Assembly (NCBI GenBank): GCA_030605415.1
Contig: JAUWIJ010000006.1
Location: forward strand, 2,335-66,334
Direction of reading: 5' to 3'
Origin: an archaeon
Lineage (GTDB): Archaea; Nanobdellota; Nanobdellia; Pacearchaeales; GW2011-AR1
Length of the DNA stretch: 64,000 bases
In this document: one piece after another, positions 1 through 64,000 of the stretch
How positions within the stretch are numbered: position 1 is the stretch's first letter
How the letters are laid out: each line of letters starts with the position of its first letter
Notes under the pieces: generated by a model
What the model was told of the DNA's origin: nothing
What the model saw: only the letters and a program-made list of their open reading frames with translations
The model's database searches: none
Made by a program: the position numbers and the translations under genes

Positions 1-2
1 TG

Positions 3-380
3 CAGGCAACAGCGTCTATCTCTCCGAATATTACTCCTGATTTGGTGAATACAATTGTTTCAAAAGCGAGACCGTCTGATATTAAGATTGTTTTAGATTA
101 TGCGTTGAGTGGGGATTTTGTGAGTTCTAAAGAGAAGTTGTTAGATATTATGTTGAAGGAGTCGATTTCGGGGCAGGATGTGATTAAGGCGATTCAGAAG
201 GAAGTTTGGAATTTGCCGATTGATAATGCTTTGAAGGTTCGGCTGACGGAGAAAACTGGTGAGATTGAGTTTCGATTGGTCGAGGGTGCGGATGAGTTTA
301 TTCAGCTTGAATCTTTAATCGCGGCTTTTGTTATGGCTGGAATTGGTAATGGTGTTGGCGGGTTGAAGGAGAGTGGATAA
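3..380 (+). CDS. rfcS: Replication factor C small subunit, C-terminal fragment (5' end outside window)
   Basis: Frame is open from the window edge. The tail (KVRLTEKTGEIEFRLVEGADEFIQLESLIA) resembles the RFC small-subunit C-terminal domain, and rfcL lies 1 kb downstream. Confidence 0.7.
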   Translation, partial: QATASISPNITPDLVNTIVSKARPSDIKIVLDYALSGDFVSSKEKLLDIMLKESISGQDVIKAIQKEVWNLPIDNALKVRLTEKTGEIEFRLVEGADEFIQLESLIAAFVMAGIGNGVGGLKESG

Positions 381-790
381 TGAAAATTTATATTGCGTGC
401 AGTAAGTATTTTTATTCCGAAATAAAAAAAATTGCTAATATTTTAGAGGACATGGGACATAAAATTAGTTATCCGAATTCTTATGATGAGCCGTTTGCGG
501 AGGAGCGGTTTAAGCAGATGAGTGCGGAAGAACATGCTAAATGGAAAGCGATGATGATGGGCAAGGATAAGGAAAATATTGAGCCGCAGGATGCAATTTT
601 AGTTTTGAATTTTAAAAAGAATAAAATTCCTAACTATATTGGCGGTGCTACTTTTTTAGAGATTTATATGTCTTGGCAATTAAGAAAGAGAATATTTTTT
701 TATAATCCTTTGCCGAATTGCTCTTTTACCGATGAGCTTAAAGGAATAAACCCTATTATAATAAATGGAGATTTGGAGTTGGTACGATGA
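380..790 (+). CDS. Nucleoside 2-deoxyribosyltransferase-like Rossmann protein (tentative)
   Basis: 136-aa ORF overlapping both neighbours by 1-4 nt. The pattern KIYIAC...DAILVLN...GGATFLEIYMS recalls the deoxyribosyltransferase-like fold, but the similarity is weak. Confidence 0.4.
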   Translation: MKIYIACSKYFYSEIKKIANILEDMGHKISYPNSYDEPFAEERFKQMSAEEHAKWKAMMMGKDKENIEPQDAILVLNFKKNKIPNYIGGATFLEIYMSWQLRKRIFFYNPLPNCSFTDELKGINPIIINGDLELVR

Positions 791-1365
791 AAATAATTTT
801 AGCTACGGGGTCGCCCTATAGACAGGCAGTTTTTAGAAATGCGGGAATTGAATTTGAAGCTTATGTAAGTAATATTGATGAAAAGTTTGAGGGTAGACCA
901 ACTGAGCCGTCTGAGCTAGTGAAGGCTCTTGCTGAATTAAAAGCAGAAGAAGTTGCCAAAAATTTTACTGATGGAGTTGTTATAGGGTTTGATTCTTTGG
1001 GTTTTTTTAATGGAGAGATTCTTGAAAAACCAACTTCTTATAACGAGGCTTTTGATAGACTTAGGAGACTTTCTGGGAATTCCTATTCTTTTTTTACTGG
1101 AGTTTATATGAAGAAGTTGCCTACGGGTAATGAAATTGTCCGATGTGTAGAGACAAAGGTGTCAATGAGGATTCTGAGTAATGAAGAGATTAAGGAATAT
1201 TTAATCTCTGATAAAGAAAAACTTTACAAAACTTATGCTCAAGGATTTGACCCTATGAGGGGCATTAGTTCAACATTTATTAAAAATATTAGTGGTAGCT
1301 ATCTGAATATTTTGCAAGGAATTCCGTTGGAAACTGTTGTTGAAATGTTGAGGGAAATAAAATGA
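787..1365 (+). CDS. maf: Maf-like nucleoside triphosphate pyrophosphatase
   Basis: Full-length Maf pattern (KIILATGSPYRQ..., FDSLGFFNGEILEKP..., YAQGFDP). The gene is translationally coupled to its neighbours. Confidence 0.85.
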   Translation: MKIILATGSPYRQAVFRNAGIEFEAYVSNIDEKFEGRPTEPSELVKALAELKAEEVAKNFTDGVVIGFDSLGFFNGEILEKPTSYNEAFDRLRRLSGNSYSFFTGVYMKKLPTGNEIVRCVETKVSMRILSNEEIKEYLISDKEKLYKTYAQGFDPMRGISSTFIKNISGSYLNILQGIPLETVVEMLREIK

Positions 1366-2552
1366 TGAATGTGGATAATATTCCGTGGAGTGAAAAGTAT
1401 CGTCCTGAGGGATTTGAGGATATTAAAGGGCAGGATTTAGCGATAGATAAGATAAGGTTTTTTTTAAAAAGTTTCCCGAAGAAGAGGGCGATTGTTTTGC
1501 ACGGGGCACCGGGGATTGGGAAGACGAGTTTGGCTTATGCGATTGCGTCAGAAATGGATGCCGAGATTATGGAATTGAATGCATCGGATTTTCGGAACAA
1601 GGAAAAGATTTCAGAAATTATTGGTCCGGCGAGTAAGCAGAAAAGTTTGTTTAAAAAACATAAAGTTATTTTGATTGATGAGGTTGACGGAATTTCGGCG
1701 ACTAAAGATAGGGGGGGACTTGGGGAGTTGTTGGTTTTGTTAGAGAGGTCGGTGTTTCCCGTGATTGTTACTGCGAATGATATTTGGAATAAAAAGTTTA
1801 GTTTGTTAAGGCGAAAGGCAGAGATTGTTCCGCTGAAGGAAGTTGATTATAAGGTTGTGTTGGGGATTTTGAATGATGTTTGCGAGAGCGAGAACTGTGT
1901 GGTTTCTAATGAAGTTTTGACGTCGATTGCGATTAGGGCGCGTGGGGATATTCGGGCGGCGTTGAATGATTTGCAGGTTTTGTCGAAGATGGATTCGCCG
2001 GAATTAATTAAAGAGGTCGGGGACAGGAACAGAGAACAATCTATTTTTAGTGCGTTGCAATATGTGTTTCAAAATGCGAAGATTGACGAGGATATGATTA
2101 GGGTTTATGATGAGGTTAATATGCCGATTGATGATATTTTTTTGTGGATTGACGAGAATATCCCGTTGGCGTATAAGGGCGAGGAGTTGTGTCGAGCGAT
2201 TGAGGCGTTGAGTTTGGCTGATGTTTTTAGAGGGAGAATTCGTCGGCAGAGACATTGGAGGTTTATGGTTTATGAGTATTTTTTGTTGGGGGCAGGAATT
2301 GCCAGTGTGAAAAAATATAATCGGAGCGGGTGGGTATCATATAAAAAGCCGTCGAGAATTTTGAAGATTTGGTTGCAGAATCAGAGGGCGGCAAAAAAGA
2401 AGACGATTTGTCAGAAGTATGCGAAAATGTGTCATATTTCGACGAAAACTGCGATGAAAGATTTTTTATTATTGAGAGTTATTTTGGGGAATGAGGAAAT
2501 TAGGAGAGGATTAAAACTGAGTAGTGATGAAATTACCTATTTGGATAAGTAA
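1362..2552 (+). CDS. rfcL: Replication factor C large subunit
   Basis: WSEKYRP motif, Walker A GAPGIGKT, DEVD box, and an archaeal RfcL-type C-terminal region. Confidence 0.85.
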   Translation: MMNVDNIPWSEKYRPEGFEDIKGQDLAIDKIRFFLKSFPKKRAIVLHGAPGIGKTSLAYAIASEMDAEIMELNASDFRNKEKISEIIGPASKQKSLFKKHKVILIDEVDGISATKDRGGLGELLVLLERSVFPVIVTANDIWNKKFSLLRRKAEIVPLKEVDYKVVLGILNDVCESENCVVSNEVLTSIAIRARGDIRAALNDLQVLSKMDSPELIKEVGDRNREQSIFSALQYVFQNAKIDEDMIRVYDEVNMPIDDIFLWIDENIPLAYKGEELCRAIEALSLADVFRGRIRRQRHWRFMVYEYFLLGAGIASVKKYNRSGWVSYKKPSRILKIWLQNQRAAKKKTICQKYAKMCHISTKTAMKDFLLLRVILGNEEIRRGLKLSSDEITYLDK

Positions 2553-2654
2553 TTTTAATTCTTAGCGACTTATACTGCGTTGGACGAACCCTCACGTAGG
2601 AAACTACGCTACGGAACCGTCCGCCTTGTCTAATCCTGCTAAGAATTAAAATTA
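2550..2654. repeat. Long hairpin element H1 starting on the rfcL stop codon
   Basis: Perfect 17-bp arms taattttaattcttagc / gctaagaattaaaatta enclose a GC-richer structured core (gcgttggacgaaccctcacgtagg...cggaaccgtccgcc). Confidence 0.8.
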
Positions 2655-2661
2655 TTTGTAT

Positions 2662-2815
2662 GGAACGGGAGATTTTTAGGAGTTAGGTGGTAGGGACATA
2701 AGCGAGGGATTTGGTATTTGGGATTTGTGGGAACGGGGAATCGGGGAGCTACTAACTATTAATTACCGACTACAAACTGAGAGAGGGGAACGAGAGCGGA
2801 GGAAGGGGGTTGAGG
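2662..2815 (+). repeat. G-rich composite low-complexity repeat (copy R1)
   Basis: A G/T-word arm (gggatttggtatttgggatttgtgg), a G-run core (gggaacggggaatcgggga) and an A/C-word arm (ctactaactattaattaccgactacaaact). The same word families recur at 12 or more loci. Confidence 0.8.
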
Positions 2816-2853
2816 AAATACCGAAAATTTTATTAAGTTGTGATTCTTTTTGT

Positions 2854-3201
2854 ATGAGAAGCAAAATGGAATTAATACAAATAAAAGGAATAAAGAATCT
2901 GATAGATGAAGAGAAAAAATTGTTTAATAAATTATTGAATGAATATTATCCAAAAATTCAAAGGAAATTAAAGAATATTATTTTTTTAGAGGTTCATATT
3001 AAAAAATATGAAAAAGATGGCAAGAGAAAAAAGTATACTATAAATATTAAAGTTGTAGATGGCGCGAATGTGTTTGAGGCGAACGCTCATAACTGGGATT
3101 TTGCGAGAACAATGCACAAGGTTTTAAAGAAAATAGAAAATGAAATAGAGAGCAGATTTCATTCAAGTGAGCAACACCCGAAGGCAAAAAAGAGTTTTTG
3201 A
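2854..3201 (+). CDS. Ribosome hibernation/RaiA (S30AE)-like protein (tentative)
   Basis: Trimmed to Met-44 of the track ORF, because the upstream part reads through repeat R1. The pattern EVHIKKYEK..YTINIKVVDGANVFEANAHNWDFARTMHKVLKKIENEI fits the HPF/YfiA family layout. Confidence 0.45.
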   Translation: MRSKMELIQIKGIKNLIDEEKKLFNKLLNEYYPKIQRKLKNIIFLEVHIKKYEKDGKRKKYTINIKVVDGANVFEANAHNWDFARTMHKVLKKIENEIESRFHSSEQHPKAKKSF

Positions 3202-3294
3202 AACGAATTCTAATTGTTAAAAATTTGATATTATAATTGTAATGTTTTAATAAAATCCAGAAAAGTTTTAATAGTTCGTTTATTTATTTTTTGT

Positions 3295-3918
3295 ATGAAT
3301 AAACAAGGAATGTTGCAAAGTGTTTATAATTATCTTTCTTTATTCGGAGATGTTGACGAGAAAATTTTAGAAGCAATGAAAAAGATTGACAGAAAAGATT
3401 TTATGGATATAAATAAAGAGTTCGCCTACGTTGATAATGCGATGTCAATTGGATATGGTCAGACAATTTCTCAGCCGTCGACAGTTGCCAGAATGTTATC
3501 TTTGCTTAAATTAAAAAAGGGCGATTTTGTTTTGGAAATTGGGACTGGCTCTGGCTGGAATGCTGGTCTGATAAGTTATTTGGTTAAATCAGGAAAGGTT
3601 AAGAGTTTAGAGATTGTTAAGGAGTTGGCAGAAAGGTCAAGGAATAAAATCAAGGAATTGGAAATAAAAAATATTGAGATTAAAGAAGAGGACTTTAGAA
3701 AATTAAAAGAAAAGTTTGATAAGATTATTTTTACTGCGGGCATTTTACACAGCGAAGAAAATATAATTGAAAATTTTGCTCAAGGACATTTAAATGAAAA
3801 CGGAATTTTAGTGTGTCCGCATCAGTCGGGACCTTTAATTATAATTAAAAAGAAGCAGGGAAAAATTAAGAAAGATTATACAAATGAGGAGTATGGGTTT
3901 GTGCCTTTGGTTTTGTGA
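3295..3918 (+). CDS. pcm: Protein-L-isoaspartate O-methyltransferase
   Basis: GYGQTISQPSTVARML and the SAM-binding VLEIGTGSGW motifs. Confidence 0.85.
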   Translation: MNKQGMLQSVYNYLSLFGDVDEKILEAMKKIDRKDFMDINKEFAYVDNAMSIGYGQTISQPSTVARMLSLLKLKKGDFVLEIGTGSGWNAGLISYLVKSGKVKSLEIVKELAERSRNKIKELEIKNIEIKEEDFRKLKEKFDKIIFTAGILHSEENIIENFAQGHLNENGILVCPHQSGPLIIIKKKQGKIKKDYTNEEYGFVPLVL

Positions 3919-4445
3919 TTTTTTTCTTTTTCGGTATTTATTCCATAACACCAAATTTCTGCATCTCTCCATGTGTTCTTGTTAAGACCTGTCTTTAAAC
4001 TGAGATGCTCTAAAAATTCAATTTTATCCGGAATCTGTTTCCAGACCTGTGGCAAAAATGTTGCATTATGAAAACCTTTTTTTAGTATTATTCCCATTTT
4101 ATTATTTATTTTTTTGAGCAGTTCTTCAGGGGTTTTAAATTTTAATTTTTTTGGTTTGCTTAAAATAGAAACTTCAATTTTAATTTTTTTTAGTTCTTGT
4201 TTTTCTAACGGTGAGAATCTTGAGTCGTGGAAAGCAGAATTTATTGCATTTTCCTGAACATCTTTGTATAATTGTCTTATTGAAAATAGTGAGCCAATGC
4301 ACCCTCTTAACTTATTGTTTTTGGTCAAGGTGACAAAGCTTGCTTTTTTTTCTTTATATTTTTCTTTATATTTTTCGTCTGGTTTAAAATTTTTGTTTTG
4401 AAAATAAGCTTCAATTGTTTTTCGTGCAAGTTGTGAGAGGTTCAT
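3876..4445 (-). CDS. AMMECR1 domain protein (AmmeMemoRadiSam system protein A)
   Basis: RGCIGS motif and the FLPQVW region. Start moved to MNLSQLARK so the gene abuts the upstream radical SAM gene instead of overlapping it by 68 nt. Confidence 0.85.
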   Translation of the reverse strand: MNLSQLARKTIEAYFQNKNFKPDEKYKEKYKEKKASFVTLTKNNKLRGCIGSLFSIRQLYKDVQENAINSAFHDSRFSPLEKQELKKIKIEVSILSKPKKLKFKTPEELLKKINNKMGIILKKGFHNATFLPQVWKQIPDKIEFLEHLSLKTGLNKNTWRDAEIWCYGINTEKEKNHKTKGTNPYSSFV

Positions 4446-4449
4446 TTTT

Positions 4450-5463
4450 TTATTTAAAAATTCCTGCAATTTTTTCTCCGCAATAAGGACATTTATCTTT
4501 TTTGAGTTTGTTTTCAATTAAATAACCTGTTCTTTTTATTATTTCTTTTTTACAATGAGGGCAAAAGGTTGGGCTTTCTTCAGGGATGTTTCCAATGTAA
4601 ACATAGTTTAGATGTTTTTTTCCTATTTCATATGCTTTCTTTAAACTCTCGAATGACGTTGGTTGTTTGTTTAACATTTTATATGTCGGAAAAAATCTTG
4701 AGATGTGCCATGGAATATTTTTATCTATTGAGGCAATAAATTTTGCAATTTGTTCCAATTCTTCTTTTGAGTCATTTTCGCCCGGAATAATCAATGTTGT
4801 AATTTCAATCCAGATTTTTTTCTTGTACGCAAGTTTGATTGTTTCTAAAACTGGTTTTAGGCGGGCAGAGCAAATCTCTGTGTAAAATTTATCTTTAAAA
4901 GATTTCAAATCAATGTTCATTGCATCAATGTAAGGAGAAATATAATCTAAACATTTTTTTGTCATAAACCCATTTGTCACTAAAATGTTTTTCAATGCTT
5001 TTTGTTTTGCTAATTTTGCTGTGTCGTGAACAAATTCAATAAAAATTGTCGGCTCAGTATATGTATATGAAATGCTTTTGCATTTATTTTTTAGTGTATC
5101 ATTAACAATTTGTTCAGGAGTTATTTCTTCTCCTATAACTTTTTTATAATATTCTCTAAATTGGGAAATGTCATAATTCTGACAAAATTTGCATTTAAAA
5201 TTGCATCCTACTGTTCCAATTGAATAGGCATTAGTTTCAGGAAGAAAATGATACAAGGGTTTTTTCTCTATTGGGTCAATGTGTTTTGCAACAACTTTTC
5301 CATAAACAAGAAGATAGAGTTTTCCTTTGATATTTTTTCGGACTCCGCAGATTCCTGTTTTGCCTTGTGATATTAGGCATTTATGATTGCAGGCAAGACA
5401 CTGGACTTTATTATCTTTTAATTTTTTGTAGAGAGCACATTGTTTCATAAGATTAATAAGCAT
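4450..5463 (-). CDS. AmmeMemoRadiSam system radical SAM enzyme
   Basis: CNFKCKFCQN radical-SAM cluster, an N-terminal extra Cys cluster, and adjacency to the AMMECR1 and Memo genes. Confidence 0.85.
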   Translation of the reverse strand: MLINLMKQCALYKKLKDNKVQCLACNHKCLISQGKTGICGVRKNIKGKLYLLVYGKVVAKHIDPIEKKPLYHFLPETNAYSIGTVGCNFKCKFCQNYDISQFREYYKKVIGEEITPEQIVNDTLKNKCKSISYTYTEPTIFIEFVHDTAKLAKQKALKNILVTNGFMTKKCLDYISPYIDAMNIDLKSFKDKFYTEICSARLKPVLETIKLAYKKKIWIEITTLIIPGENDSKEELEQIAKFIASIDKNIPWHISRFFPTYKMLNKQPTSFESLKKAYEIGKKHLNYVYIGNIPEESPTFCPHCKKEIIKRTGYLIENKLKKDKCPYCGEKIAGIFK

Positions 5464-5481
5464 GTGTTTATTAAATAGTTT

Positions 5482-6183
5482 ATGGCTGAGTGGTATCCAT
5501 CAGATAAAAATGAGTTGGGTAATTTATTAGAAAAGTTTTTGTCTCAAAAAACAGGTTTTGAGGGTGAGGTGCATGGATTAGTTGTGCCCCATGCTGGTTA
5601 TGTTTTTTCTGGAGCAGTTGCAGGGAAATCTTTTGGTTTATTGAAGAATAAAAAAATAAATAAAGTAGTTGTTTTGGGACCGTCTCATTATGCCGATTTT
5701 CATGGCGTGCGGGCTTTGGAAAAAATTAAAACTCCTTTAGGCGGAGTTAGAATAATTGAAAATGATTTTGAAAAATTAAAATGTGAACATTCTGTTGAAA
5801 ACCAGATTCCTTTTTTGCAATTTTTAAATTCTGAGATTGAGGTTTTACCTTTGGTTGTAGGAGAGATTTCAAATAAAGAAGCTCAGGAGATTGCTAAAGA
5901 AATTGCGAAAATTGACGGAGTTTATGTTTTTTCAAGTGATTTGAGTCATTTTTTCCCTTATGATATTGCTGTTGAAAAAGATAAAAAAACGATTGGAATA
6001 ATTGAGGATTTAGATTTTGAAAAATTTAATGAGGTTGATGCTTGTGGAAAATTTCCTTTATTGATTATGATTCATTTGTGTAAATTATATAACTGGAAAC
6101 CAAAACTTATAGAATATAAAAATTCAGGAGATATTACAGGAGATAAAAATAGTGTCGTAGGTTATGCAAGTTTTGTATTTTAA
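5482..6183 (+). CDS. Memo-like protein (AmmeMemoRadiSam system protein B)
   Basis: VVPHAGYVFSG, GPSH and EHSVENQIPFLQ motifs of the MEMO1 family. Divergent from the radical SAM gene. Confidence 0.85.
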   Translation: MAEWYPSDKNELGNLLEKFLSQKTGFEGEVHGLVVPHAGYVFSGAVAGKSFGLLKNKKINKVVVLGPSHYADFHGVRALEKIKTPLGGVRIIENDFEKLKCEHSVENQIPFLQFLNSEIEVLPLVVGEISNKEAQEIAKEIAKIDGVYVFSSDLSHFFPYDIAVEKDKKTIGIIEDLDFEKFNEVDACGKFPLLIMIHLCKLYNWKPKLIEYKNSGDITGDKNSVVGYASFVF

Positions 6184-6290
6184 GATTTTATAAAAATGAA
6201 TAATTTTTAACATTGAGCCTGCGTGTCAGCTCCAGTTGTATCCCATCCCCACATTGGACTTGGTGCCGTGCTTGAAAATTCATATAAAAT

Positions 6291-7010
6291 TTAATTAGCT
6301 ATACAATTATCAACCCAATTTTTAAGAGCTAATTTATCCATTTCTCTATTTTCATCTGTAAACGCTCCTACATGTATTTCATTTGTTCTTGGGCAAATAA
6401 ACTGTGGGACTCCACCACTACCCATATGTGCCCGAATACATTCATTAATTATTTGAGAACCTTCTGTGTCACTTCCTTCAATCCATTTGAAATTATATCC
6501 TTCTTCTTCTAATGCTTCTACTCCTGGTTTCATTTTTGCACACCATCCACATCCGTCGGAATAATAAAAAATAATTGTTTCATTTGAAATCCCATATTTT
6601 TCAACACATTCGTAGATAGGAATTTTAGGAGTGTTGTCTTGAGCAGTTTGTTGTGGTGTATCCCGAACTGCGTTTGCTGTTAGCGGGATTACCTGTTGTG
6701 TGAACGACTTCCCGTCTTTGGTTACATAGAGTGGGACTTGCTGTCCTTGTATTGATAAGACGACTTGATAAAATTGTCCGCTGTCTTCTACTGAAACCAA
6801 TTCTGCTCCTGCTCCTTGGTTGTTTGCGAATGATAGTATATTTTGTCCAGCTTTTTCTGCACTGACCACTGCACTGGTTGTTGAGCATCCGTTTATTAAA
6901 ATTGCGATTAGTATAACTGCCAATATCACCGTCGAAATTGCCCAATAGTTTTCTGGCAAATTTTTTAGAATTTTCTTGCAGTCAAATTTGCACTTCTTTT
7001 TATCTGTCAT
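6291..7010 (-). CDS. Membrane-anchored thioredoxin/glutaredoxin-like protein
   Basis: N-terminal TM helix and a C-terminal thioredoxin-fold region with the CGWC active-site motif. Confidence 0.6.
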   Translation of the reverse strand: MTDKKKCKFDCKKILKNLPENYWAISTVILAVILIAILINGCSTTSAVVSAEKAGQNILSFANNQGAGAELVSVEDSGQFYQVVLSIQGQQVPLYVTKDGKSFTQQVIPLTANAVRDTPQQTAQDNTPKIPIYECVEKYGISNETIIFYYSDGCGWCAKMKPGVEALEEEGYNFKWIEGSDTEGSQIINECIRAHMGSGGVPQFICPRTNEIHVGAFTDENREMDKLALKNWVDNCIAN

Positions 7011-7060
7011 GTTTTATTGAAAAAACAATTCTTTATAAATGTTTTCGTTAGTTTAGTTAT

Positions 7061-7969
7061 ATGAATATCGAGCAGAAGGTTGCGGAGACTATTAAGAAAT
7101 ATAAATTACTTAAGAAGTCGGATAAGGTAGTTGTGGCTTTGTCGGGTGGGAAAGATTCGACGAGCGTTTTATATATATTGAAAAAATTGGGATATAACGT
7201 CGAGGGGCTGATGATTGATTTGTATTTGGGGCAGTGGTCAGAGATTCATAATAAAAATATGATTAAGTTTTGTAGGGAGATTGGTGTGCCGTTGACGATT
7301 GTTGATTTGAAAAAAGAGGTGGGGCAAAGGATTTGTTTTATCAAAACGGTTTTAAAAAAGCAAAAGAACTTGACGGGGTGCACGGTTTGTGGAATTATTA
7401 AGCGGTGGATTTTGAATAAGTGGGCGAAGAAGATGGGGGCGAATAAGTTGGTGACCGGGCATAATTTGGACGACGAGGCGCAAAATGTTTTGATGAATTT
7501 TTTGAAAGGAAATATTTTGCTCGGGGTGAATTCGTCGCCAGCGACAGGGGGGAGTGGGGACGGAGGGTCGGAGGTTCGGGGTTCGGGGTTCGGGAAAGTG
7601 GGAACAGGGAAGGGGGAACAGCCGACAGCCGACAGCCGACAGCCGACAGCCGAAGGTGGCTTCGTTCAGAGAATTAAGCCGTTGTTTTTTATTCCGGAAT
7701 CTGAAATTATGAAATATGCTAAGAAAAAAAAATTTGATATTTTGTATGATAAATGTCCGTGTGCGTTTGGGACGTACAGGGTTGAGACCAGAGATTGGAT
7801 GAGTAATATAAGTGATGGGGAAAAAATGACGATTGTTAAAGAATTCCAAAAATTAATTCCTAGATTAAGAGAAGGAAATTTTCGGGAAATTAAGAAATGT
7901 AAAAAATGCGGGGAGCCGTCGAGGGGCGAAGTTTGTAGTGCTTGTAAGATTTTTGAATGTCTGAAGTAA
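7061..7969 (+). CDS. PP-loop ATPase of the TtuA/NcsA/TtcA tRNA-thiolation type, carrying an in-frame low-complexity insert
   Basis: SGGKDS PP-loop, GHNLDDEAQ, and a C-terminal CxxC...CxxC zinc ribbon. About 40 codons of Gly/Ser-rich repeat-derived sequence lie in the middle. Confidence 0.75.
   Translation: MNIEQKVAETIKKYKLLKKSDKVVVALSGGKDSTSVLYILKKLGYNVEGLMIDLYLGQWSEIHNKNMIKFCREIGVPLTIVDLKKEVGQRICFIKTVLKKQKNLTGCTVCGIIKRWILNKWAKKMGANKLVTGHNLDDEAQNVLMNFLKGNILLGVNSSPATGGSGDGGSEVRGSGFGKVGTGKGEQPTADSRQPTAEGGFVQRIKPLFFIPESEIMKYAKKKKFDILYDKCPCAFGTYRVETRDWMSNISDGEKMTIVKEFQKLIPRLREGNFREIKKCKKCGEPSRGEVCSACKIFECLK
7536..7655 (+). repeat. G-rich low-complexity repeat inside the TtuA-like CDS (copy R2)
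   Basis: gggagtggggacggagggtcggaggttcggggttcggggttcggg...(gccgaca)x4, the same words as the intergenic copies. No stop codon, and the frame is preserved. Confidence 0.8.
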
Positions 7970-8022
7970 CCTATATATTATATCCCATATTTTCTTATAA
8001 AGGTTTGAAATTTTATTCAGAC

Positions 8023-8787
8023 ATGAAAGAAGGAAAGCTAATTGTTTTTGAAGGAACTGATTGTTCTGGAAAATCTACACAGATTAATTTGTTAATTGAA
8101 AAATTAAAAAGTTTAAATCGTGGAGTTGTAACCTTAGACTTTCCGAATTATTCGACGCCGACCGGAAAGATTGTGCGACGTTATCTTGATGGGGAGTTTG
8201 GTCCTGCGAATGAAATTCCGGCGAAGGTTGCTTCAGTTTTTTATGCAGAAGATAGGTTTGCCTCGAAAAAATTTATTTATGACGAGTTGGAAAAGGGGAA
8301 TGTGACGATTTTGGATAGGTATGTTGAGTCAAATATGGGACATCAGGGAGGAAAGATTCGTGACCGTGCCGAGAGAGAGAAGTTTTTTGAGTGGTTGTAT
8401 AAACTTGAATATGAGAATTTTAAACTACCAAAGCCTGACGCCGTTGTGTTTCTTTATATGCCGTATGAGGTTGGTCAGCAATTGATGTCGGAACGTGAAC
8501 GGAAGTCGGAGTTTCATCCTGGGGCCGAGAAGTTAGATGGACACGAAGGGTGCAAGGAACATATGAAAAATGCGGAGGAGTCATATTTACATTTGGCTGA
8601 ATTGTATGGTTGGATTATGATTAATTGTGCGCCGAACGGAACGATGGCTTCGCTGAAGACGCCAAAAGAAATTCATGAAGAGTTGTGGGAGAAGTTGGAG
8701 GAACGTTTGAAATACAGTGAGGATGAAAGAAAACGAAATGGTTATTGTTGGAAACTGGATTGCGGATGTGATAAATCATATGTCTGA
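8023..8787 (+). CDS. tmk: Thymidylate kinase
   Basis: Start trimmed to MKEGKLIVFEGTDCSGKST (P-loop). The C-terminal ~25 codons are an out-of-frame read of a glyA remnant, so the native end is uncertain. Confidence 0.8.
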   Translation: MKEGKLIVFEGTDCSGKSTQINLLIEKLKSLNRGVVTLDFPNYSTPTGKIVRRYLDGEFGPANEIPAKVASVFYAEDRFASKKFIYDELEKGNVTILDRYVESNMGHQGGKIRDRAEREKFFEWLYKLEYENFKLPKPDAVVFLYMPYEVGQQLMSERERKSEFHPGAEKLDGHEGCKEHMKNAEESYLHLAELYGWIMINCAPNGTMASLKTPKEIHEELWEKLEERLKYSEDERKRNGYCWKLDCGCDKSYV

Positions 8788-8854
8788 TGAATCTGTCCGT
8801 GAGAAAATTCGGGAAGAGGTTAGAGAAATGTGTAAGGGGTTTTGTTTTTATTAA
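8711..8854 (+). pseudogene. glyA: Serine hydroxymethyltransferase 3'-terminal remnant
   Basis: The +1 frame reads NTVRMKENEMVIVGNWIADVINHMSDESVREKIREEVREMCKGFCFY*. This matches the SHMT C-terminus pattern (RGxKExEM...IADV...V...IrxxVxxlcxxfPxY), and no upstream part of the gene exists. Confidence 0.65.
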
Positions 8855-9067
8855 AATTCTTAATATCATCCTCGACATTTCTATCATAATTTTATGGAAA
8901 ATTTTGGCTATATAAAGATGCGTAACTATTAAAAAAAAGTAAATGCGGGTTTGAAATGTTAACTATTGTTAACAGAGATGTATTCTTTATGACAATAATC
9001 TTTAAATAGTCTTTCTTGTAATGTTTTTCTTACAACTACAAGCAATTGTGGTTAAAAGAGGTGCGAG

Positions 9068-9083
9068 ATACTATATCTTGTAT
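9068..9083. promoter_or_regulatory. Candidate NrdR box
   Basis: atactatatcttgtat matches about 13 of 16 positions of the published NrdR-box consensus acaCwAtATaTwGtgt. It lies about 80 nt upstream of nrdR. A second box was not found. Confidence 0.3.
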
Positions 9084-9160
9084 TCACTAAAAAATAACAA
9101 AGTGACCTCAAAGAAGTCCCATGTTTTCATTTGTTTAATAAAGGCAACAAAAAATAAAAA

Positions 9161-9604
9161 ATGCTATGTCCATATTGTACTGCGAGCGAAACGAAAGTTA
9201 CTGATAAGCGTGATAGTGGTTCGGTGGCGCGTCGGAGACGTGAATGTTTAAAATGTGGGAAACGATGGACGACGTATGAGAGGGTAGAGTTAGATCTTAA
9301 TGTTATTAAAAAAGATGGTCGGCGGGAAAAATTTTCGCGTGGAAAACTTTTTGAAGGAATTGACAAGAATCTTCAGAAAAGGCCTTTTACAAGTGAGCAA
9401 ATAGATAAAATTGTTGATGATGTGGAAGCGAATATTTACCGAGTTGCAAAAGATAAAGATATTAAAAGTTCAAAAGTCGGCGATATTGTTATGAACAAAC
9501 TCAAGCGAATTGACAAAGTTGCGTATATTCGTTTTGCGGCGGTATATCGTGATTTTGCTGACATCAAAGAATTCAGGGACGAGATTAAAAAATTAGGAAA
9601 ATAA
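9161..9604 (+). CDS. nrdR: Transcriptional repressor NrdR
   Basis: N-terminal zinc ribbon CPYC...CLKCG followed by an ATP-cone. First gene of the nrd operon. Confidence 0.9.
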   Translation: MLCPYCTASETKVTDKRDSGSVARRRRECLKCGKRWTTYERVELDLNVIKKDGRREKFSRGKLFEGIDKNLQKRPFTSEQIDKIVDDVEANIYRVAKDKDIKSSKVGDIVMNKLKRIDKVAYIRFAAVYRDFADIKEFRDEIKKLGK

Positions 9605-9605
9605 A

Positions 9606-10001
9606 ATGAGTGTAAATATAAAAGAATATCAGGAGACGTGTAAGATGACGGCGAAGAAATGTGAGAATGATAAACTTGAGATTTGCAATTGGGGACTTGG
9701 GCTTGCGGGGGAAGCGGGTGATGTAGTGTCGTGTATTAAGAAAGTGGTGTTTCATGAAAATGAAATGATTAAAGATGGTATACGAGAAAATGTGGGAGAT
9801 ATGATGTGGTATACTGCGATGATTTGTAATTTTTATGATTGGAGTCTGGATGAAATTTTAGGTGAGAATTTAGAGAAGTTGGAAAAAAGATATGCAAGTG
9901 GCGGGTTTAGCTTGAAAGAAGCACAGAGAAAAGGAACGATGAAAAAATGGAGTGGGACAGATTCTGAAGTTAAAATTGTGGGAGGTGTGGAAAATGGTTA
10001 A
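9606..10001 (+). CDS. MazG-like nucleotide pyrophosphohydrolase
   Basis: GLAGEAGD...VGDMMWY...LEKLEKRY, the all-alpha NTP-PPase pattern. Confidence 0.75.
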   Translation: MSVNIKEYQETCKMTAKKCENDKLEICNWGLGLAGEAGDVVSCIKKVVFHENEMIKDGIRENVGDMMWYTAMICNFYDWSLDEILGENLEKLEKRYASGGFSLKEAQRKGTMKKWSGTDSEVKIVGGVENG

Positions 10002-13000
10002 AAAAATTAGAAAAAGAGACGGAAGCGTTGTGTTTTTTCAGAAGGATAAAATTGAGAATGCAATTTGGAAAGCTGTTCGTGCCGTCGGAGGGAAAGATAA
10101 AGAGCGTGCGAAGGAGATTGCGGGTTTGATTATTAAAAAATTGGACGAGACATATGGGGTGCATGGAATCCCGGAGGTTGAGGTTGTTCAGGATTTAATT
10201 GAGAAGATTTTAATTGAGGAAGGACATGCTCAGGTTGCTAAGGCGTTTATTCTTTATCGTAAAAGTCGTGAAGAGCTGAGAGATGTTAAGGGTCTGTTCG
10301 ATACAATTGAGGCGGTTGAAGATTACATTGGCTTGGATGATTGGATGGTTAAAGAAAATTCTAATATGGGGTATTCATTGCAGGGATTGAATAATTATAT
10401 TGCGACGAAAATTATCGCGAACTATTGGGTGAGAAGAATTTATCCTGAGGCGATTAGACGTGCTCATGAGACAGGGGATTTACATATTCATGATTTAGGC
10501 TGTTTGGGGGCGTATTGCTTTGATGATAAAACTATGATTTTAACGAAGCATGGTTGGAAATTTTTTAAGGATGTTATCAAAGGAGAAAGAGTCGCAACGA
10601 AAAATTTAAAGACGGGTGATATGGAATTTCAAGTCCCTTATGGCAGACAGGTTTATAATTATTCTGGAGAGATGTATTCTTTTGAAGGAAGAAGCGTGTC
10701 CTTGAATGTTACCCCAGAGCATCGGCTTTTAGTCAGGAGAAAACACAAGAAAACATGGGAGTTTGTTAATCCGACCGAGTTTAAATATGGCATGGAATTT
10801 GAAAAAAGAGTTTCATGGAAAGGGAAAACAGTGAAAATGTTTCAGATTCCAAATGTTAAAGGAGGTAACCGGAAGAAAGATATCGAAAAATTTAAAGTGG
10901 AAGATTATGTAGAATTTATGGGATGGTATCTTTCCGAGGGTTCAGTTTATGAGCCGAACAAGGGAGATTATAGGATAAGCATTGCGCAGTTAAGAAAAAA
11001 TTATAGAGAAGAAATTTTGAAATTATTGGATAAGATGAAACTAAATTATAATAATCAATCTAAATTCAATATTCATCTTCATTCGAAAGATCTATTTTAT
11101 TATCTAAAAGGTTTTGGAGTATCTGGTGTAAAATATGTTCCGAAAAATATTAAGGAATTGGATTCTAAAATGATTAAGAAGTTTTTAGTTGCGTTGTTTA
11201 AGGGAGATGGTTCATTTTCTGTAAATGGAAAGTTGTATAAATATTATACAAAATCTAAGAGATTGGCAGAGGATGTTGTTGAGTGTTTGTTGAAAATTGG
11301 TATTTGTGGCACGATTACAAGGAGAAAGGGGATGAATATTTATATGGTATCCGTTGAAAATAACCACCTTACTCCTGTTTATAATAAGAAAGCTGTGAAG
11401 AAAAAATATAGTGGAAAGGTTTATGATTTTTCAGTTAAAAATGGAACACTGATTGTTATGAGAGAGGGGAAAGTTGTTGTTTCGGGAAATTGCGTTGGAT
11501 GGGATTTAAAGGATTTGTTAACGGTTGGATTTAAAGGGGTTAAGGGCAAGGTTGAATCAAAGCCACCTAAACATTTGAGAACGGTGTTGGGACAGATGGT
11601 TAATTTCTTTTATACTTTGCAGGGTGAAACTGCGGGAGCTCAGGCGTTTTCAAATTTTGATACTTTGCTTGCGCCGTTTGTGAGGTATGATAATTTGGAT
11701 TATGAACAAGTTAAACAGGCCATGCAGGAATTTGTTTTTAATTTGGCGGTGCCGACGAGGGTGGGATTTCAGTGCATGTCGGAAGATACTGAAATTTTGA
11801 CACCAAATGGTTGGGCAGGTTATAACGATTTAAAAAAGGGAGATGTAATAAAAACTTTTAATATTGAAAAAGGAATAATTGAAGATAAGCTTATTAAGAA
11901 ACTTTTTGCTAGAAAATATAATGGAATTATGTATAATTTGAAAAATAGAATTCAGGACCAGTTGATTTCTCCAGGGCATAGAGTTGTTAGAAGAAAATTT
12001 TGTGGGAATTATGTTTTGGAGAAAATTGAAGATGTTAAAAAAATAAAGTCGCCATTTATAGTTCCAATTGCCGGGATTAATTCCAAGAAAGATTCAAAAA
12101 TAAGTGACGAAGAAATAAAACTTCTTGCGTGGATAATTAGCGAAGGAACGATTGAAAATTATACGACGCATAGACATTGCAAACGAATTACGATATATCA
12201 ATCTAAATTAAAGAATTTTGAAAAATATAAAGAGATAATAAATTTGTTAAAAAAATTCAAGTTAAATTTCAACGAGAGAGATTCTTGTCCGGCTTTTGGT
12301 GATTCTGTTAAAATGATAAGAATGGATGCCAAATCTTCGAGGGTTATTTATAAAATGATGGGGTCAAACGAAAGTGTTAATTTTATACCGAAGAAGTTAA
12401 CGAATATGAGTAAGAAACAATCAAGATTATTTTTGGATACTTACATCAGGGGTGATGGTTTTGAAGGTTGTAAGATTGCTACAACAAATGAAAATATTTT
12501 GGATGGATTACAACAAATTTCTGTTAATTCAGAATATGGATTTAGTGTTTTAACCAGAAAGCCGACCATTGGAAAAAAGCTGATTTATGTTTTGAGGTTG
12601 ATTAAACATAAAGATACATATATTCAAAAAGTGGAAGAAGTGAATTATCAGGGAATCATTTGGTGTCCTAATACCGATAATGAAACGGTCGTAGCCAGAA
12701 GAAACGGGAAAGTATTTATTACAGGGAATACTCCGTTTACAAACATTACAATGGATTTAGATGTGCCTGACTATATGGTGAAGGAACATGTGATTGCGGG
12801 AGGTCAGCCACAGATGGAAACTTATGGAGATTTTCAGAAAGAAATGAATATGATTAATAAGGCGTTTGCAGAATGTATGCTTGAAGGTGATGCGACGGGA
12901 CAGGTTTTTACTTTTCCGATTCCGACTTATAATATTACAAAAGATTTCGATTTTGATAATCCTGAATATGATTTAATATGGGAAATGACGGCGAAGTATG

Positions 13001-14121
13001 GTATTCCTTATTTTTCAAATTTTGTTAATTCTGAGATGAAACCGGAAGATGTGCGAAGTATGTGTTGTCGGTTAAAAATAGATAATAGAGAATTGAGAAA
13101 AAGGGGCGGTGGTTTGTTTGGTTCAAATCCATTAACAGGAAGTATTGGAGTTGTGACAATAAATATGGGGAGATTGGGTTATGTGTCGACGGATGAGGAT
13201 GATTTTATGGCGAGGTTGGATGGGTTGATGGAGTTGGCGAAAGAGAGTTTGGAGATTAAGAGAAAAACGATTGAGAACTTTACAGAGATGGGACTTTATC
13301 CTTATACGAAATTTTATCTCAGGCAGGTTTATCAAAGATTTGGTGAATATTGGAAAAATCATTTTGCGACGATTGGTCTTTTGGGGATGAATGAAGCGGT
13401 GACGAATTTTTTGCCCGGGGAAAATATTACGACAAAGAAAGGTAAAGATTTTACGTTGAAGATTTTGAATTTTATGAGGGATAGGCTGACAGAGTATCAA
13501 GAAGAGACTGAAAATATTTATAATTTAGAGGCAACGCCGGGCGAGGGAACAACTTATAGATTTGCTCGGATGGATAAAAAAAGGTTTGGTAGAATTTTGG
13601 TTGCAAATGAAGATGCGTATCAGAAAGGTGCGAAACCATATTATACAAATAGCACTCAACTTCCTGTAAATTTTACTGATGATGTTTTTGAGGCATTGGA
13701 TTTGCAGGATGAGTTACAATGTAAATACAGCGGAGGTACGGTTTTTCATACTTTTATTGGTGAGAAGATGACTAAAGATTCAGTTAAGAAGATGGTTAAG
13801 AAAATTTCTAATAATTATCATTTGCCGTATTTTACAATTTCGCCGACGTTTTCGATTTGTCCGATTCATGGATATCTGAGTGGGGAACATGAATATTGTC
13901 CGAAGTGTGATGCTGAAATAGCTGAGGTAGAAGTTGCTCCGGTTTCTGTTGCTGATGATATTGTTGAAGCAGAAAAGAGAGATGAAAAAATTAGCGAGGT
14001 TGAAAGTTTTGGAGTGATAAAAAATCAAAAGCCAGAAGTACTAGAAGTTGAAAAAGTGGCGATGAAAGGAAATAATGTGTCGGATTTAAAACTAAATTTA
14101 AGAGGTGATACTAATGAATAG
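9994..14121 (+). CDS. nrdD: Anaerobic (class III) ribonucleoside-triphosphate reductase body, with two inteins; glycyl-radical motif not in this frame
   Basis: Start trimmed to MVKKIRKRDG (ATP-cone). NrdD blocks are HIHDLG..AYC|VGWDL, VPTRVGFQ|TPFTNIT and a C-terminal CPIH...CPKC zinc site. The frame ends in ~65 non-conserved codons. Confidence 0.9.
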   Translation: MVKKIRKRDGSVVFFQKDKIENAIWKAVRAVGGKDKERAKEIAGLIIKKLDETYGVHGIPEVEVVQDLIEKILIEEGHAQVAKAFILYRKSREELRDVKGLFDTIEAVEDYIGLDDWMVKENSNMGYSLQGLNNYIATKIIANYWVRRIYPEAIRRAHETGDLHIHDLGCLGAYCFDDKTMILTKHGWKFFKDVIKGERVATKNLKTGDMEFQVPYGRQVYNYSGEMYSFEGRSVSLNVTPEHRLLVRRKHKKTWEFVNPTEFKYGMEFEKRVSWKGKTVKMFQIPNVKGGNRKKDIEKFKVEDYVEFMGWYLSEGSVYEPNKGDYRISIAQLRKNYREEILKLLDKMKLNYNNQSKFNIHLHSKDLFYYLKGFGVSGVKYVPKNIKELDSKMIKKFLVALFKGDGSFSVNGKLYKYYTKSKRLAEDVVECLLKIGICGTITRRKGMNIYMVSVENNHLTPVYNKKAVKKKYSGKVYDFSVKNGTLIVMREGKVVVSGNCVGWDLKDLLTVGFKGVKGKVESKPPKHLRTVLGQMVNFFYTLQGETAGAQAFSNFDTLLAPFVRYDNLDYEQVKQAMQEFVFNLAVPTRVGFQCMSEDTEILTPNGWAGYNDLKKGDVIKTFNIEKGIIEDKLIKKLFARKYNGIMYNLKNRIQDQLISPGHRVVRRKFCGNYVLEKIEDVKKIKSPFIVPIAGINSKKDSKISDEEIKLLAWIISEGTIENYTTHRHCKRITIYQSKLKNFEKYKEIINLLKKFKLNFNERDSCPAFGDSVKMIRMDAKSSRVIYKMMGSNESVNFIPKKLTNMSKKQSRLFLDTYIRGDGFEGCKIATTNENILDGLQQISVNSEYGFSVLTRKPTIGKKLIYVLRLIKHKDTYIQKVEEVNYQGIIWCPNTDNETVVARRNGKVFITGNTPFTNITMDLDVPDYMVKEHVIAGGQPQMETYGDFQKEMNMINKAFAECMLEGDATGQVFTFPIPTYNITKDFDFDNPEYDLIWEMTAKYGIPYFSNFVNSEMKPEDVRSMCCRLKIDNRELRKRGGGLFGSNPLTGSIGVVTINMGRLGYVSTDEDDFMARLDGLMELAKESLEIKRKTIENFTEMGLYPYTKFYLRQVYQRFGEYWKNHFATIGLLGMNEAVTNFLPGENITTKKGKDFTLKILNFMRDRLTEYQEETENIYNLEATPGEGTTYRFARMDKKRFGRILVANEDAYQKGAKPYYTNSTQLPVNFTDDVFEALDLQDELQCKYSGGTVFHTFIGEKMTKDSVKKMVKKISNNYHLPYFTISPTFSICPIHGYLSGEHEYCPKCDAEIAEVEVAPVSVADDIVEAEKRDEKISEVESFGVIKNQKPEVLEVEKVAMKGNNVSDLKLNLRGDTNE
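10516..11490 (+). mobile_element. Intein 1 in NrdD (325 aa, LAGLIDADG homing endonuclease type)
   Basis: Starts CFDDKTMIL, has block B TPEH and LAGLIDADG-like motifs (FMGWYLSEGS, LFKGDGSF), ends VVSGN, and is followed by a +1 Cys. Removal restores GAY|CVGWDL. Confidence 0.85.
11773..12729 (+). mobile_element. Intein 2 in NrdD (319 aa, LAGLIDADG homing endonuclease type)
   Basis: Starts CMSEDTEIL, has block B SPGH and motifs LLAWIISEGT and YIRGDGF, ends FITGN, and is followed by a +1 Thr. Removal restores VGFQ|TPFTNIT. Confidence 0.85.
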
Positions 14122-14136
14122 GACGAAATGTGAGGT
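13929..14136 (+). other. 208-nt insertion in the nrdD 3' region bounded by tgaggt direct repeats
   Basis: tgaggt occurs at 13923-13928 and at 14131-14136. Deleting the 208 nt between them joins CPKCDAEIAEV to WSRVCGYLRP in one frame. Confidence 0.6.
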
Positions 14137-14272
14137 GTGGAGTAGGGTTTGTGGTTATCTTCGACCGACTGCCCGATGGAATGAAGGCAAATTAGCAGAG
14201 TTCAAAGATAGGAAGATGTTTAGCGCGACGAGAACTGAGAACTCGGCGGACAGGATACCCTCACAGATATAA
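14114..14272 (+). CDS. NrdD glycyl-radical domain as a separate 52-aa ORF (or a frameshifted nrdD 3' end)
   Basis: MNRTKCEVWSRVCGYLRPTARWNEGKLAEFKDRKMF carries the RVxGY glycyl-radical motif. Its ATG overlaps the nrdD stop (ATGAATAG). The last ~16 codons read into repeat R3. Confidence 0.55.
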   Translation: MNRTKCEVWSRVCGYLRPTARWNEGKLAEFKDRKMFSATRTENSADRIPSQI

Positions 14273-14580
14273 GGGAGAGATGGGTTGGGGCACACTGAGT
14301 CCAGAACTGAGAACTCCAACGAGAACTTAGATCTCAGAACTGAGAACTCCAACGAGAACTCAGATACCCTCACAAATATAAGAGAAAAACAGGTTGGGGC
14401 ACGCCGACTCAGATCTCAGAACTCAGAGGGGAAAGGGGGCAACCGACAACCGACGGGGCAGAAACTCAGAGGGGGAACGGGGAAGCGGGGGTGGCTCTAA
14501 GAGCGAATGAAATGAACGGTCTGAGTTCTCAGAGCAAAGCGGTCTAAGTTCTCAGAGTGAAACGACCTGAGTTCTGAAGG
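14226..14580 (+). repeat. G-rich composite repeat (copy R3) with two M modules
   Basis: gagaactgagaactc words, two accctcaca...ttggggcac modules (14257-14293 and 14366-14402), a G-run core, and then complementary words (gagttctcag) ending in gtgaaacgacct. Confidence 0.85.
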
Positions 14581-14615
14581 AGAAATGAGAAACAAAAAAT
14601 GAGAATAATGTTAAA

Positions 14616-15320
14616 ATGAAAATTGCAGGTCTACAAAAAGTAACAACGATTGATTATCCGGGCGAGATTGCGTGTACGATTTTTTTACATGGATGTAGTT
14701 TTCGTTGTGGGTTTTGTCATAATCCCGATTTGGTTATTGGGGATTTTAAAGGGGGTTATCATGAAGAGGAGGTTTTAGAATTTTTGAAAAAAAGAAGTGG
14801 GAAATTAGATGCGGTTTGTATTACAGGTGGCGAGCCGTTAATGAGTTTGGATTTTGATTTTGTGAAGAAGATTAAAAAGTTAGGATATAAAGTAAAGATT
14901 GATACAAACGGTTCGTTTCCAAGCCGACTAAAAGAGATGATTGATTTGGGACTGGTCGATTATATTGCGATGGATGTGAAGAGTTGTAGAAAGGATTATG
15001 AAAAAGTTGCTGGTGTTAAGGTTGACTTAAAAAAAATTGAAAAGTCAATTAAGATGATTTATAATTTTGAAGAGTACGAGTTTAGGACGACGATTGTAGA
15101 AAGATATCATAATGTGGATTCCATAAAAGCTTTGGGAAAATGGTTAAATGAGATTTGTGGTGCGAAACCGAAGAGATATTTTTTGCAGGGGTTTAAGCGA
15201 AACGAAGGGGGGATGATTGATTCTTCTTTTTTGAAAGAGAAAGATGTTAGCGAGGAATTTTTGAATGAATTAAAAAGTAGTGTCAAAGAATTTTTTGAGG
15301 AAGTTGGGATTAGGGATTAG
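14616..15320 (+). CDS. nrdG: Anaerobic RNR activating protein (radical SAM)
   Basis: CSFRCGFCHNPD cluster motif, GGEPL, and position downstream of nrdD. Confidence 0.9.
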   Translation: MKIAGLQKVTTIDYPGEIACTIFLHGCSFRCGFCHNPDLVIGDFKGGYHEEEVLEFLKKRSGKLDAVCITGGEPLMSLDFDFVKKIKKLGYKVKIDTNGSFPSRLKEMIDLGLVDYIAMDVKSCRKDYEKVAGVKVDLKKIEKSIKMIYNFEEYEFRTTIVERYHNVDSIKALGKWLNEICGAKPKRYFLQGFKRNEGGMIDSSFLKEKDVSEEFLNELKSSVKEFFEEVGIRD

Positions 15321-15369
15321 GAAATTTTTTAACAAAATGTTTATATAGTAGTTATAAGTTCTGTATAAC

Positions 15370-15606
15370 ATGGAAAAAACAACTATTCAAATAAGTTCAG
15401 ATACTCTTGAAAGATTGAAGATGCTTAAGAGACACGAAAGGGAATCTTATGATTTTGTTTTGAATGTCCTTTTGGAAGAAGCTGAAGAAGATGTTTTGGA
15501 CGACGACGAAATTGACGAAATTAAGGAAGCTTTAGAAGAAGTTAGAAGGGGAGAAACTATTCCAATAGAAGATGTCGCAAAAGAATTTGGAGTAATTCTT
15601 AGATAA
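15370..15606 (+). CDS. Putative antitoxin partner of the RelE-like toxin
   Basis: 78-aa acidic protein ending 1 nt before the toxin gene, with an N-terminal TIQISSDTLERLKMLK segment. A paralogous pattern occurs at 45785-46051. Confidence 0.55.
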   Translation: MEKTTIQISSDTLERLKMLKRHERESYDFVLNVLLEEAEEDVLDDDEIDEIKEALEEVRRGETIPIEDVAKEFGVILR

Positions 15607-15607
15607 A

Positions 15608-15856
15608 ATGTATTTTGTAGAATTTTCTAAATCTGCTAAAAAATTTCTCAAGAAAATTTCTCAAGAAGATAAGAGTATACTCTTAAATAAACTTTATTCT
15701 ATAAGAGAAAATCCATTTAGATTTTTGAAAAGATTGCAAGGACATAAACTTTGGAGATTAAGGGTTCTTAAATATAGGATGATTGTCGACGTCGTCGTTT
15801 CGGGCAGGAAAATAATTGTTTTAAGAATTGGTTATAGAAAGAATGTTTATTCCTAA
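15608..15856 (+). CDS. relE: RelE/ParE-family toxin
   Basis: 82 aa. The KKFLKKI...NPF...LKRLQG..LWRLRV..YRMIVDV.....I.VLRIGYRKNVY layout is typical of RelE-type mRNA interferases. Confidence 0.75.
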   Translation: MYFVEFSKSAKKFLKKISQEDKSILLNKLYSIRENPFRFLKRLQGHKLWRLRVLKYRMIVDVVVSGRKIIVLRIGYRKNVYS

Positions 15857-15911
15857 TAGGGTGTTGGATATTTTTTGAAAGATAGTTTTGAACTTAAGAG
15901 GTTTGAATTAG

Positions 15912-16100
15912 TCAAACAGAATCATCTATGTGTTTAATGTCTGGATTTCTTGGGAGTTCTTTTGACGATTTAATATTGAGAAAATAACCACCCCCACGAG
16001 AAATAAAACTCTTTCCTAAAACAGACGCAGAATAATTGGCTCTTATGCGAATTCTTTCTTGCTCGGCAATATCTTCAGGGGTATCTTGATAATGTTCCAT
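15912..16100 (-). CDS. Hypothetical small protein
   Basis: 62-aa ORF in an otherwise empty gap. No recognisable motif. Confidence 0.3.
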   Translation of the reverse strand: MEHYQDTPEDIAEQERIRIRANYSASVLGKSFISRGGGYFLNIKSSKELPRNPDIKHIDDSV

Positions 16101-16152
16101 TAAGAATTAAATGAACTTGGATATATAAATTTATCTTAATAGTTTGGTTTTT

Positions 16153-17388
16153 TTAATTTTCTAACTTCCTACTCAACCTCTCAATTGCATTAACATACGC
16201 TGCAATTCTTGTCGTGGTTTGATATTTTTCCTTTTTATCTAGAATTTCTTTTGTCGCATTTTGCATTTTTTCTTTTAGCTTTTCATCTACTTTTTCTGCT
16301 GTCCATTTTTCCTGATTTATATTTTGGAACCATTCGTAATAAGAAACAGTTACTCCGCCGGCGTTTGTGAGAATGTCAGGAAGGATTAGTTTATTTTTTT
16401 CTTCAAGAATTTTATCTGCTTCGGGCGTTGTTGGTCCATTTGCAAGTTCTAAAATTATTTTTGCCTTTATTTTGTCTGCATTTTTTTCTGTGATTTGATT
16501 TGCAAGAGCTGCCGGAACTAAGACGTCACAATCTAATTCTAATAACTGTTCATTTGTCATGCAAATTGTGTCTGGAGTATTCATCACCGAACCCGTTTGT
16601 TTTTTATGTTCGAGAACTTTATTTATATTTAGTCCTTTTGGATTGTGGATTGCGCCTTTGGAATCTGAGATGGCAATTATTTTTGCGTTATCTTTGGATA
16701 TCAGTTTTGCGAAATTTCCGCCGGCGTTTCCGATTCCCTGAATTGCTATAGTTGCATTTTCCAGAGTTGGAATTATTTTAGTTTGTTCGATTGCTTGTTT
16801 TAAAACAAACTGTCCGCCTCGTGCCGTTGCAGTGTCTCGTCCGAGCGAGCCTCCGTTTTCTATAGATTTCCCCGTGACAACAGCTTTTGCTTTTTCAATT
16901 GGTATACCTTCTGTTTTAGAATATTCGTCGACGATTATGTCCATTATTTTTGAGTTTGTATATACGTCTGGTGCGGGGATATCTTTGTGTGGTCCGATTA
17001 CCGGAGCGATTTTTTTTATGAATCCTCGCGTTAAATTTTCAATTTCTTGTTCTGAAAGTTCTTTTGGATTACAAATTACTCCACCCTTTCCCCCTCCGAG
17101 TGGAAGATTCAGCGTCGCTGTTTTTATTGTCATCCAGATTGACAGGGCAGATACTTCATTGAGATTTACTTCCGGATGGTATCTTATTCCTCCTTTGTAT
17201 GGTCCGAGTAACGAATTGTGTTGGATTCTGTAGCCGGTAAAAATTTTCTGTGTTCCGTCATCCATTTGTACAGGGAAATTTACTTTTACTTCTCTTTCTG
17301 TGTTTAGAATTATGTCGAGAGTTTCTTTTGAGAGATTTAATTTTTCTGCCGCCTTTTTAATTGTGTTTTTTGCGTTTTCTAGTTCCAT
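16153..17388 (-). CDS. gdhA: Glutamate dehydrogenase
   Basis: PLGGGKGG motif, the GNAGGN Rossmann motif, and full-length Glu/Leu/Phe/Val dehydrogenase organisation. Confidence 0.9.
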   Translation of the reverse strand: MELENAKNTIKKAAEKLNLSKETLDIILNTEREVKVNFPVQMDDGTQKIFTGYRIQHNSLLGPYKGGIRYHPEVNLNEVSALSIWMTIKTATLNLPLGGGKGGVICNPKELSEQEIENLTRGFIKKIAPVIGPHKDIPAPDVYTNSKIMDIIVDEYSKTEGIPIEKAKAVVTGKSIENGGSLGRDTATARGGQFVLKQAIEQTKIIPTLENATIAIQGIGNAGGNFAKLISKDNAKIIAISDSKGAIHNPKGLNINKVLEHKKQTGSVMNTPDTICMTNEQLLELDCDVLVPAALANQITEKNADKIKAKIILELANGPTTPEADKILEEKNKLILPDILTNAGGVTVSYYEWFQNINQEKWTAEKVDEKLKEKMQNATKEILDKKEKYQTTTRIAAYVNAIERLSRKLEN

Positions 17389-17483
17389 AGATTTCTTTCT
17401 TTTTTAGAAAAAAAGAAATTTCTCTTCCGCCCAAAATGGCGTACCTCTGTTGAGGCAAAGTAGAAAAAACTTATTTTCCAAAT

Positions 17484-25668: not shown

Positions 25669-25863
25669 ATGCATATACTCCAACCGAAGCACGCAAAATT
25701 GAGTCAGAATGAAGTTAAAACGATTCTTGATAAGTTCAATATTGCGTTGGCACAGCTGCCAAAGATTTCTAAAAAAGATCCGGCGCTTCCAGAGGGTTGC
25801 GAGACTGGTGATATTGTTAAGATTTCCCGGGTTGGCGAGATGTATTACAGGGTCGTGATTTAA
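25669..25863 (+). CDS. rpoH: DNA-directed RNA polymerase subunit H (Rpo5)
   Basis: KHAKLSQNEV...QLPKISKKDP...GDIVKISR...YYRVV pattern. Sits directly upstream of rpoB. Confidence 0.85.
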   Translation: MHILQPKHAKLSQNEVKTILDKFNIALAQLPKISKKDPALPEGCETGDIVKISRVGEMYYRVVI

Positions 25864-25864
25864 G

Positions 25865-28800
25865 ATGGTTGAGGCAAATGAACACATTTTGGTTAAGAAA
25901 TTTTTGCAGAATCATTCGTTGGTTGAATCTAATATTAAATCGTTTAATGATTTTATCGAGAATCGTATGCAGGAAATTGTTACTGAGTTGTCCGATGCTT
26001 TGTCTAATGATGATTTTGAAATTAAGTTAGGTAAAATCAGGGTCGGCAAACCAAATATGATTGAGGCTGACGGTTCTTCGAGACTCGTTACTCCTGCTGA
26101 AGTTAGGTTAAGAAAATTGACTTACTCGGCGCCGATTTGGATGGAGATGACAATTAATTATGCGGGGCAGGTTGAGAACGAGGAGGTTCAGCTTGGTAGA
26201 ATTCCGATTATGGTTAAGAGTAAATTTTGTAATCTTGATGGGATGAACGAAGAGGAATTGATTAAGAATTATATTGACCCTAAAGATTATGGTGGTTATT
26301 TTTTGATTAATGGCAACGAGAGAGTGATGGTTATGGCTGAGGATTTGGCTTCTAATCAGACTTTTGTCGAATGGCAGAAAATCAAAAAGCGTTTGATGCT
26401 TAGACTGTTTTCTCAGAGAGGCGCTTATAAAATTCCGGTTTCTTTGGTTGAGAGTCCTGAAGGAATTTTGGAAACGTCGTTTTCACGTTTTAGAGATATA
26501 CCAACTATTGTTTTACTGAAGGCGTTGGGACTTACGAGCGATGCGGATATAGTTAAGTTGATTAAGAAACAGACAGATAGTTTGGTTGTTAATCTTTACG
26601 AGTTCGCAGATATTGTGAGTGTGAACGATGCTTTAATGTGGATTGCGGAGAAGAGCTCGTTGCAGGGAACGAACAAGGAAATGCTTGACAGGGTTAATCA
26701 GAGGATAGATTTGTATTTTTTGCCACATATTGGTTTAGATAAGAATGCGCGGGTGGAGAAAGCTAAGACTCTTTGCAAATTTATTAAACAGTTTTATATT
26801 GCGAGGGAGAATCCCAGTGCGGCTATGACGGATAAGGATCATTATGCTAACAAGAGAGTTCGGTTGTCGGGCGATTTGTTGTCTGATTTATTCAGGGTTA
26901 ATATTAATATTCTTTTGAGAGAGGTTCAGCATACTTTGCAAAAAACCGTGAAGAGGCGGAAGTTTTATTCGATTAAAACGATTGCAAAATCAACTTTATT
27001 TACTCATCGGGTTGAAAGTGCGATTGCGACTGGTTCGTGGATTGGTGAACGGAAGGGTGTTACGCAAAATATGGATAAGAATAATTCGTTTGCGATTATG
27101 TCTCAATTACAGAGAGTGACTTCTACTTTGCCAGGAGAACAAGAAAATTTACCTGCGAGGACTGTTCATCCTACGCATTATGGTAGGTTCTGTCCGATTG
27201 AAACTCCTGAGGGAACTGAGATTGGTTTGAGGAAGAATTTGGCTTTGTTGGCGAGGATTTCGACAAGAACCACTATGGAGCATGAGGGCGTTTTGAAAGT
27301 TTTGAAAAATGGCGGGATGAATGATGATGGCACTTTAGATGTTTTCTATAATGGTCGATTTATTGGAGCTGTTGACGATGCTAATGTTTTTTTGAAGAAT
27401 ATTAAGAGTGAGAGGAGAACTGGAAATTTGCCTATTGAAATGTCTATTCGGTTTGATAGATTTTTAGATACGGTTTTTATTAATTCTGAAATTGGCAGGG
27501 TGATTAGACCTTTGATTATTGTTGAGAGCGGTAAGCCCAGATTAAAAGAAGAGCATTTGGTTATGGTTAAGGATGGTTCTCTAACCTGGAGGAATTTGTT
27601 TGAAAAGGGAATTTTGGAATATCTTGACGCTGCCGAGGAGGACGATTGTTATATTTGTCTTAAAGAGGACGGGTTAACTGAGGAACATACACATTTAGAG
27701 ATTGATGAGATGGATATTTTTGGTGTTAGTGTTTCGTTGATTCCGTTTGGCAATCATGATCCTCCAGCGCGTATGGTTAAGGGTGGTTCGAGGGCATATA
27801 GACAGGGGCTTGGTCTTTATGCGGGTAATTTTCCGGTGAGGATTGATAACGATGTTTCGATGTTGCACTATCCGCAAAAGCCGTTGGTGCGAAGTTTTAC
27901 TTATGATACTTTAAATGTTCATCCTGTTGGGCAGAATGTTATTTTGGCGGTTATGCCTTATGAGGGTTACAATATGGAGGATGCTACTGTTTTGAATAGC
28001 GGTTCTGTCGATAGAGGATTTGGCAGGAGTTCACGATTTAAGCCTTATGTTTCGGTTGAGTTGAATTATGCTGGTGGTCTTCAGGATGAAATTTGTATTC
28101 CAGATAAAGATGTTTCTGGTTATAGAATTGAGGAGAGTTATAGATTTTTAGAGGATGATGGAATTGTTTTTCCTGAGGCTGAAGTGAGAGAGGGCGAGGT
28201 TGTTATTGGTAAAGTTAGTCCGCCTAAGTTTTTAAGTGAAGCCCGTGAGATTTCAATCCAGACAAAAAAGGAAAATTCTTCGGCGATTAAGCAGGAGGAG
28301 TTGGGGATTATTGACGCTGTTTTTCTTACTCACGATAAGGAGGGTAACAGGATTGTTCAGGTTAGGGTTAGAGAGTTGAGAGTTCCTGAGATTGGGGATA
28401 AGTTTTCGGTGCCTCATGGACAGAAGGGTATCGTAGGTATGATTGCTCCTGAGCAGGATATTCCGTTTACGGTTGGCGGCATTAAACCGGATATTATGTT
28501 TAATCCGCATGGTATACCTTCTCGTATGACGGTTGGTTATTTGATGGATATTCTTGGCGGAAAGGTTGCGGCTTTGTCTGGGAGGATTGTTAATGCATCG
28601 TCTTTTTCCGGAGAGACAATTGATAGTCTGGAAAACAACCTGAAGAAACTTGGGTTTAGGCAGAGCGGTAAAGAAGTTATGTATAATGGTATTACGGGAC
28701 AGAGGATGCCGATTAAAATTTTTATTGGTAATATGTTTTATTTGAAGTTGAAGTATATGGTCGCGGATAAAATACATGCCCGTGCTTCGGGTAAAATTGC

Positions 28801-29125
28801 CTTGTTAACGAGACAGCCGATTGAAGGTAGGGCTCGTGGCGGTGCTTTGAGACTTGGGGAAATGGAGCAGGAAGCTTTGGTTGGTCATGGAGCGTCTCTT
28901 CTTTTGAAAGAGCGTTATGATTCAGATAAGGTTGTAATTAATATCTGTTCAAAGTGTGGGAGTATTGTTATCGACGACCAAATTCATAATAAAAGAGTTT
29001 GTTCGCTTTGTCATTCAAATCAGGTCGAGTTTGTTGAGGTTTCGTATGCATTTAAGTTATTGATTGAAGAATTACAGGGGTTGCATTTATTAACTAAATT
29101 CGGATTGAAAAATAAATACGAATGA
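25865..29125 (+). CDS. rpoB: DNA-directed RNA polymerase subunit B (unsplit)
   Basis: 1086 aa with canonical Rpo2 blocks (GYFLINGNERV, HPTHYGRFCPIETPEG, GDKFSxxHGQKG, LGEMEQEAL) and a C-terminal zinc ribbon. Confidence 0.95.
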   Translation: MVEANEHILVKKFLQNHSLVESNIKSFNDFIENRMQEIVTELSDALSNDDFEIKLGKIRVGKPNMIEADGSSRLVTPAEVRLRKLTYSAPIWMEMTINYAGQVENEEVQLGRIPIMVKSKFCNLDGMNEEELIKNYIDPKDYGGYFLINGNERVMVMAEDLASNQTFVEWQKIKKRLMLRLFSQRGAYKIPVSLVESPEGILETSFSRFRDIPTIVLLKALGLTSDADIVKLIKKQTDSLVVNLYEFADIVSVNDALMWIAEKSSLQGTNKEMLDRVNQRIDLYFLPHIGLDKNARVEKAKTLCKFIKQFYIARENPSAAMTDKDHYANKRVRLSGDLLSDLFRVNINILLREVQHTLQKTVKRRKFYSIKTIAKSTLFTHRVESAIATGSWIGERKGVTQNMDKNNSFAIMSQLQRVTSTLPGEQENLPARTVHPTHYGRFCPIETPEGTEIGLRKNLALLARISTRTTMEHEGVLKVLKNGGMNDDGTLDVFYNGRFIGAVDDANVFLKNIKSERRTGNLPIEMSIRFDRFLDTVFINSEIGRVIRPLIIVESGKPRLKEEHLVMVKDGSLTWRNLFEKGILEYLDAAEEDDCYICLKEDGLTEEHTHLEIDEMDIFGVSVSLIPFGNHDPPARMVKGGSRAYRQGLGLYAGNFPVRIDNDVSMLHYPQKPLVRSFTYDTLNVHPVGQNVILAVMPYEGYNMEDATVLNSGSVDRGFGRSSRFKPYVSVELNYAGGLQDEICIPDKDVSGYRIEESYRFLEDDGIVFPEAEVREGEVVIGKVSPPKFLSEAREISIQTKKENSSAIKQEELGIIDAVFLTHDKEGNRIVQVRVRELRVPEIGDKFSVPHGQKGIVGMIAPEQDIPFTVGGIKPDIMFNPHGIPSRMTVGYLMDILGGKVAALSGRIVNASSFSGETIDSLENNLKKLGFRQSGKEVMYNGITGQRMPIKIFIGNMFYLKLKYMVADKIHARASGKIALLTRQPIEGRARGGALRLGEMEQEALVGHGASLLLKERYDSDKVVINICSKCGSIVIDDQIHNKRVCSLCHSNQVEFVEVSYAFKLLIEELQGLHLLTKFGLKNKYE

Positions 29126-29355
29126 TGGCAAATATTATTTTAGATGGACTGGATGAGTTTGAGGAATTTTTGAAAGGATTAGGTTATGGTAAAGAGGACA
29201 GGGGGATAAGATATCCGATTAATAATACTGGGTATTCTGAGGAGAAACTTTGTTCGCAATTGCCAAATTGTTTAAAGTCAAAAGAGAGTGCAAGAGTGTT
29301 TGATGAATATTGTTCGGGCGATTATAATAAATGTGAAGACAAGGTGTTAAATTAA
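29122..29355 (+). CDS. Hypothetical 77-aa protein wedged between rpoB and rpoA
   Basis: ATGA overlap with the rpoB stop, and ends 1 nt before the rpoA start. Contains 4 Cys. No recognisable family. Confidence 0.4.
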   Translation: MMANIILDGLDEFEEFLKGLGYGKEDRGIRYPINNTGYSEEKLCSQLPNCLKSKESARVFDEYCSGDYNKCEDKVLN

Positions 29356-29356
29356 A

Positions 29357-32300
29357 ATGAAATCAATTAGAAAAAAAATTAAGGAGCTGAGTTTTTCTTT
29401 GCTTAGTCCTGAGCAGATTAAGAAATTGAGCGTTGCGAAGATTGTGACGCCGGAGCTTTATGATGTTGATGGTTATCCTGTCGACGGTGGATTGATGGAT
29501 TTGAGGCTTGGTGCGATTGATCCGGGTGTTAGGTGTCGAACTTGCGGTGGGCGATTGAAAGAGTGCCTGGGTCATCCTGGTATAATCGAATTTGCGAGAC
29601 CTGTTGTTCATATTAAATATTTACCTATTATTGATTTGGTTCTTCGAAGCACATGTGAGGCGTGTGGTAAAGTTTTGATTAAAGACGAGAAGGATTTGGC
29701 TAAAGATTTGATTGGCAGAATTAAGAAAGCAAAAGACGGGAAAAAATGTCCGCACTGTTCAATTATTCAGGAGAAGACTAAGTTGGAAAAACCGACTACT
29801 TTTAGAAGTGGCAGGAGAAGATTATTTCCTTCAGAGATTAGAGAGAGGCTGGTTAAGGTTTCCGACGAGGATTTGAAGATTTTGGGAATTAATGCGGCGA
29901 CTTTGAGACCTGAGTGTGCAATTTTAACTTCGTTGCTTGTCCCATCTGTGACAGTTCGTCCGTCGATTACTTTAGAATCTGGCGAGAGGTCTGAGGACGA
30001 TTTGACTCATAAGTTGTCGGATATTATTCGTTCGAATCAGAGGCTTTGGGAGAACTTGAATGCCGGTGCGCCTGAGGTTATTATTGAGGACCTTTGGGAT
30101 TTGTTGCAGTATCATATTACGACTTTTTTTGATAATTCAATTGCCAAGATTCCTCCTGCTCGACATAGAAGTGGTCAGCCCCTGAAAACAATTACAGAAA
30201 GAATTAAAGGCAAGGAGGGTCGAATTAGAAAAAATTTGGCTGGTAAGAGAGTTAATTATTCGGCGCGTACTGTTATTTCTCCGGACCTTAATTTGAAATT
30301 GAATGAGGTGGGTGTTCCGTACGAGGTTGCTAAAATTTTGACTGTTGCAGAGAGGGTAACTTCTATTAATATAAAAAGAATGAAGAAATTGGTTGCCAGT
30401 ACAGAATATCCTATGGCAAATTATATTTTGAGGATTGATGGCAAGAGAAAGAAAATTGTTGATGAGTTGAGGGACGAATTAATTGAGGAGCTTGAACCTG
30501 GCTATATTGTTGAGAGGCATCTTGTCGACGGTGATGTTGTATTATTTAATCGACATCCGTCTTTGCATAGAGCTTCGTTAATGGCGCATTATGTTAAGGT
30601 AATTTCTGGCAGGACTTTTAGAATTCATCCTGCGGTTTGTGCTCCTTATAATGCCGATTTTGACGGTGATGAAATGAATATTCACGCACCTCAGACCGAA
30701 GAGGCTCGGGCTGAAGCAAAAATTTTATTGAATGTTAATGCTAATTTGTTTTCTCCGAAAAATAATATGAATTTTCTTGGTTGTGTTAAGGATGCGGTTA
30801 GTGGTAATTTTATGTTGAGTGAAGCTGAATTGAGCAAGGAGGACGCTTCGCAGTTATTGCATGAAGTGGGGGTTGAGATACCCAATTTAAACAAGATTAA
30901 TTCTGGCAAGGATGTTTTTGAAAAAGTTATACCTAAATTTATTGTTGGCAAGGGTTTTGATGCGACAAATTTTAAGACGGGAAGGGGAGAGGTTTTAAGG
31001 GTCATAGATAAGGAACATAATCGTGAATCCGCCGTTGAACTTCTGAGACAGGTTTTTTCGCTTGGTACGACTTTTTTATCGAGGACAGGATTTACGCTTG
31101 CGATGGAGGATTTGGATGTTCCCGAATCCGTGAAGAAAAAAACATCAAAGATTATTGAGGTTGCTGAAGAAAAAACATCAAAGATTATTGAGAGTTATTA
31201 TGATGGTAGTTTAGAGTTATTGCCAGGGAAGAGTGCGGAGGAGACGAGAGAGAATAAGATTTTGCATGCTTTGAATGAGACGCGAACTGAGATTGGGGAT
31301 GCAGTTAAAGAGGGTTTTCCTAAGGATAATTTAGCGAGCAAGATGATTGGTTCGGGTGCTGGAGGTAGCATGTTGAATATTACTCAGATTGCGTGTTCGG
31401 TTGGGCAGCAGGTTTTGCATGGTCGTAGGATTGATTTTGGTTATACAGAGAGGACGTTGCCGTTTTTTAAGAGAGGTGATTTATCAGCTAGTGCTGGCGG
31501 TTTTATTTATGGTTCGTTTATGAAGGGTTTGAAACCTGAGGAATTTTTCTTTGGTGCTATGACGGGTAGGGATGGTTTAATGGATACTGCGCTTAGAACT
31601 CCTAAGTCCGGTTATTTATACAGACGATTGGCTAATGCTTTGCAGGATTTAATTATGGCTTATGACGGGACTGTCAGAGATGCTTCGAATAATATTATTC
31701 AGTTCATTTATGGTATTGATGGTTTGGATATTTCGGCCAAACATTTGAATAAGAAAGTTGTGCCGGGTGAGGCTATTGGTATTGTGACTGCTCAGTCTTT
31801 TGGTGAGGCGTCGACGCAGATGGTTCTGAATGTGTTTCATGCGGCAGGTGTTGCAGAGATGCAGGTTACTCAGGGACTTCCTCGTATTATTGAGATTTTG
31901 GATGCTCGTAAGTTGCCTAAGACACCGTCTATGGAAATTTATTTAGACAAGAAACACAATAATGAAAAGGATGCCAGAATTGTTGCTGAGAAAATTAAGG
32001 AAGTTAAGTTGAAGGAAATTATTTCGGATATTGCAATTGATTTTGGTTCAAAGAAAATTAAGATTAGCGTTGATATGAAGGCATTGAAGAGTGTGCATAT
32101 TTCTTTAGATAAGGTAGTCGAAATTCTTGGAGAGAAAGGTTTTGATATTAAAAAATTGTCTGATGGTATGGTTCTTGATATGACTAAAGAAGATTTTAAG
32201 ACTATTTATAAAATTAAAGAGAAAATTAAAGAAGTTATTTTGACAGGTATTAAAAATATTTCGCAGGTTCTTGTTGTTAAGCGAAATAGGGATTACGTTA

Positions 32301-32764
32301 TTTTGACTGCTGGTTCTAATTTGAAAGATGTTATGTCATTTAAGGGTGTTGATGCTGACAGGGTTTTGAGTAATGATATTCATGAGGTTTCGCAGGTGTT
32401 GGGTATTGAGACGACTCGACAGTTGATTATTAATGAAATTAATAAGGTGATTAGTTCACAGGGTCTTGCCGTTGATGGTAAGCATGCTATGTTGGTTGCG
32501 GATACAATGACGAATTCGGGTGTTGTTAAGGGAATTACTCGTATGGGAATTATTTCTGACAAGAGTTCTATTTTAGCGAAGGCTTCGTTCGAGACTCCTG
32601 TGCCTCAGTTTGTTCAGGCTACTAAGATTGGAAGAAAGGATAAGTTAGCGTCGGTGATTGAGAATATTATTTTGAATCAACCTGTGCCTGTTGGGACAGG
32701 GTTGCCTGGTCTTTTGGTTAAGGTTACTGGTTCGTTAGCAGAAAAGAAGGAGAAAAATAAATGA
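29357..32764 (+). CDS. rpoA: DNA-directed RNA polymerase subunit A, with A' and A'' in a single ORF
   Basis: A' blocks (zinc sites, NADFDGDEMN) and the A'' trigger-loop block (GEAIGIVTAQSFGEASTQMVLNVFHAAGV) lie in one 1135-aa frame with no stop between them. Confidence 0.9.
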   Translation: MKSIRKKIKELSFSLLSPEQIKKLSVAKIVTPELYDVDGYPVDGGLMDLRLGAIDPGVRCRTCGGRLKECLGHPGIIEFARPVVHIKYLPIIDLVLRSTCEACGKVLIKDEKDLAKDLIGRIKKAKDGKKCPHCSIIQEKTKLEKPTTFRSGRRRLFPSEIRERLVKVSDEDLKILGINAATLRPECAILTSLLVPSVTVRPSITLESGERSEDDLTHKLSDIIRSNQRLWENLNAGAPEVIIEDLWDLLQYHITTFFDNSIAKIPPARHRSGQPLKTITERIKGKEGRIRKNLAGKRVNYSARTVISPDLNLKLNEVGVPYEVAKILTVAERVTSINIKRMKKLVASTEYPMANYILRIDGKRKKIVDELRDELIEELEPGYIVERHLVDGDVVLFNRHPSLHRASLMAHYVKVISGRTFRIHPAVCAPYNADFDGDEMNIHAPQTEEARAEAKILLNVNANLFSPKNNMNFLGCVKDAVSGNFMLSEAELSKEDASQLLHEVGVEIPNLNKINSGKDVFEKVIPKFIVGKGFDATNFKTGRGEVLRVIDKEHNRESAVELLRQVFSLGTTFLSRTGFTLAMEDLDVPESVKKKTSKIIEVAEEKTSKIIESYYDGSLELLPGKSAEETRENKILHALNETRTEIGDAVKEGFPKDNLASKMIGSGAGGSMLNITQIACSVGQQVLHGRRIDFGYTERTLPFFKRGDLSASAGGFIYGSFMKGLKPEEFFFGAMTGRDGLMDTALRTPKSGYLYRRLANALQDLIMAYDGTVRDASNNIIQFIYGIDGLDISAKHLNKKVVPGEAIGIVTAQSFGEASTQMVLNVFHAAGVAEMQVTQGLPRIIEILDARKLPKTPSMEIYLDKKHNNEKDARIVAEKIKEVKLKEIISDIAIDFGSKKIKISVDMKALKSVHISLDKVVEILGEKGFDIKKLSDGMVLDMTKEDFKTIYKIKEKIKEVILTGIKNISQVLVVKRNRDYVILTAGSNLKDVMSFKGVDADRVLSNDIHEVSQVLGIETTRQLIINEINKVISSQGLAVDGKHAMLVADTMTNSGVVKGITRMGIISDKSSILAKASFETPVPQFVQATKIGRKDKLASVIENIILNQPVPVGTGLPGLLVKVTGSLAEKKEKNK

Positions 32765-32994
32765 GTATAAAAGAAATTAAGGAAGCGATGGAAAAAGGGA
32801 ATGTTCTTTTTGGAGTTCGACAAGCATTAAAAAATAAAAAGTTGAAGCAGGTTTTTATTTCTAAGGATACTCGAGATGAAACGGTTGAAAAGCTCGAGGC
32901 TGCCAAAATCGAATTTGATGTTTTGAAGTCTAAGGCGGATATTTCTAAGGAATTAAATCTTGATTTCGAGTGCGAAGTTTTTTCTATTAAATAA
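32761..32994 (+). CDS. rpl30e: Ribosomal protein L30e (short form)
   Basis: The position after rpoA is conserved in archaea. The G(V)RQALKN...KQVFISKD pattern of the L30e/L7Ae fold is present, but at 77 aa it is shorter than usual. Confidence 0.65.
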   Translation: MSIKEIKEAMEKGNVLFGVRQALKNKKLKQVFISKDTRDETVEKLEAAKIEFDVLKSKADISKELNLDFECEVFSIK

Positions 32995-33004
32995 GATGGC
33001 TGGG

Positions 33005-33025
33005 GTAACATTAAAAATGTTTCAT
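33005..33025. promoter_or_regulatory. Conserved 21-nt palindromic promoter-region motif (copy 1, upstream of nusA)
   Basis: gtaacattaaaaatgtttcat has aacat/atgtt arms around an A-rich TATA-like centre and lies 25 nt before the ATG. Identical at 53047-53067. Confidence 0.6.
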
Positions 33026-33050
33026 GAATCCATTTTCGGGAGAATAAAAA

Positions 33051-33476
33051 ATGGCTGAGGTTATTGATATGCAGATGATGAGGTACATTAATTTGTTTTC
33101 TAAGACTACGAGAATTCAGACGACGAAAGTTTTTGTTTATAATAATCAAATTATTTTTGTGGTTCCGAAGAGCAAGGTTTCAGTTGCGATTGGGAGAGAT
33201 GCGGTTAATGCTAAGAAGTTGAATGAGATTTTGCGGAAGAAAATTAAAATTGTCGCGATGCCTACTGTCGAAAATAATGAGGGAATTGAAAAATTTATTA
33301 AAGATGTTGTAGCGCCTGTTGAATTTAATGGTATTGAGATACGGGGAGATTCTCTTGTTCTTAATGCTGGTCGTCAGAGTAAGGCGGCTTTGATTGGGCG
33401 GGGTCGCCAGAGAGAAAAAGAGCTTACAGATGTTTTGAAGAATTTTTTTGGGATTGCGAAATTGAGGATTGCTTAG
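33051..33476 (+). CDS. nusA: Archaeal NusA-like transcription factor (two KH domains)
   Basis: IDMQMMRYINLF...KSKVSVAIGRDAVNAKKL pattern, and conserved operon position. Confidence 0.8.
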   Translation: MAEVIDMQMMRYINLFSKTTRIQTTKVFVYNNQIIFVVPKSKVSVAIGRDAVNAKKLNEILRKKIKIVAMPTVENNEGIEKFIKDVVAPVEFNGIEIRGDSLVLNAGRQSKAALIGRGRQREKELTDVLKNFFGIAKLRIA

Positions 33477-33489
33477 AAATATTTATAGA

Positions 33490-33510
33490 GTAACATTAAA
33501 AATGTTTCAC
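33490..33510. promoter_or_regulatory. 21-nt palindromic motif (copy 2, upstream of rps12)
   Basis: gtaacattaaaaatgtttcac, one mismatch to copy 1. Confidence 0.55.
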
Positions 33511-33524
33511 GAAAATTTTTTTGG

Positions 33525-33560
33525 CAAAAGTTTTTAAACCAAATTTTCACTTAATTTATA
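33525..33560 (+). promoter_or_regulatory. Promoter box shared by rps12 and fusA (likely leaderless)
   Basis: caaaagtttttaaaccaaattttcacttaatttata is near-identical to 36569-36604. The TATA-like tttttaaa lies about 25-30 nt before the ATG. Confidence 0.55.
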
Positions 33561-33562
33561 CG

Positions 33563-33985
33563 ATGGGATTAATGAATGGACGAAAATTAAAGAAAGATAG
33601 GAAGAAGTTTAGGGATAATAGGTTGCCTGATAAAAAGAAGCGACTTGGGATTAGTCTTAAGTTTGATTCTTTGGGGAGGTCGTCGCAGGCGAAGGGGATT
33701 GTTACGAAGAAAATTCAGAAGGAAGCTAAGCAGCCTAACTCAGCTATGAGAAAATGTTGCAGGGTGCAGTTGATTAAGAATGGCAAGGAAGAGACGGTGT
33801 TTATTCCTGGGAACTTGGCGCAGAAATTTGTTGACGAACACGACGAAGTTATTATCGAGAGAATTGGCGGGAAGCAGGGACGGACGAAGGGCGATTTGTC
33901 GGGAGTTAGATTTCAGGTTATTAAAGTAAATGATCAGCCATTGGCTCGACTTTGGTCGGGGAAGATTGAGAAGGGAAGACGATGA
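33563..33985 (+). CDS. rps12: Ribosomal protein S12 (uS12)
   Basis: Start trimmed to MGLMNG. KQPNSAMRKCCRVQLIKNGKE is the universal uS12 signature. Confidence 0.9.
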   Translation: MGLMNGRKLKKDRKKFRDNRLPDKKKRLGISLKFDSLGRSSQAKGIVTKKIQKEAKQPNSAMRKCCRVQLIKNGKEETVFIPGNLAQKFVDEHDEVIIERIGGKQGRTKGDLSGVRFQVIKVNDQPLARLWSGKIEKGRR

Positions 33986-34003
33986 AATTTTTTCAAGATT
34001 TCA

Positions 34004-34100
34004 TGGGTGTTCGGTGTTCGGTGTTCGGGTGTTCGGGGCTTGGCGAGTTGAAGGTTGGGGGGAGGTTTTAGGATGGGAGGAATGGGCTGTAGTGGTTTTG
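34004..34100 (+). repeat. G-rich low-complexity repeat (copy R6)
   Basis: gggtgttcggtgttcggtgttcgggtgttcgggg...ggttggggggagg, following the rps12 stop after a short hairpin spacer (~18 nt). Confidence 0.75.
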
Positions 34101-34102
34101 GG

Positions 34103-34327
34103 ATGAATTATAGAATGCCTGAAGTTTTAGATATTATGTTAAGTCCAGAGAGTAATTATGCTTGTATTATTGAAGTGGATAGAGAGACAAATAGGGTTAG
34201 GAGGAGTGAGACATCCTTGACTCATTTCTACAATAGATCTGAAGCAGAAATTAGTTTTGGTTCATCTGATTCTGATGAGAGAATATTTGAAAAGGTTTCT
34301 AAATTTGGCGAGGTATTTAGTTTCTAA
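34103..34327 (+). CDS. Hypothetical small protein between rps12 and rps7
   Basis: Track ORF trimmed to MNYRMPEV because the upstream part is repeat R6. It ends 1 nt before the rps7 ATG. No known motif. Confidence 0.3.
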   Translation: MNYRMPEVLDIMLSPESNYACIIEVDRETNRVRRSETSLTHFYNRSEAEISFGSSDSDERIFEKVSKFGEVFSF

Positions 34328-34328
34328 A

Positions 34329-34922
34329 ATGGAAATGAAAATTTTTGGTCTGTTTGATGCTTCGGATATTGGGGTGGAGGATCCGGGGATGAGGAGGGTT
34401 ATTAATCTGAATGCTAAGTTGATGTTGAAATCGCACGGGCGAATTAAGTGGGACCCGACGAGGGCGAAGGTTAATGTTATTGAGAGGCTGGTTAATTTGT
34501 TGCAGGTTCCTGGGTCGCGGGGGAAGAAGCATAGAATTATTACGGGATGGATTACGGGGAAGCAGACCCGATGTATAGGCATTGTTATTGATGCGTTTAA
34601 GATTATAGAGGAGAAAACAGGGGAAAATCCTTTGAAGGTTTTTATTAAGGCAATTGAGAATGGTGCGCCAAGGGACGAGGTTGTTGCTGTAGAGTATGGT
34701 GGAGCAAGGTATCCGCAGGCAGTTGATGTTTCGCCACGACGGAGATTGAATTTAGTTTTGCGATATTTTGTCAATGGAGCTTATGACAAGGCGTTTAATA
34801 AGAAGGCAACTATTGTCGAGGCTTTAGCAAAAGAGATTATGTTGGCGGCTGAAAATTCGGGCGAGAGTTATGCTGTTCGGAAGAGGAATGATTTGGAAAA
34901 GCAAGCAGACGCAGCAAGATAG
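34329..34922 (+). CDS. rps7: Ribosomal protein S7 (uS7)
   Basis: Start trimmed to MEMKIFGLFD. The C-terminal ...AAENSGESYAVRKRNDLEKQADAAR is typical of archaeal uS7. Confidence 0.9.
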   Translation: MEMKIFGLFDASDIGVEDPGMRRVINLNAKLMLKSHGRIKWDPTRAKVNVIERLVNLLQVPGSRGKKHRIITGWITGKQTRCIGIVIDAFKIIEEKTGENPLKVFIKAIENGAPRDEVVAVEYGGARYPQAVDVSPRRRLNLVLRYFVNGAYDKAFNKKATIVEALAKEIMLAAENSGESYAVRKRNDLEKQADAAR

Positions 34923-34985
34923 ACTGTGCTTGTCTTGGGGTATTAGGCATTGGGGCGCTTTGCTGTTAGGTGTTAGGTTATTAGA
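34923..34985 (+). repeat. G/T-word low-complexity repeat (copy R7)
   Basis: cttggggtattaggcattggggcgctttgctgttaggtgttaggttattag begins right at the rps7 stop. Confidence 0.6.
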
Positions 34986-35086
34986 AAGAAAAAGCAATCT
35001 TTATAATAAAGTTTTGGAAAAGGTATGAATCTATATATATTTTCATTATAACAATTTTTAAAAACGTTAAGTTCGATTGGAATGGT

Positions 35087-35479
35087 ATGAGTGCTAAAAT
35101 AATTGGTTATCGACCTTTGACCTCTATAGTTCCATATAAAGTTATTGAAGAGAGCGCACCGAAAAAGGGATTTTCTTTTTTGGAGAGTTTGAAGACAAAA
35201 GAACAGCAGGTTAAATTTTTTGAAAAGAGTTTATGTGAATCGGTATACCTTTCTTTAGAAGGAGTTCCGGAAAATTTAATGGCTATTCGAAGGGCAAAAC
35301 ATAGTGATATTTTATTTAAAATAAATAGAGAGTATGGAATAATATTTGGTGTGTATATAAACAGGGAAAAGTGGACAGAGACGGCGGTAACTGTTTACAA
35401 TTATTATCATCACATGAAGGGGTTCCCATTAAGAGAAGTAATAAGATTTAAAGGCTCATTGGCGGATGTGGTTGCTTAA
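35087..35479 (+). CDS. Hypothetical protein
   Basis: 130-aa ORF, AT-rich, inserted between rps7 and fusA. No motif recognised. Confidence 0.4.
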   Translation: MSAKIIGYRPLTSIVPYKVIEESAPKKGFSFLESLKTKEQQVKFFEKSLCESVYLSLEGVPENLMAIRRAKHSDILFKINREYGIIFGVYINREKWTETAVTVYNYYHHMKGFPLREVIRFKGSLADVVA

Positions 35480-35509
35480 TTTATTAACGGTTAATTTTAT
35501 AGGACAATA

Positions 35510-35692
35510 ATGGATTCAATCAGACTATCTACAAAAGGGACTGAACAAGTTTTTAATTCATTCGAAGGTATGAGTAAGCATGCAAAAAATTTGTTCAGAT
35601 TGGGTTCAGAAGAAGATAAGACAGATTTGGAAAAAATTGGATTTAAGGTGAATGTACAGGAAGGTTATGGGCATTTTACAATGACAAAATAA
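35510..35692 (+). CDS. Hypothetical small protein
   Basis: 60-aa ORF. No motif recognised. Confidence 0.3.
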   Translation: MDSIRLSTKGTEQVFNSFEGMSKHAKNLFRLGSEEDKTDLEKIGFKVNVQEGYGHFTMTK

Positions 35693-35776
35693 AAACAGGA
35701 TTATCTGTTTAGATTTATGAGGATGGAAAAATTTCTTTTTCAATAATTTTATATATCTGTTTATTCTATCTCGACT

Positions 35777-36517
35777 ATGAAAAAAATGAAAAAAAGTAAA
35801 TATAAAACCCCTACAGAAAGAATACAATCTTTTTTTCGTCCTGATTTAGAAAGTGTATGGATAAAAACTCCTGGAAAAATAAAATCAGCAAAAAGATACA
35901 AAAGGGCGAAGAAATCTGTGAAATTTGAAAGTCCTGATTATTTACACACCCAAATTCATACACACCCAATGCATTATCCTAAAGATTATTTTTATAGAGT
36001 GGGAATAGGTTTTCCCTCTATACCTGATTTTGAGGGGTTCTTTAAAGATAGAAATATTAAAACAATGGTTGTAGCCCAACTTAATCCAAAATTAAAAAAA
36101 GTTGAAGGATATACTTTTGTAAGAAAAAAGAAACATTTTGTAACAGAAAAAAGTAAAAATCTAATTTCAAAATTAGAAGCCGAGAAAGCACCTACTTGCT
36201 ATGATAAATTTCAAGATGTATTAGATTCAAGATATCTTCAATTTAGATTTGTTCCTGCTCGGGGTTATCGATTTGAAAAAGATGAATTAATTTATCAAAA
36301 AAAAACAGATAGAGAATACAGATTAGGAATAATAGTTTTTTTTGCATTTTTAATAATTTTATTTTTTTCTCAAAAAAAACTTACTGGATTTACGATTTTG
36401 GCAGGAAAGACATTTCCTTTTCCATCAATTTTTATCTTGTTTATGCTTTTAATAGGATTAACATTTTATCTAATAAGAAAAAAAATAAATTTTTATTCTG
36501 GGAAAAATAAAAATTGA
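35777..36517 (+). CDS. Hypothetical membrane protein with a JAMM-like HxH...SxxD motif
   Basis: HTQIHTHPMHYP...GFPSIPD, followed by two C-terminal TM helices. The motif spacing is non-canonical. Confidence 0.4.
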   Translation: MKKMKKSKYKTPTERIQSFFRPDLESVWIKTPGKIKSAKRYKRAKKSVKFESPDYLHTQIHTHPMHYPKDYFYRVGIGFPSIPDFEGFFKDRNIKTMVVAQLNPKLKKVEGYTFVRKKKHFVTEKSKNLISKLEAEKAPTCYDKFQDVLDSRYLQFRFVPARGYRFEKDELIYQKKTDREYRLGIIVFFAFLIILFFSQKKLTGFTILAGKTFPFPSIFILFMLLIGLTFYLIRKKINFYSGKNKN

Positions 36518-36568
36518 GTTGTAAATTGTTAATTCTTTTTTTCGTCGTGAAAATTATTTTTTAGTAGA

Positions 36569-36604
36569 CAAAAGTTTTTAAACCAATTTTTCAATTAATT
36601 ATCT
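36569..36604 (+). promoter_or_regulatory. Promoter box (fusA copy)
   Basis: caaaagtttttaaaccaatttttcaattaattatct ends at the fusA ATG, implying a leaderless or very short 5' UTR. Confidence 0.55.
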
Positions 36605-38776
36605 ATGGCAATTGATACGACGGCAAAAGTTAAGGAGTTACAGAGAGATCCTACGCATATTCGTAATATTGCTATTTGTGCGCACATCGACCACGGCAAG
36701 ACGACGTTTTCTGATAACTTGTTGGCTGGCGCTGGGATGATGAGCGAGGCATTGGCAGGAAAGGCACGGACTTTGGATTTTCACGAGGACGAAGCGGAAC
36801 GGGGAATTACGATTGATTCAGCTTCGGTTTCTATGATTCATTCGGTTGAGGGTCAGGATTATTTAATCAATTTAATCGATACTCCGGGGCATGTCGATTT
36901 TGGAGGCGATGTTACTCGAGCAATGAGGGCGGTTGATGGTGCGATTGTTTTGACCTGTGCTTCCGAGGGTATTATGCCTCAAACTGAGACAGTTCTTCGT
37001 CAGGCGTTGAAGGAAAGGGTTAAGCCGATTTTATTTATTAATAAAGTTGACAGATTAATCAGAGAAGTTAAACTGACTCCTGAAGAAATGCAGAAAAGAT
37101 TTGTGGATATTATTAATAATGTAAATAAGTTGATTGCTGAGATTGCCGAGCCTGAGTATAAACAGAAATGGCAGGTTAATGTTGCCGATGGTTCGGTTGC
37201 GTTTGGTTCGGCTTTTCATAATTGGGCTTTGAGTATTCCGTATATGCAGAAAAATAATATTTCTTTCAAAGAAGTTATTGATGCTTACGAGGCTGGTGGA
37301 GAGGAGTATAAGGTCTTGGCTAAAAAGGCGCCGATTCATGAGGTTATTTTGAATATGGTAGTTAATAATCATCCCGACCCTGTGACTGCGCAGAAGTATA
37401 GAATTCCCAAAATTTGGCGTGGCGATTTGAAAAGTGAAGAAGGTAAAGATTTAGTTAGTTGTAATATTGAGGGTGAGGTTGCGTTTGTGCCTATTAAAAT
37501 TGTGATTGATCCTCACGCTGGCGAGGTTGCGGCTGGTCGGTTATTTGGTGGCAGGATTAAACAGGGTGATGAGTTGTATATGAATATTGCCGGAAGGAAA
37601 GTCAGGGCTCAGCAGGTTTCAATTTACAAGGGTGCGAGTAGGGTTCAGCTTGATGAAGTTGTAGCTGGTAATATTGTTGGCATTGTTGGATTGAAAGATA
37701 TTGTCGTCGGCGAAACTGTTTCTACTAATCCTATTGAACCGTTTGAGGCGATTAGTCATTTGTTTGAGCCGGTTGTTACGAAATCAATTAGTGCGAAGAG
37801 GACTGCGGATTTACCGAAGCTGATTGAAATTTTGAGACAGGTAGGGAAGGAAGACCCGTCGCTAAGGATTGAAATTAATGAAGAGACTGGCGAGTCTTTA
37901 ATGTCTGGGATGGGAGAGTTGCATTTAGAGATTATTGAAAATAGAATTAAGACAGAGAAAGGACTTGAGGTTGAAATGGGGCCTCCTATTATTGTTTACA
38001 GAGAAGCGGTTTCGAAACTTAGTGATGTTGCCGAGGGTCGTTCGCCTAATAAACATAATAGTTTTTTCCTGACGGTTGAGCCATTAGAGGATGTGATTGT
38101 TCAGGCGGTTGCTGATGGCAATTTACCGAAGGGCAGGATTAAAAAGAAAGATAAAGCGCTGGATGAAACATTGGTTGGACTTGGGATTTCCAGGGACGAG
38201 GCACAGCAGTATAGAGATATTTTTAGTGGAAATGTTTTTTTAGATAAAACTAAAGGAGAGGTTCATATTGGCGAGGTTATTGAGTTGGTTTTGGATTCTT
38301 TTGAGGAAGTTATGAAGGCAGGTCCTTTGGCGAGGGAGCCGACTTTGAAACTGAAGGTTTCTTTGGTTGATTTGAAGTTACATGAGGATGCGATTCACAG
38401 GGGCCCTGCTCAGGTATACCCGGCTATACGAGAGGGTCTTCGGGCGGCTTTTGCTAAAGCGGTTCCTATTATTTACGAGCCTGTTCAGATTCATCAGATT
38501 GAAGTGCCTATAGATTTTATGGGTGCGGTTACATCATTGGTTTCTACTAAGAGAGGAGTTTTGGTTGATGTTCAGCAGGATGAAACGGGGGCTACGATTA
38601 GGGCAGAGATTCCGGTTCAGGAAATGCTTGGATGGACTTCTGATTTGCGTAGTGCGACGGAAGGCAGAGGAGTTTCCAGCTTAGTTTCCCAGACTTTCAA
38701 GAAATTACCTAACGATATGCAGGTGAAAGTTATTGGGCAGATTAGGGAACGGAAAGGTTTGGCTGAGAATCAATAA
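36605..38776 (+). CDS. fusA: Translation elongation factor 2 (aEF-2)
   Basis: AHIDHGKTT, DTPGHVDF, NKVDR and the diphthamide-region HEDAIHRG. Confidence 0.95.
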   Translation: MAIDTTAKVKELQRDPTHIRNIAICAHIDHGKTTFSDNLLAGAGMMSEALAGKARTLDFHEDEAERGITIDSASVSMIHSVEGQDYLINLIDTPGHVDFGGDVTRAMRAVDGAIVLTCASEGIMPQTETVLRQALKERVKPILFINKVDRLIREVKLTPEEMQKRFVDIINNVNKLIAEIAEPEYKQKWQVNVADGSVAFGSAFHNWALSIPYMQKNNISFKEVIDAYEAGGEEYKVLAKKAPIHEVILNMVVNNHPDPVTAQKYRIPKIWRGDLKSEEGKDLVSCNIEGEVAFVPIKIVIDPHAGEVAAGRLFGGRIKQGDELYMNIAGRKVRAQQVSIYKGASRVQLDEVVAGNIVGIVGLKDIVVGETVSTNPIEPFEAISHLFEPVVTKSISAKRTADLPKLIEILRQVGKEDPSLRIEINEETGESLMSGMGELHLEIIENRIKTEKGLEVEMGPPIIVYREAVSKLSDVAEGRSPNKHNSFFLTVEPLEDVIVQAVADGNLPKGRIKKKDKALDETLVGLGISRDEAQQYRDIFSGNVFLDKTKGEVHIGEVIELVLDSFEEVMKAGPLAREPTLKLKVSLVDLKLHEDAIHRGPAQVYPAIREGLRAAFAKAVPIIYEPVQIHQIEVPIDFMGAVTSLVSTKRGVLVDVQQDETGATIRAEIPVQEMLGWTSDLRSATEGRGVSSLVSQTFKKLPNDMQVKVIGQIRERKGLAENQ

Positions 38777-38810
38777 ATTTATAAATAGTCACTTCTTTAG
38801 AATTACTACA

Positions 38811-39281
38811 ATGACAATAAAAAATATTGCTGAAAAAGTTGCAGGAGTTTTGCCAATTGGAAGTGGAATTAAATATAATATTAATCAATTCGAAAAACCG
38901 ATAGAAGAAAGAGATAGTGGAATTAGATATATTGGTAAAATTTTAGGGCATGCTACTTATACCGCAGTTTTTGGTGCTTATGTTCTTATAGGAAGTGTAG
39001 GTGGTATTTGGACACCTCAACAATATAAACAAGCTTTTGAAAAAGTTAAAGCAAGAAATGAACAAAACAAAATAGAAATAGCACAAACAGAAGAATACAA
39101 ACAAAAACTTTTTGGAGAAAATGGTTATGCTGATAAAGATGGAGAAAAAGGAATTAGTCCTTCTGAAAGATTTGAAGTTTATAAAAGAGCTGGATTGGAA
39201 GATAAAATAATTTTTCCAGAACTTTCTGTAAAAGATTTAGAAAAAGCAGTAAAGAGTTATGAGGCAGATAATCAAGAATAA
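38811..39281 (+). CDS. Hypothetical membrane protein between fusA and tuf
   Basis: Start trimmed to MTIKNIAEK. One predicted TM segment (HATYTAVFGAYVLIGSVGGIW). Confidence 0.45.
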   Translation: MTIKNIAEKVAGVLPIGSGIKYNINQFEKPIEERDSGIRYIGKILGHATYTAVFGAYVLIGSVGGIWTPQQYKQAFEKVKARNEQNKIEIAQTEEYKQKLFGENGYADKDGEKGISPSERFEVYKRAGLEDKIIFPELSVKDLEKAVKSYEADNQE

Positions 39282-39388
39282 TTCCCAACCAATATCTTTA
39301 AAAACCATTATTAATACATTATATTTATACCTTAGATGAACAAAATTCTCGAGGGTAATTAAACTAACTAAATTAGGAAATAAGAAAT

Positions 39389-40675
39389 ATGGCTAAAGAA
39401 AAACCAGGAATTAATGTTGTCTTCGTTGGACATGTCGACCATGGGAAGTCTACCTGCGTGGGCAGGCTCTTTTATGATGGCGGTGCGGTCTCTGAACAAG
39501 AGATGAAAAAGTACAAGGAAGAAGCGGCAAAGCATGGTAAGGCTGGGTTTGAATTTGCTTATGTGATGGATAATTTGAAGGAAGAGCGAGAGAGAGGAGT
39601 TACTATTAACTTGTCTTATAAGAAGCTTGTTACTCAGAATTTTGAAGTTACAATTATTGATGCACCAGGGCATAAGGATTTTGTTAAGAATATGATTACT
39701 GGAGCTTCGCAGGCAGATGCAGCGTTTTTAGTAGTTTCTGTTGATGGTGGAGTTCAGCCTCAGACTAAGGAGCACGTTTGGTTGCTTCGAACGATGGGAG
39801 TGAAGTCCTTAGCTGTCTTGGTTAACAAGATGGACACTGTGGAATATTCTGAAGAGAAGTTCAAGAAAGTTGTGGAAGATGTTTCTGCGATTATCAAACA
39901 GGCGGGATACAAACCGGACGAGGTTCCATTTTTAGCGGGTTCTGCTCTTATGGGCGATAACATTGCGAATAAGTCGGACAAGATGGCGTGGTATAAAGGA
40001 CAGACTGTTTTAGGGCAGATTGACAAATTTTCTATTCCGGAGAAACCAACAGGATTGCCTATGAGAATGCCTATTCAGGATGTCTATGATATTACGGGTA
40101 TTGGTACTGTTCCTGTAGGAAAGGTTGAAACTGGAATTATGAAAGTCGGTCAAAAGGTTGTTGTTCTGCCAGGTCGGTCTGGAACCGGAATCGAAGGCGA
40201 AGTTCGTTCTATCGAAGCTCATCACGAGCAGTTGAAAGAAGCTGAAGCTGGAGACAATGTTGGTATTAATATCAGGGGCGTTGGCAAGAAAGACATAGCT
40301 CGAGGAGATGTTATTTGCGATGCGGCTAAACCTGCGAAACTTGTTGAAGAATTCGAAGCTCAGATTGCTGTGATTAATCATCCAACCGTTATTGCTAAAG
40401 GTTATACACCAGTTTTCCATGTTCATACAGCTCAGGTTCCATGTCAGTTTGTGGAAATTAAGTCTAAGCTGGATCCTGCTACAGGACAGGTTGCGGAAGA
40501 GAATCCGGACTTTTTGAAGAATGGGGACGTTGCTATTGTTAAAATCAAACCAGTCGGAAATTTAGTGCTCGAGGCAGTTGGAGATAATCCAAATATGGCT
40601 CGGTTCGCTATTCGAGACGCGGGTGTTACGGTTGCGGCTGGGGTTTGCAAATCTCTAACTGAGAAGAAATTATAA
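39389..40675 (+). CDS. tuf: Translation elongation factor 1-alpha (aEF-1A)
   Basis: [21 protein letters not shown], and full-length EF-Tu/EF-1A organisation. Confidence 0.95.
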
Positions 40676-40770
40676 TTTTATTTGAAAATTTTGGCGTTGG
40701 AGCCGAACTCGTGTACCCGATGTACACCACGTTCGACTCCGCCTAAAACTTTTCTAACTAAAATTAAATT
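40676..40770. repeat. Hairpin element H2 immediately after the tuf stop
   Basis: Core palindrome ggcgttggagccgaac...gttcgactccgcc (40693-40743) with AT-rich outer arms. The core is related to the H1 core (gcgttggacgaac...gtccgcc). Confidence 0.75.
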
Positions 40771-40882
40771 TCTGGAAACTTTGGGTTGTAAAAGACCCTT
40801 TTTATTTTTTTTATTTTTAAGATTTTTCCCCGAGGGGGTGCTTTGGGAAAGCATTTAAATATATTATTATCTTGTAATTTTT

Positions 40883-41089
40883 ATGGAAATCACTTTTGAC
40901 AAAGATGCAGACGCAGTTTATATCGAGTTTTCTAGTGGCGACTTTGTATCAAACAAAAAAATGGATGACGACACAATTTTAGATTTAGATAAAGATGGAA
41001 ATATTTTGGGTATTGAATTGTTAAGCGTGAGTAAAAGAATTTCAAAAGATTTTCTTTCTGAAGTTAATGTTAAAAATTTAGTTTGTTGA
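40883..41089 (+). CDS. DUF2283-family small protein
   Basis: ITFDKDADAVYIEF...ILDLDKDGNILGIELL is the characteristic DUF2283 pattern. Confidence 0.7.
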   Translation: MEITFDKDADAVYIEFSSGDFVSNKKMDDDTILDLDKDGNILGIELLSVSKRISKDFLSEVNVKNLVC

Positions 41090-41223
41090 TTTTTGTGGAG
41101 TTAGGGTATTTTGTTTTTGGGATTGAGGAGAAGTTAAATTTTTAGAAGTTCAGACATTATAGTATTAATTTAAAAGTAGTATCAAGCCCAAAAGTTTATA
41201 AAGTAGGTAGCTCTAATTTTAAT

Positions 41224-41670
41224 ATGGTAGAGAATTATAATCCAACAAGGAAAGAAGTGCTAAGAGAGGCATTTAGCGGAGTTAATTTGAAAAACACTAG
41301 GAGCAAATTAAAGCAAGTTGGGGGAGATTTTATTGCAATGGCAAGTATATCTTCTCTTTGTCCATATATTATTCCTACAACTGTTCGTCTACACCGAGAT
41401 ATTGAATCTTTAGGTGAAAAAGTTGAGATTGATGTAGCAGACTATATTGGACTATCGGCAGGTCTTATAGCTGGAGTTGGTTCATATATTGTTCAAGTGG
41501 GTGGTTATTTATATGCAGTAGAACACGACCATCCAGAAGCATTATTAATTCCGGTTGCAACAAATGTGGTTTCTGGTGTTTATGAAGTTGGAAGGAAAAT
41601 TTATAATAATGCAAGACAAAAGATATTAGATAAGCATAATGCCGAAGGTCTTGAATCTACATTGAAATAA
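41224..41670 (+). CDS. Hypothetical membrane protein
   Basis: 148 aa with two or three hydrophobic segments. Confidence 0.45.
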   Translation: MVENYNPTRKEVLREAFSGVNLKNTRSKLKQVGGDFIAMASISSLCPYIIPTTVRLHRDIESLGEKVEIDVADYIGLSAGLIAGVGSYIVQVGGYLYAVEHDHPEALLIPVATNVVSGVYEVGRKIYNNARQKILDKHNAEGLESTLK

Positions 41671-41725
41671 ATTCTAAAAACCAAATCACATAAATTCTTA
41701 AAAACTCTTTAAATCTTTCCCTCCC

Positions 41726-42292
41726 ATGTCAATACAGGTTAGAGAAAAAACTATTGAGGAAATTGAAAAGAAGTTGGGTGAGATGGGTACCGATTTGAAT
41801 AAGATTGATTATCTGGAATCGGTGTTGAAGAGCGCGAGTTTTAGTTTTGAGATTAAGCGGTTTTTGTGCAAGGAGTTGTCTGAGTTGTACGAGGAGCGGA
41901 AGATGTTTGAGCGGGCGGCGCGGGCGATGTCTAATAAGGCGGGGATGGAAATTACATTTAAAGATAAGATTGATAGTTATGTGACGGCGGCGGAATTGTT
42001 TTCGAGGATTGGGAAGGTTGACGACGCTGATGAAATGTTTGTCAGGGCTATGAGAGATGCGAACAGCGAGCAGAAGACAAAAGTTAAGTTGGCACGGAAG
42101 AATATTTATTTGATTTCGGCTAAGGAGTTGGAATCTAAGGGCAAGAGGGCGTCGGCGATTAAGTTTTATGAGAAATTAATTAAGATGAATCTTGAGGATG
42201 TTGAGAAAAATGAGATTAAGGAAAAATTATTAAGGACATATAAAGCACTTGGTTTATTTAGAGAGGCGCGACTGTTGGGAAGTAGTGAGTAG
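41726..42292 (+). CDS. Hypothetical helical (TPR-like?) protein
   Basis: 188 aa, helical repeat character. The last codons lie in repeat R8. Confidence 0.45.
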   Translation: MSIQVREKTIEEIEKKLGEMGTDLNKIDYLESVLKSASFSFEIKRFLCKELSELYEERKMFERAARAMSNKAGMEITFKDKIDSYVTAAELFSRIGKVDDADEMFVRAMRDANSEQKTKVKLARKNIYLISAKELESKGKRASAIKFYEKLIKMNLEDVEKNEIKEKLLRTYKALGLFREARLLGSSE

Positions 42293-42400
42293 TTGGTGGT
42301 GAGTAGTAAGTAGTGGGGACGGGGGACTACAAACTACCAACTACTAACTACCAACTACTAACTACCAACTACAAACTGAGAGTGGGAGTAGTTTGAGAGA
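42278..42400 (+). repeat. Composite repeat (copy R8), clear inverted-arm architecture
   Basis: gtagttggtggtgagtagtaagtagt, then ggggacggggg, then actacaaactaccaactactaactaccaactactaactaccaactac. The arms are approximately complementary. Confidence 0.85.
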
Positions 42401-42889
42401 TTTATGATTTAAAAAAATAAAATAAGAAATAGTTTAGATATCTTCTTCAAGGTCGATATCGGAGTTAATGTCTTCGTATTCTGCGTTTAGGCTTTTTTCG
42501 GCTTCTGGCATTTTATTCACAAGGGCTATTCCTCGTCGTCGAGTTCTTCTTCATCATCGAATTCCTCGTCGTCGAGTTCGTCATTTTTGGTTTCCATATG
42601 CCCTCTTTTATTTAATATTTACTAAATTAAAGTCTTTATAAATATTTGCGTGGATTTGTTTGGGAATTAAGAAATGTAAAATAATTTAAAGGGAGGATTC
42701 TTTGGAGTTTTTATTTGTAATTTTGTGAGAAAAGATTTAAAAAGGGAAAATTGTTTTATTTATTGTTAGGGATGACCTTAGAATCATATTACGATTATCA
42801 CATTTACAATCATGAAAGGCTCGGGGGAGTAACAGCGAAGGTATATTTCTAATTATAACTAAATATGGAGAAAATAAAAAATGGCAAAA

Positions 42890-42910
42890 GTAACATGTAA
42901 AATGTTTCAT
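42890..42910. promoter_or_regulatory. 21-nt palindromic motif (copy 3, upstream of dnaG)
   Basis: gtaacatgtaaaatgtttcat lies 25 nt before the ATG, the same spacing as at nusA. Confidence 0.55.
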
Positions 42911-42935
42911 TATCTATTTTTTGGGAAACTGAAAA

Positions 42936-44102
42936 ATGGCAAAAATTAGTCCAACGTCGATTAAATATTCGATTATAGCGGATTTTGTAGCGGATGGTCC
43001 GTTTCAGAAACCTGATGTTATTGGGGCTTTGTTTGGGCAGACCGAGGGTTTGCTTGGTTCTGACATGGAATTGAGAGAGCTCCAAAAAGAAGGTAAAATT
43101 GGTCGTATAGAAGTTGAACTGAACACCGAGGGCGGGAAGACAACGGGGGAAATTATGATTCCGTCTGCTTTGGATAAAACTGAGACGACAATTATTGCTG
43201 CGTCTTTGGAGACTATTGATAAGATTGGACCTACCGATGCGAAGATAACTATTAAGGATATCAGCGACGTCAGGGGTTCGAAGCGTGATTACATTATGGA
43301 GCGGGCGAAAGCTTTGTTGGCTGGGATTAAGAATGAAGGTATGGATTCTACGGAGATGGAAACTGAACTTAGAGAGTCGACTCGAGTTTCAAAAGCTATT
43401 GAGTATGGAGTAGAAGGTTTAGCGGCAGGTCCTAATATCGATAACGATGCGGAAATTATTGTGGTTGAGGGTCGAGCTGATGTTGTGAATATGCTGAAGC
43501 ACGGAATTAAAAATGTTATTGGGATGCAAGGAACAAAGTTTCCTAAAACTATTGCGACTTTAAGTAAAACAAAGGAGCTTACTTTGTTTGTTGATGGTGA
43601 CCGAGGCGGAAAGTTAATTGCACAAAATGTGTGTGATAATGCTAAGATTGTTTATATCGCTACTGCACCCGACGGGAAGGAAGTTGAGGAATTGGCTGGT
43701 AAGGAATTATTACAAGCGCTTCGAAAAAAGGTTTCGGCGGATGTTTTTTTGAGGGACATTAAGAGATCGTCATATAATAATCGCAGTTCTGTTCGCAAAG
43801 AAGAAATGACATCTGGGATTATTCGAAGAGAATTAGTTAGTGACGATGTTTCTAAATTGAGAGAGCTTATTTCTGAAATTAAGGGGAAGAATGTTTTGGT
43901 TTTGAACGAAGATTTAGAAATTGTTAAGAATATTTCTGTTTCGAGATTGAGTTCGGTTGATGCAAAAAGTGCTTTCATATTAATGGTTCATGTGGCTACT
44001 AAGTCTGTGATTCAGGAAGCTGAACGGATGAAATCAAAGGCAGTTGCAGCAAAGACGTTTGGTAAAGTTTCAGATACGGACATTCAATTAGTTTCGCTTT
44101 AA
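42936..44102 (+). CDS. dnaG: Archaeal DnaG-type primase (TOPRIM)
   Basis: The N-terminal KYSIIADFVADG...DVIGALFGQTEGLLG signature of archaeal DnaG, and a TOPRIM region (IVVEGRADV...DGDRGG). Confidence 0.85.
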   Translation: MAKISPTSIKYSIIADFVADGPFQKPDVIGALFGQTEGLLGSDMELRELQKEGKIGRIEVELNTEGGKTTGEIMIPSALDKTETTIIAASLETIDKIGPTDAKITIKDISDVRGSKRDYIMERAKALLAGIKNEGMDSTEMETELRESTRVSKAIEYGVEGLAAGPNIDNDAEIIVVEGRADVVNMLKHGIKNVIGMQGTKFPKTIATLSKTKELTLFVDGDRGGKLIAQNVCDNAKIVYIATAPDGKEVEELAGKELLQALRKKVSADVFLRDIKRSSYNNRSSVRKEEMTSGIIRRELVSDDVSKLRELISEIKGKNVLVLNEDLEIVKNISVSRLSSVDAKSAFILMVHVATKSVIQEAERMKSKAVAAKTFGKVSDTDIQLVSL

Positions 44103-44209
44103 AAAATTGATTTTAGTTGGTAATTTCTTGGTAAAGAAAATTCTCGCGTATGTTAAATACGCCACGAATTTTTTTTACCAAGAAATTACCAACTAAAATC
44201 AATTTTTTA
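44101..44209. repeat. Hairpin element H3 overlapping the dnaG stop
   Basis: Perfect 35-bp arms (44101-44135 and 44174-44208), plus an inner stem cgtat/atacg with a symmetric 3x3 internal loop. Confidence 0.85.
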
Positions 44210-44360
44210 TTTTTATGCTTCTTATTGGGGCAACCTATTTTTTTATTTTTTTATTTCCCATTGGGTGAATATCCCGCAGCTTGCTGTGAAGTGAGCGAAG
44301 CGAACTATAGGATTTTTATTTTTTGAAAAGTTTTATATACCTTGTCTTATTTTATATTAA

Positions 44361-44834
44361 ATGAAGGGTGAGGAGACGGGCAGGTATTTTAAATGGAAGT
44401 GGTTTGTGATTTTGGTAGTATTAGTGATTTTGGTTTGGGGAATTTGGATGTTGTTTTTTAGTTATGCGCATTGTGAGACCTGGGAATGTTTTAATGCTCA
44501 TTTGAAGGATTGTGATAGAGTGAGGTTTATTGGGGAAGTGGACATGATTTTTAAATATACCATTGAGGGGGATTCTAATGGGGAGTGTGAAGTTGTGGTG
44601 CAGTTGTTGCAGGGTGAGTTAAATAATCGGGATTTGATAAAATTAGAGATGCAAAAAATGACCTGTATGTTGCCAAGGGGTGTTGTGATGGTTCCTGAGA
44701 GTGATATTGGAAATTGTCATGGAATGTTAAAAGAGGGGTTGCAGGATTTAGTGATTGAGAAGTTGCATACGTATCTTGTTCAGAATTTAGGGAAATTGAA
44801 TTTAGAGGTATTGGATGTGCCGGATGGGAGTTAA
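44361..44834 (+). CDS. Hypothetical membrane-anchored protein
   Basis: N-terminal TM helix and a Cys-containing ectodomain. Confidence 0.45.
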   Translation: MKGEETGRYFKWKWFVILVVLVILVWGIWMLFFSYAHCETWECFNAHLKDCDRVRFIGEVDMIFKYTIEGDSNGECEVVVQLLQGELNNRDLIKLEMQKMTCMLPRGVVMVPESDIGNCHGMLKEGLQDLVIEKLHTYLVQNLGKLNLEVLDVPDGS

Positions 44835-44835
44835 G

Positions 44836-44968
44836 AGTTTATCAGCTTCGCTGATAGTTGGGGGTTCGGTGTTGGGAGTTGGGAGTGGGGGCAGGGAGTG
44901 GGGGCAGGGAACGGGGAAGCGGGGAGCTACTAACTCCTAACTACCAACTCCTGACTGGCGAGGGGGGA
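44836..44968 (+). repeat. Composite repeat (copy R9) with a strong G4-type core
   Basis: Left end tcagcttcgctgatag, then gttgggagttgggagt words, then gggagtgggggcagggagtgggggcagggaacggggaagcgggg, then ctactaactcctaactaccaactcc. Confidence 0.85.
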
Positions 44969-45001
44969 TAAATTTAAATTCTCCTTTTCCCATTTCTAAT
45001 C

Positions 45002-45784
45002 ATGTCAACTATTAGATTTGGTCCGGCGGGGATTGGTCCGGTGAAAGATGCGATTAGTAATTTGGAGATGTTTCATAAGTTGGGATTTAAATCCTGCGAG
45101 ATTGCATTTACTTATGGTCCGTATATTAAAGAAAAGGAAGATGCTATTGCGATTGGTGAAGTTGCGAAGAAGTGCGGAATTTGTTTATCAATACACGCAC
45201 CATACTATATTAATTTGAATTCAAAGGAGAGCGAGAAAATTGAGGCGTCGAAAAAGCGAATTTTAAAATGTTGCGAGGTTGGAAATTGGCTTGGTGTTAA
45301 AAGAGTTGTTTTTCATTCTGGGTTTTATTCTGGGATGAATTCCGTTGAGGCAGGTGTCAAAATTAAGGAGGGTATACTTGAGATGCAGGAAGTTATTAAG
45401 GAAAATAAATGGAGTGTTGAGTTGTGTCCCGAAGTTATGGGGAAGGTAAATGTTTTTGGGTCGATTGATGAAATTGGTGATTTGATTGACTCAACGGGGT
45501 GCGGGGCGTGTATCGATTTTGCGCATGTCTTGGCGAGATATGGTAAATATGAATTTGAGAAAATTAAAGAGATGTTCAAAATGAAAAAGTGGCATGTGCA
45601 TTTTTCCGGGATTGAGTTTGGGGAGAAGGGCGAGAAAAAACATTTGCTGACGCCGATTGAAGAGTGGAAAAAGATTTTGGAATTTTTAAAAGAGTTAGAT
45701 AAAGATGTGGTTTTAATTTGCGAAAGTCCGGATCCGGTTGGTGATTCGGTTGCTGGGATGAAAATTTGGGATGGAATGAAGTGA
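45002..45784 (+). CDS. Endonuclease IV-like / xylose-isomerase-like TIM-barrel protein
   Basis: IHAPYYINLNS, VVFHSG and IDFAH patterns resemble AP endonuclease family 2. Confidence 0.6.
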   Translation: MSTIRFGPAGIGPVKDAISNLEMFHKLGFKSCEIAFTYGPYIKEKEDAIAIGEVAKKCGICLSIHAPYYINLNSKESEKIEASKKRILKCCEVGNWLGVKRVVFHSGFYSGMNSVEAGVKIKEGILEMQEVIKENKWSVELCPEVMGKVNVFGSIDEIGDLIDSTGCGACIDFAHVLARYGKYEFEKIKEMFKMKKWHVHFSGIEFGEKGEKKHLLTPIEEWKKILEFLKELDKDVVLICESPDPVGDSVAGMKIWDGMK

Positions 45785-46051
45785 TTATTTCAATTGGTTT
45801 TCTTTTTCTAAGTTTTCTTTTTGTTGTTTTTCTTCTTCAAGCATTCTTTGTCTGAGGTCAGAAATTTTTTCCAGGATTCGTCTTGCTTTATCGGGGTCGT
45901 CTCGTGCAATATTTAGAACATACAAAATTTTTCGTAAAAGGTCGTCATAAGATTCCCTTTTGTATTCTCGGAGTTTTTCAATACGGAGTTTTGTTTCTTC
46001 CAGTAACTTTATCGTCGTGATTTTTTCTGCTGATGTTTTTTCTTTTATCAT
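45785..46051 (-). CDS. Antitoxin-like small protein (orphan paralog of 15370-15606)
   Basis: TIKLLEETKLRIEKLREYKRESYDDLL parallels TIQISSDTLERLKMLKRHERESYDFVL. No adjacent toxin gene. Confidence 0.4.
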   Translation of the reverse strand: MIKEKTSAEKITTIKLLEETKLRIEKLREYKRESYDDLLRKILYVLNIARDDPDKARRILEKISDLRQRMLEEEKQQKENLEKENQLK

Positions 46052-46183
46052 TTTTTTATTACTTATTTGGACAATGGTACGTATACGAAAGTATACTTTT
46101 TAAAGCTTTTTGTCTCTTTGTAATTACAACAATAACAAGGTTTAAATAGTTTTAAGAGAACAAAATATTAACTAAATTACAAA

Positions 46184-47383
46184 ATGAAAAATATGAAAAA
46201 AAATATGTTTTTAATTTCTTTTATTGCAGTTGTGATTTTAATGGCTGTAGGTTTTGCTTCGGCTGAACTTGCTGGTACTATTACTACTGATTTTAACAGT
46301 GTTGAGTTAGATTCTAATATTAATATGGTCGGCAATGTTAACGATGTTGTTCCAATTAGAGTTACATTTAACGCCATGGATAATGCAAGTGATGTTAAGG
46401 TAAAAGTTTATATGGAAGGTCATCGAGATGATGTCTCTGTTTCTACAAATAGATTCGACATTGAGGCGGGTATAACATATACAAAACTTTTGTCTTTGCG
46501 ATTACCTTCTGATTCTGACGATTTGTCTGAAGAATATACTCTCTATGTAGAGGTTATTTCTAAGGATGATCGAAGTGAAGAAGAATATAATATTAGTATG
46601 CAAAGAGAATCTTATTCTCTTGATGTATTGTCTGTTGACTATTCTTCGAAAGTCTTGGCTGGTGAAATTGTTTCTGTTTCTGTTGTTGTGAAAAACATTG
46701 GTTACAATAGGATGGATGATACTTATGTTGTTGTTTCAATTCCTGCGTTGGGTGTTTCTTCCCGAGGATATGTTGGGGATTTGATTCCTGCGGAAGATTA
46801 TGAAGATTATGAGGACGAAGAAGATTCTATGCTTAGAATGGTATACTTGAAAGTTCCGAAGAATACTGAATCTGGCGTTTACGAGTTGGAAGTTGAAGTT
46901 TACAATGACGATGCTGAAACTACTGTTACAAAGTTAATTAGTATTGGCGATTCTGTTTCGACTTTAGTTTTAGCTGCTATGAAGAATCAAGATTTGAGTG
47001 CGGGAGAAACAGTAACTTACGATTTGATTATTGTGAACTCTGCAGATGACGTTAAGGTTTTTGACATTAAGACTATTTCCGGGGATGTTTTGAGTGTGTC
47101 GGCTCCTTCAGTAATTACTGTTGGCCCAGATGCAAGCGAGACTGTTTCCGTTATGGTTAAGGCGGCAAATGATGCTGTGGTTGGAACTTATACTTTCTCT
47201 GTGGATGTTGATGGTGAGCAAACTGTTTTTGGTGCTAATGTTGTTGAGGCAGCCGTCTCGACTTCTGTTGTTGCTTTAACGGTAGTCCTTGTGATTATCT
47301 TTGTTGTACTCCTTGCAGTTTTGGTTGTTCTTCTTACAAGAAAAGAAAAGCCGATCGACGAAGTAGAAACTAGTTACTATTAG
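46184..47383 (+). CDS. Surface (S-layer-like) protein with signal peptide and C-terminal TM anchor
   Basis: N-terminal signal/TM, beta-rich repeats, an acidic patch, and a C-terminal hydrophobic anchor followed by a basic tail. Confidence 0.55.
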   Translation: MKNMKKNMFLISFIAVVILMAVGFASAELAGTITTDFNSVELDSNINMVGNVNDVVPIRVTFNAMDNASDVKVKVYMEGHRDDVSVSTNRFDIEAGITYTKLLSLRLPSDSDDLSEEYTLYVEVISKDDRSEEEYNISMQRESYSLDVLSVDYSSKVLAGEIVSVSVVVKNIGYNRMDDTYVVVSIPALGVSSRGYVGDLIPAEDYEDYEDEEDSMLRMVYLKVPKNTESGVYELEVEVYNDDAETTVTKLISIGDSVSTLVLAAMKNQDLSAGETVTYDLIIVNSADDVKVFDIKTISGDVLSVSAPSVITVGPDASETVSVMVKAANDAVVGTYTFSVDVDGEQTVFGANVVEAAVSTSVVALTVVLVIIFVVLLAVLVVLLTRKEKPIDEVETSYY

Positions 47384-47449
47384 TTTTGACAAGTAATTTT
47401 TATTTTTATTTTTATAATTCCCCCATTTAGGGGGTTGATTTTATTTTTA

Positions 47450-47672
47450 GTGAATTTAGGTCAGCTTCGCTGATAGTTGGGAGTTGGGGGTTTGGTGTTG
47501 GGAGTTAGGGAAGCGGGCACAGTGAGATAGTTTTTGGTTGTCATCTCACGTGCCAAGGGCGGTTCTAAGAGCGAATGAAATGAGCGGTCTGAGTTCTCAG
47601 TTCTGAGTTCTACGTTTCGGGAATAAAACGACCTATATTTTCAAACTAATTATTTTAGAAATGTTTTTCTGT
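47450..47672 (+). repeat. Composite repeat (copy R10) plus smc-3'-end-like tail
   Basis: Left end aatttaggtcagcttcgctgatag. Right part is ctaagagcgaatgaaatgagcggtctgagttctcag...aaaacgacct followed by ttcaaactaattattttagaaatgttttt. Confidence 0.85.
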
Positions 47673-50600
47673 AATTGTTTTTTGACTTTTTTATTTTCAA
47701 TAATGTAAAAAAATATTATTGTTAGAATTGCAAAAATGAGACTTAGTTTTGAAAAGAAATTTAATAGAACTGTATCGTGTCCGCACATAGTTTCTCTTAT
47801 TCTGTCGTCGCATCCTATGTCATCACTTGTATAATTAACAATTATTTTATCGTTTGTTTCATTGCATTCCCCGATTATGTTTCCAAAATAAGAACAGCTC
47901 TTGCCATCGATTGTGCTTTTGAAATTGCATTGATTAAATGTGTCATCCCAAACACATCCATATTCTTGACTTGTATCGCAACTAAAAGCTACGCAATCAT
48001 ATAGGAGTGCTTTGTAACAAGGGTCTATCTCACATGTTTCTTCGTTGTTGTATCCTGAGCAGGTGTTTGGAATGATGCTGCAATTTAGGCAAGTTCCGTC
48101 ATCGACGGAGGAGGGAGGGCAGGAAGTTCCATCACAATCCCACCCACATAATCCGGATTTAGATTGACTCCAATCATTACATATTGAGTATAAGTTGAAA
48201 GTTGAACAAATTTCGGAGTAGGGGTCTGCACAATATCCCTCATCTGGAATTGTTATGAAAGGACTTGGACATTCGCATTTGTTTTCTTTGTCTATGACAT
48301 CTTCTCCGAAGAAATTAATTCGGTGCATATAGCCGTCGTCTTCGCTGTAGTAGCAATGAGTTACAAGAAAGGGTATTTGAAAAAGATTATAGTTATCTTC
48401 TTCTCCGCTATCTCCTGAAGAAAGTATTTCGGCTATTTGATTATTTGAATCTAAGTCGAGAACAACTAAATATTCTCCATAACTGAAATCAAAGTCAAAA
48501 GTAAGTTTGGTTACTTCGTCTTCACTGATATAAAAAATAGCAGTTGTTTCTTTTAAAACTTCCCCATCTGGATTACTTCCGTTGATTAATTTAATTTCTA
48601 CTTCATATGAATTTCCAGCTAATTCTTCCCATGCAGAATCACTTCCCTCTATATTCCAGCTCAATGTAATTTCTTCATTTTTTGTAGAATTTAAGTTATC
48701 TAAGAAAATAATTTCTGGGTCGAATCTAACTGGGTTTATGTTGAACCAGTTTAAAGCATCTTTGTCTACATCTAAAATAAAATCTAAATCCTTATTTTTT
48801 GTGATAATTCCATCATCTGTTTTTAGATTTGCTTGGGTATTTATTTTAAGATTTTCCAGTATGGAACTAGCTACCCAAGGGTCGTAAGTAGCGTTTATCC
48901 AAAAAGTTATTTCTTTTGATTGCAATGGGTATAGGTGGATTGTTTGAGAAGGGTTTTTTGAAAAGGAGTTTCCGTCCCAACTTAACATGAAATTGTTTTC
49001 GTCACTCCAACTTCCGATGGTTAGGTCGATGTCGTTTTCGTAAAAACTTGGGTTGAAGATAACTATTTTTTCGCTATCTATTTGACTACCTATTCCAAAG
49101 TTTAATGTGTCATCGTAAGAATATGCGATATCTCCTGCTTTGAAGTAGGGAGATTTCACTATGCTTGCTATTTTTTTGTCTTTGAATGGTTCTGTAAGTT
49201 TGACGGAGTATAATTCGATATAACATTGACCCCCTTCTTCCTTGTATTCGTTCTTTATGGGAATAATGATAGTGTGTTCGGTTGTACTACCTTCGGTTAA
49301 TTCGGTTTTTCCCATTTTGGCGAATTCTGCGTCATCTAATATGATAGTGAAGTTGTCTATTTTTTCGCCGTTAAGATATAGTTCGGCTAAGAGTGCGTAG
49401 TCGCTTGGTTTTATTACAGGAGTGTATGCGTAACTGGTTGCGACGAGTAATTCTGTTGTCATATTAAAGACTGGTTGATATATTCCTTCAGGCGTTTTTT
49501 CTAACTGTATTCTTGGGTCAAATCTTAAAAATCCTAAGTAATCTACTTCGTCAGAACCGATTGGAGGCCAAGAAGGAGCGTGACTAGAATATGGGCTATC
49601 TCCATATACATACCTACGTCCTCTGAGGTGAGGAAATACTCCACCTTCGGGAATTATCATATCGTAGTAAATTGTCTTTTCTTCTCCTGGTAAGAAATCT
49701 ACATAATCTGTTTTCCTACTATCAAAACCATGAATATCTGTTCCGGCAGATCCAACTCCTCCAGTCCACATTAGTTCGGAATATATTCCCCTTGTTATTC
49801 TTATATTATTGAGGGGTATGCCAAAATCGTTTTTGAATGTAAAAGCTGCACTTATTTTATTTCCAGAATTGGCAACAAAATAAGGAGATTTTCCTGTGTT
49901 TTCATTTTTAAAAGTTTGACTAATTGCTCTTGGTTTCAGCATATTTTTTGCATCCTGCATATCTGAATCGATATAGAACCAGTTACCGAAAGAAGAAAAT
50001 AATGACTGATGCCCGTTTTCTCTAATTAAAGAATAAGCATAAAAAATACTTGATGCAAAATTATCTAAATTCATAACGGTTGTTACAGTGGGTTCTGTAT
50101 TTGGATAAAATCCATTATTGTATAAAGTAGATGAAGAATGTTCAGAATCTACTTTATTATCAATATAAAAAATTCCATCTGTTCTAACCTGAGAAGAGGC
50201 TCCCGAATATCTTGAATATGAACTAGGGGTGTTATTATATTGTGAGAGAGAACTATAAGAATATCCAGTCATACTTTCGGTAACTATATTTTGCGTTAAA
50301 TTAAAATCGTGAGTTAGGTATGCACAATGACTTCCAAAATTATGATAGAAGGTTACGAAAAATATTCTATAATCTCCGACTTTGTAATTGCATTTTGTGT
50401 AAACTTTATTTTCCTCGTTAGATGCTCTTACTATTAGGTATGGGATTGTTGATGTTCCTCCATATTCAAAATTATTGTAGTAAGTTCTTGCGGGCTGATA
50501 AACAGTATATTCGTAACTTGGATTTTGTGTTTCCCCGAGAACAAGATTATTATTTGTAATTTTCAAAAAAATACCCGTTTGTGCCGATTCATCCCAATTA

Positions 50601-50740
50601 TTAAAATCTTCATCATTATAACTGAAAATACAATCCTTTACAGCCATCTTTTTTTGATAGGCACTAACACTTGAACTTAAAAATATAATTATAAATAAGC
50701 AAAAAGCAATAGCGCATATTTTTATTTTTTTAGGATGCAT
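47633..50740 (-). CDS. Large secreted/anchored surface protein (1035 aa), Cys-rich C-terminal region
   Basis: Signal peptide, a long beta-rich ectodomain, about 40 Cys in the last 250 aa, a TM anchor, and a tail ...KNISKIISLKI that copies the smc C-terminus. Confidence 0.6.
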   Translation of the reverse strand: MHPKKIKICAIAFCLFIIIFLSSSVSAYQKKMAVKDCIFSYNDEDFNNWDESAQTGIFLKITNNNLVLGETQNPSYEYTVYQPARTYYNNFEYGGTSTIPYLIVRASNEENKVYTKCNYKVGDYRIFFVTFYHNFGSHCAYLTHDFNLTQNIVTESMTGYSYSSLSQYNNTPSSYSRYSGASSQVRTDGIFYIDNKVDSEHSSSTLYNNGFYPNTEPTVTTVMNLDNFASSIFYAYSLIRENGHQSLFSSFGNWFYIDSDMQDAKNMLKPRAISQTFKNENTGKSPYFVANSGNKISAAFTFKNDFGIPLNNIRITRGIYSELMWTGGVGSAGTDIHGFDSRKTDYVDFLPGEEKTIYYDMIIPEGGVFPHLRGRRYVYGDSPYSSHAPSWPPIGSDEVDYLGFLRFDPRIQLEKTPEGIYQPVFNMTTELLVATSYAYTPVIKPSDYALLAELYLNGEKIDNFTIILDDAEFAKMGKTELTEGSTTEHTIIIPIKNEYKEEGGQCYIELYSVKLTEPFKDKKIASIVKSPYFKAGDIAYSYDDTLNFGIGSQIDSEKIVIFNPSFYENDIDLTIGSWSDENNFMLSWDGNSFSKNPSQTIHLYPLQSKEITFWINATYDPWVASSILENLKINTQANLKTDDGIITKNKDLDFILDVDKDALNWFNINPVRFDPEIIFLDNLNSTKNEEITLSWNIEGSDSAWEELAGNSYEVEIKLINGSNPDGEVLKETTAIFYISEDEVTKLTFDFDFSYGEYLVVLDLDSNNQIAEILSSGDSGEEDNYNLFQIPFLVTHCYYSEDDGYMHRINFFGEDVIDKENKCECPSPFITIPDEGYCADPYSEICSTFNLYSICNDWSQSKSGLCGWDCDGTSCPPSSVDDGTCLNCSIIPNTCSGYNNEETCEIDPCYKALLYDCVAFSCDTSQEYGCVWDDTFNQCNFKSTIDGKSCSYFGNIIGECNETNDKIIVNYTSDDIGCDDRIRETMCGHDTVLLNFFSKLSLIFAILTIIFFYIIENKKVKKQLQKNISKIISLKI

Positions 50741-51242
50741 ATTGTCCTGGATAAAATCTATCTGTGTCTTGCGGGATACTTATAGGTATGTTATTTATTT
50801 CTATTTCACAATTTTGTTTTAAATCATCATCTTCAATTTGCCAACACAAATCTAATCTTATATTCATTATCGCTATTTTGTAAAAACATTCATCTTTCAA
50901 ATTTTCTATTTTTTCACATTTTTCTTCGATGTCTGGACTTGAAAAAAGCAAGTTACAGTTTAAATCAAATTCTTCCATTTCTAAACATTTTTCCATCTCC
51001 GCAATATCTTGGATGTTTTTCTGTGGTTCCTCATTTTTTGCAATTATTGTTTCAGAATTATCTTCAGAATCATCTGTAAAAATAAAATAAAAAGTCGCAA
51101 TTAATCCTATAAAGATTATCGCTGGGACTATTAGCCAAATTAACTTTGATTTATTAAAATTGGAAATATGGTTTGTAGTCAAATCGGAATTATAGTTCTG
51201 AATTTTTTGTGGTTGCTTTTCCATTTTTACCTCTACTAACAC
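50730..51242 (-). CDS. Hypothetical membrane-anchored protein, co-oriented with the large surface protein
   Basis: One TM helix and a Cys-containing acidic ectodomain. Overlaps the downstream gene start by 11 nt. Confidence 0.45.
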   Translation of the reverse strand: MLVEVKMEKQPQKIQNYNSDLTTNHISNFNKSKLIWLIVPAIIFIGLIATFYFIFTDDSEDNSETIIAKNEEPQKNIQDIAEMEKCLEMEEFDLNCNLLFSSPDIEEKCEKIENLKDECFYKIAIMNIRLDLCWQIEDDDLKQNCEIEINNIPISIPQDTDRFYPGQYAS

Positions 51243-51332
51243 AGGTTGAAACTCTTTTTATAATTATTGTTTACACTTTTCAAGATTATAAATAATAGAA
51301 GCAATTAAAAACATCTTTTTCTTATTTAGTTT

Positions 51333-51809
51333 ATGAAAACTGTCGCTGAAAAACGAGGTCTGTCTCCTGTGATAGCGAGTGTTCTTATGATATTATTGGT
51401 TTTAGTTTTGGCAGCTATAATTTTTTTGTGGGCACGTGGTTTTATTAGTGAGCAGATTGAGAAATTTGGGAAGCCAGTTGAGGAGTTGTGTTCGTCGGTA
51501 GATTTCAGTGCAGTAATTGTCGATAGTGGAGGATATAGTATTTTGGAAATTGTCAATAGGGGGAATGTGGACATTAGTGCATTTGAGATTAAGATGTATT
51601 CTGGTGGAGATTCTGAAATTGTTAGTTTTGATATAGGTGTTCCTGTTGGAAAATCGGTAAGTAGCGAGGTTGTTTTGGACGTTATGCAAAATGGCAATGT
51701 TCCGGATAAGGTTGAAATTTTTCCTGTATTAACTGGAAATGTTCGTGGTAAGAGTTCATATAAAGTTTTTACTTGTCGTGAATATCCTACTCCTTTGTTA
51801 GATTTTTAG
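51333..51809 (+). CDS. Archaeal type IV pilin-like protein (class III signal peptide)
   Basis: MKTVAEKRGLSPVIASVLMILLVLVLAAIIF matches the KRG|LSPVIA prepilin-peptidase site plus the hydrophobic helix. Confidence 0.7.
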   Translation: MKTVAEKRGLSPVIASVLMILLVLVLAAIIFLWARGFISEQIEKFGKPVEELCSSVDFSAVIVDSGGYSILEIVNRGNVDISAFEIKMYSGGDSEIVSFDIGVPVGKSVSSEVVLDVMQNGNVPDKVEIFPVLTGNVRGKSSYKVFTCREYPTPLLDF

Positions 51810-51837
51810 AGAGACTATTTTTGAGATGTTTAGAAAA

Positions 51838-52101
51838 TTAATTGCTTTCAATGAGTCTTTCAATTTTTGCCTTTTCCCGAATGTTCAGTGAAATTTCTAA
51901 TCCATAATTAGTTGGTTTTGATAATAGTAGTCCTTTTTTAAGAAGTTCCTCAATAGCTTTTTTGACCTCTTTCCCACTTCTGAGAAATTCCGGGAGACCT
52001 TTTGGAAGATTATGAATACTCGTATGTTTATGTAGCCACATTCTTTTTCTGACGAGCTTTCTTAAAATAAATTTCTTTACATCTTCTCTTTCATTATTCA
52101 T
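51838..52101 (-). CDS. Small winged-helix-like protein
   Basis: 87 aa, basic, with a helix-turn-helix-like centre. Weak. Confidence 0.4.
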   Translation of the reverse strand: MNNEREDVKKFILRKLVRKRMWLHKHTSIHNLPKGLPEFLRSGKEVKKAIEELLKKGLLLSKPTNYGLEISLNIREKAKIERLIESN

Positions 52102-52224
52102 AATTTATTATAACTTAATATGTTTAAAAGATTTTAGTAATTGCCCCGATTTGATAATCGCCAAAATAATAATCTAAGTTAATAAAATAGAAATGTTTAA
52201 ATACGTCCTTATTTTAAAGAAAAA

Positions 52225-52557
52225 ATGGAACAAGGAGAACAGAGTGTTTTTGTAGAATATTTTGGAGGTTCGCCATATATTAAGATTTTGGATTTTTTAA
52301 TTCAGGGACAGGATTTTGATTATGGTATGACAGAAATAGCTCGGGGAGCAGGAGTTGGATGGAGTGCCTTTAGCGGTGTTTGGATAAAACTTGTAGATAA
52401 AGAGATGGTTGTTCCGACGAGAGAAATTGGGAATGCAAAATTATTTAAATTAAATAAAGAAAATCCTTTTGTAAAGAAATTGATAAAATTAGATTGGGAA
52501 ATAACCAAGTTTGAGAATGATAAATTTTTGAAGAATTCAGCTCAGGTTATTGTTTAG
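52225..52557 (+). CDS. Winged-helix transcriptional regulator-like protein
   Basis: YGMTEIARGAGVGWSAFSGVWIKLVDKEMVVPTREIGNAKLFKLN fits a wHTH. Confidence 0.5.
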   Translation: MEQGEQSVFVEYFGGSPYIKILDFLIQGQDFDYGMTEIARGAGVGWSAFSGVWIKLVDKEMVVPTREIGNAKLFKLNKENPFVKKLIKLDWEITKFENDKFLKNSAQVIV

Positions 52558-52960
52558 ATTTTTAAGCTAACTATTTTTTAGTAAATTTAGGTCAGCTTCG
52601 CTTCCAAAATTCAGAACTCAGAACTCAGTACTCAGAACTTAGACGAGATCTCAGATCTCAGTACTCAGAACTTAGAGGGGGAACTGGGAACTGGGGAGCG
52701 GGGAACTGGGGGTAGGGAGCGGGGGGCGGGGGCAGGGGGGCGTGCCCCCGGGGCAGGGCTTTCGGGAGTGGTAGTTCTAAGTTCTCAGAGCGAAGCGGTC
52801 TCAGTTCTAAGAGCGAATGAAATGAGCGGTCTCAGTTCTGGAACAAAGAGCAAAGCGGTCTCAGTTCTCAGAGTGGAACGGTCTCAGTTCTAAGTTCTAG
52901 GAGAAGTGAAACGACCTAAACTTTTAAACTAACTATTTTTTAGATGTTTTCCTGCATTAT
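52558..52960 (+). repeat. Largest composite repeat (copy R11) plus smc-3'-end-like tail
   Basis: Left end aatttaggtcagcttcgct, cagaactcag words, an ~80-nt G-run core, complementary ctcagttctaag words, gtgaaacgacct, and then cttttaaactaactattttttagatgttttcctgcat. Confidence 0.85.
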
Positions 52961-53046
52961 GCTTCCTTTTTTAGAAAAAAAGGTTCCCTGGCACTTCGGT
53001 GGGTGCCTTCTGCGGAAGGCAAATCAAAAAACTTATATCGGTGAAA

Positions 53047-53067
53047 GTAACATTAAAAATGTTTCAT
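53047..53067. promoter_or_regulatory. 21-nt palindromic motif (copy 4) with no ORF downstream
   Basis: Identical to copy 1. At the position where nusA and dnaG have their ATG, this locus reads ctg. Confidence 0.5.
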
Positions 53068-53451
53068 GTTTTTCTCATGTGTCCGAAAAAACTGTGGGAG
53101 CTTCGCGTTGTAATCAATACAGTTATACCCTTACAGATTTATCATTACTTTCGGTTGGACTGGAAATATAAATCAATCACGTCCCGTGGCGACGTTCTAA
53201 CAAAATGTCCACTTTGATAATTTTCAAACTTCTTCGTCACCCACAAGTAGACCGACAATATTTATATAATTTTAAATCATTAAGAATATGTTATGAAAAT
53301 ATGTAGATTTAAGATTCCTGCCAAAAAGGTAATGTTTTTGTCAAATTTTCATGCCAAAAAGATCATAGAAAAAGATTACATCCTCGACGATATAAATATT
53401 ATTTCCTGCCAAGATAGTAAGGTTTTTAAATAAAGAATCTTTATTATAATT

Positions 53452-54408
53452 ATGAGTCACATAGAAATTAAAAAAACAAAAGGCAATAATTATGCATCTT
53501 TTGTAAAGAAAGTAGTTTTTATGGGAGATCTTCATGTCATTAAAAAAAGCATGGGATTACAATCCTCAACTATTAATAAAGAAAAATTTTTATTCGATAA
53601 TCTTGATTTAATAACAAAAGAAGAATTTGATTTTAGAAAAAAATATTTAAATCAGATTAGCTCGAAAATTTCTCACAATGAAAAGTTGCCAGAAAAGATA
53701 GAGTTAGCTTCTATAAGATTAAATAATTTAATCGATGCTAAAAATTGTCAAGAAATGGTTGATATAGAATTTGCTAAAGAATTTATTTTTAATTCAAATA
53801 ATATTGAAGGATCTAAAATTCCTCCTCATGCCGTTAGGGAAATTATCGATAAAGGAGATACTAAATATTCTGACAAAAATGAGGTCAAGGAAGTAAAGAA
53901 TTCCATCGAGGCATTTAATTATTTGAAAAAATCCTTTAAATTTAATATTCTCTCTATGAAAAAACTTTATCATGTTTTGACAAAGGATTTAGAAATGCAA
54001 AAAGGGATTCTTTACCCAAGGGGTTTTAAAAAAGTTCAAAACGTAGTGGGCAATTCTATAACCACTGCTCCAGAAAATGTAGAATCTGAACTGATTGATT
54101 TATTAAAATGGTATAGAAAAAACAAGAATAAAATTCATCCTTTGATTTTAGCCTTTGAATTTCATAAGCGATATGAAGGAATCCATCCTTTTTTAGACGG
54201 CAATGGAAGAACTGGAAGATTGATTACGAATAAGATTCTTATGAGTAATGGATATCAGCCGATAATAGTTTATAAGGATAATAAAGAATCGTATTTCAAT
54301 TCTTTGGCTAAAGCTAATGAGAGTATATCAAAAAAATATTACCAGTTCATGCTGGAACAAACAAGAAAAAGTTATGATTTCTTAGAAAGTGTTATAGAAA
54401 AATATTAA
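53452..54408 (+). CDS. fic: Fic/DOC family protein
   Basis: Canonical Fic motif HPFLDGNGRTGR. Confidence 0.85.
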   Translation: MSHIEIKKTKGNNYASFVKKVVFMGDLHVIKKSMGLQSSTINKEKFLFDNLDLITKEEFDFRKKYLNQISSKISHNEKLPEKIELASIRLNNLIDAKNCQEMVDIEFAKEFIFNSNNIEGSKIPPHAVREIIDKGDTKYSDKNEVKEVKNSIEAFNYLKKSFKFNILSMKKLYHVLTKDLEMQKGILYPRGFKKVQNVVGNSITTAPENVESELIDLLKWYRKNKNKIHPLILAFEFHKRYEGIHPFLDGNGRTGRLITNKILMSNGYQPIIVYKDNKESYFNSLAKANESISKKYYQFMLEQTRKSYDFLESVIEKY

Positions 54409-54462
54409 ATATTTATCCACTCACCAAAGACACACATCTCTAGTCACGGCGGCTGGGGCATA

Positions 54463-57333
54463 CTAGATTTTTAAACTAACTATTTTTGAGATGTTTTCTT
54501 GCATACTTACTCCGTAGAGATTTTTGGCTTCGGAAATTAAAGTGTCGTTGTGAGTTATGACGATGTATTGACCCGTTGTTATGTATTTTTTGAGGAGGGC
54601 GGCAAGGAGTTCGGAGTTACGTTTGTCAAGGGCGGCATCAATTTCGTCGAAAACATAGAAGCAATATGGTTTGTATTCCTGGATTGCAAAAATCAGCGAG
54701 AGGGCGACCATTGTTTTTTCTCCTCCCGAGAGAGAAGTGACGTCGAAATATTTATTTCGTGAAACTTTTATTATAATATTTAATCCACCTTCAAACGGTC
54801 CTTTTTTGTTTTCGAGTTCGAGGAATACCTGACCTTTTCTGGAAAGCTGCGAGAAATTTCTCGTAAAATATTCGTTGATAACAGTTAAGGTTGTGATAAA
54901 TGATTTCTTTTTCTTTTTGTCAATTTCGGCGATGATATTTTGGATTTTATCTTTTTCTTTTGAAATTATTTCGACTTTGTTTTGAATTAGTTGGACTTGT
55001 TCGCCCACTTTATCAAACACTTCAAGTGCTCTTAAATTTACATTACCAAGTCTTGATATCCGAAATTGTGATTTTTGCAGTCGTTCTTTAATCTGATTAG
55101 TTGGCATAGCGAGGAGTTTGACTTGCCCTATTTCAGATAGCTCAGATTTTAATGAATCAATTTGAGCGGCGAATTGCGCTTTCTGAATTTTGTTGTGATT
55201 TATCTTATCTTCGATATTTTTTACAGTGTGTTGCATTCCTATAATATCAGTTTCCAAAACTTTTTGCTGGTCCTGCAATTCGTTTCTTTGATCGAAGAAT
55301 TTTTGCGCTTTTTCATATAATTTTTGTTCTTCGATTTCTTTTTTAACTGCGTCTTTATCTTTCTCTGTAATTTGCGATTCTATTTTTCGCAACTCTATTT
55401 CGGATTCTTCTATATCTCTCATGACTGATTTCAACTCAACAGAAAGTCGATTAATTTCCTTTCTTTTTATTGTAATTTCTGTATCGACATCCATATCAGC
55501 GAATGAGATTTCCTGAAGGGTTAGTCTTGCTTCGTCATATTTTTCTTCAATATTTTTTAAGTTTTCGTATTTACTTCTTATTAAATGAATTTTTTCATTG
55601 GTCGATTTTAATTCTTCTTTTATTTCTGTTTGATTTTTTGTGATTCGTTTTATTTGCTCTTTTTTTTCTTCCGAATTTTTTAGTTTTATTTGATCAATGT
55701 CAAGTTCGTTAAGTTTTGTCCTCAGCGTCGACAATCTTTCCTTGAAGTGGTTTGTTTTTTTGACTTCTTCAGTTCGTATTTTAATATTTTTTTCAACTTC
55801 ATATTTTGCTGATTCTATTTTTGCACTTGCCGTTGTTGATATTTTGTGTTTGTGACTGTCTTCAACATTTTGTTTACAGATGGGGCAGAATTGTAATTGA
55901 GTAATATCGGTTTTCAGTTTCTCCTCTCTTTTTATATTCATTTCTAAGATTGCGTTTCTCTTTTCTCTTTCAAGGATTTCTCTTTCAAGATTTGATATTT
56001 GCTCAATTACCGTTTCAATTTTTGATTTTGTTTCGATATTCAATTCTTTGTTTGTTTCAGTTGATTTTGAATATTTTATTTCGTTGAATGATGAAGTGAT
56101 TGTTTGTTCGATTAGTTGAATTTCTTTAGATGATTCAATGAGGAATTTTTCTTTTTGAGATTTTTGATTTTCTAAGGTTGATAAGTCTGATTTTAAAATG
56201 TAGAATTTTCTTCTTTGCTGTTCGAGGATGTCGAATTTTTCCTGAAGGATTTTTTGTTGTTTTTGTTGTTCTTTTATTTCCGGAGAGGCAGTTTGTATTT
56301 TTGATATTTCGAGATTTAGTTTTTCTATTTTGTTTTTGAAGTTAGAGATTTTTTCTTTTCCCTGAATCATTCTATTGTTGAAGTTTTCACGACGGACATC
56401 TAATCCTGCAAGGTCTGCTTTTAGGTCTGAGATTTCCCGATGTAATACTTCCTGTTCGTTACTGGTTGAAGATTGAATTTGTTTATTTATTATTAGTATT
56501 TTGTTTTGCAGGTTATTAACGCTAGAATTTTTTTCATAAATTTGTTTTCGGAGTTTCTCGATTTCAGAGTTGTAATCTTCGATAGTTTTGTTTATTTCAG
56601 AAGTTTCTTTTTCTTTGCTATTTATTGTTTTTGCTATTAGAGTTGCCTTGCATTGTTTGATTGTAGTTTCGAGTTTTTGATAAGAGATTGCTTCTTGTCT
56701 TTCTTTGTCGAGATTTTTCAAATATGATGTTCGTTCTTTGAGGACAGCTGTGACTTCTTTTAGTTTTTCGTCGGTCTTTTCAAATTCTTTCAGAGATTTT
56801 TGTTTTCGTGTTTCGTAAATTGAGATACCTGCTACATCTTCTATTATTTTTCGCCGTTCTTCCGGAGTTGCTTGAACTAAAGATTGTATTTCGCCTTGGA
56901 GCACAATGTTAAATCCGTTTGGGTCGATGCCAGCTTGAGCCATAAGTTCCAAGATGTCTTGTCGGGTTTTTGTTTGTCCGTTTATTCTATAAATTGATTG
57001 TCCGGTTTTTCGGACGATTCGTTTAATTGTAACTTCTGATGTGTCGATACCGAATGTTTTATCGGAGTTGTCGAAGACTAATTCTACTGATGCTTCTTGT
57101 GAGCCTTTGTATGTTTTATTTCCTGAGAAAAGTAAGTTTGCGGCTTTTGCGGCCCGAATTGATTTAATTGAGAGTCGACCGAGGACAAAGCAGAGTGCGT
57201 CGGTGACGTTTGATTTTCCACTCCCGTTTGGTCCGACGACAACGTTCATTGTGTTTTCCAGTGGTATCTCGGTTTTTCGTGCGAAAGATTTGAACCCATG
57301 CATCACCATCTTTTTTATATATGTCATGGGCAT
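54463..57333 (-). CDS. smc: SMC-family ATPase (956 aa) with a central CxxC instead of a recognisable hinge
   Basis: SMC head (GFKSF...GPNGSGKSN, VLQGEI...PEERR, LSGGEKT, DEIDAALD). Coiled-coil throughout, with CPIC at residues 483-486 of 956. Confidence 0.8.
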   Translation of the reverse strand: MPMTYIKKMVMHGFKSFARKTEIPLENTMNVVVGPNGSGKSNVTDALCFVLGRLSIKSIRAAKAANLLFSGNKTYKGSQEASVELVFDNSDKTFGIDTSEVTIKRIVRKTGQSIYRINGQTKTRQDILELMAQAGIDPNGFNIVLQGEIQSLVQATPEERRKIIEDVAGISIYETRKQKSLKEFEKTDEKLKEVTAVLKERTSYLKNLDKERQEAISYQKLETTIKQCKATLIAKTINSKEKETSEINKTIEDYNSEIEKLRKQIYEKNSSVNNLQNKILIINKQIQSSTSNEQEVLHREISDLKADLAGLDVRRENFNNRMIQGKEKISNFKNKIEKLNLEISKIQTASPEIKEQQKQQKILQEKFDILEQQRRKFYILKSDLSTLENQKSQKEKFLIESSKEIQLIEQTITSSFNEIKYSKSTETNKELNIETKSKIETVIEQISNLEREILEREKRNAILEMNIKREEKLKTDITQLQFCPICKQNVEDSHKHKISTTASAKIESAKYEVEKNIKIRTEEVKKTNHFKERLSTLRTKLNELDIDQIKLKNSEEKKEQIKRITKNQTEIKEELKSTNEKIHLIRSKYENLKNIEEKYDEARLTLQEISFADMDVDTEITIKRKEINRLSVELKSVMRDIEESEIELRKIESQITEKDKDAVKKEIEEQKLYEKAQKFFDQRNELQDQQKVLETDIIGMQHTVKNIEDKINHNKIQKAQFAAQIDSLKSELSEIGQVKLLAMPTNQIKERLQKSQFRISRLGNVNLRALEVFDKVGEQVQLIQNKVEIISKEKDKIQNIIAEIDKKKKKSFITTLTVINEYFTRNFSQLSRKGQVFLELENKKGPFEGGLNIIIKVSRNKYFDVTSLSGGEKTMVALSLIFAIQEYKPYCFYVFDEIDAALDKRNSELLAALLKKYITTGQYIVITHNDTLISEAKNLYGVSMQENISKIVSLKI

Positions 57334-57378
57334 GAGAGGAAATTTGGGTTTTTAAAAATATATATTTTTGAAAATTGT

Positions 57379-57458
57379 CCAGTAGGTATCTTTGGTGAGC
57401 TACCCAGTAGGTGATCTGGTGAGCTAAAGTTTTTACTCAGTAGGGGATGTGATTTAGG
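57379..57458 (+). repeat. Tandem ~24-nt repeat (2.5 copies) between smc start and rnhB end
   Basis: ccagtaggtatctttggtgagcta / cccagtaggtgatctggtgagcta / ctcagtaggggatgtgatttagg. Confidence 0.7.
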
Positions 57459-57468
57459 GGTTGTCAAG

Positions 57469-58122
57469 TTAGAATAACTTTTCCTGATTTTTGGCTTTGA
57501 TAAGTTTCTTAACAGTCTTCCACGAGAATCGGATTATGTGTTTGTATTTTTTATTGTTGAAATTTTTTGCGATGAATTCTTTTGTTTTTGGGTCGGCGGG
57601 ATAGCCTGAGCCGAAGTTTTTTTTGAGTTGTAATTTTAGTTTATAAATTTCATCTTCTCTTTTTTCTTTGGCAATGATTGATGCGGCTGATACAACTGGG
57701 TGATTAAAGTCGGCTTTATGCTCGCAAGATAGTTGGACAATTTCTGGTTTTTTAATAAGTTGTTGGACGTCGTCAGACCATGCCTGAATATTTACAGAGG
57801 GGCAGTCGACGATGACCTTTACTTTTTCATTTAAATTTTTAGTTAATTCGTTAATTATTTTTGCAGTTTTAATCGCTTCAAGGTAATTAAGATTTGAGGA
57901 TTCATCAATTTCTTTTGGCTGTGTGATTTCGATGTGATATTTGAATTGTTGTTTTATTTTTTCTTTTATCTCTCTTCTTATTTTTGGAGTCAAGAGCTTT
58001 GAATCTTTCGCACCCCAAGATTGAATTATTTTTTCCTCTTTTGGTTTAATCAGAACGCCCGCCAAAATCATTGGGCCCAAGACTGGTCCCCGTCCTGCGT
58101 CGTCGATGCCTAAAAGTTTCAT
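57469..58122 (-). CDS. rnhB: Ribonuclease HII
   Basis: GIDDAGRGPVLGPM N-terminal catalytic motif, and typical length. Confidence 0.9.
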   Translation of the reverse strand: MKLLGIDDAGRGPVLGPMILAGVLIKPKEEKIIQSWGAKDSKLLTPKIRREIKEKIKQQFKYHIEITQPKEIDESSNLNYLEAIKTAKIINELTKNLNEKVKVIVDCPSVNIQAWSDDVQQLIKKPEIVQLSCEHKADFNHPVVSAASIIAKEKREDEIYKLKLQLKKNFGSGYPADPKTKEFIAKNFNNKKYKHIIRFSWKTVKKLIKAKNQEKLF

Positions 58123-58173
58123 GTAATTATATATTAGTTAGATTTAAAAGTCTTGAGTATGATTTCTTTCCAT

Positions 58174-58355
58174 AGCGAGATGGAGCAGTCTGGTCAGCTC
58201 GTGAGGCCCATAACCTCGTTTCGGATTAGAAATCCTCACTAAGTGTTCATCCTTCACACTTAAAGGTCGTGTGGTTCAACCGTCGCTTCGGAGAAGCTCG
58301 GCCGAAATCTTACAGATTTCTAAAAGTCCATAAAGAACTTTTTATCACGCTCTAT
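58174..58355 (+). pseudogene. Degenerate tRNA-Met paralog carrying two intron-like insertions
   Basis: The first 44 nt are identical to tRNA-Met. A 45-nt insert follows the anticodon stem, and cassette B lies in the T loop (58280-58343). The 3' acceptor strand lacks cgc, so it cannot pair. Confidence 0.65.
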
Positions 58356-58401
58356 TTTTCAAAAGAAAGCTTTATAATGCGTTTTTATCATTTAATATTA
58401 T

Positions 58402-58477
58402 AGCGAGATGGAGCAGTCTGGTCAGCTCGTGAGGCCCATAACCTCAAGGTCGCGTGGTTCAAATCCCGCTCTCGCTA
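58402..58477 (+). tRNA. tRNA-Met (anticodon CAU), possibly initiator-like (A1:U72)
   Basis: Acceptor AGCGAGA/TCTCGCT, anticodon arm TGAGG-CCCATAA-CCTCA, T arm GCG(T)GG-TTCAAAT-CCCGC with one extra nucleotide. Confidence 0.85.
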
Positions 58478-58591
58478 TTTTGTTTTGAGCAGGATTTGAA
58501 ACTAAGCGACTCGCGTGGCGAAAACCTTTGCTCGAATTTTTTGTTATGTTGTTTTCTAAAACTATATAAGTTTTATTTTGTTTATATTTTT

Positions 58592-59182
58592 ATGAAAAAT
58601 TCCAATTCCTATGTTCTCGCGGGAGTGTTCTTTATTTTTTTGCAAATTATTGTGATAATCAGAAATTTGTATTTTGATTTTGCGTATTTCTTTTGGTTCT
58701 GCGATTTCGTGCCGATAATTTTGGCCCTGGCATTTTTCCTAAAAAAAGATTACGTCATAAAAGGGATTGTTAACATTGGATTATTTCCCCAAATTGTTTA
58801 TATATTTGGCTTTATTATAAAAATATTTTTGGGAATTTCTTTTCTGAGTGAGGTGGAATTACTTTTGACTTATAATATATTTATAATTTTTTCATCCGTT
58901 TTTGTTCATCTAGCTACGATAATTGCATTTGGTTTTACATACAAAGTTAGGCCGACGAAAGAGACGCTTGTTTATTCTTTGCTGGGATTGGTTTTGATTT
59001 ATCTTGTGATGATTTTTTTTACAGCTCCTGTAGATGATATCAATTATGTCTTTTTGTTAAGTAACTTTTTCGGAGTTGATGTGTTTTCGGTTTTTTGGAT
59101 TCCTATAACTTTTTTACTTGTAGTCCTCCCGACTCAGGGATTTCAATATTTAATTTATAGGTATTTTGGGAAACATAATTAG
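58592..59182 (+). CDS. Hypothetical polytopic membrane protein
   Basis: Start trimmed to MKNSNSY because the track ORF start overlaps the tRNA. About 6 hydrophobic helices. Confidence 0.5.
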   Translation: MKNSNSYVLAGVFFIFLQIIVIIRNLYFDFAYFFWFCDFVPIILALAFFLKKDYVIKGIVNIGLFPQIVYIFGFIIKIFLGISFLSEVELLLTYNIFIIFSSVFVHLATIIAFGFTYKVRPTKETLVYSLLGLVLIYLVMIFFTAPVDDINYVFLLSNFFGVDVFSVFWIPITFLLVVLPTQGFQYLIYRYFGKHN

Positions 59183-59255
59183 GGATTTGGGGTTAGGTAT
59201 TTGGGATTTGAGGGGAAGGGAACGGGACAAGATAGGGATTGGGAGCGGGGATTTG
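59180..59255 (+). repeat. G-rich low-complexity repeat (copy R13)
   Basis: gggatttggggttaggtatttgggatttgaggggaagggaacgggacaagatagggattgggagcgggg begins on the stop codon. Confidence 0.8.
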
Positions 59256-59259
59256 AAAA

Positions 59260-59539
59260 GATGCCTGCACTATTCACAATTCACACCTCGTAAAATTATC
59301 TTTTGAATTGTGTTTTACTCGGAGCAAATTGTTCAGCCAAACGCCCGTTTGTTCACTTACCGCCAACTTTTTATATTGTTATTTCTAATTGTTTTCATGT
59401 GGGGATGCCTACGTTATTCACAATTTGCATTTCGCAATCATATTAAAATTCGTTGGATTACTCAAAGCGAATTGCTCAGCCAAACGCCCGTTTGTTCACT
59501 CCGATAATTTTATAACCTTTATTCCTTGCATAATTTTAT
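59260..59539 (-). repeat. Two inverted cassette-A copies, each preceded by a tRNA-Leu 5' fragment
   Basis: gatgcc plus unit at 59266-59357, and atgtggggatgcc plus unit at 59410-59500. The units are the reverse complement of cassette A, and each contains ccaaacgccc resembling the tRNA-Leu D loop. Confidence 0.75.
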
Positions 59540-59623
59540 GTGGGGATGCCGGAGTGGCCAAACGGGCTGGCTTTAAGCGCCAGTAGCTTTACGCTTACGG
59601 GGGTTCGAATCCTCCTCCCCACA
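59540..59623 (+). tRNA. tRNA-Leu (anticodon UAA), class II
   Basis: Acceptor GTGGGGA/TCCCCAC, anticodon arm CTGGC-TTTAAGC-GCCAG, a long variable arm, and T arm GGGGG-TTCGAAT-CCTCC. Confidence 0.9.
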
Positions 59624-59742
59624 TGAGGATGAGAACCCTGTGCTTCGATTCCTTGCTTGTGAGATTTATCGAGTCAAGCAGCGAGGATTTTCAATCCGGC
59701 GCCCTCCCCACATGAGGATGAGAACTCCATGTTTCGATTCCC
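59624..59742 (+). repeat. Duplicated tRNA-Leu 3' end plus trailer
   Basis: ctccccacatgaggatgagaac.c..tg.ttcgattcc occurs at 59615-59652 and 59704-59741, separated by a hairpin and a degenerate T-arm-like piece. Confidence 0.75.
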
Positions 59743-59777
59743 AAGATTTATTAATGTATTAAATTGTTTTTTATTAT

Positions 59778-59850
59778 GCCTTCGTAGCTCAGTTGATAGA
59801 GCGCAACACTCGTAATGTTGAGGTCACGGGTTTGACTCCCGTCGGAGGCT
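59778..59850 (+). tRNA. tRNA-Thr (anticodon CGU)
   Basis: Acceptor GCCTTCG/CGGAGGC, anticodon arm CAACA-CTCGTAA-TGTTG, T arm ACGGG-TTTGACT-CCCGT, D loop AGTTGATA. Confidence 0.9.
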
Positions 59851-59958
59851 TAGAAACACGTGACCGGTCACGGTGAACAAAACGCTTTGAGCAAAACAAA
59901 AGTTTAAAATATTTTTGCGAGATGCATTTTGTGAATAGTTTGACTCCCGTCGGAGGCT
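59851..59958 (+). repeat. Cassette-A unit next to tRNA-Thr
   Basis: tagaaacacgtgacc, then ggtcacgg, then tgaacaaaacgctttgagc...gcattttgtgaatag, then tttgactcccgtcggaggct. Confidence 0.8.
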
Positions 59959-59999
59959 TAGATTATTTTTAGAAGAATAATATTTATAAAAGCTTTTGA

Positions 60000-60215
60000 A
60001 TGTTAATTGAAATGGAAGGATTTGACTTGACGAAATTTCAGGAGAAGGGTAAGGAGCAAGACAAGATTCGTAAAATTATGGGAAAGATTTTATCTGGACG
60101 AGATGGTTATGAAGTGATTATTGAAGAGAAGAAGAAAATTAAGAGATGTCCTGAGTGTGATTGGGCATTAGAGGGTGGGGAGAAATTCTGCCCTGAATGT
60201 GGGGCGAAAGTTTAG
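60000..60215 (+). CDS. Small zinc-ribbon protein
   Basis: C-terminal CPECD...CPECG ribbon. Confidence 0.4.
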   Translation: MLIEMEGFDLTKFQEKGKEQDKIRKIMGKILSGRDGYEVIIEEKKKIKRCPECDWALEGGEKFCPECGAKV

Positions 60216-60217
60216 GT

Positions 60218-60550
60218 TTAACTCATCTCCCCGATTCTTTCCCCGTAATCACATTTTGTACATTGCAATAAATATATCCAATCCTCGTCGCCGTACATTA
60301 TTCCGAGGTCAATCACTCTGCATTTGTCGTTCCCACATTCTGGACATTTGAAATCGTATCCTGTTTTGGGATTATTTTCTGCCGCTCCAGTTCCCAATTT
60401 CTTTTGTTTGAGATTTTCAGTCATCAATATTTTATTATCTTCGGTATACTTTTCCTTCAAATCGCATTTGGAACATACAAGATATTTCTCATTATTTTCA
60501 GTTACTATCTTCAATATACTATTACATTTTTGGCAAAATTTTATTGACAT
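60218..60550 (-). CDS. Transcription factor S / RpoM-like double zinc-ribbon protein
   Basis: N-terminal ribbon CQKC...CSKC and C-terminal ribbon CPECG...CTKC with an acidic loop (YGDEDW). Diverges from the canonical TFS QxRSADE. Confidence 0.55.
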   Translation of the reverse strand: MSIKFCQKCNSILKIVTENNEKYLVCSKCDLKEKYTEDNKILMTENLKQKKLGTGAAENNPKTGYDFKCPECGNDKCRVIDLGIMYGDEDWIYLLQCTKCDYGERIGEMS

Positions 60551-60627
60551 GTTATATTGAGTTGACAGGGATACATAAAGTTTTCTGCAACGATTAACTT
60601 TAAAATCTGGCTTTATTTCTATTTGTT

Positions 60628-62487
60628 ATGAAGTTAGCGATTATTCACAAGGAGAAATGTAAGCCGACGATTTGCGGGCATGAGTGCAAGAAATATTGTC
60701 CCGTCGAGAAAAAGGAAGCGGATAGTTGTGTCACTATCGATGGCAAAGCGAAGATTGATGAGAACGCGTGTGTTGGGTGTGCAATTTGCGTGAAGCGGTG
60801 TCCGTTTGGTGCGATTGATATTGTTAATTTGCCGTCGGTGAGCGAGAAGGATATGGTGCATAGGTATGGAGCGAATGGATTTGCGTTGTATGGTTTGCCG
60901 ACGCCGAAAGATGGTTCGGTTCTTGGGTTGCTTGGAAGAAATGGAATTGGAAAGTCTACAGCTGTGAAAATTTTAGCTGGAACAGAGAAGATAAATTTAG
61001 GAAAAAAGTTTGCAAGCGATGAGGACATTAAAAAATTTTTTAAGGGTAATGAACTTTTGAGATATTTTGAGGGCTTGGATAAAAAAAAGGTTTCGTATAA
61101 GCCACAGAACTTGTCGCAGTTAGCGGTTGATGTGGGAGTTATGAAACTATTGTTACAGCGAGTTGTTTCTAATGCACCCAAGGGTGTACCTCCTGCCCAG
61201 ATGGCATCTGCTAACGCAGACAAGGTCGGCAAGATTAAACAATTGGCTGAAAGACTTGGCATCTCGTATGTTCTTGGAAATCGAATGGATAAATTATCGG
61301 GCGGCGAGTTACAAAAGGTTGCAATTTTAGCGGCGAGTTTAGGAGAGGCAAGTATTTATTTTTTTGATGAGCCTTTGGCATTTTTGGATATTGGAGAAAG
61401 ATTGAGGGTTTCGGATTTTATTAAGGAGATTGCAAAAGGTAAGTCTGTTATTGTTGTCGAGCACGATTTGTTGATTTTGGATTATTTGACGGATTATTTG
61501 AATGTTTTTTTTGGGGGGCAGGGGGCGTTCGGAATTGTATCGGGAGTTAAAAGTTCGGGGGTTGGAGTTAATGCTTATTTAAATGGGTTTTTGAAAGAGG
61601 AAAATATGCGGATTCGAGATAAAGTTTTGAGTTTTAATTTTACAAAAAATCCTGCTATGTCTGGAGCAAAGATTGCTGAGTGGCCTGCTTTTGATTTGAA
61701 ATTCGGGTTGGGTTTTGAATTAAAGGTTAATGCTGGCGAAATTCATGAGAACCATGTGATTGGAATTTTGGGAAAGAATGGAACTGGGAAGACTTCGTTT
61801 GTGCGGGCACTGGCGGGAGAAATTAAGGTTCGCAAGTTCGGAGTTACCCTCACAAATTCAAAACAAAAATTGGTTGGGGCAGACTCTCGGAGTTCGGAGT
61901 TTGAAGAGGGAGAAAAGGAAAGGCTGGATTTGGATTTGAGCATTTCATATAAACCTCAATATTTATTTAGCGAAAGCGAAGAGATTGTTAAGGACATTAT
62001 ATTTAGGGAAAAGATAAATAAAAAATTGTCGTCGGTGTTTAATCTTGGGGTTTTAGTTGGAAAGAAATTGAAGGAGTTATCGGGCGGCGAGTTGCAGAGA
62101 TTTAGTGTTGCGAGGTGCCTGGCGAAAGATGCGGATGTTTATTTAATTGATGAGCCGTCGGCGTATTTGGATGTTGAGGAAAGGATTTCGGTTGCGAAGG
62201 CGATTAAGGATATTATGGTTGAAAAAGGAAAGACGGCTTTTGTTGTAGACCACGATTTGTTGCTTGTTTCATATTTGGCGGATTCGATTATTAATTTCTC
62301 GGGAGAGAGTGGAGTTCGTGGGAAGGCATCGGAAATTAGTGGATTCGAGGAAGGGATTTCTGAATTATTGAAGAGTTTGGATGTTACTCTAAGGAAGGAT
62401 AAAGAAAGTGGCAGACCGAGGATTAATAAAAGAGGTTCGGTTTTGGACAGGGAGCAGAAAGCCAAGGGAAAGTGGGCTGTGTTTTAG
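60628..62487 (+). CDS. abce1: ABCE1 (RNase L inhibitor-type ribosome recycling ATPase) with an in-frame repeat insert
   Basis: N-terminal 2x[4Fe-4S] Cys motifs, two ABC domains (GRNGIGKST, GKNGTGKTS, 2x LSGGELQ), and extra codons between LAG and SYKPQ. Confidence 0.9.
   Translation: MKLAIIHKEKCKPTICGHECKKYCPVEKKEADSCVTIDGKAKIDENACVGCAICVKRCPFGAIDIVNLPSVSEKDMVHRYGANGFALYGLPTPKDGSVLGLLGRNGIGKSTAVKILAGTEKINLGKKFASDEDIKKFFKGNELLRYFEGLDKKKVSYKPQNLSQLAVDVGVMKLLLQRVVSNAPKGVPPAQMASANADKVGKIKQLAERLGISYVLGNRMDKLSGGELQKVAILAASLGEASIYFFDEPLAFLDIGERLRVSDFIKEIAKGKSVIVVEHDLLILDYLTDYLNVFFGGQGAFGIVSGVKSSGVGVNAYLNGFLKEENMRIRDKVLSFNFTKNPAMSGAKIAEWPAFDLKFGLGFELKVNAGEIHENHVIGILGKNGTGKTSFVRALAGEIKVRKFGVTLTNSKQKLVGADSRSSEFEEGEKERLDLDLSISYKPQYLFSESEEIVKDIIFREKINKKLSSVFNLGVLVGKKLKELSGGELQRFSVARCLAKDADVYLIDEPSAYLDVEERISVAKAIKDIMVEKGKTAFVVDHDLLLVSYLADSIINFSGESGVRGKASEISGFEEGISELLKSLDVTLRKDKESGRPRINKRGSVLDREQKAKGKWAVF
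61831..61908 (+). repeat. M-module-containing insert inside ABCE1 (copy R14)
   Basis: gttcggagtt, then accctcacaaattcaaaacaaaaattggttggggcag, then actctcgga, then gttcggagtt. Encodes VRKFGVTLTNSKQKLVGADSRSSEFE in frame. Confidence 0.75.
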
Positions 62488-62529
62488 TAAAAGCGTTTAT
62501 TTTATAAAGTTCTTTTTTATTATTTAATT

Positions 62530-63351
62530 ATGAAGAAAGAGTTGTTTGTAGTGTTGATGGTTGTGTTATTTGTTTTTGGTATTTCTTTTATCTCAAATTC
62601 AATGACGGGTAGTGTTATTGGTGATTCTGAAATAATGCAAGAAGAACATATCGGTCCGAGTGCGGAAGATATTGCGTGTTTAGAAAGTTGTATTGGTGTT
62701 GGGTGTGGGTCTGGCGATGAAGAATGTATGTTTGCAAATAGTGCAAAGTGTGAACAAGAATGTGGCGTGGAACCTGCGCCAGAATCTGCTGATGAAGGCG
62801 AAGCTTGTATGCAGGAGTGTGTTTCTCAGGGTTGTGATGAATATGATTTTGATTGTCAAAGTTCTAATATGGGTAGATGTGAAAAGGAGTGTGGGATGGT
62901 TGGAGAACCAGAAGCGCAGGGTGAAGAAGAACAATGTATTAGGGATTGTATTAATAAAATTGACCCAACCATTAGTTGCTCATCTGGGACTTTTGAAGGA
63001 GAAGGAGAAACAGGAAATGAAGTTTGTCAAAAATGCGCAAAATCTTGCGAGCATTTATATTCTGGTCCCTGTTTGAGCGATGAGGAATGGACTGAAAAAG
63101 AAAATGTGTGTTATGCTCAATGTGAGCATTGTTATGGTGAGCCAGTTGAGGGACCTTCTGGACAAGGATGGGATTGCACTATTGATATAAAATGTGTAGA
63201 TGCTTCAGCTGAATTTGGAGACGACGCTGGAAGCGGAGATGATAGTTTTGAAAAGGGGCATGAGGGTCCTGGAATTATAGTGTCGGTTGGAGAGGTGGTT
63301 GGTAATGTTTTTGAGGGAATAGGGAATTTTTTTAAGGGGTTATTTAGTTAA
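62530..63351 (+). CDS. Secreted acidic cysteine-rich protein
   Basis: Signal/TM start and repeated CxxEC / CEKECG-type motifs. Very acidic. Confidence 0.5.
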   Translation: MKKELFVVLMVVLFVFGISFISNSMTGSVIGDSEIMQEEHIGPSAEDIACLESCIGVGCGSGDEECMFANSAKCEQECGVEPAPESADEGEACMQECVSQGCDEYDFDCQSSNMGRCEKECGMVGEPEAQGEEEQCIRDCINKIDPTISCSSGTFEGEGETGNEVCQKCAKSCEHLYSGPCLSDEEWTEKENVCYAQCEHCYGEPVEGPSGQGWDCTIDIKCVDASAEFGDDAGSGDDSFEKGHEGPGIIVSVGEVVGNVFEGIGNFFKGLFS

Positions 63352-63402
63352 GACTTTTTAGGTCTAGTAAAGTTTAATAAATCTTGATTCGTATTATATT
63401 TT

Positions 63403-64000
63403 ATGAAAAATAAGATTGCTAAATTGATTGCAAAAGAAATCAAGTTAAGTGTGGTTGAAATTGAAAATTTAATTGAGATTCCACCTATGTTCGAGATGGG
63501 GGATTTCGCGTTTCCGTGTTTTGGTTTGGCTAAGTCGCTTAAGAAAAATCCCCTGATAATTGCCGAAGATTTGGTTAAAAAGATAAGAAAAAAACTGCCT
63601 AGGGAAATTTCAAATGTTGATTTTAAAGGAGCTTATATTAATTTTTTTATTGATAAAAAAATTTTGGCTGAAGATGTTTTGGCGAAAGTAAAGAAAAAGA
63701 ATTTTGGAGAGAATAATTTAGGGAAGGGGAAAAAGATTGTAATTGAGTTTTCTCAGCCGAATACGCACAAGGCGTTCCATGTTGGGCATATAAGGGGCAC
63801 ATCTTTGGGCGAGAGTTTGGCTAGGATTTTTGAGATTGAAGGAAATAAGGTTGTTCGGGTTAATTATAGTGGAGATACTGGAATGCATATTGCAAAATGG
63901 ATTTGGTGTTATAGGAAATATCATGCAAAAGAAAAATTAAAAGGAGATGAGACATGGATTGCAGGGATTTATGTAGACGCTGTAAAAAGGCTCGAAAATA
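63403..64000 (+). CDS. argS: Arginyl-tRNA synthetase, N-terminal part (3' end outside window)
   Basis: Not in the ORF track because it runs off the window. MKNKIAKLIAKEI...FSQPNTHKAFHVGHIRGT contains the class I HIGH motif in ArgRS context. Confidence 0.85.
   Translation, partial: MKNKIAKLIAKEIKLSVVEIENLIEIPPMFEMGDFAFPCFGLAKSLKKNPLIIAEDLVKKIRKKLPREISNVDFKGAYINFFIDKKILAEDVLAKVKKKNFGENNLGKGKKIVIEFSQPNTHKAFHVGHIRGTSLGESLARIFEIEGNKVVRVNYSGDTGMHIAKWIWCYRKYHAKEKLKGDETWIAGIYVDAVKRLEN

Follow-up and report, generated by a model that had tools for sequence, protein, structure and literature searches.

The TtuA/NcsA-type gene studied here, from a Pacearchaeota (DPANN) genome, probably carries a tolerated and translated repeat insert that resembles the Rickettsia palindromic elements (RPEs), evolves by heptamer slippage and is one in-frame representative of a class of small repeats spread across the lineage. 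The preliminary description of this DNA had read the segment as a repeat-derived, in-frame insert in a PP-loop ATPase, and two observations bear this out: most homologues lack the insert, and intergenic elements in the window (the whole 64-kb stretch of DNA analysed) share its heptamer grammar and its layout of left arm, G-rich centre and right arm.

An intact TtuA/NcsA-type host gene

The segment lies within a gene whose family was assigned using Pfam, NCBIfam, PDB and Foldseek comparisons:

7061..7969, + strand: host gene, a TtuA/NcsA-type [4Fe-4S] PP-loop tRNA sulfurtransferase of 302 aa

The open reading frame, which contains LMNFLKGNILLGVNSSPATGGSGDGGSEVRGSGFGKVGTGKGEQPTADSRQPTAEGGFVQRIKPLFFIPESEI, has no stops or frameshifts, and the 50 nt upstream of it are intergenic, facing a divergent gene. 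It matches Pfam family PF01171 (1.9e-13) as well as the NCBIfam models for TtuA (3.9e-54; 183.8 bits, equivalog cut-off 450) and NcsA (7.3e-33; 114 bits, equivalog cut-off 500). Both NCBIfam scores fall below the equivalog cut-offs that an assignment of U54 or U34 specificity would require, and they point to membership at the family level only. The PDB search matched PH0300 (7e-45), with the alignment split into two stretches, and Foldseek comparison of the predicted fold yielded matches with TtuA (5mkp, TM 0.74) and NcsA (6scy, TM 0.70).

The conserved motifs on both sides of the insert are intact, as the preliminary description had maintained. Across 26 aligned sequences, invariant residues include the PP-loop motif SGGKDS (S28 G29 G30 K31 D32 S33), the [4Fe-4S] cysteines C107 and C110 (CxxC) and the distal C232, which align with the cysteines of PH0300, and the four cysteines of the C-terminal zinc finger (CxxC...CxxC; C280, C283, C292 and C295). 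The N-terminal zinc finger of PH0300 is absent, the host protein beginning at PH0300 residue 30; this short N-terminal form is common to all 120 homologues.

Extent and position of the insert

The additional residues are placed in a loop between helix 136–149 and strand 203–205, bounded by native sequence on either side:

7529..7549, + strand: native left flank NSSPATG (N157–G163), with a G-run at its end, at the junction
7550..7660, + strand: variable loop, residues 164–200 (37 aa), from homologue comparison and AlphaFold2
7661..7690, + strand: native right flank FVQRIKPLFF, in which F201, Q203, R204, K206, P207 and F209 are invariant

In the left flank, P160 and G163 never vary across 26 sequences and S158 and T162 hardly ever do, and the motif is found in all homologues. 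Between NSSPATG and FVQRIKP there are 37 residues here, compared with 6–8 in 95 of 120 close homologues. Alignment with TtuA/NcsA homologues, the means proposed earlier for delimiting the insert, suggests extra material of about 31 codons (93 nt) within residues 164–200, with exact boundaries that are ambiguous by a few codons. The original figure of about 40 codons was too high, as SSPATG(G) and the final G(G) belong to the native sequence. In PH0300 (PDB 5mkp) the loop corresponds to approximately residues 173–186.

AlphaFold2 models residues 166–199 as coil with pLDDT below 50, while the core is confident. The prediction, proposed earlier as a way to see whether the insert forms a surface loop, is of a disordered segment with the TtuA fold preserved; its exposure, like its translation and its neutrality, is something that we infer. 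A functional role for the loop is possible.

A mosaic of heptamers

The insert is built from three kinds of heptamer array:

7545..7655, + strand: heptamer-structured G-rich tract, defined by period-7 self-identity and stops by frame
7557..7594, + strand: left arm, GGGTCGGA x2.9 followed by TCGGGGT/GGTTCGG x3.7, peptide SEVRGSGFG (Tandem Repeats Finder)
7600..7621, + strand: centre, GGGAACA GGGAAGG GGGAACA, similar to GGGAACGGGGAAGCGGGG of the intergenic elements at 14470 and 44908
7618..7653, + strand: right arm, ACAGCCG/GCCGACA x5.1, peptide QPTADSRQPTAE, three units equalling seven codons

Self-identity of the tract at period 7 is 0.71, versus 0.33 ± 0.04 in shuffled sequence (z 9.3), and harmonics appear at 14 and 21; the z-score at period 3 is −0.2, showing no codon periodicity. 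When periods of 3 to 12 were tested, 7 was the only one to form tandem arrays in the window. Tandem Repeats Finder detected TCGGGGT x3.7, GGGAACA x3.1 and ACAGCCG x5.1 within the insert, and the repeat words quoted in the preliminary description are present: GGTTCGGGGTTCGGG occurs at 7573 and 7580 and GCCGACA repeats at 7621–7648, with 0 expected by chance in each case. The peptide is a three-frame read-out of these heptamers.

Nine runs of three or more G occur in the tract, whose sense strand carries a canonical G4 motif (7578–7602). Each unit of the right arm pairs at four of its seven bases with the left arm (UCGG:CCGA), and the RNA fold of the insert is a single long interrupted hairpin (−39.3 kcal/mol, z −2.37), matched by 3 of 200 shuffles. 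The insert is weakly palindromic, and the significance of the hairpin is modest.

The uninterrupted reading frame had been taken as a sign of a maintained insert. The frame is indeed intact, but the tract 7545–7655 contains no stop codon in any of its six frames, so the absence of a stop is uninformative and only a length divisible by three carries information.

Related elements between the genes

Mosaics of heptamers are also found outside genes in the window:

14230..14610, + strand: intergenic mosaic with a 36-nt module twice (14257 and 14366), (CAACCGA)2 and GGGAACGGGGAAGCGGGG
20326..20482, + strand: element with (CGGTATT)x3.4 and the 36-nt module (20364–20399)
34004..34070, + strand: intergenic (GGTGTTC)x4.3 array, 21 nt past a stop codon
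42281..42395, + strand: heptamer-array hairpin over the stop of gene 41726–42292 (fold z −4.04)
44840..44960, + strand: intergenic mosaic of (AGTTGGG)n, a G-rich centre and (CCAACTN)n, a hairpin just past the stop of gene 44361–44834
52585..52920, + strand: intergenic mosaic of (TCAGAAC)n, a 107-nt G-rich heptamer tract and (GTTCTGA)-type arrays

The mosaic elements, of which the genome has many, often take the form of imperfect hairpins; they lie on the sense, G-rich strand, mostly right after stop codons, and some contain the nested 36-nt module. Those at 42281, 44840, 34004, 59181 and 52585 overlap stops or start 10–140 nt after them. A 48-bp stretch from the 5′ end of the following gene is directly duplicated on the two sides of the element at 20326..20482 (20277–20325 and 20483–20531). 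A search for C-rich elements, in the opposite orientation, found none, and minus-strand genes are too few for a bias linked to transcription to be told apart from one linked to replication. Rfam detected four tRNAs only, with no known RNA family over the elements.

The claim that the insert is written in the same words as these elements holds as a specific similarity, but a weak one that does not amount to a copy. The five best local alignments of the insert with the window (65–90% identity over 21–65 nt) all fall in intergenic heptamer elements, and their summed score exceeded that of all 300 dinucleotide-preserving shuffles, while the best single score was reached by 5 of the 300. The longest exact matches are 10–11 nt. 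The best local match, to the element at 44840..44960, is 74% identical over 50 nt (E 0.005; fold z −2.83). No second or donor copy was detected in the 64-kb window, where 9–11-mers gave chance-level matches only, and a metagenome scan of JGI contigs with the junction between centre and right arm, GGGAACNNCCGACNNCCGACNNCCGAC, returned 11 matches, all unrelated and mostly from high-GC bacteria, and no Pacearchaeota donor. The GCCGACA unit was found at the TtuA locus alone. Given this uniqueness and the lack of a second copy, transposition of a pre-formed element is not demonstrated for the TtuA insert.

A dispersed module in TtuA and ABCE1

In the sister genome L001, the TtuA loop holds the dispersed 36-nt module, ACCCTCAC-N19-GTTGGGGCA. 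Five copies with conserved ends are present in the window, against 0 expected. The module lies on the sense strand in all five of these and in seven of seven copies in related loci, with heptamer arrays surrounding every copy. One of the window copies falls within a second host gene:

60628..62487, + strand: ABCE1/RLI, 619 aa (modal homologue length 573)
61159..61227, + strand: ABCE1 insert A, RVVSNAPKGVPPAQMASANADKV (23 aa), which most homologues lack
61819..61902, + strand: ABCE1 insert B, about 28 extra residues past the second Walker A helix, from alignment with PDB 3bk7/3j15

Insert B consists of TCGGAGT heptamers on either side of the module, which occupies 61846–61881. In the alignment with 3bk7/3j15, 28 query residues stand opposite a single chain residue, and the corresponding hairpin has a fold z of −2.56. 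The module is in frame here, in a reading frame other than the one used in L001 TtuA.

At least eight insertion sites are apparent among ABCE1 homologues, and one peptide family is found at four of these and in TtuA. At the DNA level, a 22–25-nt core (GGCATACCCTCTAAGGAGGG) is shared by TtuA and two ABCE1 sites in three genomes with 96–100% identity. A 33-aa ABCE1 insert had no matches among 1.84 billion representatives, and a peptide census of the ARGIPSKEGT element with a doubled 43-aa probe gave no candidates. In related genomes, the same TtuA loop and several ABCE1 loops have repeatedly gained different elements.

Small dispersed modules with conserved ends and a constant orientation, and the presence of one core in different genes, are what might be expected of MITE-type transposition, in which a non-autonomous transposon, served by a transposase encoded elsewhere, would have landed in frame by chance. 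We consider this unlikely. Direct reading of the TtuA and ABCE1 junctions reveals neither terminal inverted repeats nor short target-site duplications; no near-identical copy of the insert exists in the window; a Pfam scan of ten window proteins, from the 64 kb of genome covered, found no transposase; and the sole flank duplication seen, at 48 bp, is atypical.

We tentatively suggest, as a possibility to which we give limited credence, that Pacearchaeota host a transposase-free, strand-specific process that continually writes short stop-free mosaics, and nested mini-modules, into codons rich in G within permissive loops of essential genes (TtuA, ABCE1). It might, for example, be template switching, associated with replication forks or with transcription, from one G-rich heptamer tract folded as a hairpin or G-quadruplex to another, and would leave a halo of substitutions in the flanks and occasional flank duplications. 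In the near-isogenic pair L098/L099, 24 of 32 flank substitutions lie within 60 nt. If it exists, such a process would be an unrecognised generator of protein-loop variation in archaea, linking heptamer simple-sequence repeats to RPE-like coding insertions.

The same loop in related genomes

Among the 120 homologues, 25 have unrelated inserts in the same TtuA loop, and these are scattered across the tree. The inserts range in length from 12 to 58 aa, with unrelated sequences and no amino-acid conservation between alleles. Insert-bearing alleles adjoin empty sisters in the tree, and one pair of 99.3% identity comprises one member with an insert and one without. The preliminary description had counted homologues with a linker of unrelated nucleotide sequence as evidence against its proposal. 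Taken literally, such linkers are what we observe, but they are themselves repeat-derived, so the idea is extended rather than refuted. A 1325-nt match in L047, considered as a large insert, was rejected as two adjacent genes in different frames.

Using tblastn, which is free of ORF-calling bias, all eight separately observed inserted alleles were found to be in frame (a probability of approximately 1.5e-4 if the frame were free). The insert in the window recurs in one independent assembly, L003, and a third assembly, L020, has a diverged version of it. The orthologous insert of L020 differs in length by exactly 21 nt, equivalent to seven codons or three heptamers, and the unit of its right arm shows a concerted change.

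These data make it extremely improbable that the segment is untranslated, whether as a bulge-helix-bulge intron, an intein-like element or an assembly artefact. The insert can fold as a hairpin and a tRNA-splicing endonuclease gene is located nearby in the same genome (Pfam list, L003), but the predicted fold lacks bulge-helix-bulge geometry at the junctions and the length differences are multiples of 3, as in the 21 nt between orthologues. At 31 aa the segment is too short for an intein and has no intein motifs, and its presence in three independent assemblies excludes an assembly artefact. The frame statistics, the independent assemblies and the intact catalytic residues led us to reject the intron, intein, artefact and pseudogene readings.

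The Gly/Ser/Thr/Pro-rich loop could alternatively be an adaptive extension, for example a flexible tether to tRNA or to a sulfur-carrier partner, or a means of regulation through a G-quadruplex in the mRNA. Retention of the frame in two diverged orthologues, the repeated extension of the loop across the clade and the sense-strand G4 motif are consistent with this. We nonetheless think it quite improbable, as 95 of the 120 homologues have no insert, the inserts of the others (12–58 aa) are unrelated and unconserved in their amino acids, and a peptide without codon periodicity is merely the heptamers read out.

A purely local origin is possible, though we regard it as doubtful. The insert would then be a simple-sequence expansion, produced by slippage from native G-rich codons (for example TCGGAGGT, Ser-Glu-Val), and its likeness to the intergenic elements would reflect a shared mutational bias towards heptamers. 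Uninserted relatives have GSEVEG at the loop, and in several inserted alleles SEV is repeated, encoded by (TCGGAAG)n or (GGAGGTC)n. The array units unique to the TtuA locus and the concerted change of the right-arm unit in L020 fit the same picture. In a census of period-7 arrays (strict criteria and Tandem Repeats Finder) over 83 related loci, the flanks were array-poor and heptamer abundance was uneven in the clade. L004 and L007, which have heptamers in the TtuA loop, contain almost no other arrays in approximately 20 kb of flanking DNA, which favours growth in place over import. However, the insert resembles the intergenic elements beyond what composition would give, both in its three-part palindromic layout and in its GGGAAC/GGGAAG centre, the GCCGACA unit of the right arm has no native seed, and other alleles of the loop clearly contain dispersed modules, which could not have arisen locally.

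Under our favoured explanation, an RPE-like repeat insert evolving by heptamer slippage, the insert would have arisen in the common ancestor of the lineage of this genome, L020 and L001, at a G-run natively encoding Thr-Gly-Gly. Its origin may have been an insertion, or a template switch from one G-rich heptamer tract to another, followed by evolution in place through replication slippage. Because the tract is stop-free in every frame, its survival needs only a length divisible by three. It would have persisted as a neutral or slightly deleterious passenger in a loop that tolerates extra residues, adding no function, and the sense-strand G4 or hairpin may lower translation of the mRNA.

Comparison with known repeat systems

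RPEs are small palindromic repeats situated in frame inside conserved protein genes (Ogata et al. 2000, 2002, as summarised in a review of MITEs, PMC10969869), where they are given as 100–150 bp long with a well-conserved sequence and a conserved peptide. As far as that summary describes them, the archaeal elements are alike in being small, weakly palindromic repeats in frame in functional genes, in comprising several families with copies outside genes, in preserving the host fold and in inhabiting small, host-associated genomes. They are unlike RPEs in that the TtuA insert is a heptamer-array mosaic lacking a near-identical copy, the elements measure between 30 and 150 nt, TtuA and ABCE1 use different reading frames of the 36-nt module, and the host is an archaeon. 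Of the features that characterise RPEs, in-frame insertion that is absent from most homologues and leaves the host motifs intact is seen for the TtuA insert; dispersed homologous copies are seen for the 36-nt module and, in relatives, for the GGCATACCCTCTAAGGAGGG core, but not for the TtuA insert. The analogy with RPEs drawn at the outset has been strengthened by the other repeat elements in the loops of relatives, by the module in frame in ABCE1 and by the core in two genes and three sites.

Our literature search found no report of RPE-like in-frame repeat inserts in archaea, and we claim novelty for archaea on the basis of negative literature searches only. In-frame ‘selfish’ repeats have so far been deemed largely a peculiarity of Rickettsia, and heptamer/G4 repeats have been regarded as belonging to the intergenic DNA of some bacteria; here, the two come together in a DPANN archaeon. 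The phenomenon is broader than one gene, given that the same permissive loop has been struck many times in the clade, the same element is seen in different genes, sites and frames, and near-identical genomes differ by the presence or absence of an insert. This makes for a tractable natural system in which to study how a small genome can live with repeat-driven insertions in its essential enzymes, and perhaps make use of them, and why the unit is 7 nt. It also serves as a warning for DPANN annotation and phylogenomics, because length-variable loops are repeat-derived and not homologous.

[quoted passage not shown] 2015, PMC4692102); a report on cyanobacterial heptamers in Calothrix is cited in the same paper. 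The archaeal arrays share with these repeats (PMC4692102) units of 7 nt of the G3–4N3–4 type, a tandem period of 7 and at least four G-tracts. The TtuA insert departs from them in combining three different units as an imperfect palindrome, in its in-frame position in the middle of the ORF of an essential-type gene, and in its archaeal host. Its intergenic relatives, which overlap or follow stop codons, do agree with the bacterial repeats in their placement. Cyanobacterial heptamers reportedly go by the name STRR, which is attributed to Mazel 1990, and Elhai et al. 2008 (Genome Research) are said to have described, in Nostoc, small dispersed repeats (SDR) that lie within tandem heptamer arrays. 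The 36-nt module resembles SDR, as so described, in its length of no more than 40 nt, its conserved ends and its position within heptamer arrays. There is no sequence relationship between the two, and the Pacearchaeota module is also found inside ORFs, in two frames, with a mobility suggested by its distribution.

In AT-rich eukaryotic parasites such as Plasmodium, conserved proteins contain low-complexity inserts derived from repeats. There too, slippage-prone DNA gives rise to disordered, fast-evolving loops in conserved enzymes. The Pacearchaeota inserts differ in that the same grammar is found in intergenic hairpins, and in that the unit of 7 nt is not a multiple of 3, so that the frame is kept only in steps of 21 nt.

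An in-frame insert in a TtuA/NcsA-type gene

An in-frame repeat insert is indeed present in the TtuA-type gene. The open reading frame (7061-7969, plus strand) runs uninterrupted for 302 aa, and its product contains LMNFLKGNILLGVNSSPATGGSGDGGSEVRGSGFGKVGTGKGEQPTADSRQPTAEGGFVQRIKPLFF. The protein matches the Pfam PP-loop family PF01171, and its best NCBIfam matches are Pyrococcus TtuA (3.9e-54) and NcsA (7.3e-33), each far under the equivalog cut-off. An alignment of 26 relatives shows no variation in the PP-loop SGGKDS, the three Fe-S cysteines (C107/C110/C232) or the C-terminal CxxC...CxxC; together with the family matches, this bears out the preliminary description of a PP-loop thiolation-type ATPase with intact conserved motifs. 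An AlphaFold2 model built on the same alignment resembles TtuA 5mkp (TM 0.74, E 1.5e-20) and NcsA 6scy (TM 0.70). The N-terminal zinc finger of the solved TtuA PH0300 is missing from the window protein (start 7061-7100) and from the entire clade of ~270-aa homologues, the named members of which come from ‘Candidatus Pacearchaeota’ and ‘Nanoarchaeota’ MAGs. We place the gene among the TtuA/NcsA-type sulfurtransferases at family level, with no U54 or U34 specificity assigned.

PH0300 aligns with the protein (7e-45) in two segments (query residues 3-152 on chain residues 30-173, and 198-298 on 186-290), leaving ~13 residues between them in PH0300 versus ~46 in the window protein. We delimited the insert against the 120 best homologues (63-99% identity, modal length 270 aa). 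The spacing corresponding to G163-F201 is 6-8 residues in 95 of these, with the typical loop NSSPATG-GKxVxG-FAQRVKPLFF, while the window loop has 37 residues (7550-7660). An insert of about 40 codons in an intact frame had been claimed; the frame is intact, but SSPATG(G) and the final G(G) belong to the native loop, which leaves ~31 additional codons (93 nt). The AlphaFold2 model has a confident core (pLDDT 80-96), whereas pLDDT drops under 50 across residues 166-199, which are modelled as coil, much as a tolerated surface loop would look.

Heptamer composition of the insert

The DNA words first reported for the insert are present and far from chance: GGTTCGGGGTTCGGG occurs twice and GCCGACAGCCGACA three times, with zero expected for either, and Tandem Repeats Finder (TRF) places arrays of TCGGGGT (x3.7), GGGAACA (x3.1) and ACAGCCG (x5.1) at 7568-7653. 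Across 7545-7655, self-identity at period 7 is 0.71 versus 0.33 +/- 0.04 in shuffles (z 9.3), and periods 14 and 21 show harmonics. There is no signal at period 3 (z -0.2), so the signature that codons leave in ordinary coding DNA is missing from the tract. Nine runs of at least three G lie in it, and its sense strand carries a canonical G-quadruplex motif. Since three heptamers make seven codons and all three phases are read, the peptide contains QPTADSR-QPTAE and VRGSGFG. The absence of a stop codon, true as described, is uninformative: all six frames of the tract are stop-free, so an open frame is automatic and selection is needed only on length as a multiple of three. The minimum free energy structure is a single long interrupted hairpin with UCGG:CCGA pairing once per unit (-39.3 kcal/mol, z -2.4).

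Period 7 is the sole array-forming tandem period among periods 3-12 in the whole window: at period 7, self-identity is 0.7 or higher in 100 windows of 35 nt, and at every other period in none, and TRF finds 17 arrays of period 7, 14 or 21. Most of the composite elements lie directly 3' of plus-strand stop codons or overlap them. Typically, a G/T-rich heptamer arm leads into a G-rich centre (GGGAACN, GGGAAGC or GGGGAGC), which is followed by a complementary A/C-rich arm. Several carry a dispersed 36-nt module, ACCCTCAC-N19-GTTGGGGCA.

Composite heptamer elements of the window (all plus strand)
~2690-2830, composite element
~14230-14610, includes module copies at 14257 and 14366
~17720-17950, includes module copy at 17828
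~20326-20482, includes module copy at 20364
~34004-34070, composite element
~42281-42395, predicted hairpin 42275-42395 (z -4.0)
~44840-44960, predicted hairpin 44845-44962 (z -2.8)
~47455-47640, composite element
~52585-52920, composite element
~59181-59260, composite element

A search of the window for heptamer elements in the opposite orientation found none, and the plus strand holds all 10 canonical G4 motifs, seven of them intergenic. The window as a whole has a strong strand asymmetry, coding-strand GC skew being ~+0.3 to +0.6 in plus-strand genes and near 0 in minus-strand genes. A further conserved module, ggttctaagagcgaatgaaatgagcggtctcagttct, which has no Rfam match, lies on the 3' side of three intergenic elements (47455-47640, 52585-52920 and 14495-14575).

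The preliminary description held that the insert is written in the same words as these elements. This stands for grammar and architecture, but the insert is not a transposed copy, the longest exact matches in the rest of the window being 10-11 nt. Its five best local alignments (E 0.005-0.12, 65-90% identity, 21-65 nt) are without exception to plus-strand, intergenic heptamer elements (44857-44918, 34009-34029, 2681-2745, 52678-52706). Their summed score of 137 compares with 102 +/- 6 for dinucleotide-preserving shuffles of the insert and was reached by 0 of 300, while the best single score was reached by 5 of 300. The arrangement of left arm, centre and right arm is common to insert and elements.

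Other inserts in the same loop

Homologue DNA was obtained by a GTDB scan and contig look-ups. Empty alleles (L008-L023) have 5-8 loop codons, and the inserted alleles of relatives differ in repeat sequence. The heptamers of the three listed here also fill the window's intergenic elements at 14300 and 52611.

TtuA loop inserts of three relatives
L004, (GGGATTC)2(GGAGGTC)3
L007, TCAGAAC TTAGAAC TGGGAAC TTAAAAC
L006, TCAGAAC TGAGAAC plus ~100 nt

One relative (L020, protein 80% identical) has an insert homologous to the window's, with a right array of (CCGACCA)4 versus (CCGACAG)5 and a loop of 43 aa versus 36; the difference of exactly 21 nt is the pattern expected of in-place slippage under frame selection. 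By tblastn, all eight separately observed inserted alleles are in frame (~1.5e-4 if frame were free), which argues against a spliced element. In a neighbour-joining tree built without the loop, the 25 inserted homologues, with at least 10 unrelated insert types, are scattered, most beside empty sisters. Two contigs (L098:1605-2465 and L099:2038-2850) share 99.3% identity over 4.2 kb, but a 48-nt (GGGGTAT)n insert in the TtuA loop sets them apart.

A dispersed module shared with ABCE1

In the sister genome P0002 (L001, 77% identity), a 147-nt insert in the same TtuA loop contains the 36-nt module. The window has five copies versus zero expected, and L001-L003 have seven; all are on the sense strand and within heptamers.

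Copies of the 36-nt module in the window
14257-14292, sense strand
14366-14401, sense strand
17828-17863, sense strand
20364-20399, sense strand
61846-61881, sense strand, in frame within ABCE1/RLI (60628-62487)

The A/T-rich core of the module (e.g. ATATAAGG) resembles an archaeal TATA box.

The ABCE1 protein is 619 aa long versus a modal 573, and has two in-frame inserts (61159-61227 and 61819-61902), both missing from most homologues. Compared with solved ABCE1 structures, it is longer between the second Walker A helix and EEGEK, with 28 residues against a single one in Pyrococcus. Almost the same DNA as that of this insert at 61836-61895 forms part of the TtuA insert of L001, but the two are read in different frames (GVTLTNSKQK in ABCE1 versus ELPSQIQNK in TtuA). 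Across 120 Pacearchaeota homologues there are at least eight ABCE1 insertion sites. A peptide family, [AV]ARGIPSKEGTxVPSSSG, occupies four of the ABCE1 sites and the TtuA loop of other genomes; its 22-25 nt DNA core, GGCATACCCTCTAAGGAGGGAAC, recurs with 96-100% identity in one TtuA loop (L095) and at two separate ABCE1 sites (L096, L097). Of the ~35 window genes with orthologues to compare in the related loci sampled, TtuA and ABCE1 alone carry inserts of at least 15 aa that are specific to the window. The 1375-aa NrdD (anaerobic ribonucleotide reductase, 9994-14121) has a LAGLIDADG_3 domain between two NRDD segments, a putative intein on domain content; the 729-aa NrdD of L001 is without it.

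Junctions and possible mechanism

The TtuA junction in inserted alleles is a G-run (ACN GGG GGN). A 48-bp direct duplication (45/48 identical; 20277-20531) of the 5' end of a kinase/dCMP-deaminase gene brackets the 157-nt element at 20326-20482, which is preceded by GGGGAAGGGGAC and includes (CGGTATT)x3.4 as well as the 36-nt module. The upstream copy of the duplication opens a 69-aa ORF running into the element. Substitutions cluster at insert junctions. When L003, a second and independently assembled version of this genome, is aligned gap-free over 14,406 nt, it differs from the window at only four positions (7534, 7535, 7550, 7551), all at the left junction (GT>CG, GG>AA; S159A, G164K), and 24 of 32 gene mismatches between L098 and L099 lie within 60 nt of the insert. 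In that pair the native flank is rewritten as G-rich heptamer-like codons, with similar amino acids kept.

Cut-and-paste transposition seems to fit these junctions less well than error-prone template switching or patch import at structured G-rich DNA, either of which might generate the inserts and would be consistent with the G-run, the flanking duplication and the clustered substitutions.

Relation to known repeats

A review of MITEs (PMC10969869) singles out Rickettsia palindromic elements (RPEs) as the foremost example of repeats lying in frame; the archaeal MITEs that it lists are confined to Sulfolobus, Halobacterium, Haloquadratum and a few others, and it gives no in-frame case from archaea. 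A literature search for DPANN/Pacearchaeota repeats, archaeal heptanucleotide repeats and RPE-like archaeal elements returned nothing relevant. The RPE analogy drawn for a repeat-derived in-frame insert is supported and can be generalized to other loop alleles, the 36-nt module and the ABCE1 inserts. The evidence supports a repeat-derived loop, probably translated and tolerated, as one instance of an RPE-like phenomenon that rests on heptamer arrays and extends across the lineage. G-rich heptamer repeats were described in Xanthomonas and Nostoc by Rehm et al. 2015 (PMC4692102); the window's intergenic elements match that description, whereas the TtuA insert falls outside it because it lies within an ORF. 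A metagenome pattern scan found heptamer-array hairpins, (X)n-GGGAAC-(X')n, in many unrelated, mostly high-GC bacteria, which suggests a widespread, little-described class. In metagenome contigs L084-L094, a GGGAAC loop sits between complementary heptamer arrays, as in (GGTTGTC)n-GGGGGAACG-(ACCGACA)n of L087.

Follow-up and report, generated by a model that had tools for sequence, protein, structure and literature searches.

A naturally split nrdD gene in a Pacearchaeales archaeon and its relatives, probably encoding a two-polypeptide class III ribonucleotide reductase

To our knowledge, the radical glycine sits on the catalytic chain itself in all characterised class III ribonucleotide reductases (RNRs) and all glycyl radical enzymes, GrcA being the one in-trans exception. 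The locus analysed here lies in a 64,000-nucleotide stretch (the window) of contig JAUWIJ010000006.1 from an archaeon of the Pacearchaeales (assembly GCA_030605415.1), in which the nrdD frame ends at a stop codon and the radical motif follows in a second, overlapping ORF. An earlier note on this DNA had offered three explanations: recent inactivation of the gene, an RNR of two polypeptides whose radical domain can detach, or removal or bypass of an insert at the RNA or translation level. The genes concerned are all on the forward strand, in the order nrdR-mazG-nrdD(large)-nrdD(small)-nrdG. The first one, nrdR (9161-9604; Pfam PF22811 and PF03477), codes for a repressor with a Zn-ribbon and an ATP-cone, and is followed by a gene for a MazG-like NTP pyrophosphohydrolase (9606-10001; PF03819) that overlaps the start of nrdD by 8 nt. 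The last one, nrdG (14616-15320), codes for the radical-SAM activase and is intact (TIGR02495 NrdG2, 194 bits vs a cut-off of 131). One nrdD and one small ORF are present in the whole genome.

The large subunit gene of nrdD (9994-14121; Pfam NRDD profile positions 1-530, E 1.3e-171) encodes a precursor of 1375 aa, or about 731 aa and 83 kDa once its two inteins are removed. Intein 1 (10516-11490), of the LAGLIDADG type, is inserted between LGAY and CVGW and was delimited by a gap against an intein-free relative, a PF14528 match and the reading of its junctions. Intein 2 (11773-12729), between VGFQ and TPFT, was delimited by the same kind of gap, with weak matches to PF14890 and PF13403. Both are intact, with junctions of the form Cys1 ... 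Asn/Cys or Asn/Thr, from which we infer that both are removed from the large subunit; the exteins are 94% identical in alignment to those of the intein-free relative (L079; contig CBDVEE010000001.1). Profile matches, junctions and extein identity thus bore out the statement in the earlier note that nrdG, nrdR and both intein frames are undamaged. The large subunit contains the ATP-cone, the barrel, the SMCCRL finger loop and the Zn ribbon, and the radical glycine is absent. The finger-loop motif (13057-13074), of the double-Cys type, is the predicted radical recipient, and M381-L385 are invariant in alignment A2; a loop of this type suggests thioredoxin rather than formate as the reductant. 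The Zn ribbon CPIH...CPKC (13858-13908), where the frame reads ...CPIHGYLSGEHEYCPKC, is retained on the large subunit, and its C647, H650, C660 and C663 are invariant in the same alignment.

Past the Zn ribbon the frame runs on through non-conserved codons to the TAG at 14119-14121, as the note had described, and the radical motif RVxGY does not occur in the large ORF. These 70 codons (13909-14118) encode a poorly conserved, acidic C-terminal tail with a net charge of -9, which corresponds to the former linker; among relatives, tails are 10-385 aa long, with pN/pS of 0.11-0.67 and 18% Glu. The hexamer TGAGGT was found at 13923 and 14131, 208 nt apart, at the positions given previously. The idea of a discrete 208-nt insertion bounded by this repeat was not supported: what is extra here is an acidic linker that is translated and evolves fast, and the repeat is not significant, since TGAGGT occurs 33 times in the window vs 27 expected. 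At this chance frequency the hexamer was rejected both as a target-site duplication and as a take-off/landing pair.

The small subunit gene (14114-14272), in the +1 frame, encodes a basic 52-aa glycyl-radical peptide (net charge +5, about 6 kDa) beginning with MNRTKCEVWSRVCGYLRPTARWNEGKLAEFKDRKMF... and ending at 14272. Its ATG at 14114 overlaps the stop of the large ORF by 8 nt (ATGAATAG), and the placement of the radical motif in this frame, already proposed, was confirmed from the sequence and by Pfam NRDD. A strong Shine-Dalgarno sequence, AGAGGTGA (14101-14108), had been overlooked; it lies in the last part of the large ORF, whose frame reads it as 'RGD', 5 nt upstream of the small ORF ATG, and such a sequence is carried by only 4 of the 42 long ORFs of the window. 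NRDD profile positions 530-562 match small ORF residues 6-39 (E 1.5e-10; 40.9 bits, cut-off 26.2), and positions 156-530 align up to the end of the large ORF. The break point is therefore clean, since the profile ends at 530 in the large ORF and resumes at 530 in the small one. There is no family dedicated to the small peptide in Pfam or NCBIfam, and the NCBIfam search of the small ORF gave NrdD models only, at 37 bits vs a cut-off of 326. The GGT codon at 14153-14155 encodes Gly14, the predicted radical glycine (RVCG14Y), which is invariant in 54 of 54 small ORFs and whose region aligns around the glycyl-radical site (Gly711) of Prevotella copri NrdD. A Cys before EVW in the peptide might complete a Zn site in trans, its invariance coming from a wide sample that is biased by the search pattern. 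Comparison with the nearest relative, which has a 45-nt spacer before nrdG and another small-ORF end, showed that a repeat-rich, G+C- and purine-rich spacer (14226-14615) has taken over the final codons of the small ORF and moved nrdG to a distance of 343 nt from it.

The arrangement was compared across 54 split loci, some from the genus of the window and the rest from about 30 further genera of the same order; the genomes are metagenome-assembled (MAGs) and 69-100% complete. The split layout is shared by these orthologous loci, so that no strain-specific lesion is involved. An ATG lies 1-51 codons ahead of the RTKCE motif in all 54, and a Shine-Dalgarno 5-mer is found at -16 to -4 in 48 of them, vs 5.8% of background ATGs. 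Relative to the large ORF the small one occupies the +1 frame at 31 loci, the +2 frame at 15 and the 0 frame at 8, at distances of -137 to +97 nt, and the frame relation differs even between two near-identical species (L017 and L020). The small ORF is followed by nrdG in at least 48 of the 54 loci; in some genomes the small gene lies beyond nrdG or kilobases off, and extra orphan copies were found in some genomes (G019, Buchananbacteria and Victivallaceae). Of the 149 genomes of the order in which NrdD is present, about 80 have it in split form, and public databases hold 43 clusters of stand-alone called proteins of 39-72 aa.

The conserved 34-codon core of the small ORF (RTKCEVWSRVCGYLRPTARWNEGKLAEFKDRKMF, 14120-14221) has a dN/dS of 0.09 within the genus and 0.17 over all loci, with pS of about 0.79; for the final 100 large-subunit codons the ratio was 0.09-0.14, synonymous sites being saturated. 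These ratios indicate that the small core is under purifying selection equal to that on the large subunit. Large-subunit trees contained one large split clade and independent splits in f4/g21, Micrarchaeota, Nanobdellota and CPR bacteria, together with one re-fusion (L069, CPKCDVRTRCEVYSRVVGY), and well-supported branches required the state to have changed five times or more. Both trees rejected a common origin for all the splits. The existence of a re-fused descendant implies that the small ORF had stayed functional.

RNR content was searched in 23 genomes of the same genus. Those with a split NrdD, including that of the window, have no class I or II RNR, with two partial exceptions: one (G017) has a PF02867 match with two in-frame stops, and the other (G020) a weak class I/II match only. 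A class I or II RNR is present in five of the seven same-genus genomes without nrdD. The split NrdD is the only RNR in the genome of the window and in most of its genus. The host organisms are episymbionts, and the argument from a sole RNR is weaker for it, because salvaged deoxynucleosides could in principle sustain them.

From these comparisons, nrdD is here a naturally split gene, with one operon giving two nrdD products, and these products very probably make up a functional class III RNR of two polypeptides, one of which provides the radical loop in trans. The comparative evidence thus favours the second of the three earlier explanations. A decaying pseudogene, a strain-specific lesion or an assembly error might be suspected in this genome, since the MAG is reduced and holds numerous insertions of repeats, including one that adjoins the small ORF. 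But the same layout recurs in over 54 species whose genomes were assembled independently, and is under purifying selection there, the search for further disabling mutations found none, the exteins keep their identity to those of the relative, the enzyme is the sole RNR of its genome and a re-fused descendant exists. We give this explanation hardly any credence, and recent inactivation is refuted by the same selection on the split and by the lack of another RNR.

It is also very improbable that programmed recoding (a +1/-1 frameshift, stop read-through or a ribosomal hop) fuses both ORFs into an ordinary NrdD chain. The 8-nt overlap in the +1 frame and the repeated hexamer would suit such an event in the window, as would the eight relatives in which both ORFs are in frame with one stop between them. 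Nevertheless, all three frame relations occur, even among near-identical species, with variable gaps, and therefore one frameshift or hop cannot account for the split loci. Recoding would need neither the universal ATG nor the frequent Shine-Dalgarno sequence, no conserved slippery site is present, the hexamer is at chance frequency, and the small gene is in some genomes separated from the large one by nrdG or by kilobases. Over 13915-14140 the predicted RNA fold is unremarkable (z = -0.98), which also counts against recoding, and Rfam searches over the window at gathering level, and over 13800-14700 at E <= 1, gave nothing relevant (intron, ribozyme or bypass structure). Removal or bypass of an insert at the RNA or translation level, as envisaged before, is contradicted by the same observations. 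Two separate polypeptides could instead be joined covalently afterwards, by trans-splicing or by an unknown ligase, and splicing chemistry is at hand because the host gene carries two inteins. This is highly unlikely: neither the tail nor the N-terminus of the small peptide gives an intein/Hint signal, such matches being confined to the two internal inteins; tails of 10-385 aa share no conserved motif apart from the embedded Shine-Dalgarno sequence; and the first residues of the small peptide are variable.

The small peptide, with a start of its own (Shine-Dalgarno sequence and ATG) and translational coupling through the overlap, carries only the glycyl-radical hairpin and the following helix, and the large subunit ends as a disordered acidic tail. 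For the two-polypeptide enzyme we propose the following mechanism. The peptide would dock non-covalently in the barrel, at the site taken by the covalent radical domain in ordinary NrdD. NrdG would turn Gly14 into a glycyl radical, which would then pass to the finger-loop cysteine and start nucleotide reduction. We know of no biochemical precedent among RNRs for a peptide of about 40 residues holding a stable radical with no covalent tether. In a contiguous NrdD the radical domain is a mobile unit that leaves the barrel, and must leave it for activation (PMC11226230). An AF2 model, made for a relative with both ORFs in frame by reading through the stop, gave the peptide as hairpin plus helix (pLDDT 84-89) and the linker at 60, with P. 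copri NrdD chain 8P23_B, which has an ordered radical domain, as best PDB match (TM 0.71); the model would give the canonical fold regardless, because the chain is an artificial read-through and its homologs have covalent radical domains. That the split arose repeatedly in DPANN and CPR lineages with small genomes is compatible with a near-neutral break, tolerated because it falls in an expanded disordered linker. A benefit of the split is possible: the activase might reach a free peptide more easily, or a radical piece cleaved by oxygen might be replaced cheaply. No published description of a split NrdD was found in a search of openly available full-text literature.

By sequence, the enzyme belongs to the same family (PF13597/TIGR02487) as the canonical single-chain class III RNRs (Thermotoga maritima 4COI/4U3E, P. 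copri 8P23, phage T4 1H7A), with which it shares the ATP-cone, the double-Cys finger loop, the Zn ribbon, the RVxGY motif and an adjacent NrdG2, the two ORFs together covering Pfam NRDD 1-562 in full. Among solved structures, the T. maritima enzyme comes closest to a contiguous NrdD from the same order; when the PDB was searched by sequence with the C-terminal core and acidic tail of the large ORF (its final 154 residues), no match was obtained. Unlike in the canonical enzymes, the chain is interrupted after the Zn ribbon and before the Gly hairpin, the former linker is left as an acidic tail, and the radical glycine is on a separately translated peptide of about 40-52 residues. RNR catalytic subunits encoded by two genes occur in other classes. 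The NrdA of Aeromonas phage Aeh1 is split by a homing endonuclease gene, whereas no mobile element is present at the nrdD junction. The class II NrdJa/NrdJb of Pseudomonas aeruginosa likewise forms its catalytic subunit from two genes, according to Crona et al. (2015) as cited in PMC9669993. In both cases adjacent ORFs jointly cover one catalytic subunit and the products reassemble non-covalently; the likeness is one of analogy only, as the classes and break sites are others and the radical-bearing element is not a mini-peptide.

The functional parallel drawn by the earlier note was GrcA/YfiD of Escherichia coli, an autonomous glycyl-radical cofactor like Y06I of phage T4. GrcA is a small stand-alone glycyl-radical protein that the cognate activase activates and that acts in trans with the large barrel protein (PMC13450708). 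This parallel stood in that the small protein of the window also stands alone, bears the radical loop and has its own Shine-Dalgarno sequence and ATG. It failed as to the spare-part role: GrcA rescues an oxygen-cleaved enzyme, whereas the small NrdD peptide is an obligate part, given that the large subunit itself lacks a radical glycine. The split-NrdD peptide (40-52 aa) is also shorter than GrcA (about 127 aa), serves an RNR rather than a formate lyase, and matches only PF13597 (Pfam, E <= 0.01), not the PFL-type Gly_radical family. Candidates for true spares were found elsewhere. MAGs of Desulfobacterales/Thermodesulfobacteriota (L088, L091, L110, L146) encode stand-alone proteins of 110-113 aa with a Zn ribbon of their own and an NrdD-type radical domain, which have a CEVYSRVVGYLRP...WN.GK core in common with the small peptide, match the NRDD C-terminus only and are unlinked to nrdD; they are candidates because they coexist with a complete NrdD. 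No published description of these proteins was found.

Within the two-polypeptide reading, and not as an exclusive rival to it, the split might be adaptive, the peptide being an exchangeable 'radical cartridge' that is activated by NrdG off the enzyme and replaced after cleavage by oxygen. A free mini-protein of about 40 residues would then dock reversibly into a barrel without a radical domain, and its replacement would spare resynthesis of the 1375-residue, intein-bearing precursor. The GrcA precedent for pyruvate formate-lyase (PFL), the need of the radical domain to leave the barrel for activation, the orphan extra copies of the small gene and the Desulfobacterales proteins all speak for this idea. 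We nonetheless consider it rather unlikely. In the window the peptide is a regular part and not a spare, since its single copy is obligate, and repeated origins in drift-prone tiny genomes, together with re-fusion, are equally compatible with neutrality. If the idea were true, the orphan copies and the 110-aa Zn-ribbon versions beside complete NrdDs would be true spare parts, and the GrcA principle would reach from PFL to ribonucleotide reduction.

According to a 2026 review, spare parts are known for formate lyases only, and whether they exist beyond PFL is an open question; a conserved, obligately two-piece NrdD makes this question directly testable. It would also offer the activase a minimal substrate, a peptide of about 40 residues, and a natural system for the delivery of a radical loop to a barrel and its retention there. 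As NrdD models score the small ORF far under their cut-offs, annotation pipelines overlook the small gene or label the large one as truncated, and dNTP synthesis may be marked as broken, wrongly, when the metabolism of DPANN and CPR organisms is reconstructed. The repeated origins and the one re-fusion illustrate gene fission and fusion at disordered linkers in reduced genomes.

On the + strand of the window, a compact operon comprising nrdR, a MazG-like gene, nrdD and nrdG occupies positions 9161-15320; the bacterial-style NrdR repressor and the MazG-like gene (9161-10001) lead this archaeal nrdD operon. The large nrdD ORF extends from an ATG at 9994 to a TAG at 14119-14121 and contains two inteins (10516-11490 and 11773-12729, mapped against an intein-free relative with exteins 94% identical), whose junctions are intact (LGAY/C...GN/C and VGFQ/C...GN/T). 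It also encodes the Zn ribbon CPIH...CPKC (13858-13908). In ordinary NrdDs the radical motif follows this ribbon at a distance of 8-13 residues; in the window, 70 acidic and poorly conserved codons with a net charge of -9 follow it, and then the stop. The large ORF thus ends without a radical glycine, being a class III ribonucleotide reductase (RNR) in every other sequence feature. The glycine is encoded in a small ORF of 52 aa (MNRTKCEVWSRVCGYLRPTARWNEGKLAEFKDRKMF...; + strand, frame +1, ATG 14114 to 14272) that overlaps the large-ORF stop as ATGAATAG. The large ORF matched positions 156-530 of the Pfam NRDD profile right up to its stop, and the small ORF positions 530-562, so that no part of the profile is missing or doubled, which confirmed the earlier note in placing the radical motif outside the nrdD frame. 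Searching the window's genome (888 kb, 22 contigs, 89% complete) retrieved one nrdD and one small ORF.

A strong Shine-Dalgarno (SD) sequence, AGAGGTGA (14101-14108, + strand), which the earlier note did not mention, lies 5 nt before the small-ORF ATG. Among the ORFs of at least 150 aa in the window, a strong SD precedes the first ATG in only 4 of 42, yet one precedes each of the two nrdD cistrons, consistent with SDs serving mainly the internal genes of operons in this archaeon. Between the small ORF and nrdG (14226-14615) lie 343 nt of short repeats rich in G+C and in purines, including gagaactgagaactc, the inverse gagttctcag and two accctcaca...ttggggca units; this spacer measures only 45 nt in the nearest relative. 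Through this insertion the small ORF has also lost its original final codons and gained others (KMFVSDGRE before the stop in the relative, KMFSATRTENSADRIPSQI in the window), apparently without harm to its conserved core.

Whole-genome searches of relatives, all of them metagenome-assembled genomes (MAGs), revealed the two-ORF pattern in nearly all nrdD-bearing members of the window's genus. Comparison of orthologous loci, as the earlier note had proposed, found the same split in about 80 of 149 sampled NrdD-bearing genomes of the order, about 50 being contiguous and 7 in frame with a stop between the parts. Further analysis covered 54 split loci, drawn from about 30 genera in addition to that of the window. 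In all 54 the motif R-T-K/R-C-E is preceded by an ATG at a distance of a few codons, and 48 have an SD 5-mer at -16 to -4 of that ATG, against a background of 5.8% of all ATGs in these loci; many large-subunit tails have a conserved 'RGD/GGD' close to their end, which is this SD in the other reading frame. The small ORF measures 38-93 aa (median 42) and is followed by nrdG in at least 48 of the 54 loci. The large-subunit tail measures 10-385 aa (median 42), contains 18% Glu with a mean charge of -7, and is fast-evolving yet coding (pN/pS 0.11-0.67); in a few species (L034, L045, L052 and L059) the linker sits instead on the N-terminus of the small peptide. The longest tail, of 385 residues in L026 (genome G029), has a net charge of -89 and repetitive acidic segments, and the usual SD, ATG and small ORF remain downstream of it.

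The earlier note had left three readings of this arrangement. Recent inactivation is refuted by the conservation of the split across relatives and by purifying selection on the small core. For all split loci together, dN/dS was 0.17 in this 34-codon core and 0.135 in the final 100 codons of the large subunit; for the genus alone the two values were 0.09 and 0.088. Synonymous sites were saturated (pS ~0.79). These ratios showed both nrdD cistrons to be under purifying selection, as judged from codon comparisons. Invariant or near-invariant residues of the small peptide are Cys, Glu, Arg, Gly-Tyr/Phe, Arg-Pro, Asn-x-Gly-Lys, Glu and Arg. Another of the readings, in which a frameshift, hop or read-through joins the two ORFs at the RNA or translation level, would have to account for small ORFs in frame +1 (31 loci), +2 (15 loci) and 0 (8 loci) relative to the large ORF, and for junctions at which the ORFs overlap by up to 137 nt or lie up to 97 nt apart. 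In two nearly identical species, one locus (L017) has a TAA directly followed by an in-frame ATG, and the other (L020) a 5-nt gap and frame +2. Since independent initiation fits all 54 loci and no single recoding event can, this reading was rejected. In addition, the extra sequence of the window nrdD matched no Rfam family and folded no better than its shuffles (z = -0.98). The 208-nt insertion that the note had seen between two tgaggt hexamers did not hold up either, that hexamer occurring at near-chance frequency in the window (33 copies vs 27 expected). The small ORF was thus shown, on the evidence of its own start signals, to have the make-up of an independently initiated cistron, co-oriented with the large ORF and overlapping it. 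The remaining reading, a two-polypeptide RNR with a detachable radical domain, is very probably right in view of the conserved start signals, the purifying selection and the repeated splits described below.

Class I/II RNRs were searched for in 23 genomes of the window's genus. They were absent from 14 of the 16 split-NrdD genomes, the window's included; split-NrdD genome G017 gave a PF02867 (class I/II-type) match with two in-frame TAA stops, and G020 only a weak match. Since the split genomes mostly do without a class I/II RNR, the split NrdD would be their sole route to deoxynucleotides, short of salvage. Of the seven genomes of the genus where nrdD was not found, five had a class I/II RNR; the two kinds of enzyme are nearly mutually exclusive among its species, implying repeated RNR replacement.

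In a sequence comparison that started from a contiguous NrdD of the same order, the nearest solved structure was Thermotoga maritima NrdD (4COI, 4U3E). Prevotella copri NrdD was also among the closest, and the small ORF aligned around its glycyl-radical site, Gly711. A model of L093, an in-frame relative whose TGA was read through, was built on an alignment of 29 contiguous homologs and had a mean pLDDT of 85 (60 in the linker around the stop, 84-89 in the peptide part); its best PDB match was 8P23_B, the P. copri chain in which the radical domain is fully ordered (TM 0.71). The modelled peptide forms the expected hairpin, made of strands 684-689 and 692-695 and turning at the Gly, and a helix (701-709). 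The model shows only that the peptide would hold everything forming the radical hairpin, the Zn ribbon remaining with the large subunit, and says nothing on the association of the chains. Cryo-EM and HDX of P. copri NrdD have shown that its radical domain is mobile and can be wholly disordered (PMC11226230), which makes a break of the tether structurally plausible.

An IQ-TREE tree of the large subunit (64 rows) required three changes of state: one for a large clade of split genes in the family of the window, one for a separate split in genus g21 of another family (L046, and L034, whose linker is on the small peptide), and one for the contiguous gene L069 (G231), which lies deep among split ones as sister to split L058 (G358). 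The L069 junction (CPKCD-V-RTRCEVYSRVVGY) looks like a re-fusion through loss of the whole linker. A wider scan with the small-ORF alignment against one genome per GTDB species yielded 80 loci with organism names: the window's relatives were DPANN MAGs labelled Nanoarchaeota, Pacearchaeota, Woesearchaeota or simply archaeon, and split loci occurred beyond them in Micrarchaeota, Nanobdellota, Dojkabacteria, Saccharibacteria, other Patescibacteria and MAGs labelled Gammaproteobacteria. The well-supported branches of the 96-row tree cannot be reconciled with fewer than five changes of state, indicating that NrdD has been broken repeatedly at exactly this linker; this is the strongest comparative argument for the radical loop working in trans. 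DPANN and CPR NrdDs were interleaved in the trees, which suggests exchange between these groups. Adjacency of the two genes is not obligatory: in L151 (a Halanaerobiales MAG) the order is nrdD-large, nrdG, small ORF, and in G419 (a Caldisericum MAG) about 9 kb separate the small gene from its large counterpart.

G019, a Buchananbacteria MAG and a Victivallaceae MAG were found to have additional small-gene copies that are unlinked. The copy in G019 (L035; G019:C2, about 10200-10300; MRTKCQIWSRVVGYLRPINTWNKGKKSEFKNRKMF) has a membrane-protein gene before it and a tRNA-like sequence beside it, the genome also containing an nrdD-adjacent copy; the Victivallaceae MAG (G418; L102) combines a complete NrdD with a split one, whose small ORF is adjacent, and has two orphan small ORFs besides. 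Desulfobacterales and Thermodesulfobacteriota MAGs (L088, L091, L110 and L146) encode, in addition to a complete contiguous NrdD, an unlinked protein of 110-113 aa made of a CxxC...CxxC Zn ribbon and an NrdD-type radical core, a candidate for a true spare part of class III RNR. Neither Pfam nor NCBIfam contained a dedicated family for these or the small peptides, whose hits were confined to the C-terminus of NrdD models (33-46 bits vs NCBIfam cut-offs >300) and which are publicly annotated as 'anaerobic ribonucleoside-triphosphate reductase' or 'hypothetical protein'. According to a June 2026 review, formate lyases are the only enzymes with known spare-part proteins, and whether other glycyl radical enzymes have them is undetermined (PMC13450708). 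Given the orphan copies and the Desulfobacterales proteins, such a role is still conceivable in some lineages, but the window's peptide is single-copy and obligate, and it is improbable that it serves as a replaceable cartridge. It resembles GrcA/YfiD in being, by analogy, a free radical-bearing mini-protein; it differs in lying outside that family and in being obligate, whereas GrcA/YfiD is a spare.

In canonical class III RNRs the radical glycine is on the catalytic chain, whereas in the window enzyme it is on a separate peptide. A split phage class Ia RNR is known. Class II RNR also has a split form, NrdJa/NrdJb (as cited in PMC9669993). Unlike in the window NrdD, the separated part is not the radical element in either case. 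A full-text literature search, with subscription-only papers outside its scope, retrieved no published description of a split NrdD. In the proposed mechanism, the two inteins would splice out to leave a large subunit of ~731 residues, the small peptide, made by coupled translation, would dock into the barrel, NrdG would abstract a hydrogen from the predicted radical glycine Gly14 (codon 14153-14155) of either the free or the docked peptide, and the radical would move to the SMCCRL loop; the acidic tail (-9) may help to capture the basic peptide (+5). The comparative evidence supports well the view that the window enzyme is a two-subunit form of class III RNR, and its repeated origins in drift-prone DPANN/CPR genomes, together with re-fusion, fit a near-neutral fission at an expanded disordered linker.

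Follow-up and report, generated by a model that had tools for sequence, protein, structure and literature searches.

The window, by which we mean the whole 64,000-nucleotide stretch analysed, belongs to a Pacearchaeota-like (DPANN) archaeon with a very small, AT-rich genome. At 52585–52921 it carries on the + strand a G-rich composite element, here called X-type, between the inverted termini ATTTAGGTC...GACCTAAAC. The left arm (52611–52676) consists of (AGAACTC)n arrays called by Tandem Repeats Finder (TRF), the core (52677–52769) of (GGGGNNN)-type heptamers with a G-quadruplex (G4) motif at 52677–52740, and the right arm (52770–52912) of 23–29-nt units with the complement GAGTTCT, all on the + strand. 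As RNA, the element folds to −126.8 kcal/mol against −107.2 for its shuffles, with z of −3.8 on the + and −6.9 on the − strand.

A 24-nt direct repeat flanks the element, at 52558–52581 on the left and, with two mismatches, at 52920–52943 on the right. Both flanking repeats are copies of the 3′ end of an SMC gene. The corresponding repeat families, D5 and D8, have copies at 47633, 51799, 52554, 52916 and 54463. The right-hand SMC copy spans 52920–52957, which is why the interval first proposed for the element extends to 52960.

Composite loci and their shared parts

The element is one of 13 loci that the sequence-only reading had listed as GC-rich inserts in AT-rich DNA. All 13 are present. 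Their GC content is 45–69%, compared with 36% over the window, and every one of them (13/13) has more G than C on the + strand. They are interspersed, have a common vocabulary and common termini, and are strictly strand-polar even beside or inside minus-strand genes, as had been claimed. This uniform polarity is the striking point and the skew value is not, the GC skew pooled over the loci (0.35) being slightly higher than the genome background (0.29).

The vocabulary of short tandem words is indeed small. TRF calls heptamers at 12 of the 13 loci, with GGGATTT, GGTATTT, TCGGGGT, ACAGCCG, AGAACTC, ACTACCA, AGTTGGG, GGTGTTC, TCGGAGT and others as words, while the unit called at 59180 is 14 nt. 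The common right end GGTTCTAAGAGCGAATGAAATGAGCGGTCT recurs at 14489, 47557 and 52799. The common left end TCAGCTTCGCTGATAG, said to have three copies, is found at 44842 and 47461 but only partially at 52592. These right and left ends are repeat families D10 and D16 of the window, respectively.

The quadruplex pattern G3+N1–7 ×4 occurs in eight regions on the + strand, six of them inside the listed loci, and in none on the − strand, while about 1.1 regions are expected from shuffling within 200-nt blocks. The example cited earlier is recovered at 44874–44924. By contrast, the loci do not make up a single palindromic family. Their units are of at least three kinds, nested in each other, and most loci are not significant hairpins. 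The loci are a mosaic of heptanucleotide arrays including the (GGGGNNN)n cores, the X-type element and a 42-nt unit, module A.

X-type elements are 180–340 nt long with 9-nt inverted termini, as at 52585–52921 and 47454–47636. The latter copy, also on the + strand, has the same left terminus ATTTAGGTCAGCTTCGCTGATAG and a right module ...GAATGAAATGAGCGGTCTGAGTTC...AAACGACCTA, and its right end overlaps the stop codon of a minus-strand 1035-aa ORF. The termini match at 8 of 9 positions in each copy, the right one reading ...GACCTATAT at 47454–47636. Neither copy has a short target duplication, and the focal one is flanked by the 24-nt imperfect duplication. The copy at 47454–47636 is intact in an independent assembly, and in the comparison sequence L003 there is no element at its position and the sequence is unrelated from there on.

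The + strand locus 14226–14580 is an X-type variant without the left terminus, holding two module A copies in register within its AGAACTC array. Its site measures 374 nt against 38 nt in the relative L161, a clean insertion, and its architecture recurs in another genome, L008. No parent insertion sequence with ends matching the X type was found in the window or the examined loci. A scan of viral contigs for the X-type ends returned two matches for the left and one for the right, all chance matches in unrelated coding sequence.

A second kind of composite, Y-type, lies on the + strand at four loci. At 2662–2815, GGGATTT/GGTATTT arrays and a core GGGAACGGGGAATCGGGG are followed by ACTAACT/ACTACAA words (families D2 and D9); the segment 2669–3266, comprising the element and a small ORF, is missing from the relative L032. 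The composite at 17714–17958 contains one module A (17827–17868) and directly follows the first 83 nt of a dUTPase gene, the rest of which is missing. At 42278–42400, the best hairpin, (AGTAGTG/GGTGGTG)n, GGGGACGGGGG and (ACTACCA/ACTACTA)n succeed one another, and the upstream ORF stops 14 nt into the element. The composite at 44836–44968 has the X-type left-end hairpin TATCAGC-TTC-GCTGATA and the G4 motif at 44874–44924; in L003 the site holds no more than a 25-nt rudiment.

The remaining loci are also on the + strand. At 20323–20485 (family D18), (GGTATTC)3, module A (20363–20404) and a short hairpin form a composite inserted 44 nt into a dCMP-deaminase/kinase gene. It lies between the copies of a 47-nt target duplication (20277–20323 and 20483–20529), through which the start of the gene is whole again. 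The PP-loop ATPase gene 7061–7969 contains an in-frame block of 120 nt (7536–7655), (GTTCGGG)n ... (ACAGCCG)5, that codes for 40 residues rich in Gly, Ser and Thr; L032 has a nested module A pair at this position instead.

A G/T-rich (GGTGTTC)n array with a G-rich tail and no complementary arm (34004–34100) lies between the genes of ribosomal proteins S12 and S7, and a short G/T-rich block of TGTTAGG words (34923–34985) begins at the S7 stop codon. The G/T-rich array at 59180–59255 (GGGATTT/GGTATTT, GGGGAAG...) begins on the stop codon of the ORF 58454–59182 and includes a G4 motif at 59203–59226. At its site L003 has about 80 nt of unrelated sequence. The last locus, 61831–61908, lies inside a gene and is described with module A below.

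Comparison with relatives at 83–90% nucleotide identity, which had been proposed as a check, finds empty or differently filled sites. The relative L161, at 79–95% (mostly 80–88%) nucleotide identity to the window over aligned stretches, has no heptamer array and no module A across 18.5 syntenic kb, and its GC skew is the same as the window's despite the lack of repeats. Long duplications of 24–70 nt bracket some of the insertions in the window. Such bracketing duplications are predicted by no standard transposition chemistry.

Module A in arrays, in itself and in genes

Module A is a non-palindromic unit of 42 nt, TACCCTCACA-N18-GTTGGGGCA-N5. A pattern search of the window finds five exact copies, at 14256–14297, 14365–14406, 17827–17868, 20363–20404 and 61845–61886, against zero expected. 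A covariance-model search finds six strong matches, including a diverged copy at 17483–17524, and a weak one at 53126–53162 (E 0.15) that is possibly a decayed copy. All these 6–7 window copies are on the + strand. In all, the exact pattern has 38 copies at 32 loci, whose contexts are unrelated and which belong to 13 or more DPANN genomes, and no locus holds both orientations. The copies were gathered by an exact-terminus pattern, so the invariance of their termini is partly ascertainment.

Module A is inserted into heptamer arrays, its own interior and protein-coding genes. The insertion is exact, with asymmetric ends and no target duplication, and removing the 42 nt gives perfect (GTTCGGA)3 and (AGAACTC)n arrays again. 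Self-insertion is always at nt 23|24 and up to three deep, the triple nesting being in L024. Because 42 nt equal six heptamers and 14 codons, the array register and the reading frame are both kept. The flanks of 41 copies show no conserved left flank or target tetranucleotide, and no conservation other than A or T at +1 (39/41).

As single-stranded DNA, module A has a minimum free energy of 0 to −2.5 kcal/mol with z ≥ −0.2 on both strands, hence no stable hairpin. It folds no better than shuffles either as DNA alone or as RNA in context, and we rejected it as a hairpin or REP-type element on this ground. A viral-contig scan gave no module A match. Rfam gave only tRNAs at gathering thresholds and nothing credible near the elements at permissive ones.

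Two of the 13 loci, 7536–7655 and 61831–61908, are in-frame blocks within genes, which the sequence-only reading had missed. The latter, in ABCE1 and on the + strand, is a (GTTCGGA)3 array interrupted by the module A copy at 61845–61886, and it falls within the stretch that fails to align to Pyrococcus ABCE1 (query residues 397–426). The site is empty in L006, and the sole difference from L003 there is an extra 42-nt copy nested at 23|24 in L003. A second in-frame ABCE1 insert of about 69 nt on the + strand (61163–61231), 'module B', reads GCACCCAAGGGTG^TACCTCCTGCCCAGATGGC...GACAAGGTCGGC, and other genomes (L013, L018, L029 and L037) have module A inserted at its ^ position. The ABCE1 proteins of the clade are 562–637 aa long with in-frame inserts at no fewer than eight positions.

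The hosts of in-frame insertion are ABCE1, the PP-loop ATPase, IleRS (antisense) and further long ORFs. The 14 clear in-gene copies of module A are distributed as 7, 3 and 1 over the sense frames and 3 antisense. The interior is A-rich in 10 of the 11 sense copies and T-rich in all 3 antisense copies, so the read-through peptide would be hydrophilic either way. We infer that the in-gene copies are translated and not spliced out. The A-rich and T-rich interiors were also considered as inverted versions of each other and rejected as such, since their similarity is low complexity only.

Within minus-strand genes, module A keeps its chromosomal orientation and is antisense, as in IleRS in L003 and also in L010, L023 and L034. 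The gene-direction-independent component of GC skew, examined at the 17 loci with genes on both strands, is positive on the module A strand in 16 and averages +0.24. Orientation thus goes with GC skew, a relation that the sequence-only reading had put forward for checking. No replication origin lies within the window.

Stop codons, folding and other explanations

Two earlier claims hold in part. Most elements were said to start at the stop codon of a + strand gene; 6 of 13 begin within 20 nt of the stop of an ORF of at least 80 codons, and three further loci adjoin a small or truncated ORF. A long imperfect hairpin was also claimed for every element. This stands for three of the 13 on the + strand, where 42278 (z −5.3), 52582 (−3.8) and 44836 (−3.0) beat dinucleotide shuffles. 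Two others, 47450 (−3.5) and 14226 (−2.6), do so only on the − strand, the folding of 7536, 59180 and 61831 is no better than shuffles, and that of 2662, 34004 (z +1.6) and 34923 is worse.

The repeats could alternatively be functional cis-acting 3′-end signals, retained because hairpins on the sense strand, G-quadruplexes there in RNA or DNA, or both, end transcription or stabilise the 3′ ends of mRNAs. The six loci close to stop codons, the three strong hairpins and the restriction of the G4 pattern to the + strand agree with it, and on the sense strand bacterial G-rich heptamer repeats likewise favour the 50 bp that follow a stop codon (PMC4692102). The majority of the loci, however, are no better hairpins than shuffles. 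The polarity also stays constant in and beside minus-strand genes, where the transcript is not the G-rich strand.

The distribution of the repeats speaks against this function as well. Orthologous sites are empty or differently filled in close relatives, and the relative syntenic over 18.5 kb has none. Two blocks and many module A copies are inside ORFs, one composite truncates a gene and another required the 47-nt duplication to save a gene start. We consider retention for a 3′-end function improbable. Given the copies in frame in essential genes, the truncated dUTPase gene and the close relatives without the repeats, the stop-codon association is better explained by tolerated insertion sites in a compact genome.

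Less probable still is purely local simple-sequence expansion, in which heptamers slip during replication under the genome's strong G-over-C mutational bias with neither mobility nor common origin. Tandem heptamers do account for most of the sequence, slippage has been suggested as the source of heptamer over-representation in bacteria (PMC4692102, discussion) and the pooled skew of the loci is near the background. This explanation is already contradicted by what distant loci have in common, namely complex termini and non-tandem modules of 40–50 nt (families D1, D2, D3, D10 and D16). Moreover, the 42-nt unit is an exact presence/absence difference, nested, and spread over 13 or more genomes, the heptamers of different genomes use the same words, and whole composites are insertions of 150–370 nt relative to relatives.

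In 297 kb of DPANN DNA, 7 is the commonest tandem-repeat period with 47 arrays, no other period having more than 18, and the recurring words are identical across DPANN genomes. Heptamer arrays alone could come from slippage, without mobility. A metagenome scan with the G-core pattern GGGAACGGGGAAKCGGGG gave at least 120 matches and proved non-specific, with no DPANN-like context among the matches listed; 45 of these are on contigs below 45% GC and the others on higher-GC contigs. The low-GC matches listed are mostly GGGAAT/GGGGAAC satellite arrays after a common GGCTATCTTTAAAACG lead-in or unrelated coding sequence, and many of the listed satellite-array matches come from a single sample series.

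Module A and the in-gene blocks could also act at the RNA level, as bulge-helix-bulge introns cut by the archaeal splicing endonuclease or as small RNA genes. Short introns are spliced out of archaeal tRNA, rRNA and some few mRNAs, and the constant ends of module A and its location in essential genes would suit such introns. In a bulge-helix-bulge, a 4-bp helix separates two 3-nt bulges, and exon sequence next to the intron takes part in the structure. The intron's 5′ terminus must pair with the 3′ exon and the two exons with each other, but the 41 flanks have only the A or T at +1 in common and no complementarity to the module A ends.

The host frame, in addition, is always open through the in-gene copies, and the interior composition tracks the orientation of the host gene, as expected of translated sequence. 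No Rfam family matches even at permissive thresholds, and folding is no better than for shuffles. The bulge-helix-bulge intron is thus rejected on its flanks, frame and composition, and we regard an RNA-level explanation as very improbable.

Assembly chimerism or contamination, suggested by GC-rich islands within an AT-rich contig and by one array that interrupts short-read contigs, has practically no chance, as identical junctions and the complete 47450 element occur in two assemblies of different runs, three assemblies of different samples agree exactly on the ABCE1 insert and the copy nested in it, and the in-gene copies maintain the reading frame. One of the two independent assemblies is represented by NODE_4697 at ENA, the other by a Logan contig of a different run. 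Both contigs have the same sequence as the window and each breaks within the AGAACTC array of the 52558 element.

Proposed mechanism and comparison with known repeats

The best explanation of the whole, to which we give a probability of roughly 0.6, is selfish and recently expanding repeat DNA whose insertion or expansion is tied to one replication strand. It is quite likely that the inserts, as selfish or neutral DNA, have recently proliferated in the lineage in the form of a mobile or expandable repeat mosaic. Coupling of insertion or expansion to one replication strand, with the replication direction deduced from GC skew, has about an even chance.

In the mechanism that we propose, one process would make heptanucleotide arrays from a small lineage-wide vocabulary, including the (GGGGNNN)n cores that match the G-quadruplex pattern, and complementary arm words would give long hairpins in some composites. 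A second process would supply the 180–340-nt X-type element and a third the 42-nt module A. Insertion and array expansion would proceed on one replicative strand, presumably in single-stranded DNA at the fork. Copies would survive only where tolerated, namely just past stop codons, in intergenic spacers and in translated hydrophilic surface loops. Any 3′-end or G4 effects would be by-products.

The trans-acting enzyme could be an HUH-type end-specific nuclease/ligase working by the logic of IS200/IS605 or IS91/Helitron. The absence of target duplication, the asymmetric ends and the strand specificity lead us to this proposal, and it is tentative as to the enzyme class. Hairpin recognition of the IS200/IS605 or REP kind is not evident, as module A has no stable single-stranded DNA hairpin.

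Pfam searches of 40 ORFs from the window detected neither transposase nor integrase domains; the matches were an AAA_14/DUF4143 ATPase, a Fic protein and, weakly, a pilin-like protein. Searches by tblastn with approximate queries (IS608 TnpA, an IS200 consensus and RAYT) over 373 kb of DNA, which covers a minor part of the genome, gave nothing credible, the matches being sub-threshold and outside ORFs. Comparing 18 ORFs of the window, small or unannotated, with one another by BLASTP revealed no protein travelling with the composites.

It is rather unlikely, though conceivable, that module A and the heptamer mosaics are an archaeal counterpart of the very small mobile repeats of cyanobacteria, moved by an undescribed mechanism. 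This might be a new end-specific enzyme acting on single-stranded DNA. It might instead be a transposase-free, replication-coupled process, in which unprocessed structure-forming Okazaki flaps are ligated or gaps are filled by templating. The transposase-free process could also yield the target duplications of 24–70 nt.

The inserts had been left unplaced among described archaeal repeat classes, and this agrees with our searches, since we found no archaeal description in the literature searched and no Rfam match. The system is much like the cyanobacterial STRR and SDR repeats and the Rickettsia palindromic elements (RPE), by analogy. SDR4–6 of Nostoc punctiforme, from Elhai et al. in 2008, are reportedly 21–27 nt long, lie inside tandem heptamer repeats and are nested in other repeats. 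SDR5 is inserted precisely into HIP1 (PMC4390886). Module A resembles the SDRs in being below 100 nt and too small to encode anything, in its precise insertion and in being present or absent between relatives. It differs from SDR4–6, compared by description only, in its length of 42 nt against 21–27 nt, its archaeal host and its frequent in-frame insertion in conserved genes.

Known heptamers include three in Calothrix PCC 7601 (STRR) and the G-rich GGGNATC and GGGGA(C/T)T in Xanthomonas and Nostoc (Rehm et al. 2015, PMC4692102). The arrays of the window share with them the 7-nt head-to-tail unit, the G-runs spaced to the G4 pattern, the dispersed and mostly non-coding location and the strong differences in length and sequence between close relatives (PMC4692102). 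Unlike them, they are in an archaeon with a very small AT-rich genome, combine many words as complementary arms around a G core with predicted G4, have absolute strand polarity and occur also in frame within essential genes.

RPE are palindromic, about 100–150 bp long, and inserted in frame in housekeeping genes and read through (PMC10969869). Module A is similarly non-autonomous and inserted in frame in unrelated housekeeping genes, where the extra peptide is tolerated and probably read through, but it is 42 nt long and has no stable hairpin. We know of no nesting at a fixed internal position in RPE.

The repeats also share features with REP/BIME/REPIN-RAYT and the IS200/IS605-derived PATEs. 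They are short, very abundant, in mosaic clusters like BIMEs and without target duplication, and behave in the asymmetric, strand-specific way expected of HUH chemistry at a replication fork. Module A, however, starts with TACC and not with a GTAG or CGTC 5′ tag of REPs (PMC3733652), is not extragenic, and has neither subterminal hairpins nor a fixed 4–5-nt target 5′ of the left end as in IS200/IS605.

The X type is comparable to MITEs in its 180–340 nt, non-coding nature, hairpin fold and 9-nt inverted termini (PMC10969869), while it has no short target-site duplication and its interior is heptamer arrays instead of a deleted transposase gene. Module A departs from MITEs in having no terminal inverted repeats. 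In a 2024 review of prokaryotic MITEs, the archaeal cases are limited to Sulfolobus, Halobacterium, Haloquadratum, Desulfurococcus and 'several other' genomes (PMC10969869).

How repeats of 20–40 nt move has been a standing question since their description in cyanobacteria, and the archaeal system is a second, independent case. It offers testable features, as the units are exactly 42 nt, self-insertion has a fixed point, targets are not duplicated, strand polarity is near-absolute, and relatives at 83–90% nucleotide identity differ by presence or absence. The arrays break short-read assemblies and thus affect the contiguity of metagenome-assembled genomes. The in-frame inserts affect gene calling, protein-length comparisons and phylogenomic alignments for the clade.

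If the polarity tracks replication, the elements are potential markers of replication direction in uncultured archaea. In-frame insertions into core genes, among them ABCE1, IleRS and the PP-loop ATPase, are tolerated by the reduced DPANN genomes and are reshaping them. Should the undescribed-mechanism reading be true, the surface loops of essential DPANN proteins would be continually remodelled.

Mosaic anatomy of the G-rich inserts

The G-rich inserts of the window are a mosaic of at least three kinds of unit, namely heptamer arrays, composites and the 42-nt module A, and not one family. The sequence-only reading had taken them for a single palindromic family, but repeat clustering and sequence reading separate these kinds. 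Its 13 GC-rich loci (starting at 2662, 7536, 14226, 17714, 20323, 34004, 34923, 42278, 44836, 47450, 52558, 59180 and 61831) were all recovered, at 45–69% GC and with more G than C on the + strand in 13/13, as it had noticed. They are no assembly chimeras. Identical sequence, including the complete 47450 element, is found in an ENA contig and in a Logan contig of a separate run, and both contigs stop within the AGAACTC array of the focal element at 52558.

The short tandem words noticed earlier are heptamers. Period-7 arrays were called by Tandem Repeats Finder at 12/13 loci, and the remaining one has a 14-nt unit. Period 7 is by far the most frequent tandem period over 297 kb of the window and related DPANN loci (47 arrays versus at most 18 for any other), and the words ATTTGGG, AGTTGGG, AGAACTC, ACTACAA, GTAGTGA and TTCGGTG recur in other genomes. 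The arrays include GGGGAAC/GGGGAGC-type cores, which supply the previously noted quadruplex pattern, found in 8 regions on the + strand and 0 on the − strand against about 1.1 expected.

The composites have two architectures. In the X type, an (AGAACTC)n left arm is followed by a G core and then by 23–29-nt units with the complementary GAGTTCT, which form the right arm. Two X copies on the + strand have 9-nt inverted termini, 52585–52921 with ends ATTTAGGTC...GACCTAAAC and 47454–47636 with right end ...GACCTATAT. The Y type (2662, 17714, 42278 and 44836, all +) has GGGATTT/GGTATTT or AGTTGGG arrays, the core GGGAACGGGGAAKCGGGG and then (ACTACCA/ACTACTA/CTAACTC)n. The ends said to be shared among copies correspond to repeat families D16 (left) and D10 (right) in the clustering.

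In the paired arms, the left arm is enriched in G, giving G·T instead of G-C pairs. This could come from selection on a single strand of + polarity or simply from the genome's C-to-T bias. The proposal of a hairpin in every element holds only in part. Relative to dinucleotide shuffles, 42278 (z −5.3), 52582 (−3.8) and 44836 (−3.0) fold better on the + strand, 47450 and 14226 on the − strand only, and the remaining loci no better than chance, or worse. Likewise, the claim that most copies adjoin a + stop codon is too strong, since a substantial + ORF ends within 20 nt of only 6/13. Two of the 13 are in-frame inserts, of 120 nt within a PP-loop ATPase gene and of 78 nt within ABCE1.

At 36% GC the window is AT-rich, and this archaeal chromosome segment encodes RpoB, RpoA', EF-2, EF-1alpha, the large RFC subunit, DnaG, ABCE1, ribosomal proteins S12 and S7, and an anaerobic ribonucleotide reductase with intein domains. 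Its best ABCE1 homologues are from MAGs labelled Pacearchaeota, Nanoarchaeota or 'archaeon', so the host is a DPANN archaeon. The reductase NrdD (9952–14121, 1389 aa) matches a LAGLIDADG domain and an intein-splicing domain, and the 1035-aa orthologue of the relative L161 is without window 10517–11491, so close relatives differ in at least one intein. The window has four copies of a palindromic box, GTAACATTAAAAATGTTTCATG, at 33005, 33490 and 42890 (about 10–25 nt upstream of a + gene start) and at 53047 (with the next + ORF, 53452, about 380 nt downstream). The box is probably a shared promoter or operator motif.

Low-GC metagenome contigs such as L047, L049, L052, L057 and L061 are unrelated to the window repeats. 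Many contigs of this type have in common a lead-in GGCTATCTTTAAAACG, then GGGGAAC/GGGGAAT arrays and then GGGGAATCTTTAAAA repeats, and several with the lead-in are from one sample series (Ga0126337-39). The arrangement looks like a satellite or mobile-element end.

Module A, its polarity and its in-gene copies

Module A consists of TACCCTCACA, 18 variable nt, GTTGGGGCA and a 5-nt tail (GACCC, CGCCG, GACTC and others). Five copies in the window match the exact pattern (0 expected), 5/5 on the + strand. With a covariance model, a diverged copy at 17483 and a weak match at 53126 (E 0.15) are also recovered, both on +. A scan of one genome per prokaryotic species gave 38 exact-pattern copies at 32 loci. 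The MAGs concerned, at least 13, bear the labels Pacearchaeota, Nanoarchaeota, Woesearchaeota or archaeon. The contexts of the 32 loci are mutually unrelated, and some copies are in tandem. The sole common feature in the flanks of 41 distinct copies is an A or T directly following the element (39/41).

The ABCE1 site is empty in the relative L006 (573-aa protein). In the window, it holds a (GTTCGGA)3 array split by one module A, and removing the 42 nt leaves a perfect array. The relative L003, 82–92% identical in nucleotides over long syntenic stretches and 82% across ABCE1, has the window's insert plus a second 42-nt copy nested at 23|24 of the first with no flank duplication. Double and triple nesting is found also at L024, L031, L032 and L033, always at 23|24. 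Copies 14365 and 17827 are in register within heptamer arrays. Since 42 is 6 × 7 and 14 × 3, the heptamer register and the reading frame are both kept.

A different mini-insert, GCATACCCTCTAAGGAGGGAACTAAAGTTCCATTTTCATCGGG, is present in the ABCE1 of a 78%-identical relative (L159, 4715–4775), encoding the peptide GIPSKEGTKVPFSSG. It has a TACCCTC head in common with module A and two small hairpins inside, and other relatives have its peptide at three different positions of ABCE1.

The strand bias claimed for the window is borne out and extends beyond it. None of the loci examined has module A in both orientations. The minus-strand IleRS gene of L003 contains (TTCGGTG)3 and a 39-nt module A variant, antisense and read as an in-frame peptide, and L010, L023 and L034 similarly keep the orientation despite a host gene on the other strand. 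Therefore, the bias is tied to the chromosome rather than to transcription.

The window GC skew is very strong, +0.29 overall and still 0.29 with the 13 loci masked. It is about +0.37 for + genes and +0.05 for − genes, so a component of about +0.2 is independent of gene direction. Among loci with genes on both strands, the module A top strand is the strand with a positive component of this kind in 16/17 (mean +0.24). We infer that GC skew marks the replication direction. Per kb, the skew is +0.2 to +0.5 in the window, L161 and L003, partly independent of gene direction, and it is seen also in repeat-free relatives.

The in-gene copies appear translated, as judged from their reading frames and composition. 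Those with at least 60 open codons on either side (n = 14) use the three sense frames 7, 3 and 1 times and antisense 3 times, so no particular module A peptide is conserved. Sense copies have an A-rich variable interior in 10/11 cases and antisense copies a T-rich one in 3/3 (Fisher p ~0.01); thus, the coding strand is A-rich and the peptide hydrophilic either way. This pattern fits translation and selection against poorly tolerated copies. It is not as expected for splicing-out of the inserts.

The clade ABCE1 proteins are 562–637 aa long with in-frame inserts at eight or more positions, and the repeat-derived peptides GIPSKEGT.VPSSSG and APKGVPPAQMASANADKVGK recur in them. The latter, the module B peptide, is at ~61163–61231 in the window, and module B is interrupted by module A in four other genomes. 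The window's module A insert lies in query residues 397–426, unaligned to Pyrococcus ABCE1 and just past the second ATPase domain's Walker-A region.

Turnover, the SMC 3′ end and long duplications

Compared with three syntenic relatives, L003 (window 43.2–64 kb), L032 (2.3–10.3 kb) and L161 (8.9–32.9 kb), the elements appear recent and lineage-specific. Composite 14226–14580 is a 374-nt insertion versus 38 nt in L161, replacing the last codons of a 42-aa ORF. The dUTPase gene, intact in L161 at 7068–7484, has only its first 83 nt left (17631–17713), with composite 17714 directly after and an unrelated 169-aa Cys-rich ORF (17991–18500) replacing the rest together with it. Composite 20323 is 44 nt into the dCMP-deaminase/kinase gene, whose start is recreated by a 47-nt duplication.

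An element with a small ORF (2669–3266) is absent from L032, and the same PP-loop ATPase codon position has heptamer arrays in the window versus a nested module A pair in L032. In L003, the 44836 element is a 25-nt rudiment and the 59180 element has unrelated sequence in its place. Neither heptamer arrays nor module A are found in 18.5 kb of L161, whose GC skew of 0.28 matches the window's. This speaks against the elements having a conserved cis-regulatory function, and in favour of their recent proliferation.

The focal X-type element (52585–52921, +) is flanked by a 24-nt imperfect direct repeat (52558–52581 and 52920–52943). The repeat is one of five copies of the SMC gene 3′ end, at 47633, 51799, 52554, 52916 and 54463. 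In L003, an unrelated 408 nt including a 78-aa gene stands instead of the ~7 kb at 47450–54466. The five copies and this variable segment place the focal element within a hotspot of serial insertions. This looks like serial cassette insertion at the SMC 3′ end, each insertion carrying or duplicating that end.

Besides a Fic/DOC protein, a weak pilin-like ORF and small ORFs, the segment has on its minus strand a Cys-rich ORF of 1035 aa, membrane or secreted, that ends in ...NISKIISLKI, resembling SMC's ...NISKIVSLKI.

Several insertions have long imperfect target duplications on either side, of 24, 47 and ~70 nt at three sites, and the tRNA-Met 5′ half and the L019 tRNA 3′ end described below are further cases. 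Standard transposition fails to account for such duplications, and they are compatible with flap ligation or template switching at the replication fork. An AAA_14/DUF4143 ATPase gene (18911–20149) is inserted directly upstream of the dCMP-deaminase/kinase gene, with ~70 nt of promoter and gene start duplicated around it (18700–18769 and 20226–20296; single-copy in L161 at 7481–7551).

Within 58173–58478, the tRNA-Met 5′ half, up to the anticodon loop, is duplicated at 58173–58217 and 58401–58445. Between the copies is a 77-nt element (58275–58351), 83% identical to 25419–25495 downstream of tRNA-Lys, whose 3′ end is also partly repeated in 25383–25495. This arrangement could be a tRNA gene with large introns or integration-site remains. 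At L019, a tRNA 3′ end is duplicated around a module A copy.

Insertion mechanism and known repeats

The sequence comparisons show that module A is inserted as an exact unit without target duplication, nests in itself at a fixed position, keeps chromosome-wide polarity and turns over rapidly. Insertion would occur on one replicative strand in single-stranded form, and a trans-acting end-specific enzyme would be responsible. HUH single-strand transposition follows the most similar known logic. Its IS200/IS605 and IS91/Helitron elements are strand-specific, with asymmetric ends, and do not duplicate their target. Module A, however, forms no stable hairpin as ssDNA and has no conserved 5′ target sequence. 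A weak test found no Y1 or other transposase in 40 scanned window ORFs or 373 kb of related DNA. These three points argue against simple membership of module A in the HUH group.

Module A is similar to the cyanobacterial small dispersed repeats reportedly described by Elhai et al. 2008. Insertion of the latter is precise (PMC4390886). The heptamer arrays resemble the cyanobacterial STRRs and the G-rich GGGNATC repeats of Xanthomonas and Nostoc in the 7-nt unit, quadruplex pattern and strong variation between relatives, and may do so in a favoured site just after stop codons; those repeats have no known function (PMC4692102). The in-frame gene insertions resemble the Rickettsia palindromic elements (PMC10969869).

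No DPANN examples are given in a 2024 review of prokaryotic MITEs (PMC10969869), nor were any found in the literature searched. The window repeats are a variant of repeat kinds already known, and the DPANN host group is new for them. The system offers unusually clean diagnostic features.

Follow-up and report, generated by a model that had tools for sequence, protein, structure and literature searches.

In front of the intact tRNA-iMet(CAU) gene analysed here lies a second, broken copy of the same gene which is interrupted twice by hairpin-rich DNA. This raises the question whether the two inserts are introns, parts of a gene with another function, leftovers of an integration event, or small mobile units in their own right. 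Mobile DNA is well known for landing in tRNA genes, and interruptions are frequent in the tRNA genes of archaea. For Asgard archaea several routes of tRNA gene interruption have been tested in a 2026 preprint, and none of them proved to be general (10.64898/2026.10.13.758758). The window, meaning the whole stretch of 64,000 nucleotides that was analysed, corresponds to positions 2335-66334 of contig C1 in a genome of 0.89 Mb (35% G+C, 22 contigs), named G000 in the following. ABCE1 and tRNA introns are among the archaeal markers of this genome, and partial tRNA copies are abundant in it.

The tRNA-iMet locus and its relatives

The initial annotation, made from the letters of the window, had described an upstream copy that is identical to tRNA-Met(CAU) for 44 nt, a 45-nt insert at 58218-58262 and a 64-nt cassette B at 58280-58343 inside the T loop at about position 58/59, and it regarded this paralog as unable to fold as a tRNA. 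All of this agrees with our analysis (Table 1): the match to 58402-58445 is 44/44, both inserts have the borders given, TTCAA and ATC flank cassette B, and the acceptor strand is truncated, with CGCT missing. A functional intron-less copy was expected 50 nt downstream and is indeed found there, although the distance has to be corrected, as the working gene starts 47 nt past the paralog remnant. The locus thus contains a perfect 44-nt direct repeat (58174-58217 and 58402-58445) with the intact gene downstream and 184 bp between the repeats. Neither ARAGORN, which had been proposed as a check, nor Rfam reports the paralog as a tRNA, also not at a relaxed threshold (E up to 5), and the predicted RNA fold of the whole paralog (z = -1.8) is uninformative either way. 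The three hairpins of cassette B at this locus are HP1 (GCTTC/GAAGC), HP2 (GAAATCT/AGATTTC) and HP3 (AAAAGTCC/GAACTTTT). The cassette scores 104 bits with R1, a covariance model which was built on the three copies of G000.

Table 1. Features of the tRNA-iMet locus and of related sites in the window.
Feature	Position	Strand	Remarks
Inverted T-box hairpin GGATTTGAACC caac GATTCAA at the tRNA-Lys locus	25402..25423	+	Supplies the TTCAA site
Cassette B copy in the tRNA-Lys(UUU) trailer	25424..25487	+	R1 100.9 bits
Duplicate of the tRNA-Lys 3' end, atccccctgagtca, bounding the cassette	25488..25501	+	Compare 25385-25399 and the true 3' end 25277-25292
Paralog promoter region	58123..58173	+	TATA-like tttaaaa about 30 nt upstream; region common to divergent rnhB
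5' part of the tRNA-iMet paralog (tRNA positions 1 to about 42-44)	58174..58217	+	44/44 nt identical to 58402-58445
Insert 1, 45 nt, two hairpins, at the anticodon stem/variable loop junction	58218..58262	+	Single copy in the genome
Paralog tRNA positions 43-58 (variable loop, T-stem 5' strand, T-loop TTCAA)	58263..58279	+	One C>T compared to the working copy
Cassette B, 64 nt, three hairpins, after T-loop nucleotide 58	58280..58343	+	Between TTCAA and ATC
Paralog 3' remnant (tRNA 59-68, atcacgctct, then a) and T5 run	58344..58359	+	Acceptor-stem top CGCT missing
Spacer with working-gene promoter ctttataat	58360..58401	+	Compared with G401; homologous spacer in G413
Working tRNA-iMet(CAU), intron-less	58402..58477	+	Rfam RF00005, 57.7 bits; ARAGORN places the gene at 58401-58478
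Empty site in G000	59492..59493	.	G401 holds a 60-nt cassette-B variant here, in a pseudo-tRNA-Leu D-arm copy

A search with a 21-nt core of the cassette led to the genome record JBDRJI010000097 (G401, also handled as G429), which over 4 kb shares about 85% identity with G000 and shows rnhB, paralog and tRNA-iMet in the same arrangement. At four-fold degenerate sites the two genomes differ by 38-39% (rnhB 26/67, smc 105/274). Cassette B shows 4/64 differences between the Met-locus orthologs and 5/64 between those of the Lys locus, a divergence which is low in comparison to the four-fold sites (P about 1e-9 to 1e-16), and two of the five differences at the Lys locus form a compensatory pair in HP1. 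The promoter region of the paralog differs at 1/51 positions (50/51 nt are the same, while other intergenic DNA is 0-74% identical), and the spacer with the working-gene promoter at 3/47 (44/47 identical over 58355-58401). Insert 1 has diverged in G401, where its 3' hairpin is swapped for a different hairpin. The exon-like parts of the paralog share lineage-specific substitutions with the working gene, in G000 as well as in G401, and the 3' remnant changes in concert too: TCT pairs with A5-G6-A7 in G000, and CCCC with G4-G7 in G401.

A third species (G413) possesses an orthologous paralog with cassette B in the T loop and a homologous spacer, but no insert 1. Two compensatory pairs separate its HP2 from that of G000, and the promoter of its paralog is duplicated almost exactly. 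In G000, G401 and G413 the 3' truncation is found at almost the same point (68/69). G087 and G107, one of which belongs to the same genus, have a single tRNA-iMet each. As the single tRNA-iMet of G107 lies 55 nt from rnhB and the paralog of G000 lies 51 nt from rnhB, the paralog occupies the ancestral position.

Judged from these comparisons, the paralog is old and is kept similar to the working gene, and it is not simply decaying. The term "decaying", which had been applied to it before, does not suit a copy that is orthologous in at least three species, whose exon-like parts evolve in concert and whose cassette differs by 6% compared to about 38% at neutral sites. Insert 1 is a later arrival than cassette B, in the lineage of G000 and G401. 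The cassette copies group by locus and not by genome. Recent horizontal spread was considered as a cause of the cassette conservation and is unlikely because of this grouping, and because insert 1 and the 3' remnant within the paralog unit have diverged.

Two further observations concern the working gene. Its T stem has a bulged U in the 5' strand (GCG-U-GG / CCCGC; window 58450-58470), which is retained in four genomes (L008, L009 and L010 were compared), and the adjacent pairs covary from G-C to A-U. Directly 3' of the gene (58492-58545) an inverted T-box GATTTGAA is followed by a copy of the T-stem 5' strand (tcgcgtgg) and by a start resembling that of cassette A (cgaaaacctttgctcgaa), another cassette of this genome. 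This arrangement is missing in G401.

Distribution, sites and structure of cassette B

Besides the Met locus, G000 holds two further copies of cassette B. The first had already been noticed at 25424-25486 with about 75% identity by eye; the copy is genuine, while the figures change to 25424-25487 and 53/64 identical positions (83%). The Met- and Lys-locus cassettes share an identical 30-nt core, CTCGGCCGAAATCTTACAGATTTCTAAAAG, for which 100 shuffles of the window gave 0 matches. The inverted T-box hairpin in front of the Lys-locus copy also precedes cassette B after tRNA-Lys in G401 and on the metagenome contig L012. On contig C2 a third copy with the exact core occupies the T loop of a pseudo-tRNA-Arg(UCU) which precedes the real gene. 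This pseudo-tRNA of G000 also carries a 49-nt hairpin insert at position 9/10. Such a hairpin of about 49 nt (C2:6812-6860; C3:7584-7631), here called cassette D, represents a third insert family at tRNA position 9/10 which is common to the pseudo-tRNA-Arg(UCU) and a pseudo-tRNA-Lys(CUU) of G000 and whose closing stem covaries.

With R1 the family was identified in 13 of the 49 genomes of the genus, namely G000 and 12 others, and the number of copies ranges from 0 to 13 per genome. Three copies are found in G000, four in G401 if two variants are counted, and 1.5 on contig L012. Across the taxonomic family, R1 on 201 genomes and BLAST on 401 genomes returned only G000, which is due to the few members of the genus in that sample, and none of the approximately 390 other sampled genomes of the taxonomic family contains the cassette. 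Two hits were rejected: the one in G107 (L005) is a false positive situated in a coding region, and the one in a Blastocatellaceae bacterium (L011) has no tRNA nearby and is probably a chance match. Neither the cassette nor the paralog corresponds to an Rfam family at the gathering threshold or at E up to 5, where only the working tRNA matches, and the 21-nt core has no match in viral contigs. A description of such cassettes was not found in our literature search.

All 32 copies examined are located in tRNA-derived sequence, and the neighbouring tRNA genes belong to at least ten identities (Met, Lys, Arg, Gln, Leu, Asn, Ser, His, Glu and Gly). Twelve of them occupy the T-loop site TTCRA|AT in the sense of the tRNA-like host, eight the T-loop site ATTYG|AAC in antisense, and two the site CTGTT|AA in the anticodon loop of a pseudo-tRNA-Asn. 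Read in cassette orientation, the insertion point of 22/32 cassettes is therefore behind the fifth of seven loop nucleotides, and the loop is restored when the flanks are joined. The remaining ten do not follow this 5|2 rule and are found in D loops of Ser/Leu copies or at hybrid sites with the inverted T-box. The borders show no target duplication, and the 5' flanks vary (TTCAA, ATTTG, CTGTT, GCGTA). At the Met, Arg and Lys loci of G000, as for copies in the 12 other genomes, the cassette is held by a disrupted tRNA copy beside an intact gene. The initial annotation had offered a second loop-targeting element as an alternative, and the discrete, recurrent unit found here is in line with this suggestion. 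A generic repeat, which had been expected to turn up at many non-tRNA sites, is not what the 32 copies look like, since every one of them is tRNA-derived.

In an alignment of 25 distinct copies, which was fitted to the model and thereby favours structure, 18 of the 23 predicted pairs have compensatory changes. In the same model-fitted alignment 93% of the cells are paired compared to 75% in shuffles, and none of 500 shuffles reaches the observed values. G.T cells (14) and A.C cells (13) are equally frequent, which argues against a wobble bias of an RNA strand, because RNA made from one strand would not give this equality. Three unpaired motifs, CCKTCG, CTCGG and CTAA, are conserved in the family.

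Concerning gain and loss, a 60-nt variant upstream of tRNA-Leu(UAA) is the only clean cassette-level indel that was found. It is present in G401, where R1 recognises it, and absent in G000, and the pairwise alignment shows identical flanks without duplication. However, this could be a precise loss and not a gain. Among the copies compared there is no T-loop site which is both filled and empty. Whole units are polymorphic as well. In G405 a direct repeat of about 20-26 nt, which continues beyond the tRNA end, bounds a cassette unit after tRNA-Lys(CUU), and the corresponding site of G000 is empty. At tRNA-Lys(UUU) one unit is found in G401, a cassette A and a cassette B unit in series in G000, and 1.5 B units plus A on L012, with a copy of the tRNA 3' end closing each unit. 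The pseudo-tRNA-Cys of G000 lies 3 nt after tRNA-Arg, where G401 has its only tRNA-Cys, and the pseudo-Arg of G000 retains the anticodon stem of the G401 type. The comparison of these two genomes shows that a disrupted copy tends to remain at the original locus and in the original state. For the host copies, an origin according to the published integration model (PMC3293823) is in agreement with these data, but so is a tandem duplication which was followed by cassette insertion, as suggested by the duplicated promoter in G413.

Interpretation of the cassettes

Our preferred reading, which we hold with moderate confidence, is that cassette B represents a gene-less three-hairpin DNA module of one genus that occupies a fixed point in loop DNA derived from tRNA genes, on either strand and in disabled copies, the tRNA-iMet paralog being one of its hosts. 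An old tRNA-iMet duplicate with its promoter and a truncated 3' end would have stood at the ancestral site next to rnhB, would have gained cassette B in its T loop and would later, in the lineage of G000 and G401, have gained insert 1. The cassette might move as DNA, by means of a trans-acting recombinase or nuclease which recognises structure and acts on stem-loops extruded from single-stranded tRNA-gene DNA. Such a movement would resemble the recombination of folded hairpins at integron attC sites, and two Xer-like tyrosine recombinases are the sole candidates seen. Because insertion would destroy a single-copy tRNA gene, cassettes are seen only in disabled duplicates and fragments beside an intact gene. 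Gene conversion with the working gene would keep the exon-like parts of the paralog matched.

The precise indel, the patchy distribution and the occurrence in both orientations are points for mobility. The strong conservation in place, however, is unlike that of a purely selfish insert in decay and fits either a host function or a DNA palindrome-correction process. The few differences, the compensatory pairs in HP2 and the grouping by locus make purely selfish decay unlikely.

Regarding enzymes, the two Xer-like tyrosine recombinase paralogs of G000 (C7:35063-35542; C19:64482-64955) are both also present in G401, and an extra integrase-family gene occurs in G000 only (C17:39813-40949). The integrase-family genes of G000 are located on contigs other than that of the window, and the 184 bp between the 44-nt repeats are too short for an integrase gene. 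The Y1 HUH transposase profile PF01797 matches nothing in G000, and in G401 it gives a weak hit of 20 bits. A weak "integrase" hit near tRNA-Glu/tRNA-His was discarded, as it appears to be a topoisomerase-IB-like protein which is conserved in G000 and G401. No evidence ties any recombinase or integrase-family protein of G000 to the cassettes, and the link to the Xer-like recombinases is drawn by analogy.

Alternatively the paralog could be a working ncRNA gene, in which cassette B is expressed from a tRNA-type promoter within a scaffold resembling a tRNA (5' half, T stem and an acceptor of 3-4 bp), for example for the binding of a protein or a tRNA-processing factor. We consider this unlikely in view of the family as a whole, which is restricted to 13/49 genomes of one genus and lacking in the approximately 390 other sampled family genomes, varies between 0 and 13 copies, occurs in both orientations relative to the tRNA-like host and the adjacent gene, includes one variant that was precisely gained or lost, and has no excess of G.U over A.C cells. 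At the Met locus itself several features are what such a gene would show. Compared to neutral sites, the conservation of the cassette and of both promoters is far higher, a T5 run directly follows the remnant, and the unpaired motifs are kept family-wide. The predicted T stem of the paralog can pair in both species (GUGUG/CACGC in G000, GCGUG/CGUGU in G401), and the 3' remnant of G000 matches the changes in the 5' strand of the acceptor (A5-U68 and A7-U66, which are G-C in G401 and G413), so that a short acceptor helix would be kept. Concerted change of this kind can, however, also be produced by gene conversion.

A second alternative regards the locus as the scar of an integrase-mediated integration of the Campbell type. 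A larger element with a 5' segment of tRNA-iMet would have recombined within tRNA positions 1-44, so that the old 5' part stayed in front of a rebuilt gene, with cassette B as a leftover arm. The perfect 44-nt direct repeat indeed equals the SSV1 attachment site in size, an upstream 5' fragment together with a rebuilt gene matches the Caldiarchaeum model (PMC3293823), and the paralog is in the ancestral position. The pseudo-tRNA-Cys likewise lies at the ancestral spot, 3 nt after tRNA-Arg, and the pseudo-Arg has retained an anticodon stem of the ancestral type; G000 also has the one extra integrase-family protein. Nevertheless we judge this explanation to be quite unlikely. No coding DNA is found between the repeats, and the cassette borders lack the duplication of the T loop which a crossover in the loop would require. 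Random deletion remnants would also look different from cassettes with the same ends and length at different tRNAs and in both orientations, and the duplicated promoter of G413 resembles a tandem duplication.

A third possibility is that both inserts are non-canonical tRNA introns, with intron gain or loss ongoing in a tRNA which is or was recently spliced. The initial annotation had suggested intron gain or loss as one of two readings and had proposed to look for a bulge-helix-bulge (BHB) structure at both insert borders. In our scan (4-bp central helix, two 3-nt bulges, outer and inner helices; maximum score 16) 11 x 11 border combinations were evaluated for both inserts in five copies (from G000, from G401 and the Arg copy), together with positive controls and shuffles. 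Cassette B and insert 1 reach scores of 9-12, while the best score of shuffled sequence is on average about 10. For genuine introns of these genomes the scan gives 12-16, with the value of 16 for the 25-nt intron of tRNA-Lys(UUU) in G401. The best placements restore no T loop and differ between the five copies, and neither a BHB nor a relaxed BHB (hBH/HBh') that would restore a tRNA was found at the insert borders in any of them. Removal of the inserts leaves no complete foldable tRNA, as the 3' acceptor strand is truncated after 68/69 in G000, G401 and G413. Eight family members in antisense would remain unexplained by an origin from splicing. We therefore rejected the cassettes as BHB introns on account of the shuffle-level scores, the truncated acceptor strand and the antisense copies. 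Non-canonical introns of archaea are known from variable-region and T-loop positions (PMC4090602, PMC4033280), the splicing endonucleases of the DPANN type have a broad specificity (PMC3239211), and a separate 24-nt module occurs both at a canonical perfect-BHB intron site and in a T loop (see below), but with no tRNA-restoring BHB in any copy, an acceptor 3' strand gone since before the divergence of three species, antisense copies and an intact intron-less gene only 47 nt away, the intron reading is very improbable.

Known systems and the origin of tRNA introns

In the recombination of integron attC sites by IntI and of CTX phage by XerCD, the target is recognised as a DNA hairpin and not by its sequence, the target is not duplicated, and the units are small and gene-less. 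Cassette B differs from these systems as there is no integron-type integrase or platform and the target is a stem-loop of a tRNA gene; its mechanism is one we infer. MITEs and palindrome-associated derivatives of IS200/IS605 are likewise non-coding and rich in hairpins, do not duplicate their target and can be lost precisely. In comparison to them, a Y1 transposase is lacking in G000, the flanks of cassette B appear to contain no conserved target tetranucleotide, and the end hairpins are dissimilar. Cassette A of G000 and the tRNA-linked repeats of E. coli share with cassette B that the cassette lies within a truncated tRNA duplicate and the real gene is intact. Their sequence is unrelated, and cassette B is distinguished by its own motifs (CCKTCG, CTCGG, CTAA), its restriction to one genus and a loop-position rule that holds on both strands.

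The integration model of tRNA gene disruption (Sugahara et al. 2012, PMC3293823) and sites of the SSV1 type with a 44-bp tRNA repeat resemble the Met locus in the upstream 5' tRNA fragment, the inserted DNA, the intact gene downstream and the repeat of 44 nt. However, the DNA inserted at the Met locus comprises only 228 bp without any gene, and the recurrent unit is a hairpin cassette of 60-64 nt in a loop. Archaeal tRNA fragments derived from mobile elements (van der Gulik et al. 2023, PMC9897764) are, like the host copies described here, partial and non-canonical tRNA copies beside real genes which can mislead annotation. The fragments of G000 differ from them in being genome-wide and promoter-bearing and in holding a conserved structured cassette. 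Finally, BHB introns of the Thermoproteales type, for which intron transposition has been proposed (PMC4090602, PMC4033280), are also short structured inserts at precise positions of tRNA loops, with related sequences at the same position of different tRNA genes. Cassette B has no BHB, its hosts are copies without acceptor stem and not working genes, and antisense copies occur too; the sites are 58/59 in the T loop and 36/37, not 37/38, in the anticodon loop.

A separate module of 24 nt deserves description in this context. It is a dispersed motif (CCCAGTAGG, a hairpin with UGGU loop, TAA) with a covarying stem and about 11-18 copies per genome, mostly just downstream of promoters. In G401/G429 one member forms the perfect-BHB canonical intron of tRNA-Lys(UUU) (C17:1050-1151; L033, L147), which is not present in G000. 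This intron matches another module copy of G401 at 23/25 positions, and related introns are found in G428 and G423. A further member is located in the T loop (58/59) of the pseudo-tRNA-Lys(CUU) of G000 (C3:7691-7714), and at least one copy is included in what had been listed as 24-nt tandem repeats before smc (window 57379-57458). Here, then, is an actual tRNA intron whose sequence is a member of a dispersed repeat family. A homology of HP1 to this CCCWGTAGG module was considered and rejected as too weak, since only the GCTTC/GAAGC stem is shared and the stem varies within the module family.

Going further, cassette B, probably together with A and D, might represent a new class of mobile DNA which recognises the shape of stem-loops in tRNA genes, strand-symmetrically after nucleotide 5 of a 7-nt loop, and such traffic might be a source of archaeal tRNA introns. 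We put this forward as a doubtful proposal, supported in its last part by the 24-nt module, which occurs as perfect-BHB intron in tRNA-Lys(UUU) of G401 and as T-loop insert in the pseudo-tRNA-Lys(CUU) of G000. If hairpins do travel between tRNA loops in this way, it would bear directly on the question how archaeal tRNA introns arrive; if movement is directed by structure, a testable mechanism for tRNA gene disruption would be at hand. As a natural system the genus is compact, with dated copies by the dozen. One structured family is found at a defined point of T, anticodon and D loops on either strand, is tolerated only in disabled gene duplicates, and differs by single cassettes between sister genomes, while a separate small module has been found in both states, as true intron and within a T loop. 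For DPANN genomes there is also a practical side, because such paralogs and fragments confuse tRNA annotation.

Further observations concern other tRNA loci of these genomes. A canonical intron of 17 nt interrupts the tRNA-Arg(UCU) gene of G401, whereas that of G000 is intron-less (G401 C2:1284-1375; G000 C2:6562-6636), and the cassette-bearing pseudo-tRNA-Arg(UCU) of G000 is missing in G401. The tRNA-Thr(GGU) gene of G401 contains an intron and is preceded by a pseudo-copy with three inserts. Furthermore, five tRNA-like genes with long variable arms were found in G000 (C9:41226-41921, C10:2183-2266), to which ARAGORN assigns the anticodons GAU/GAA; truncated copies are adjacent to them, and their anticodon loops may be oversized.
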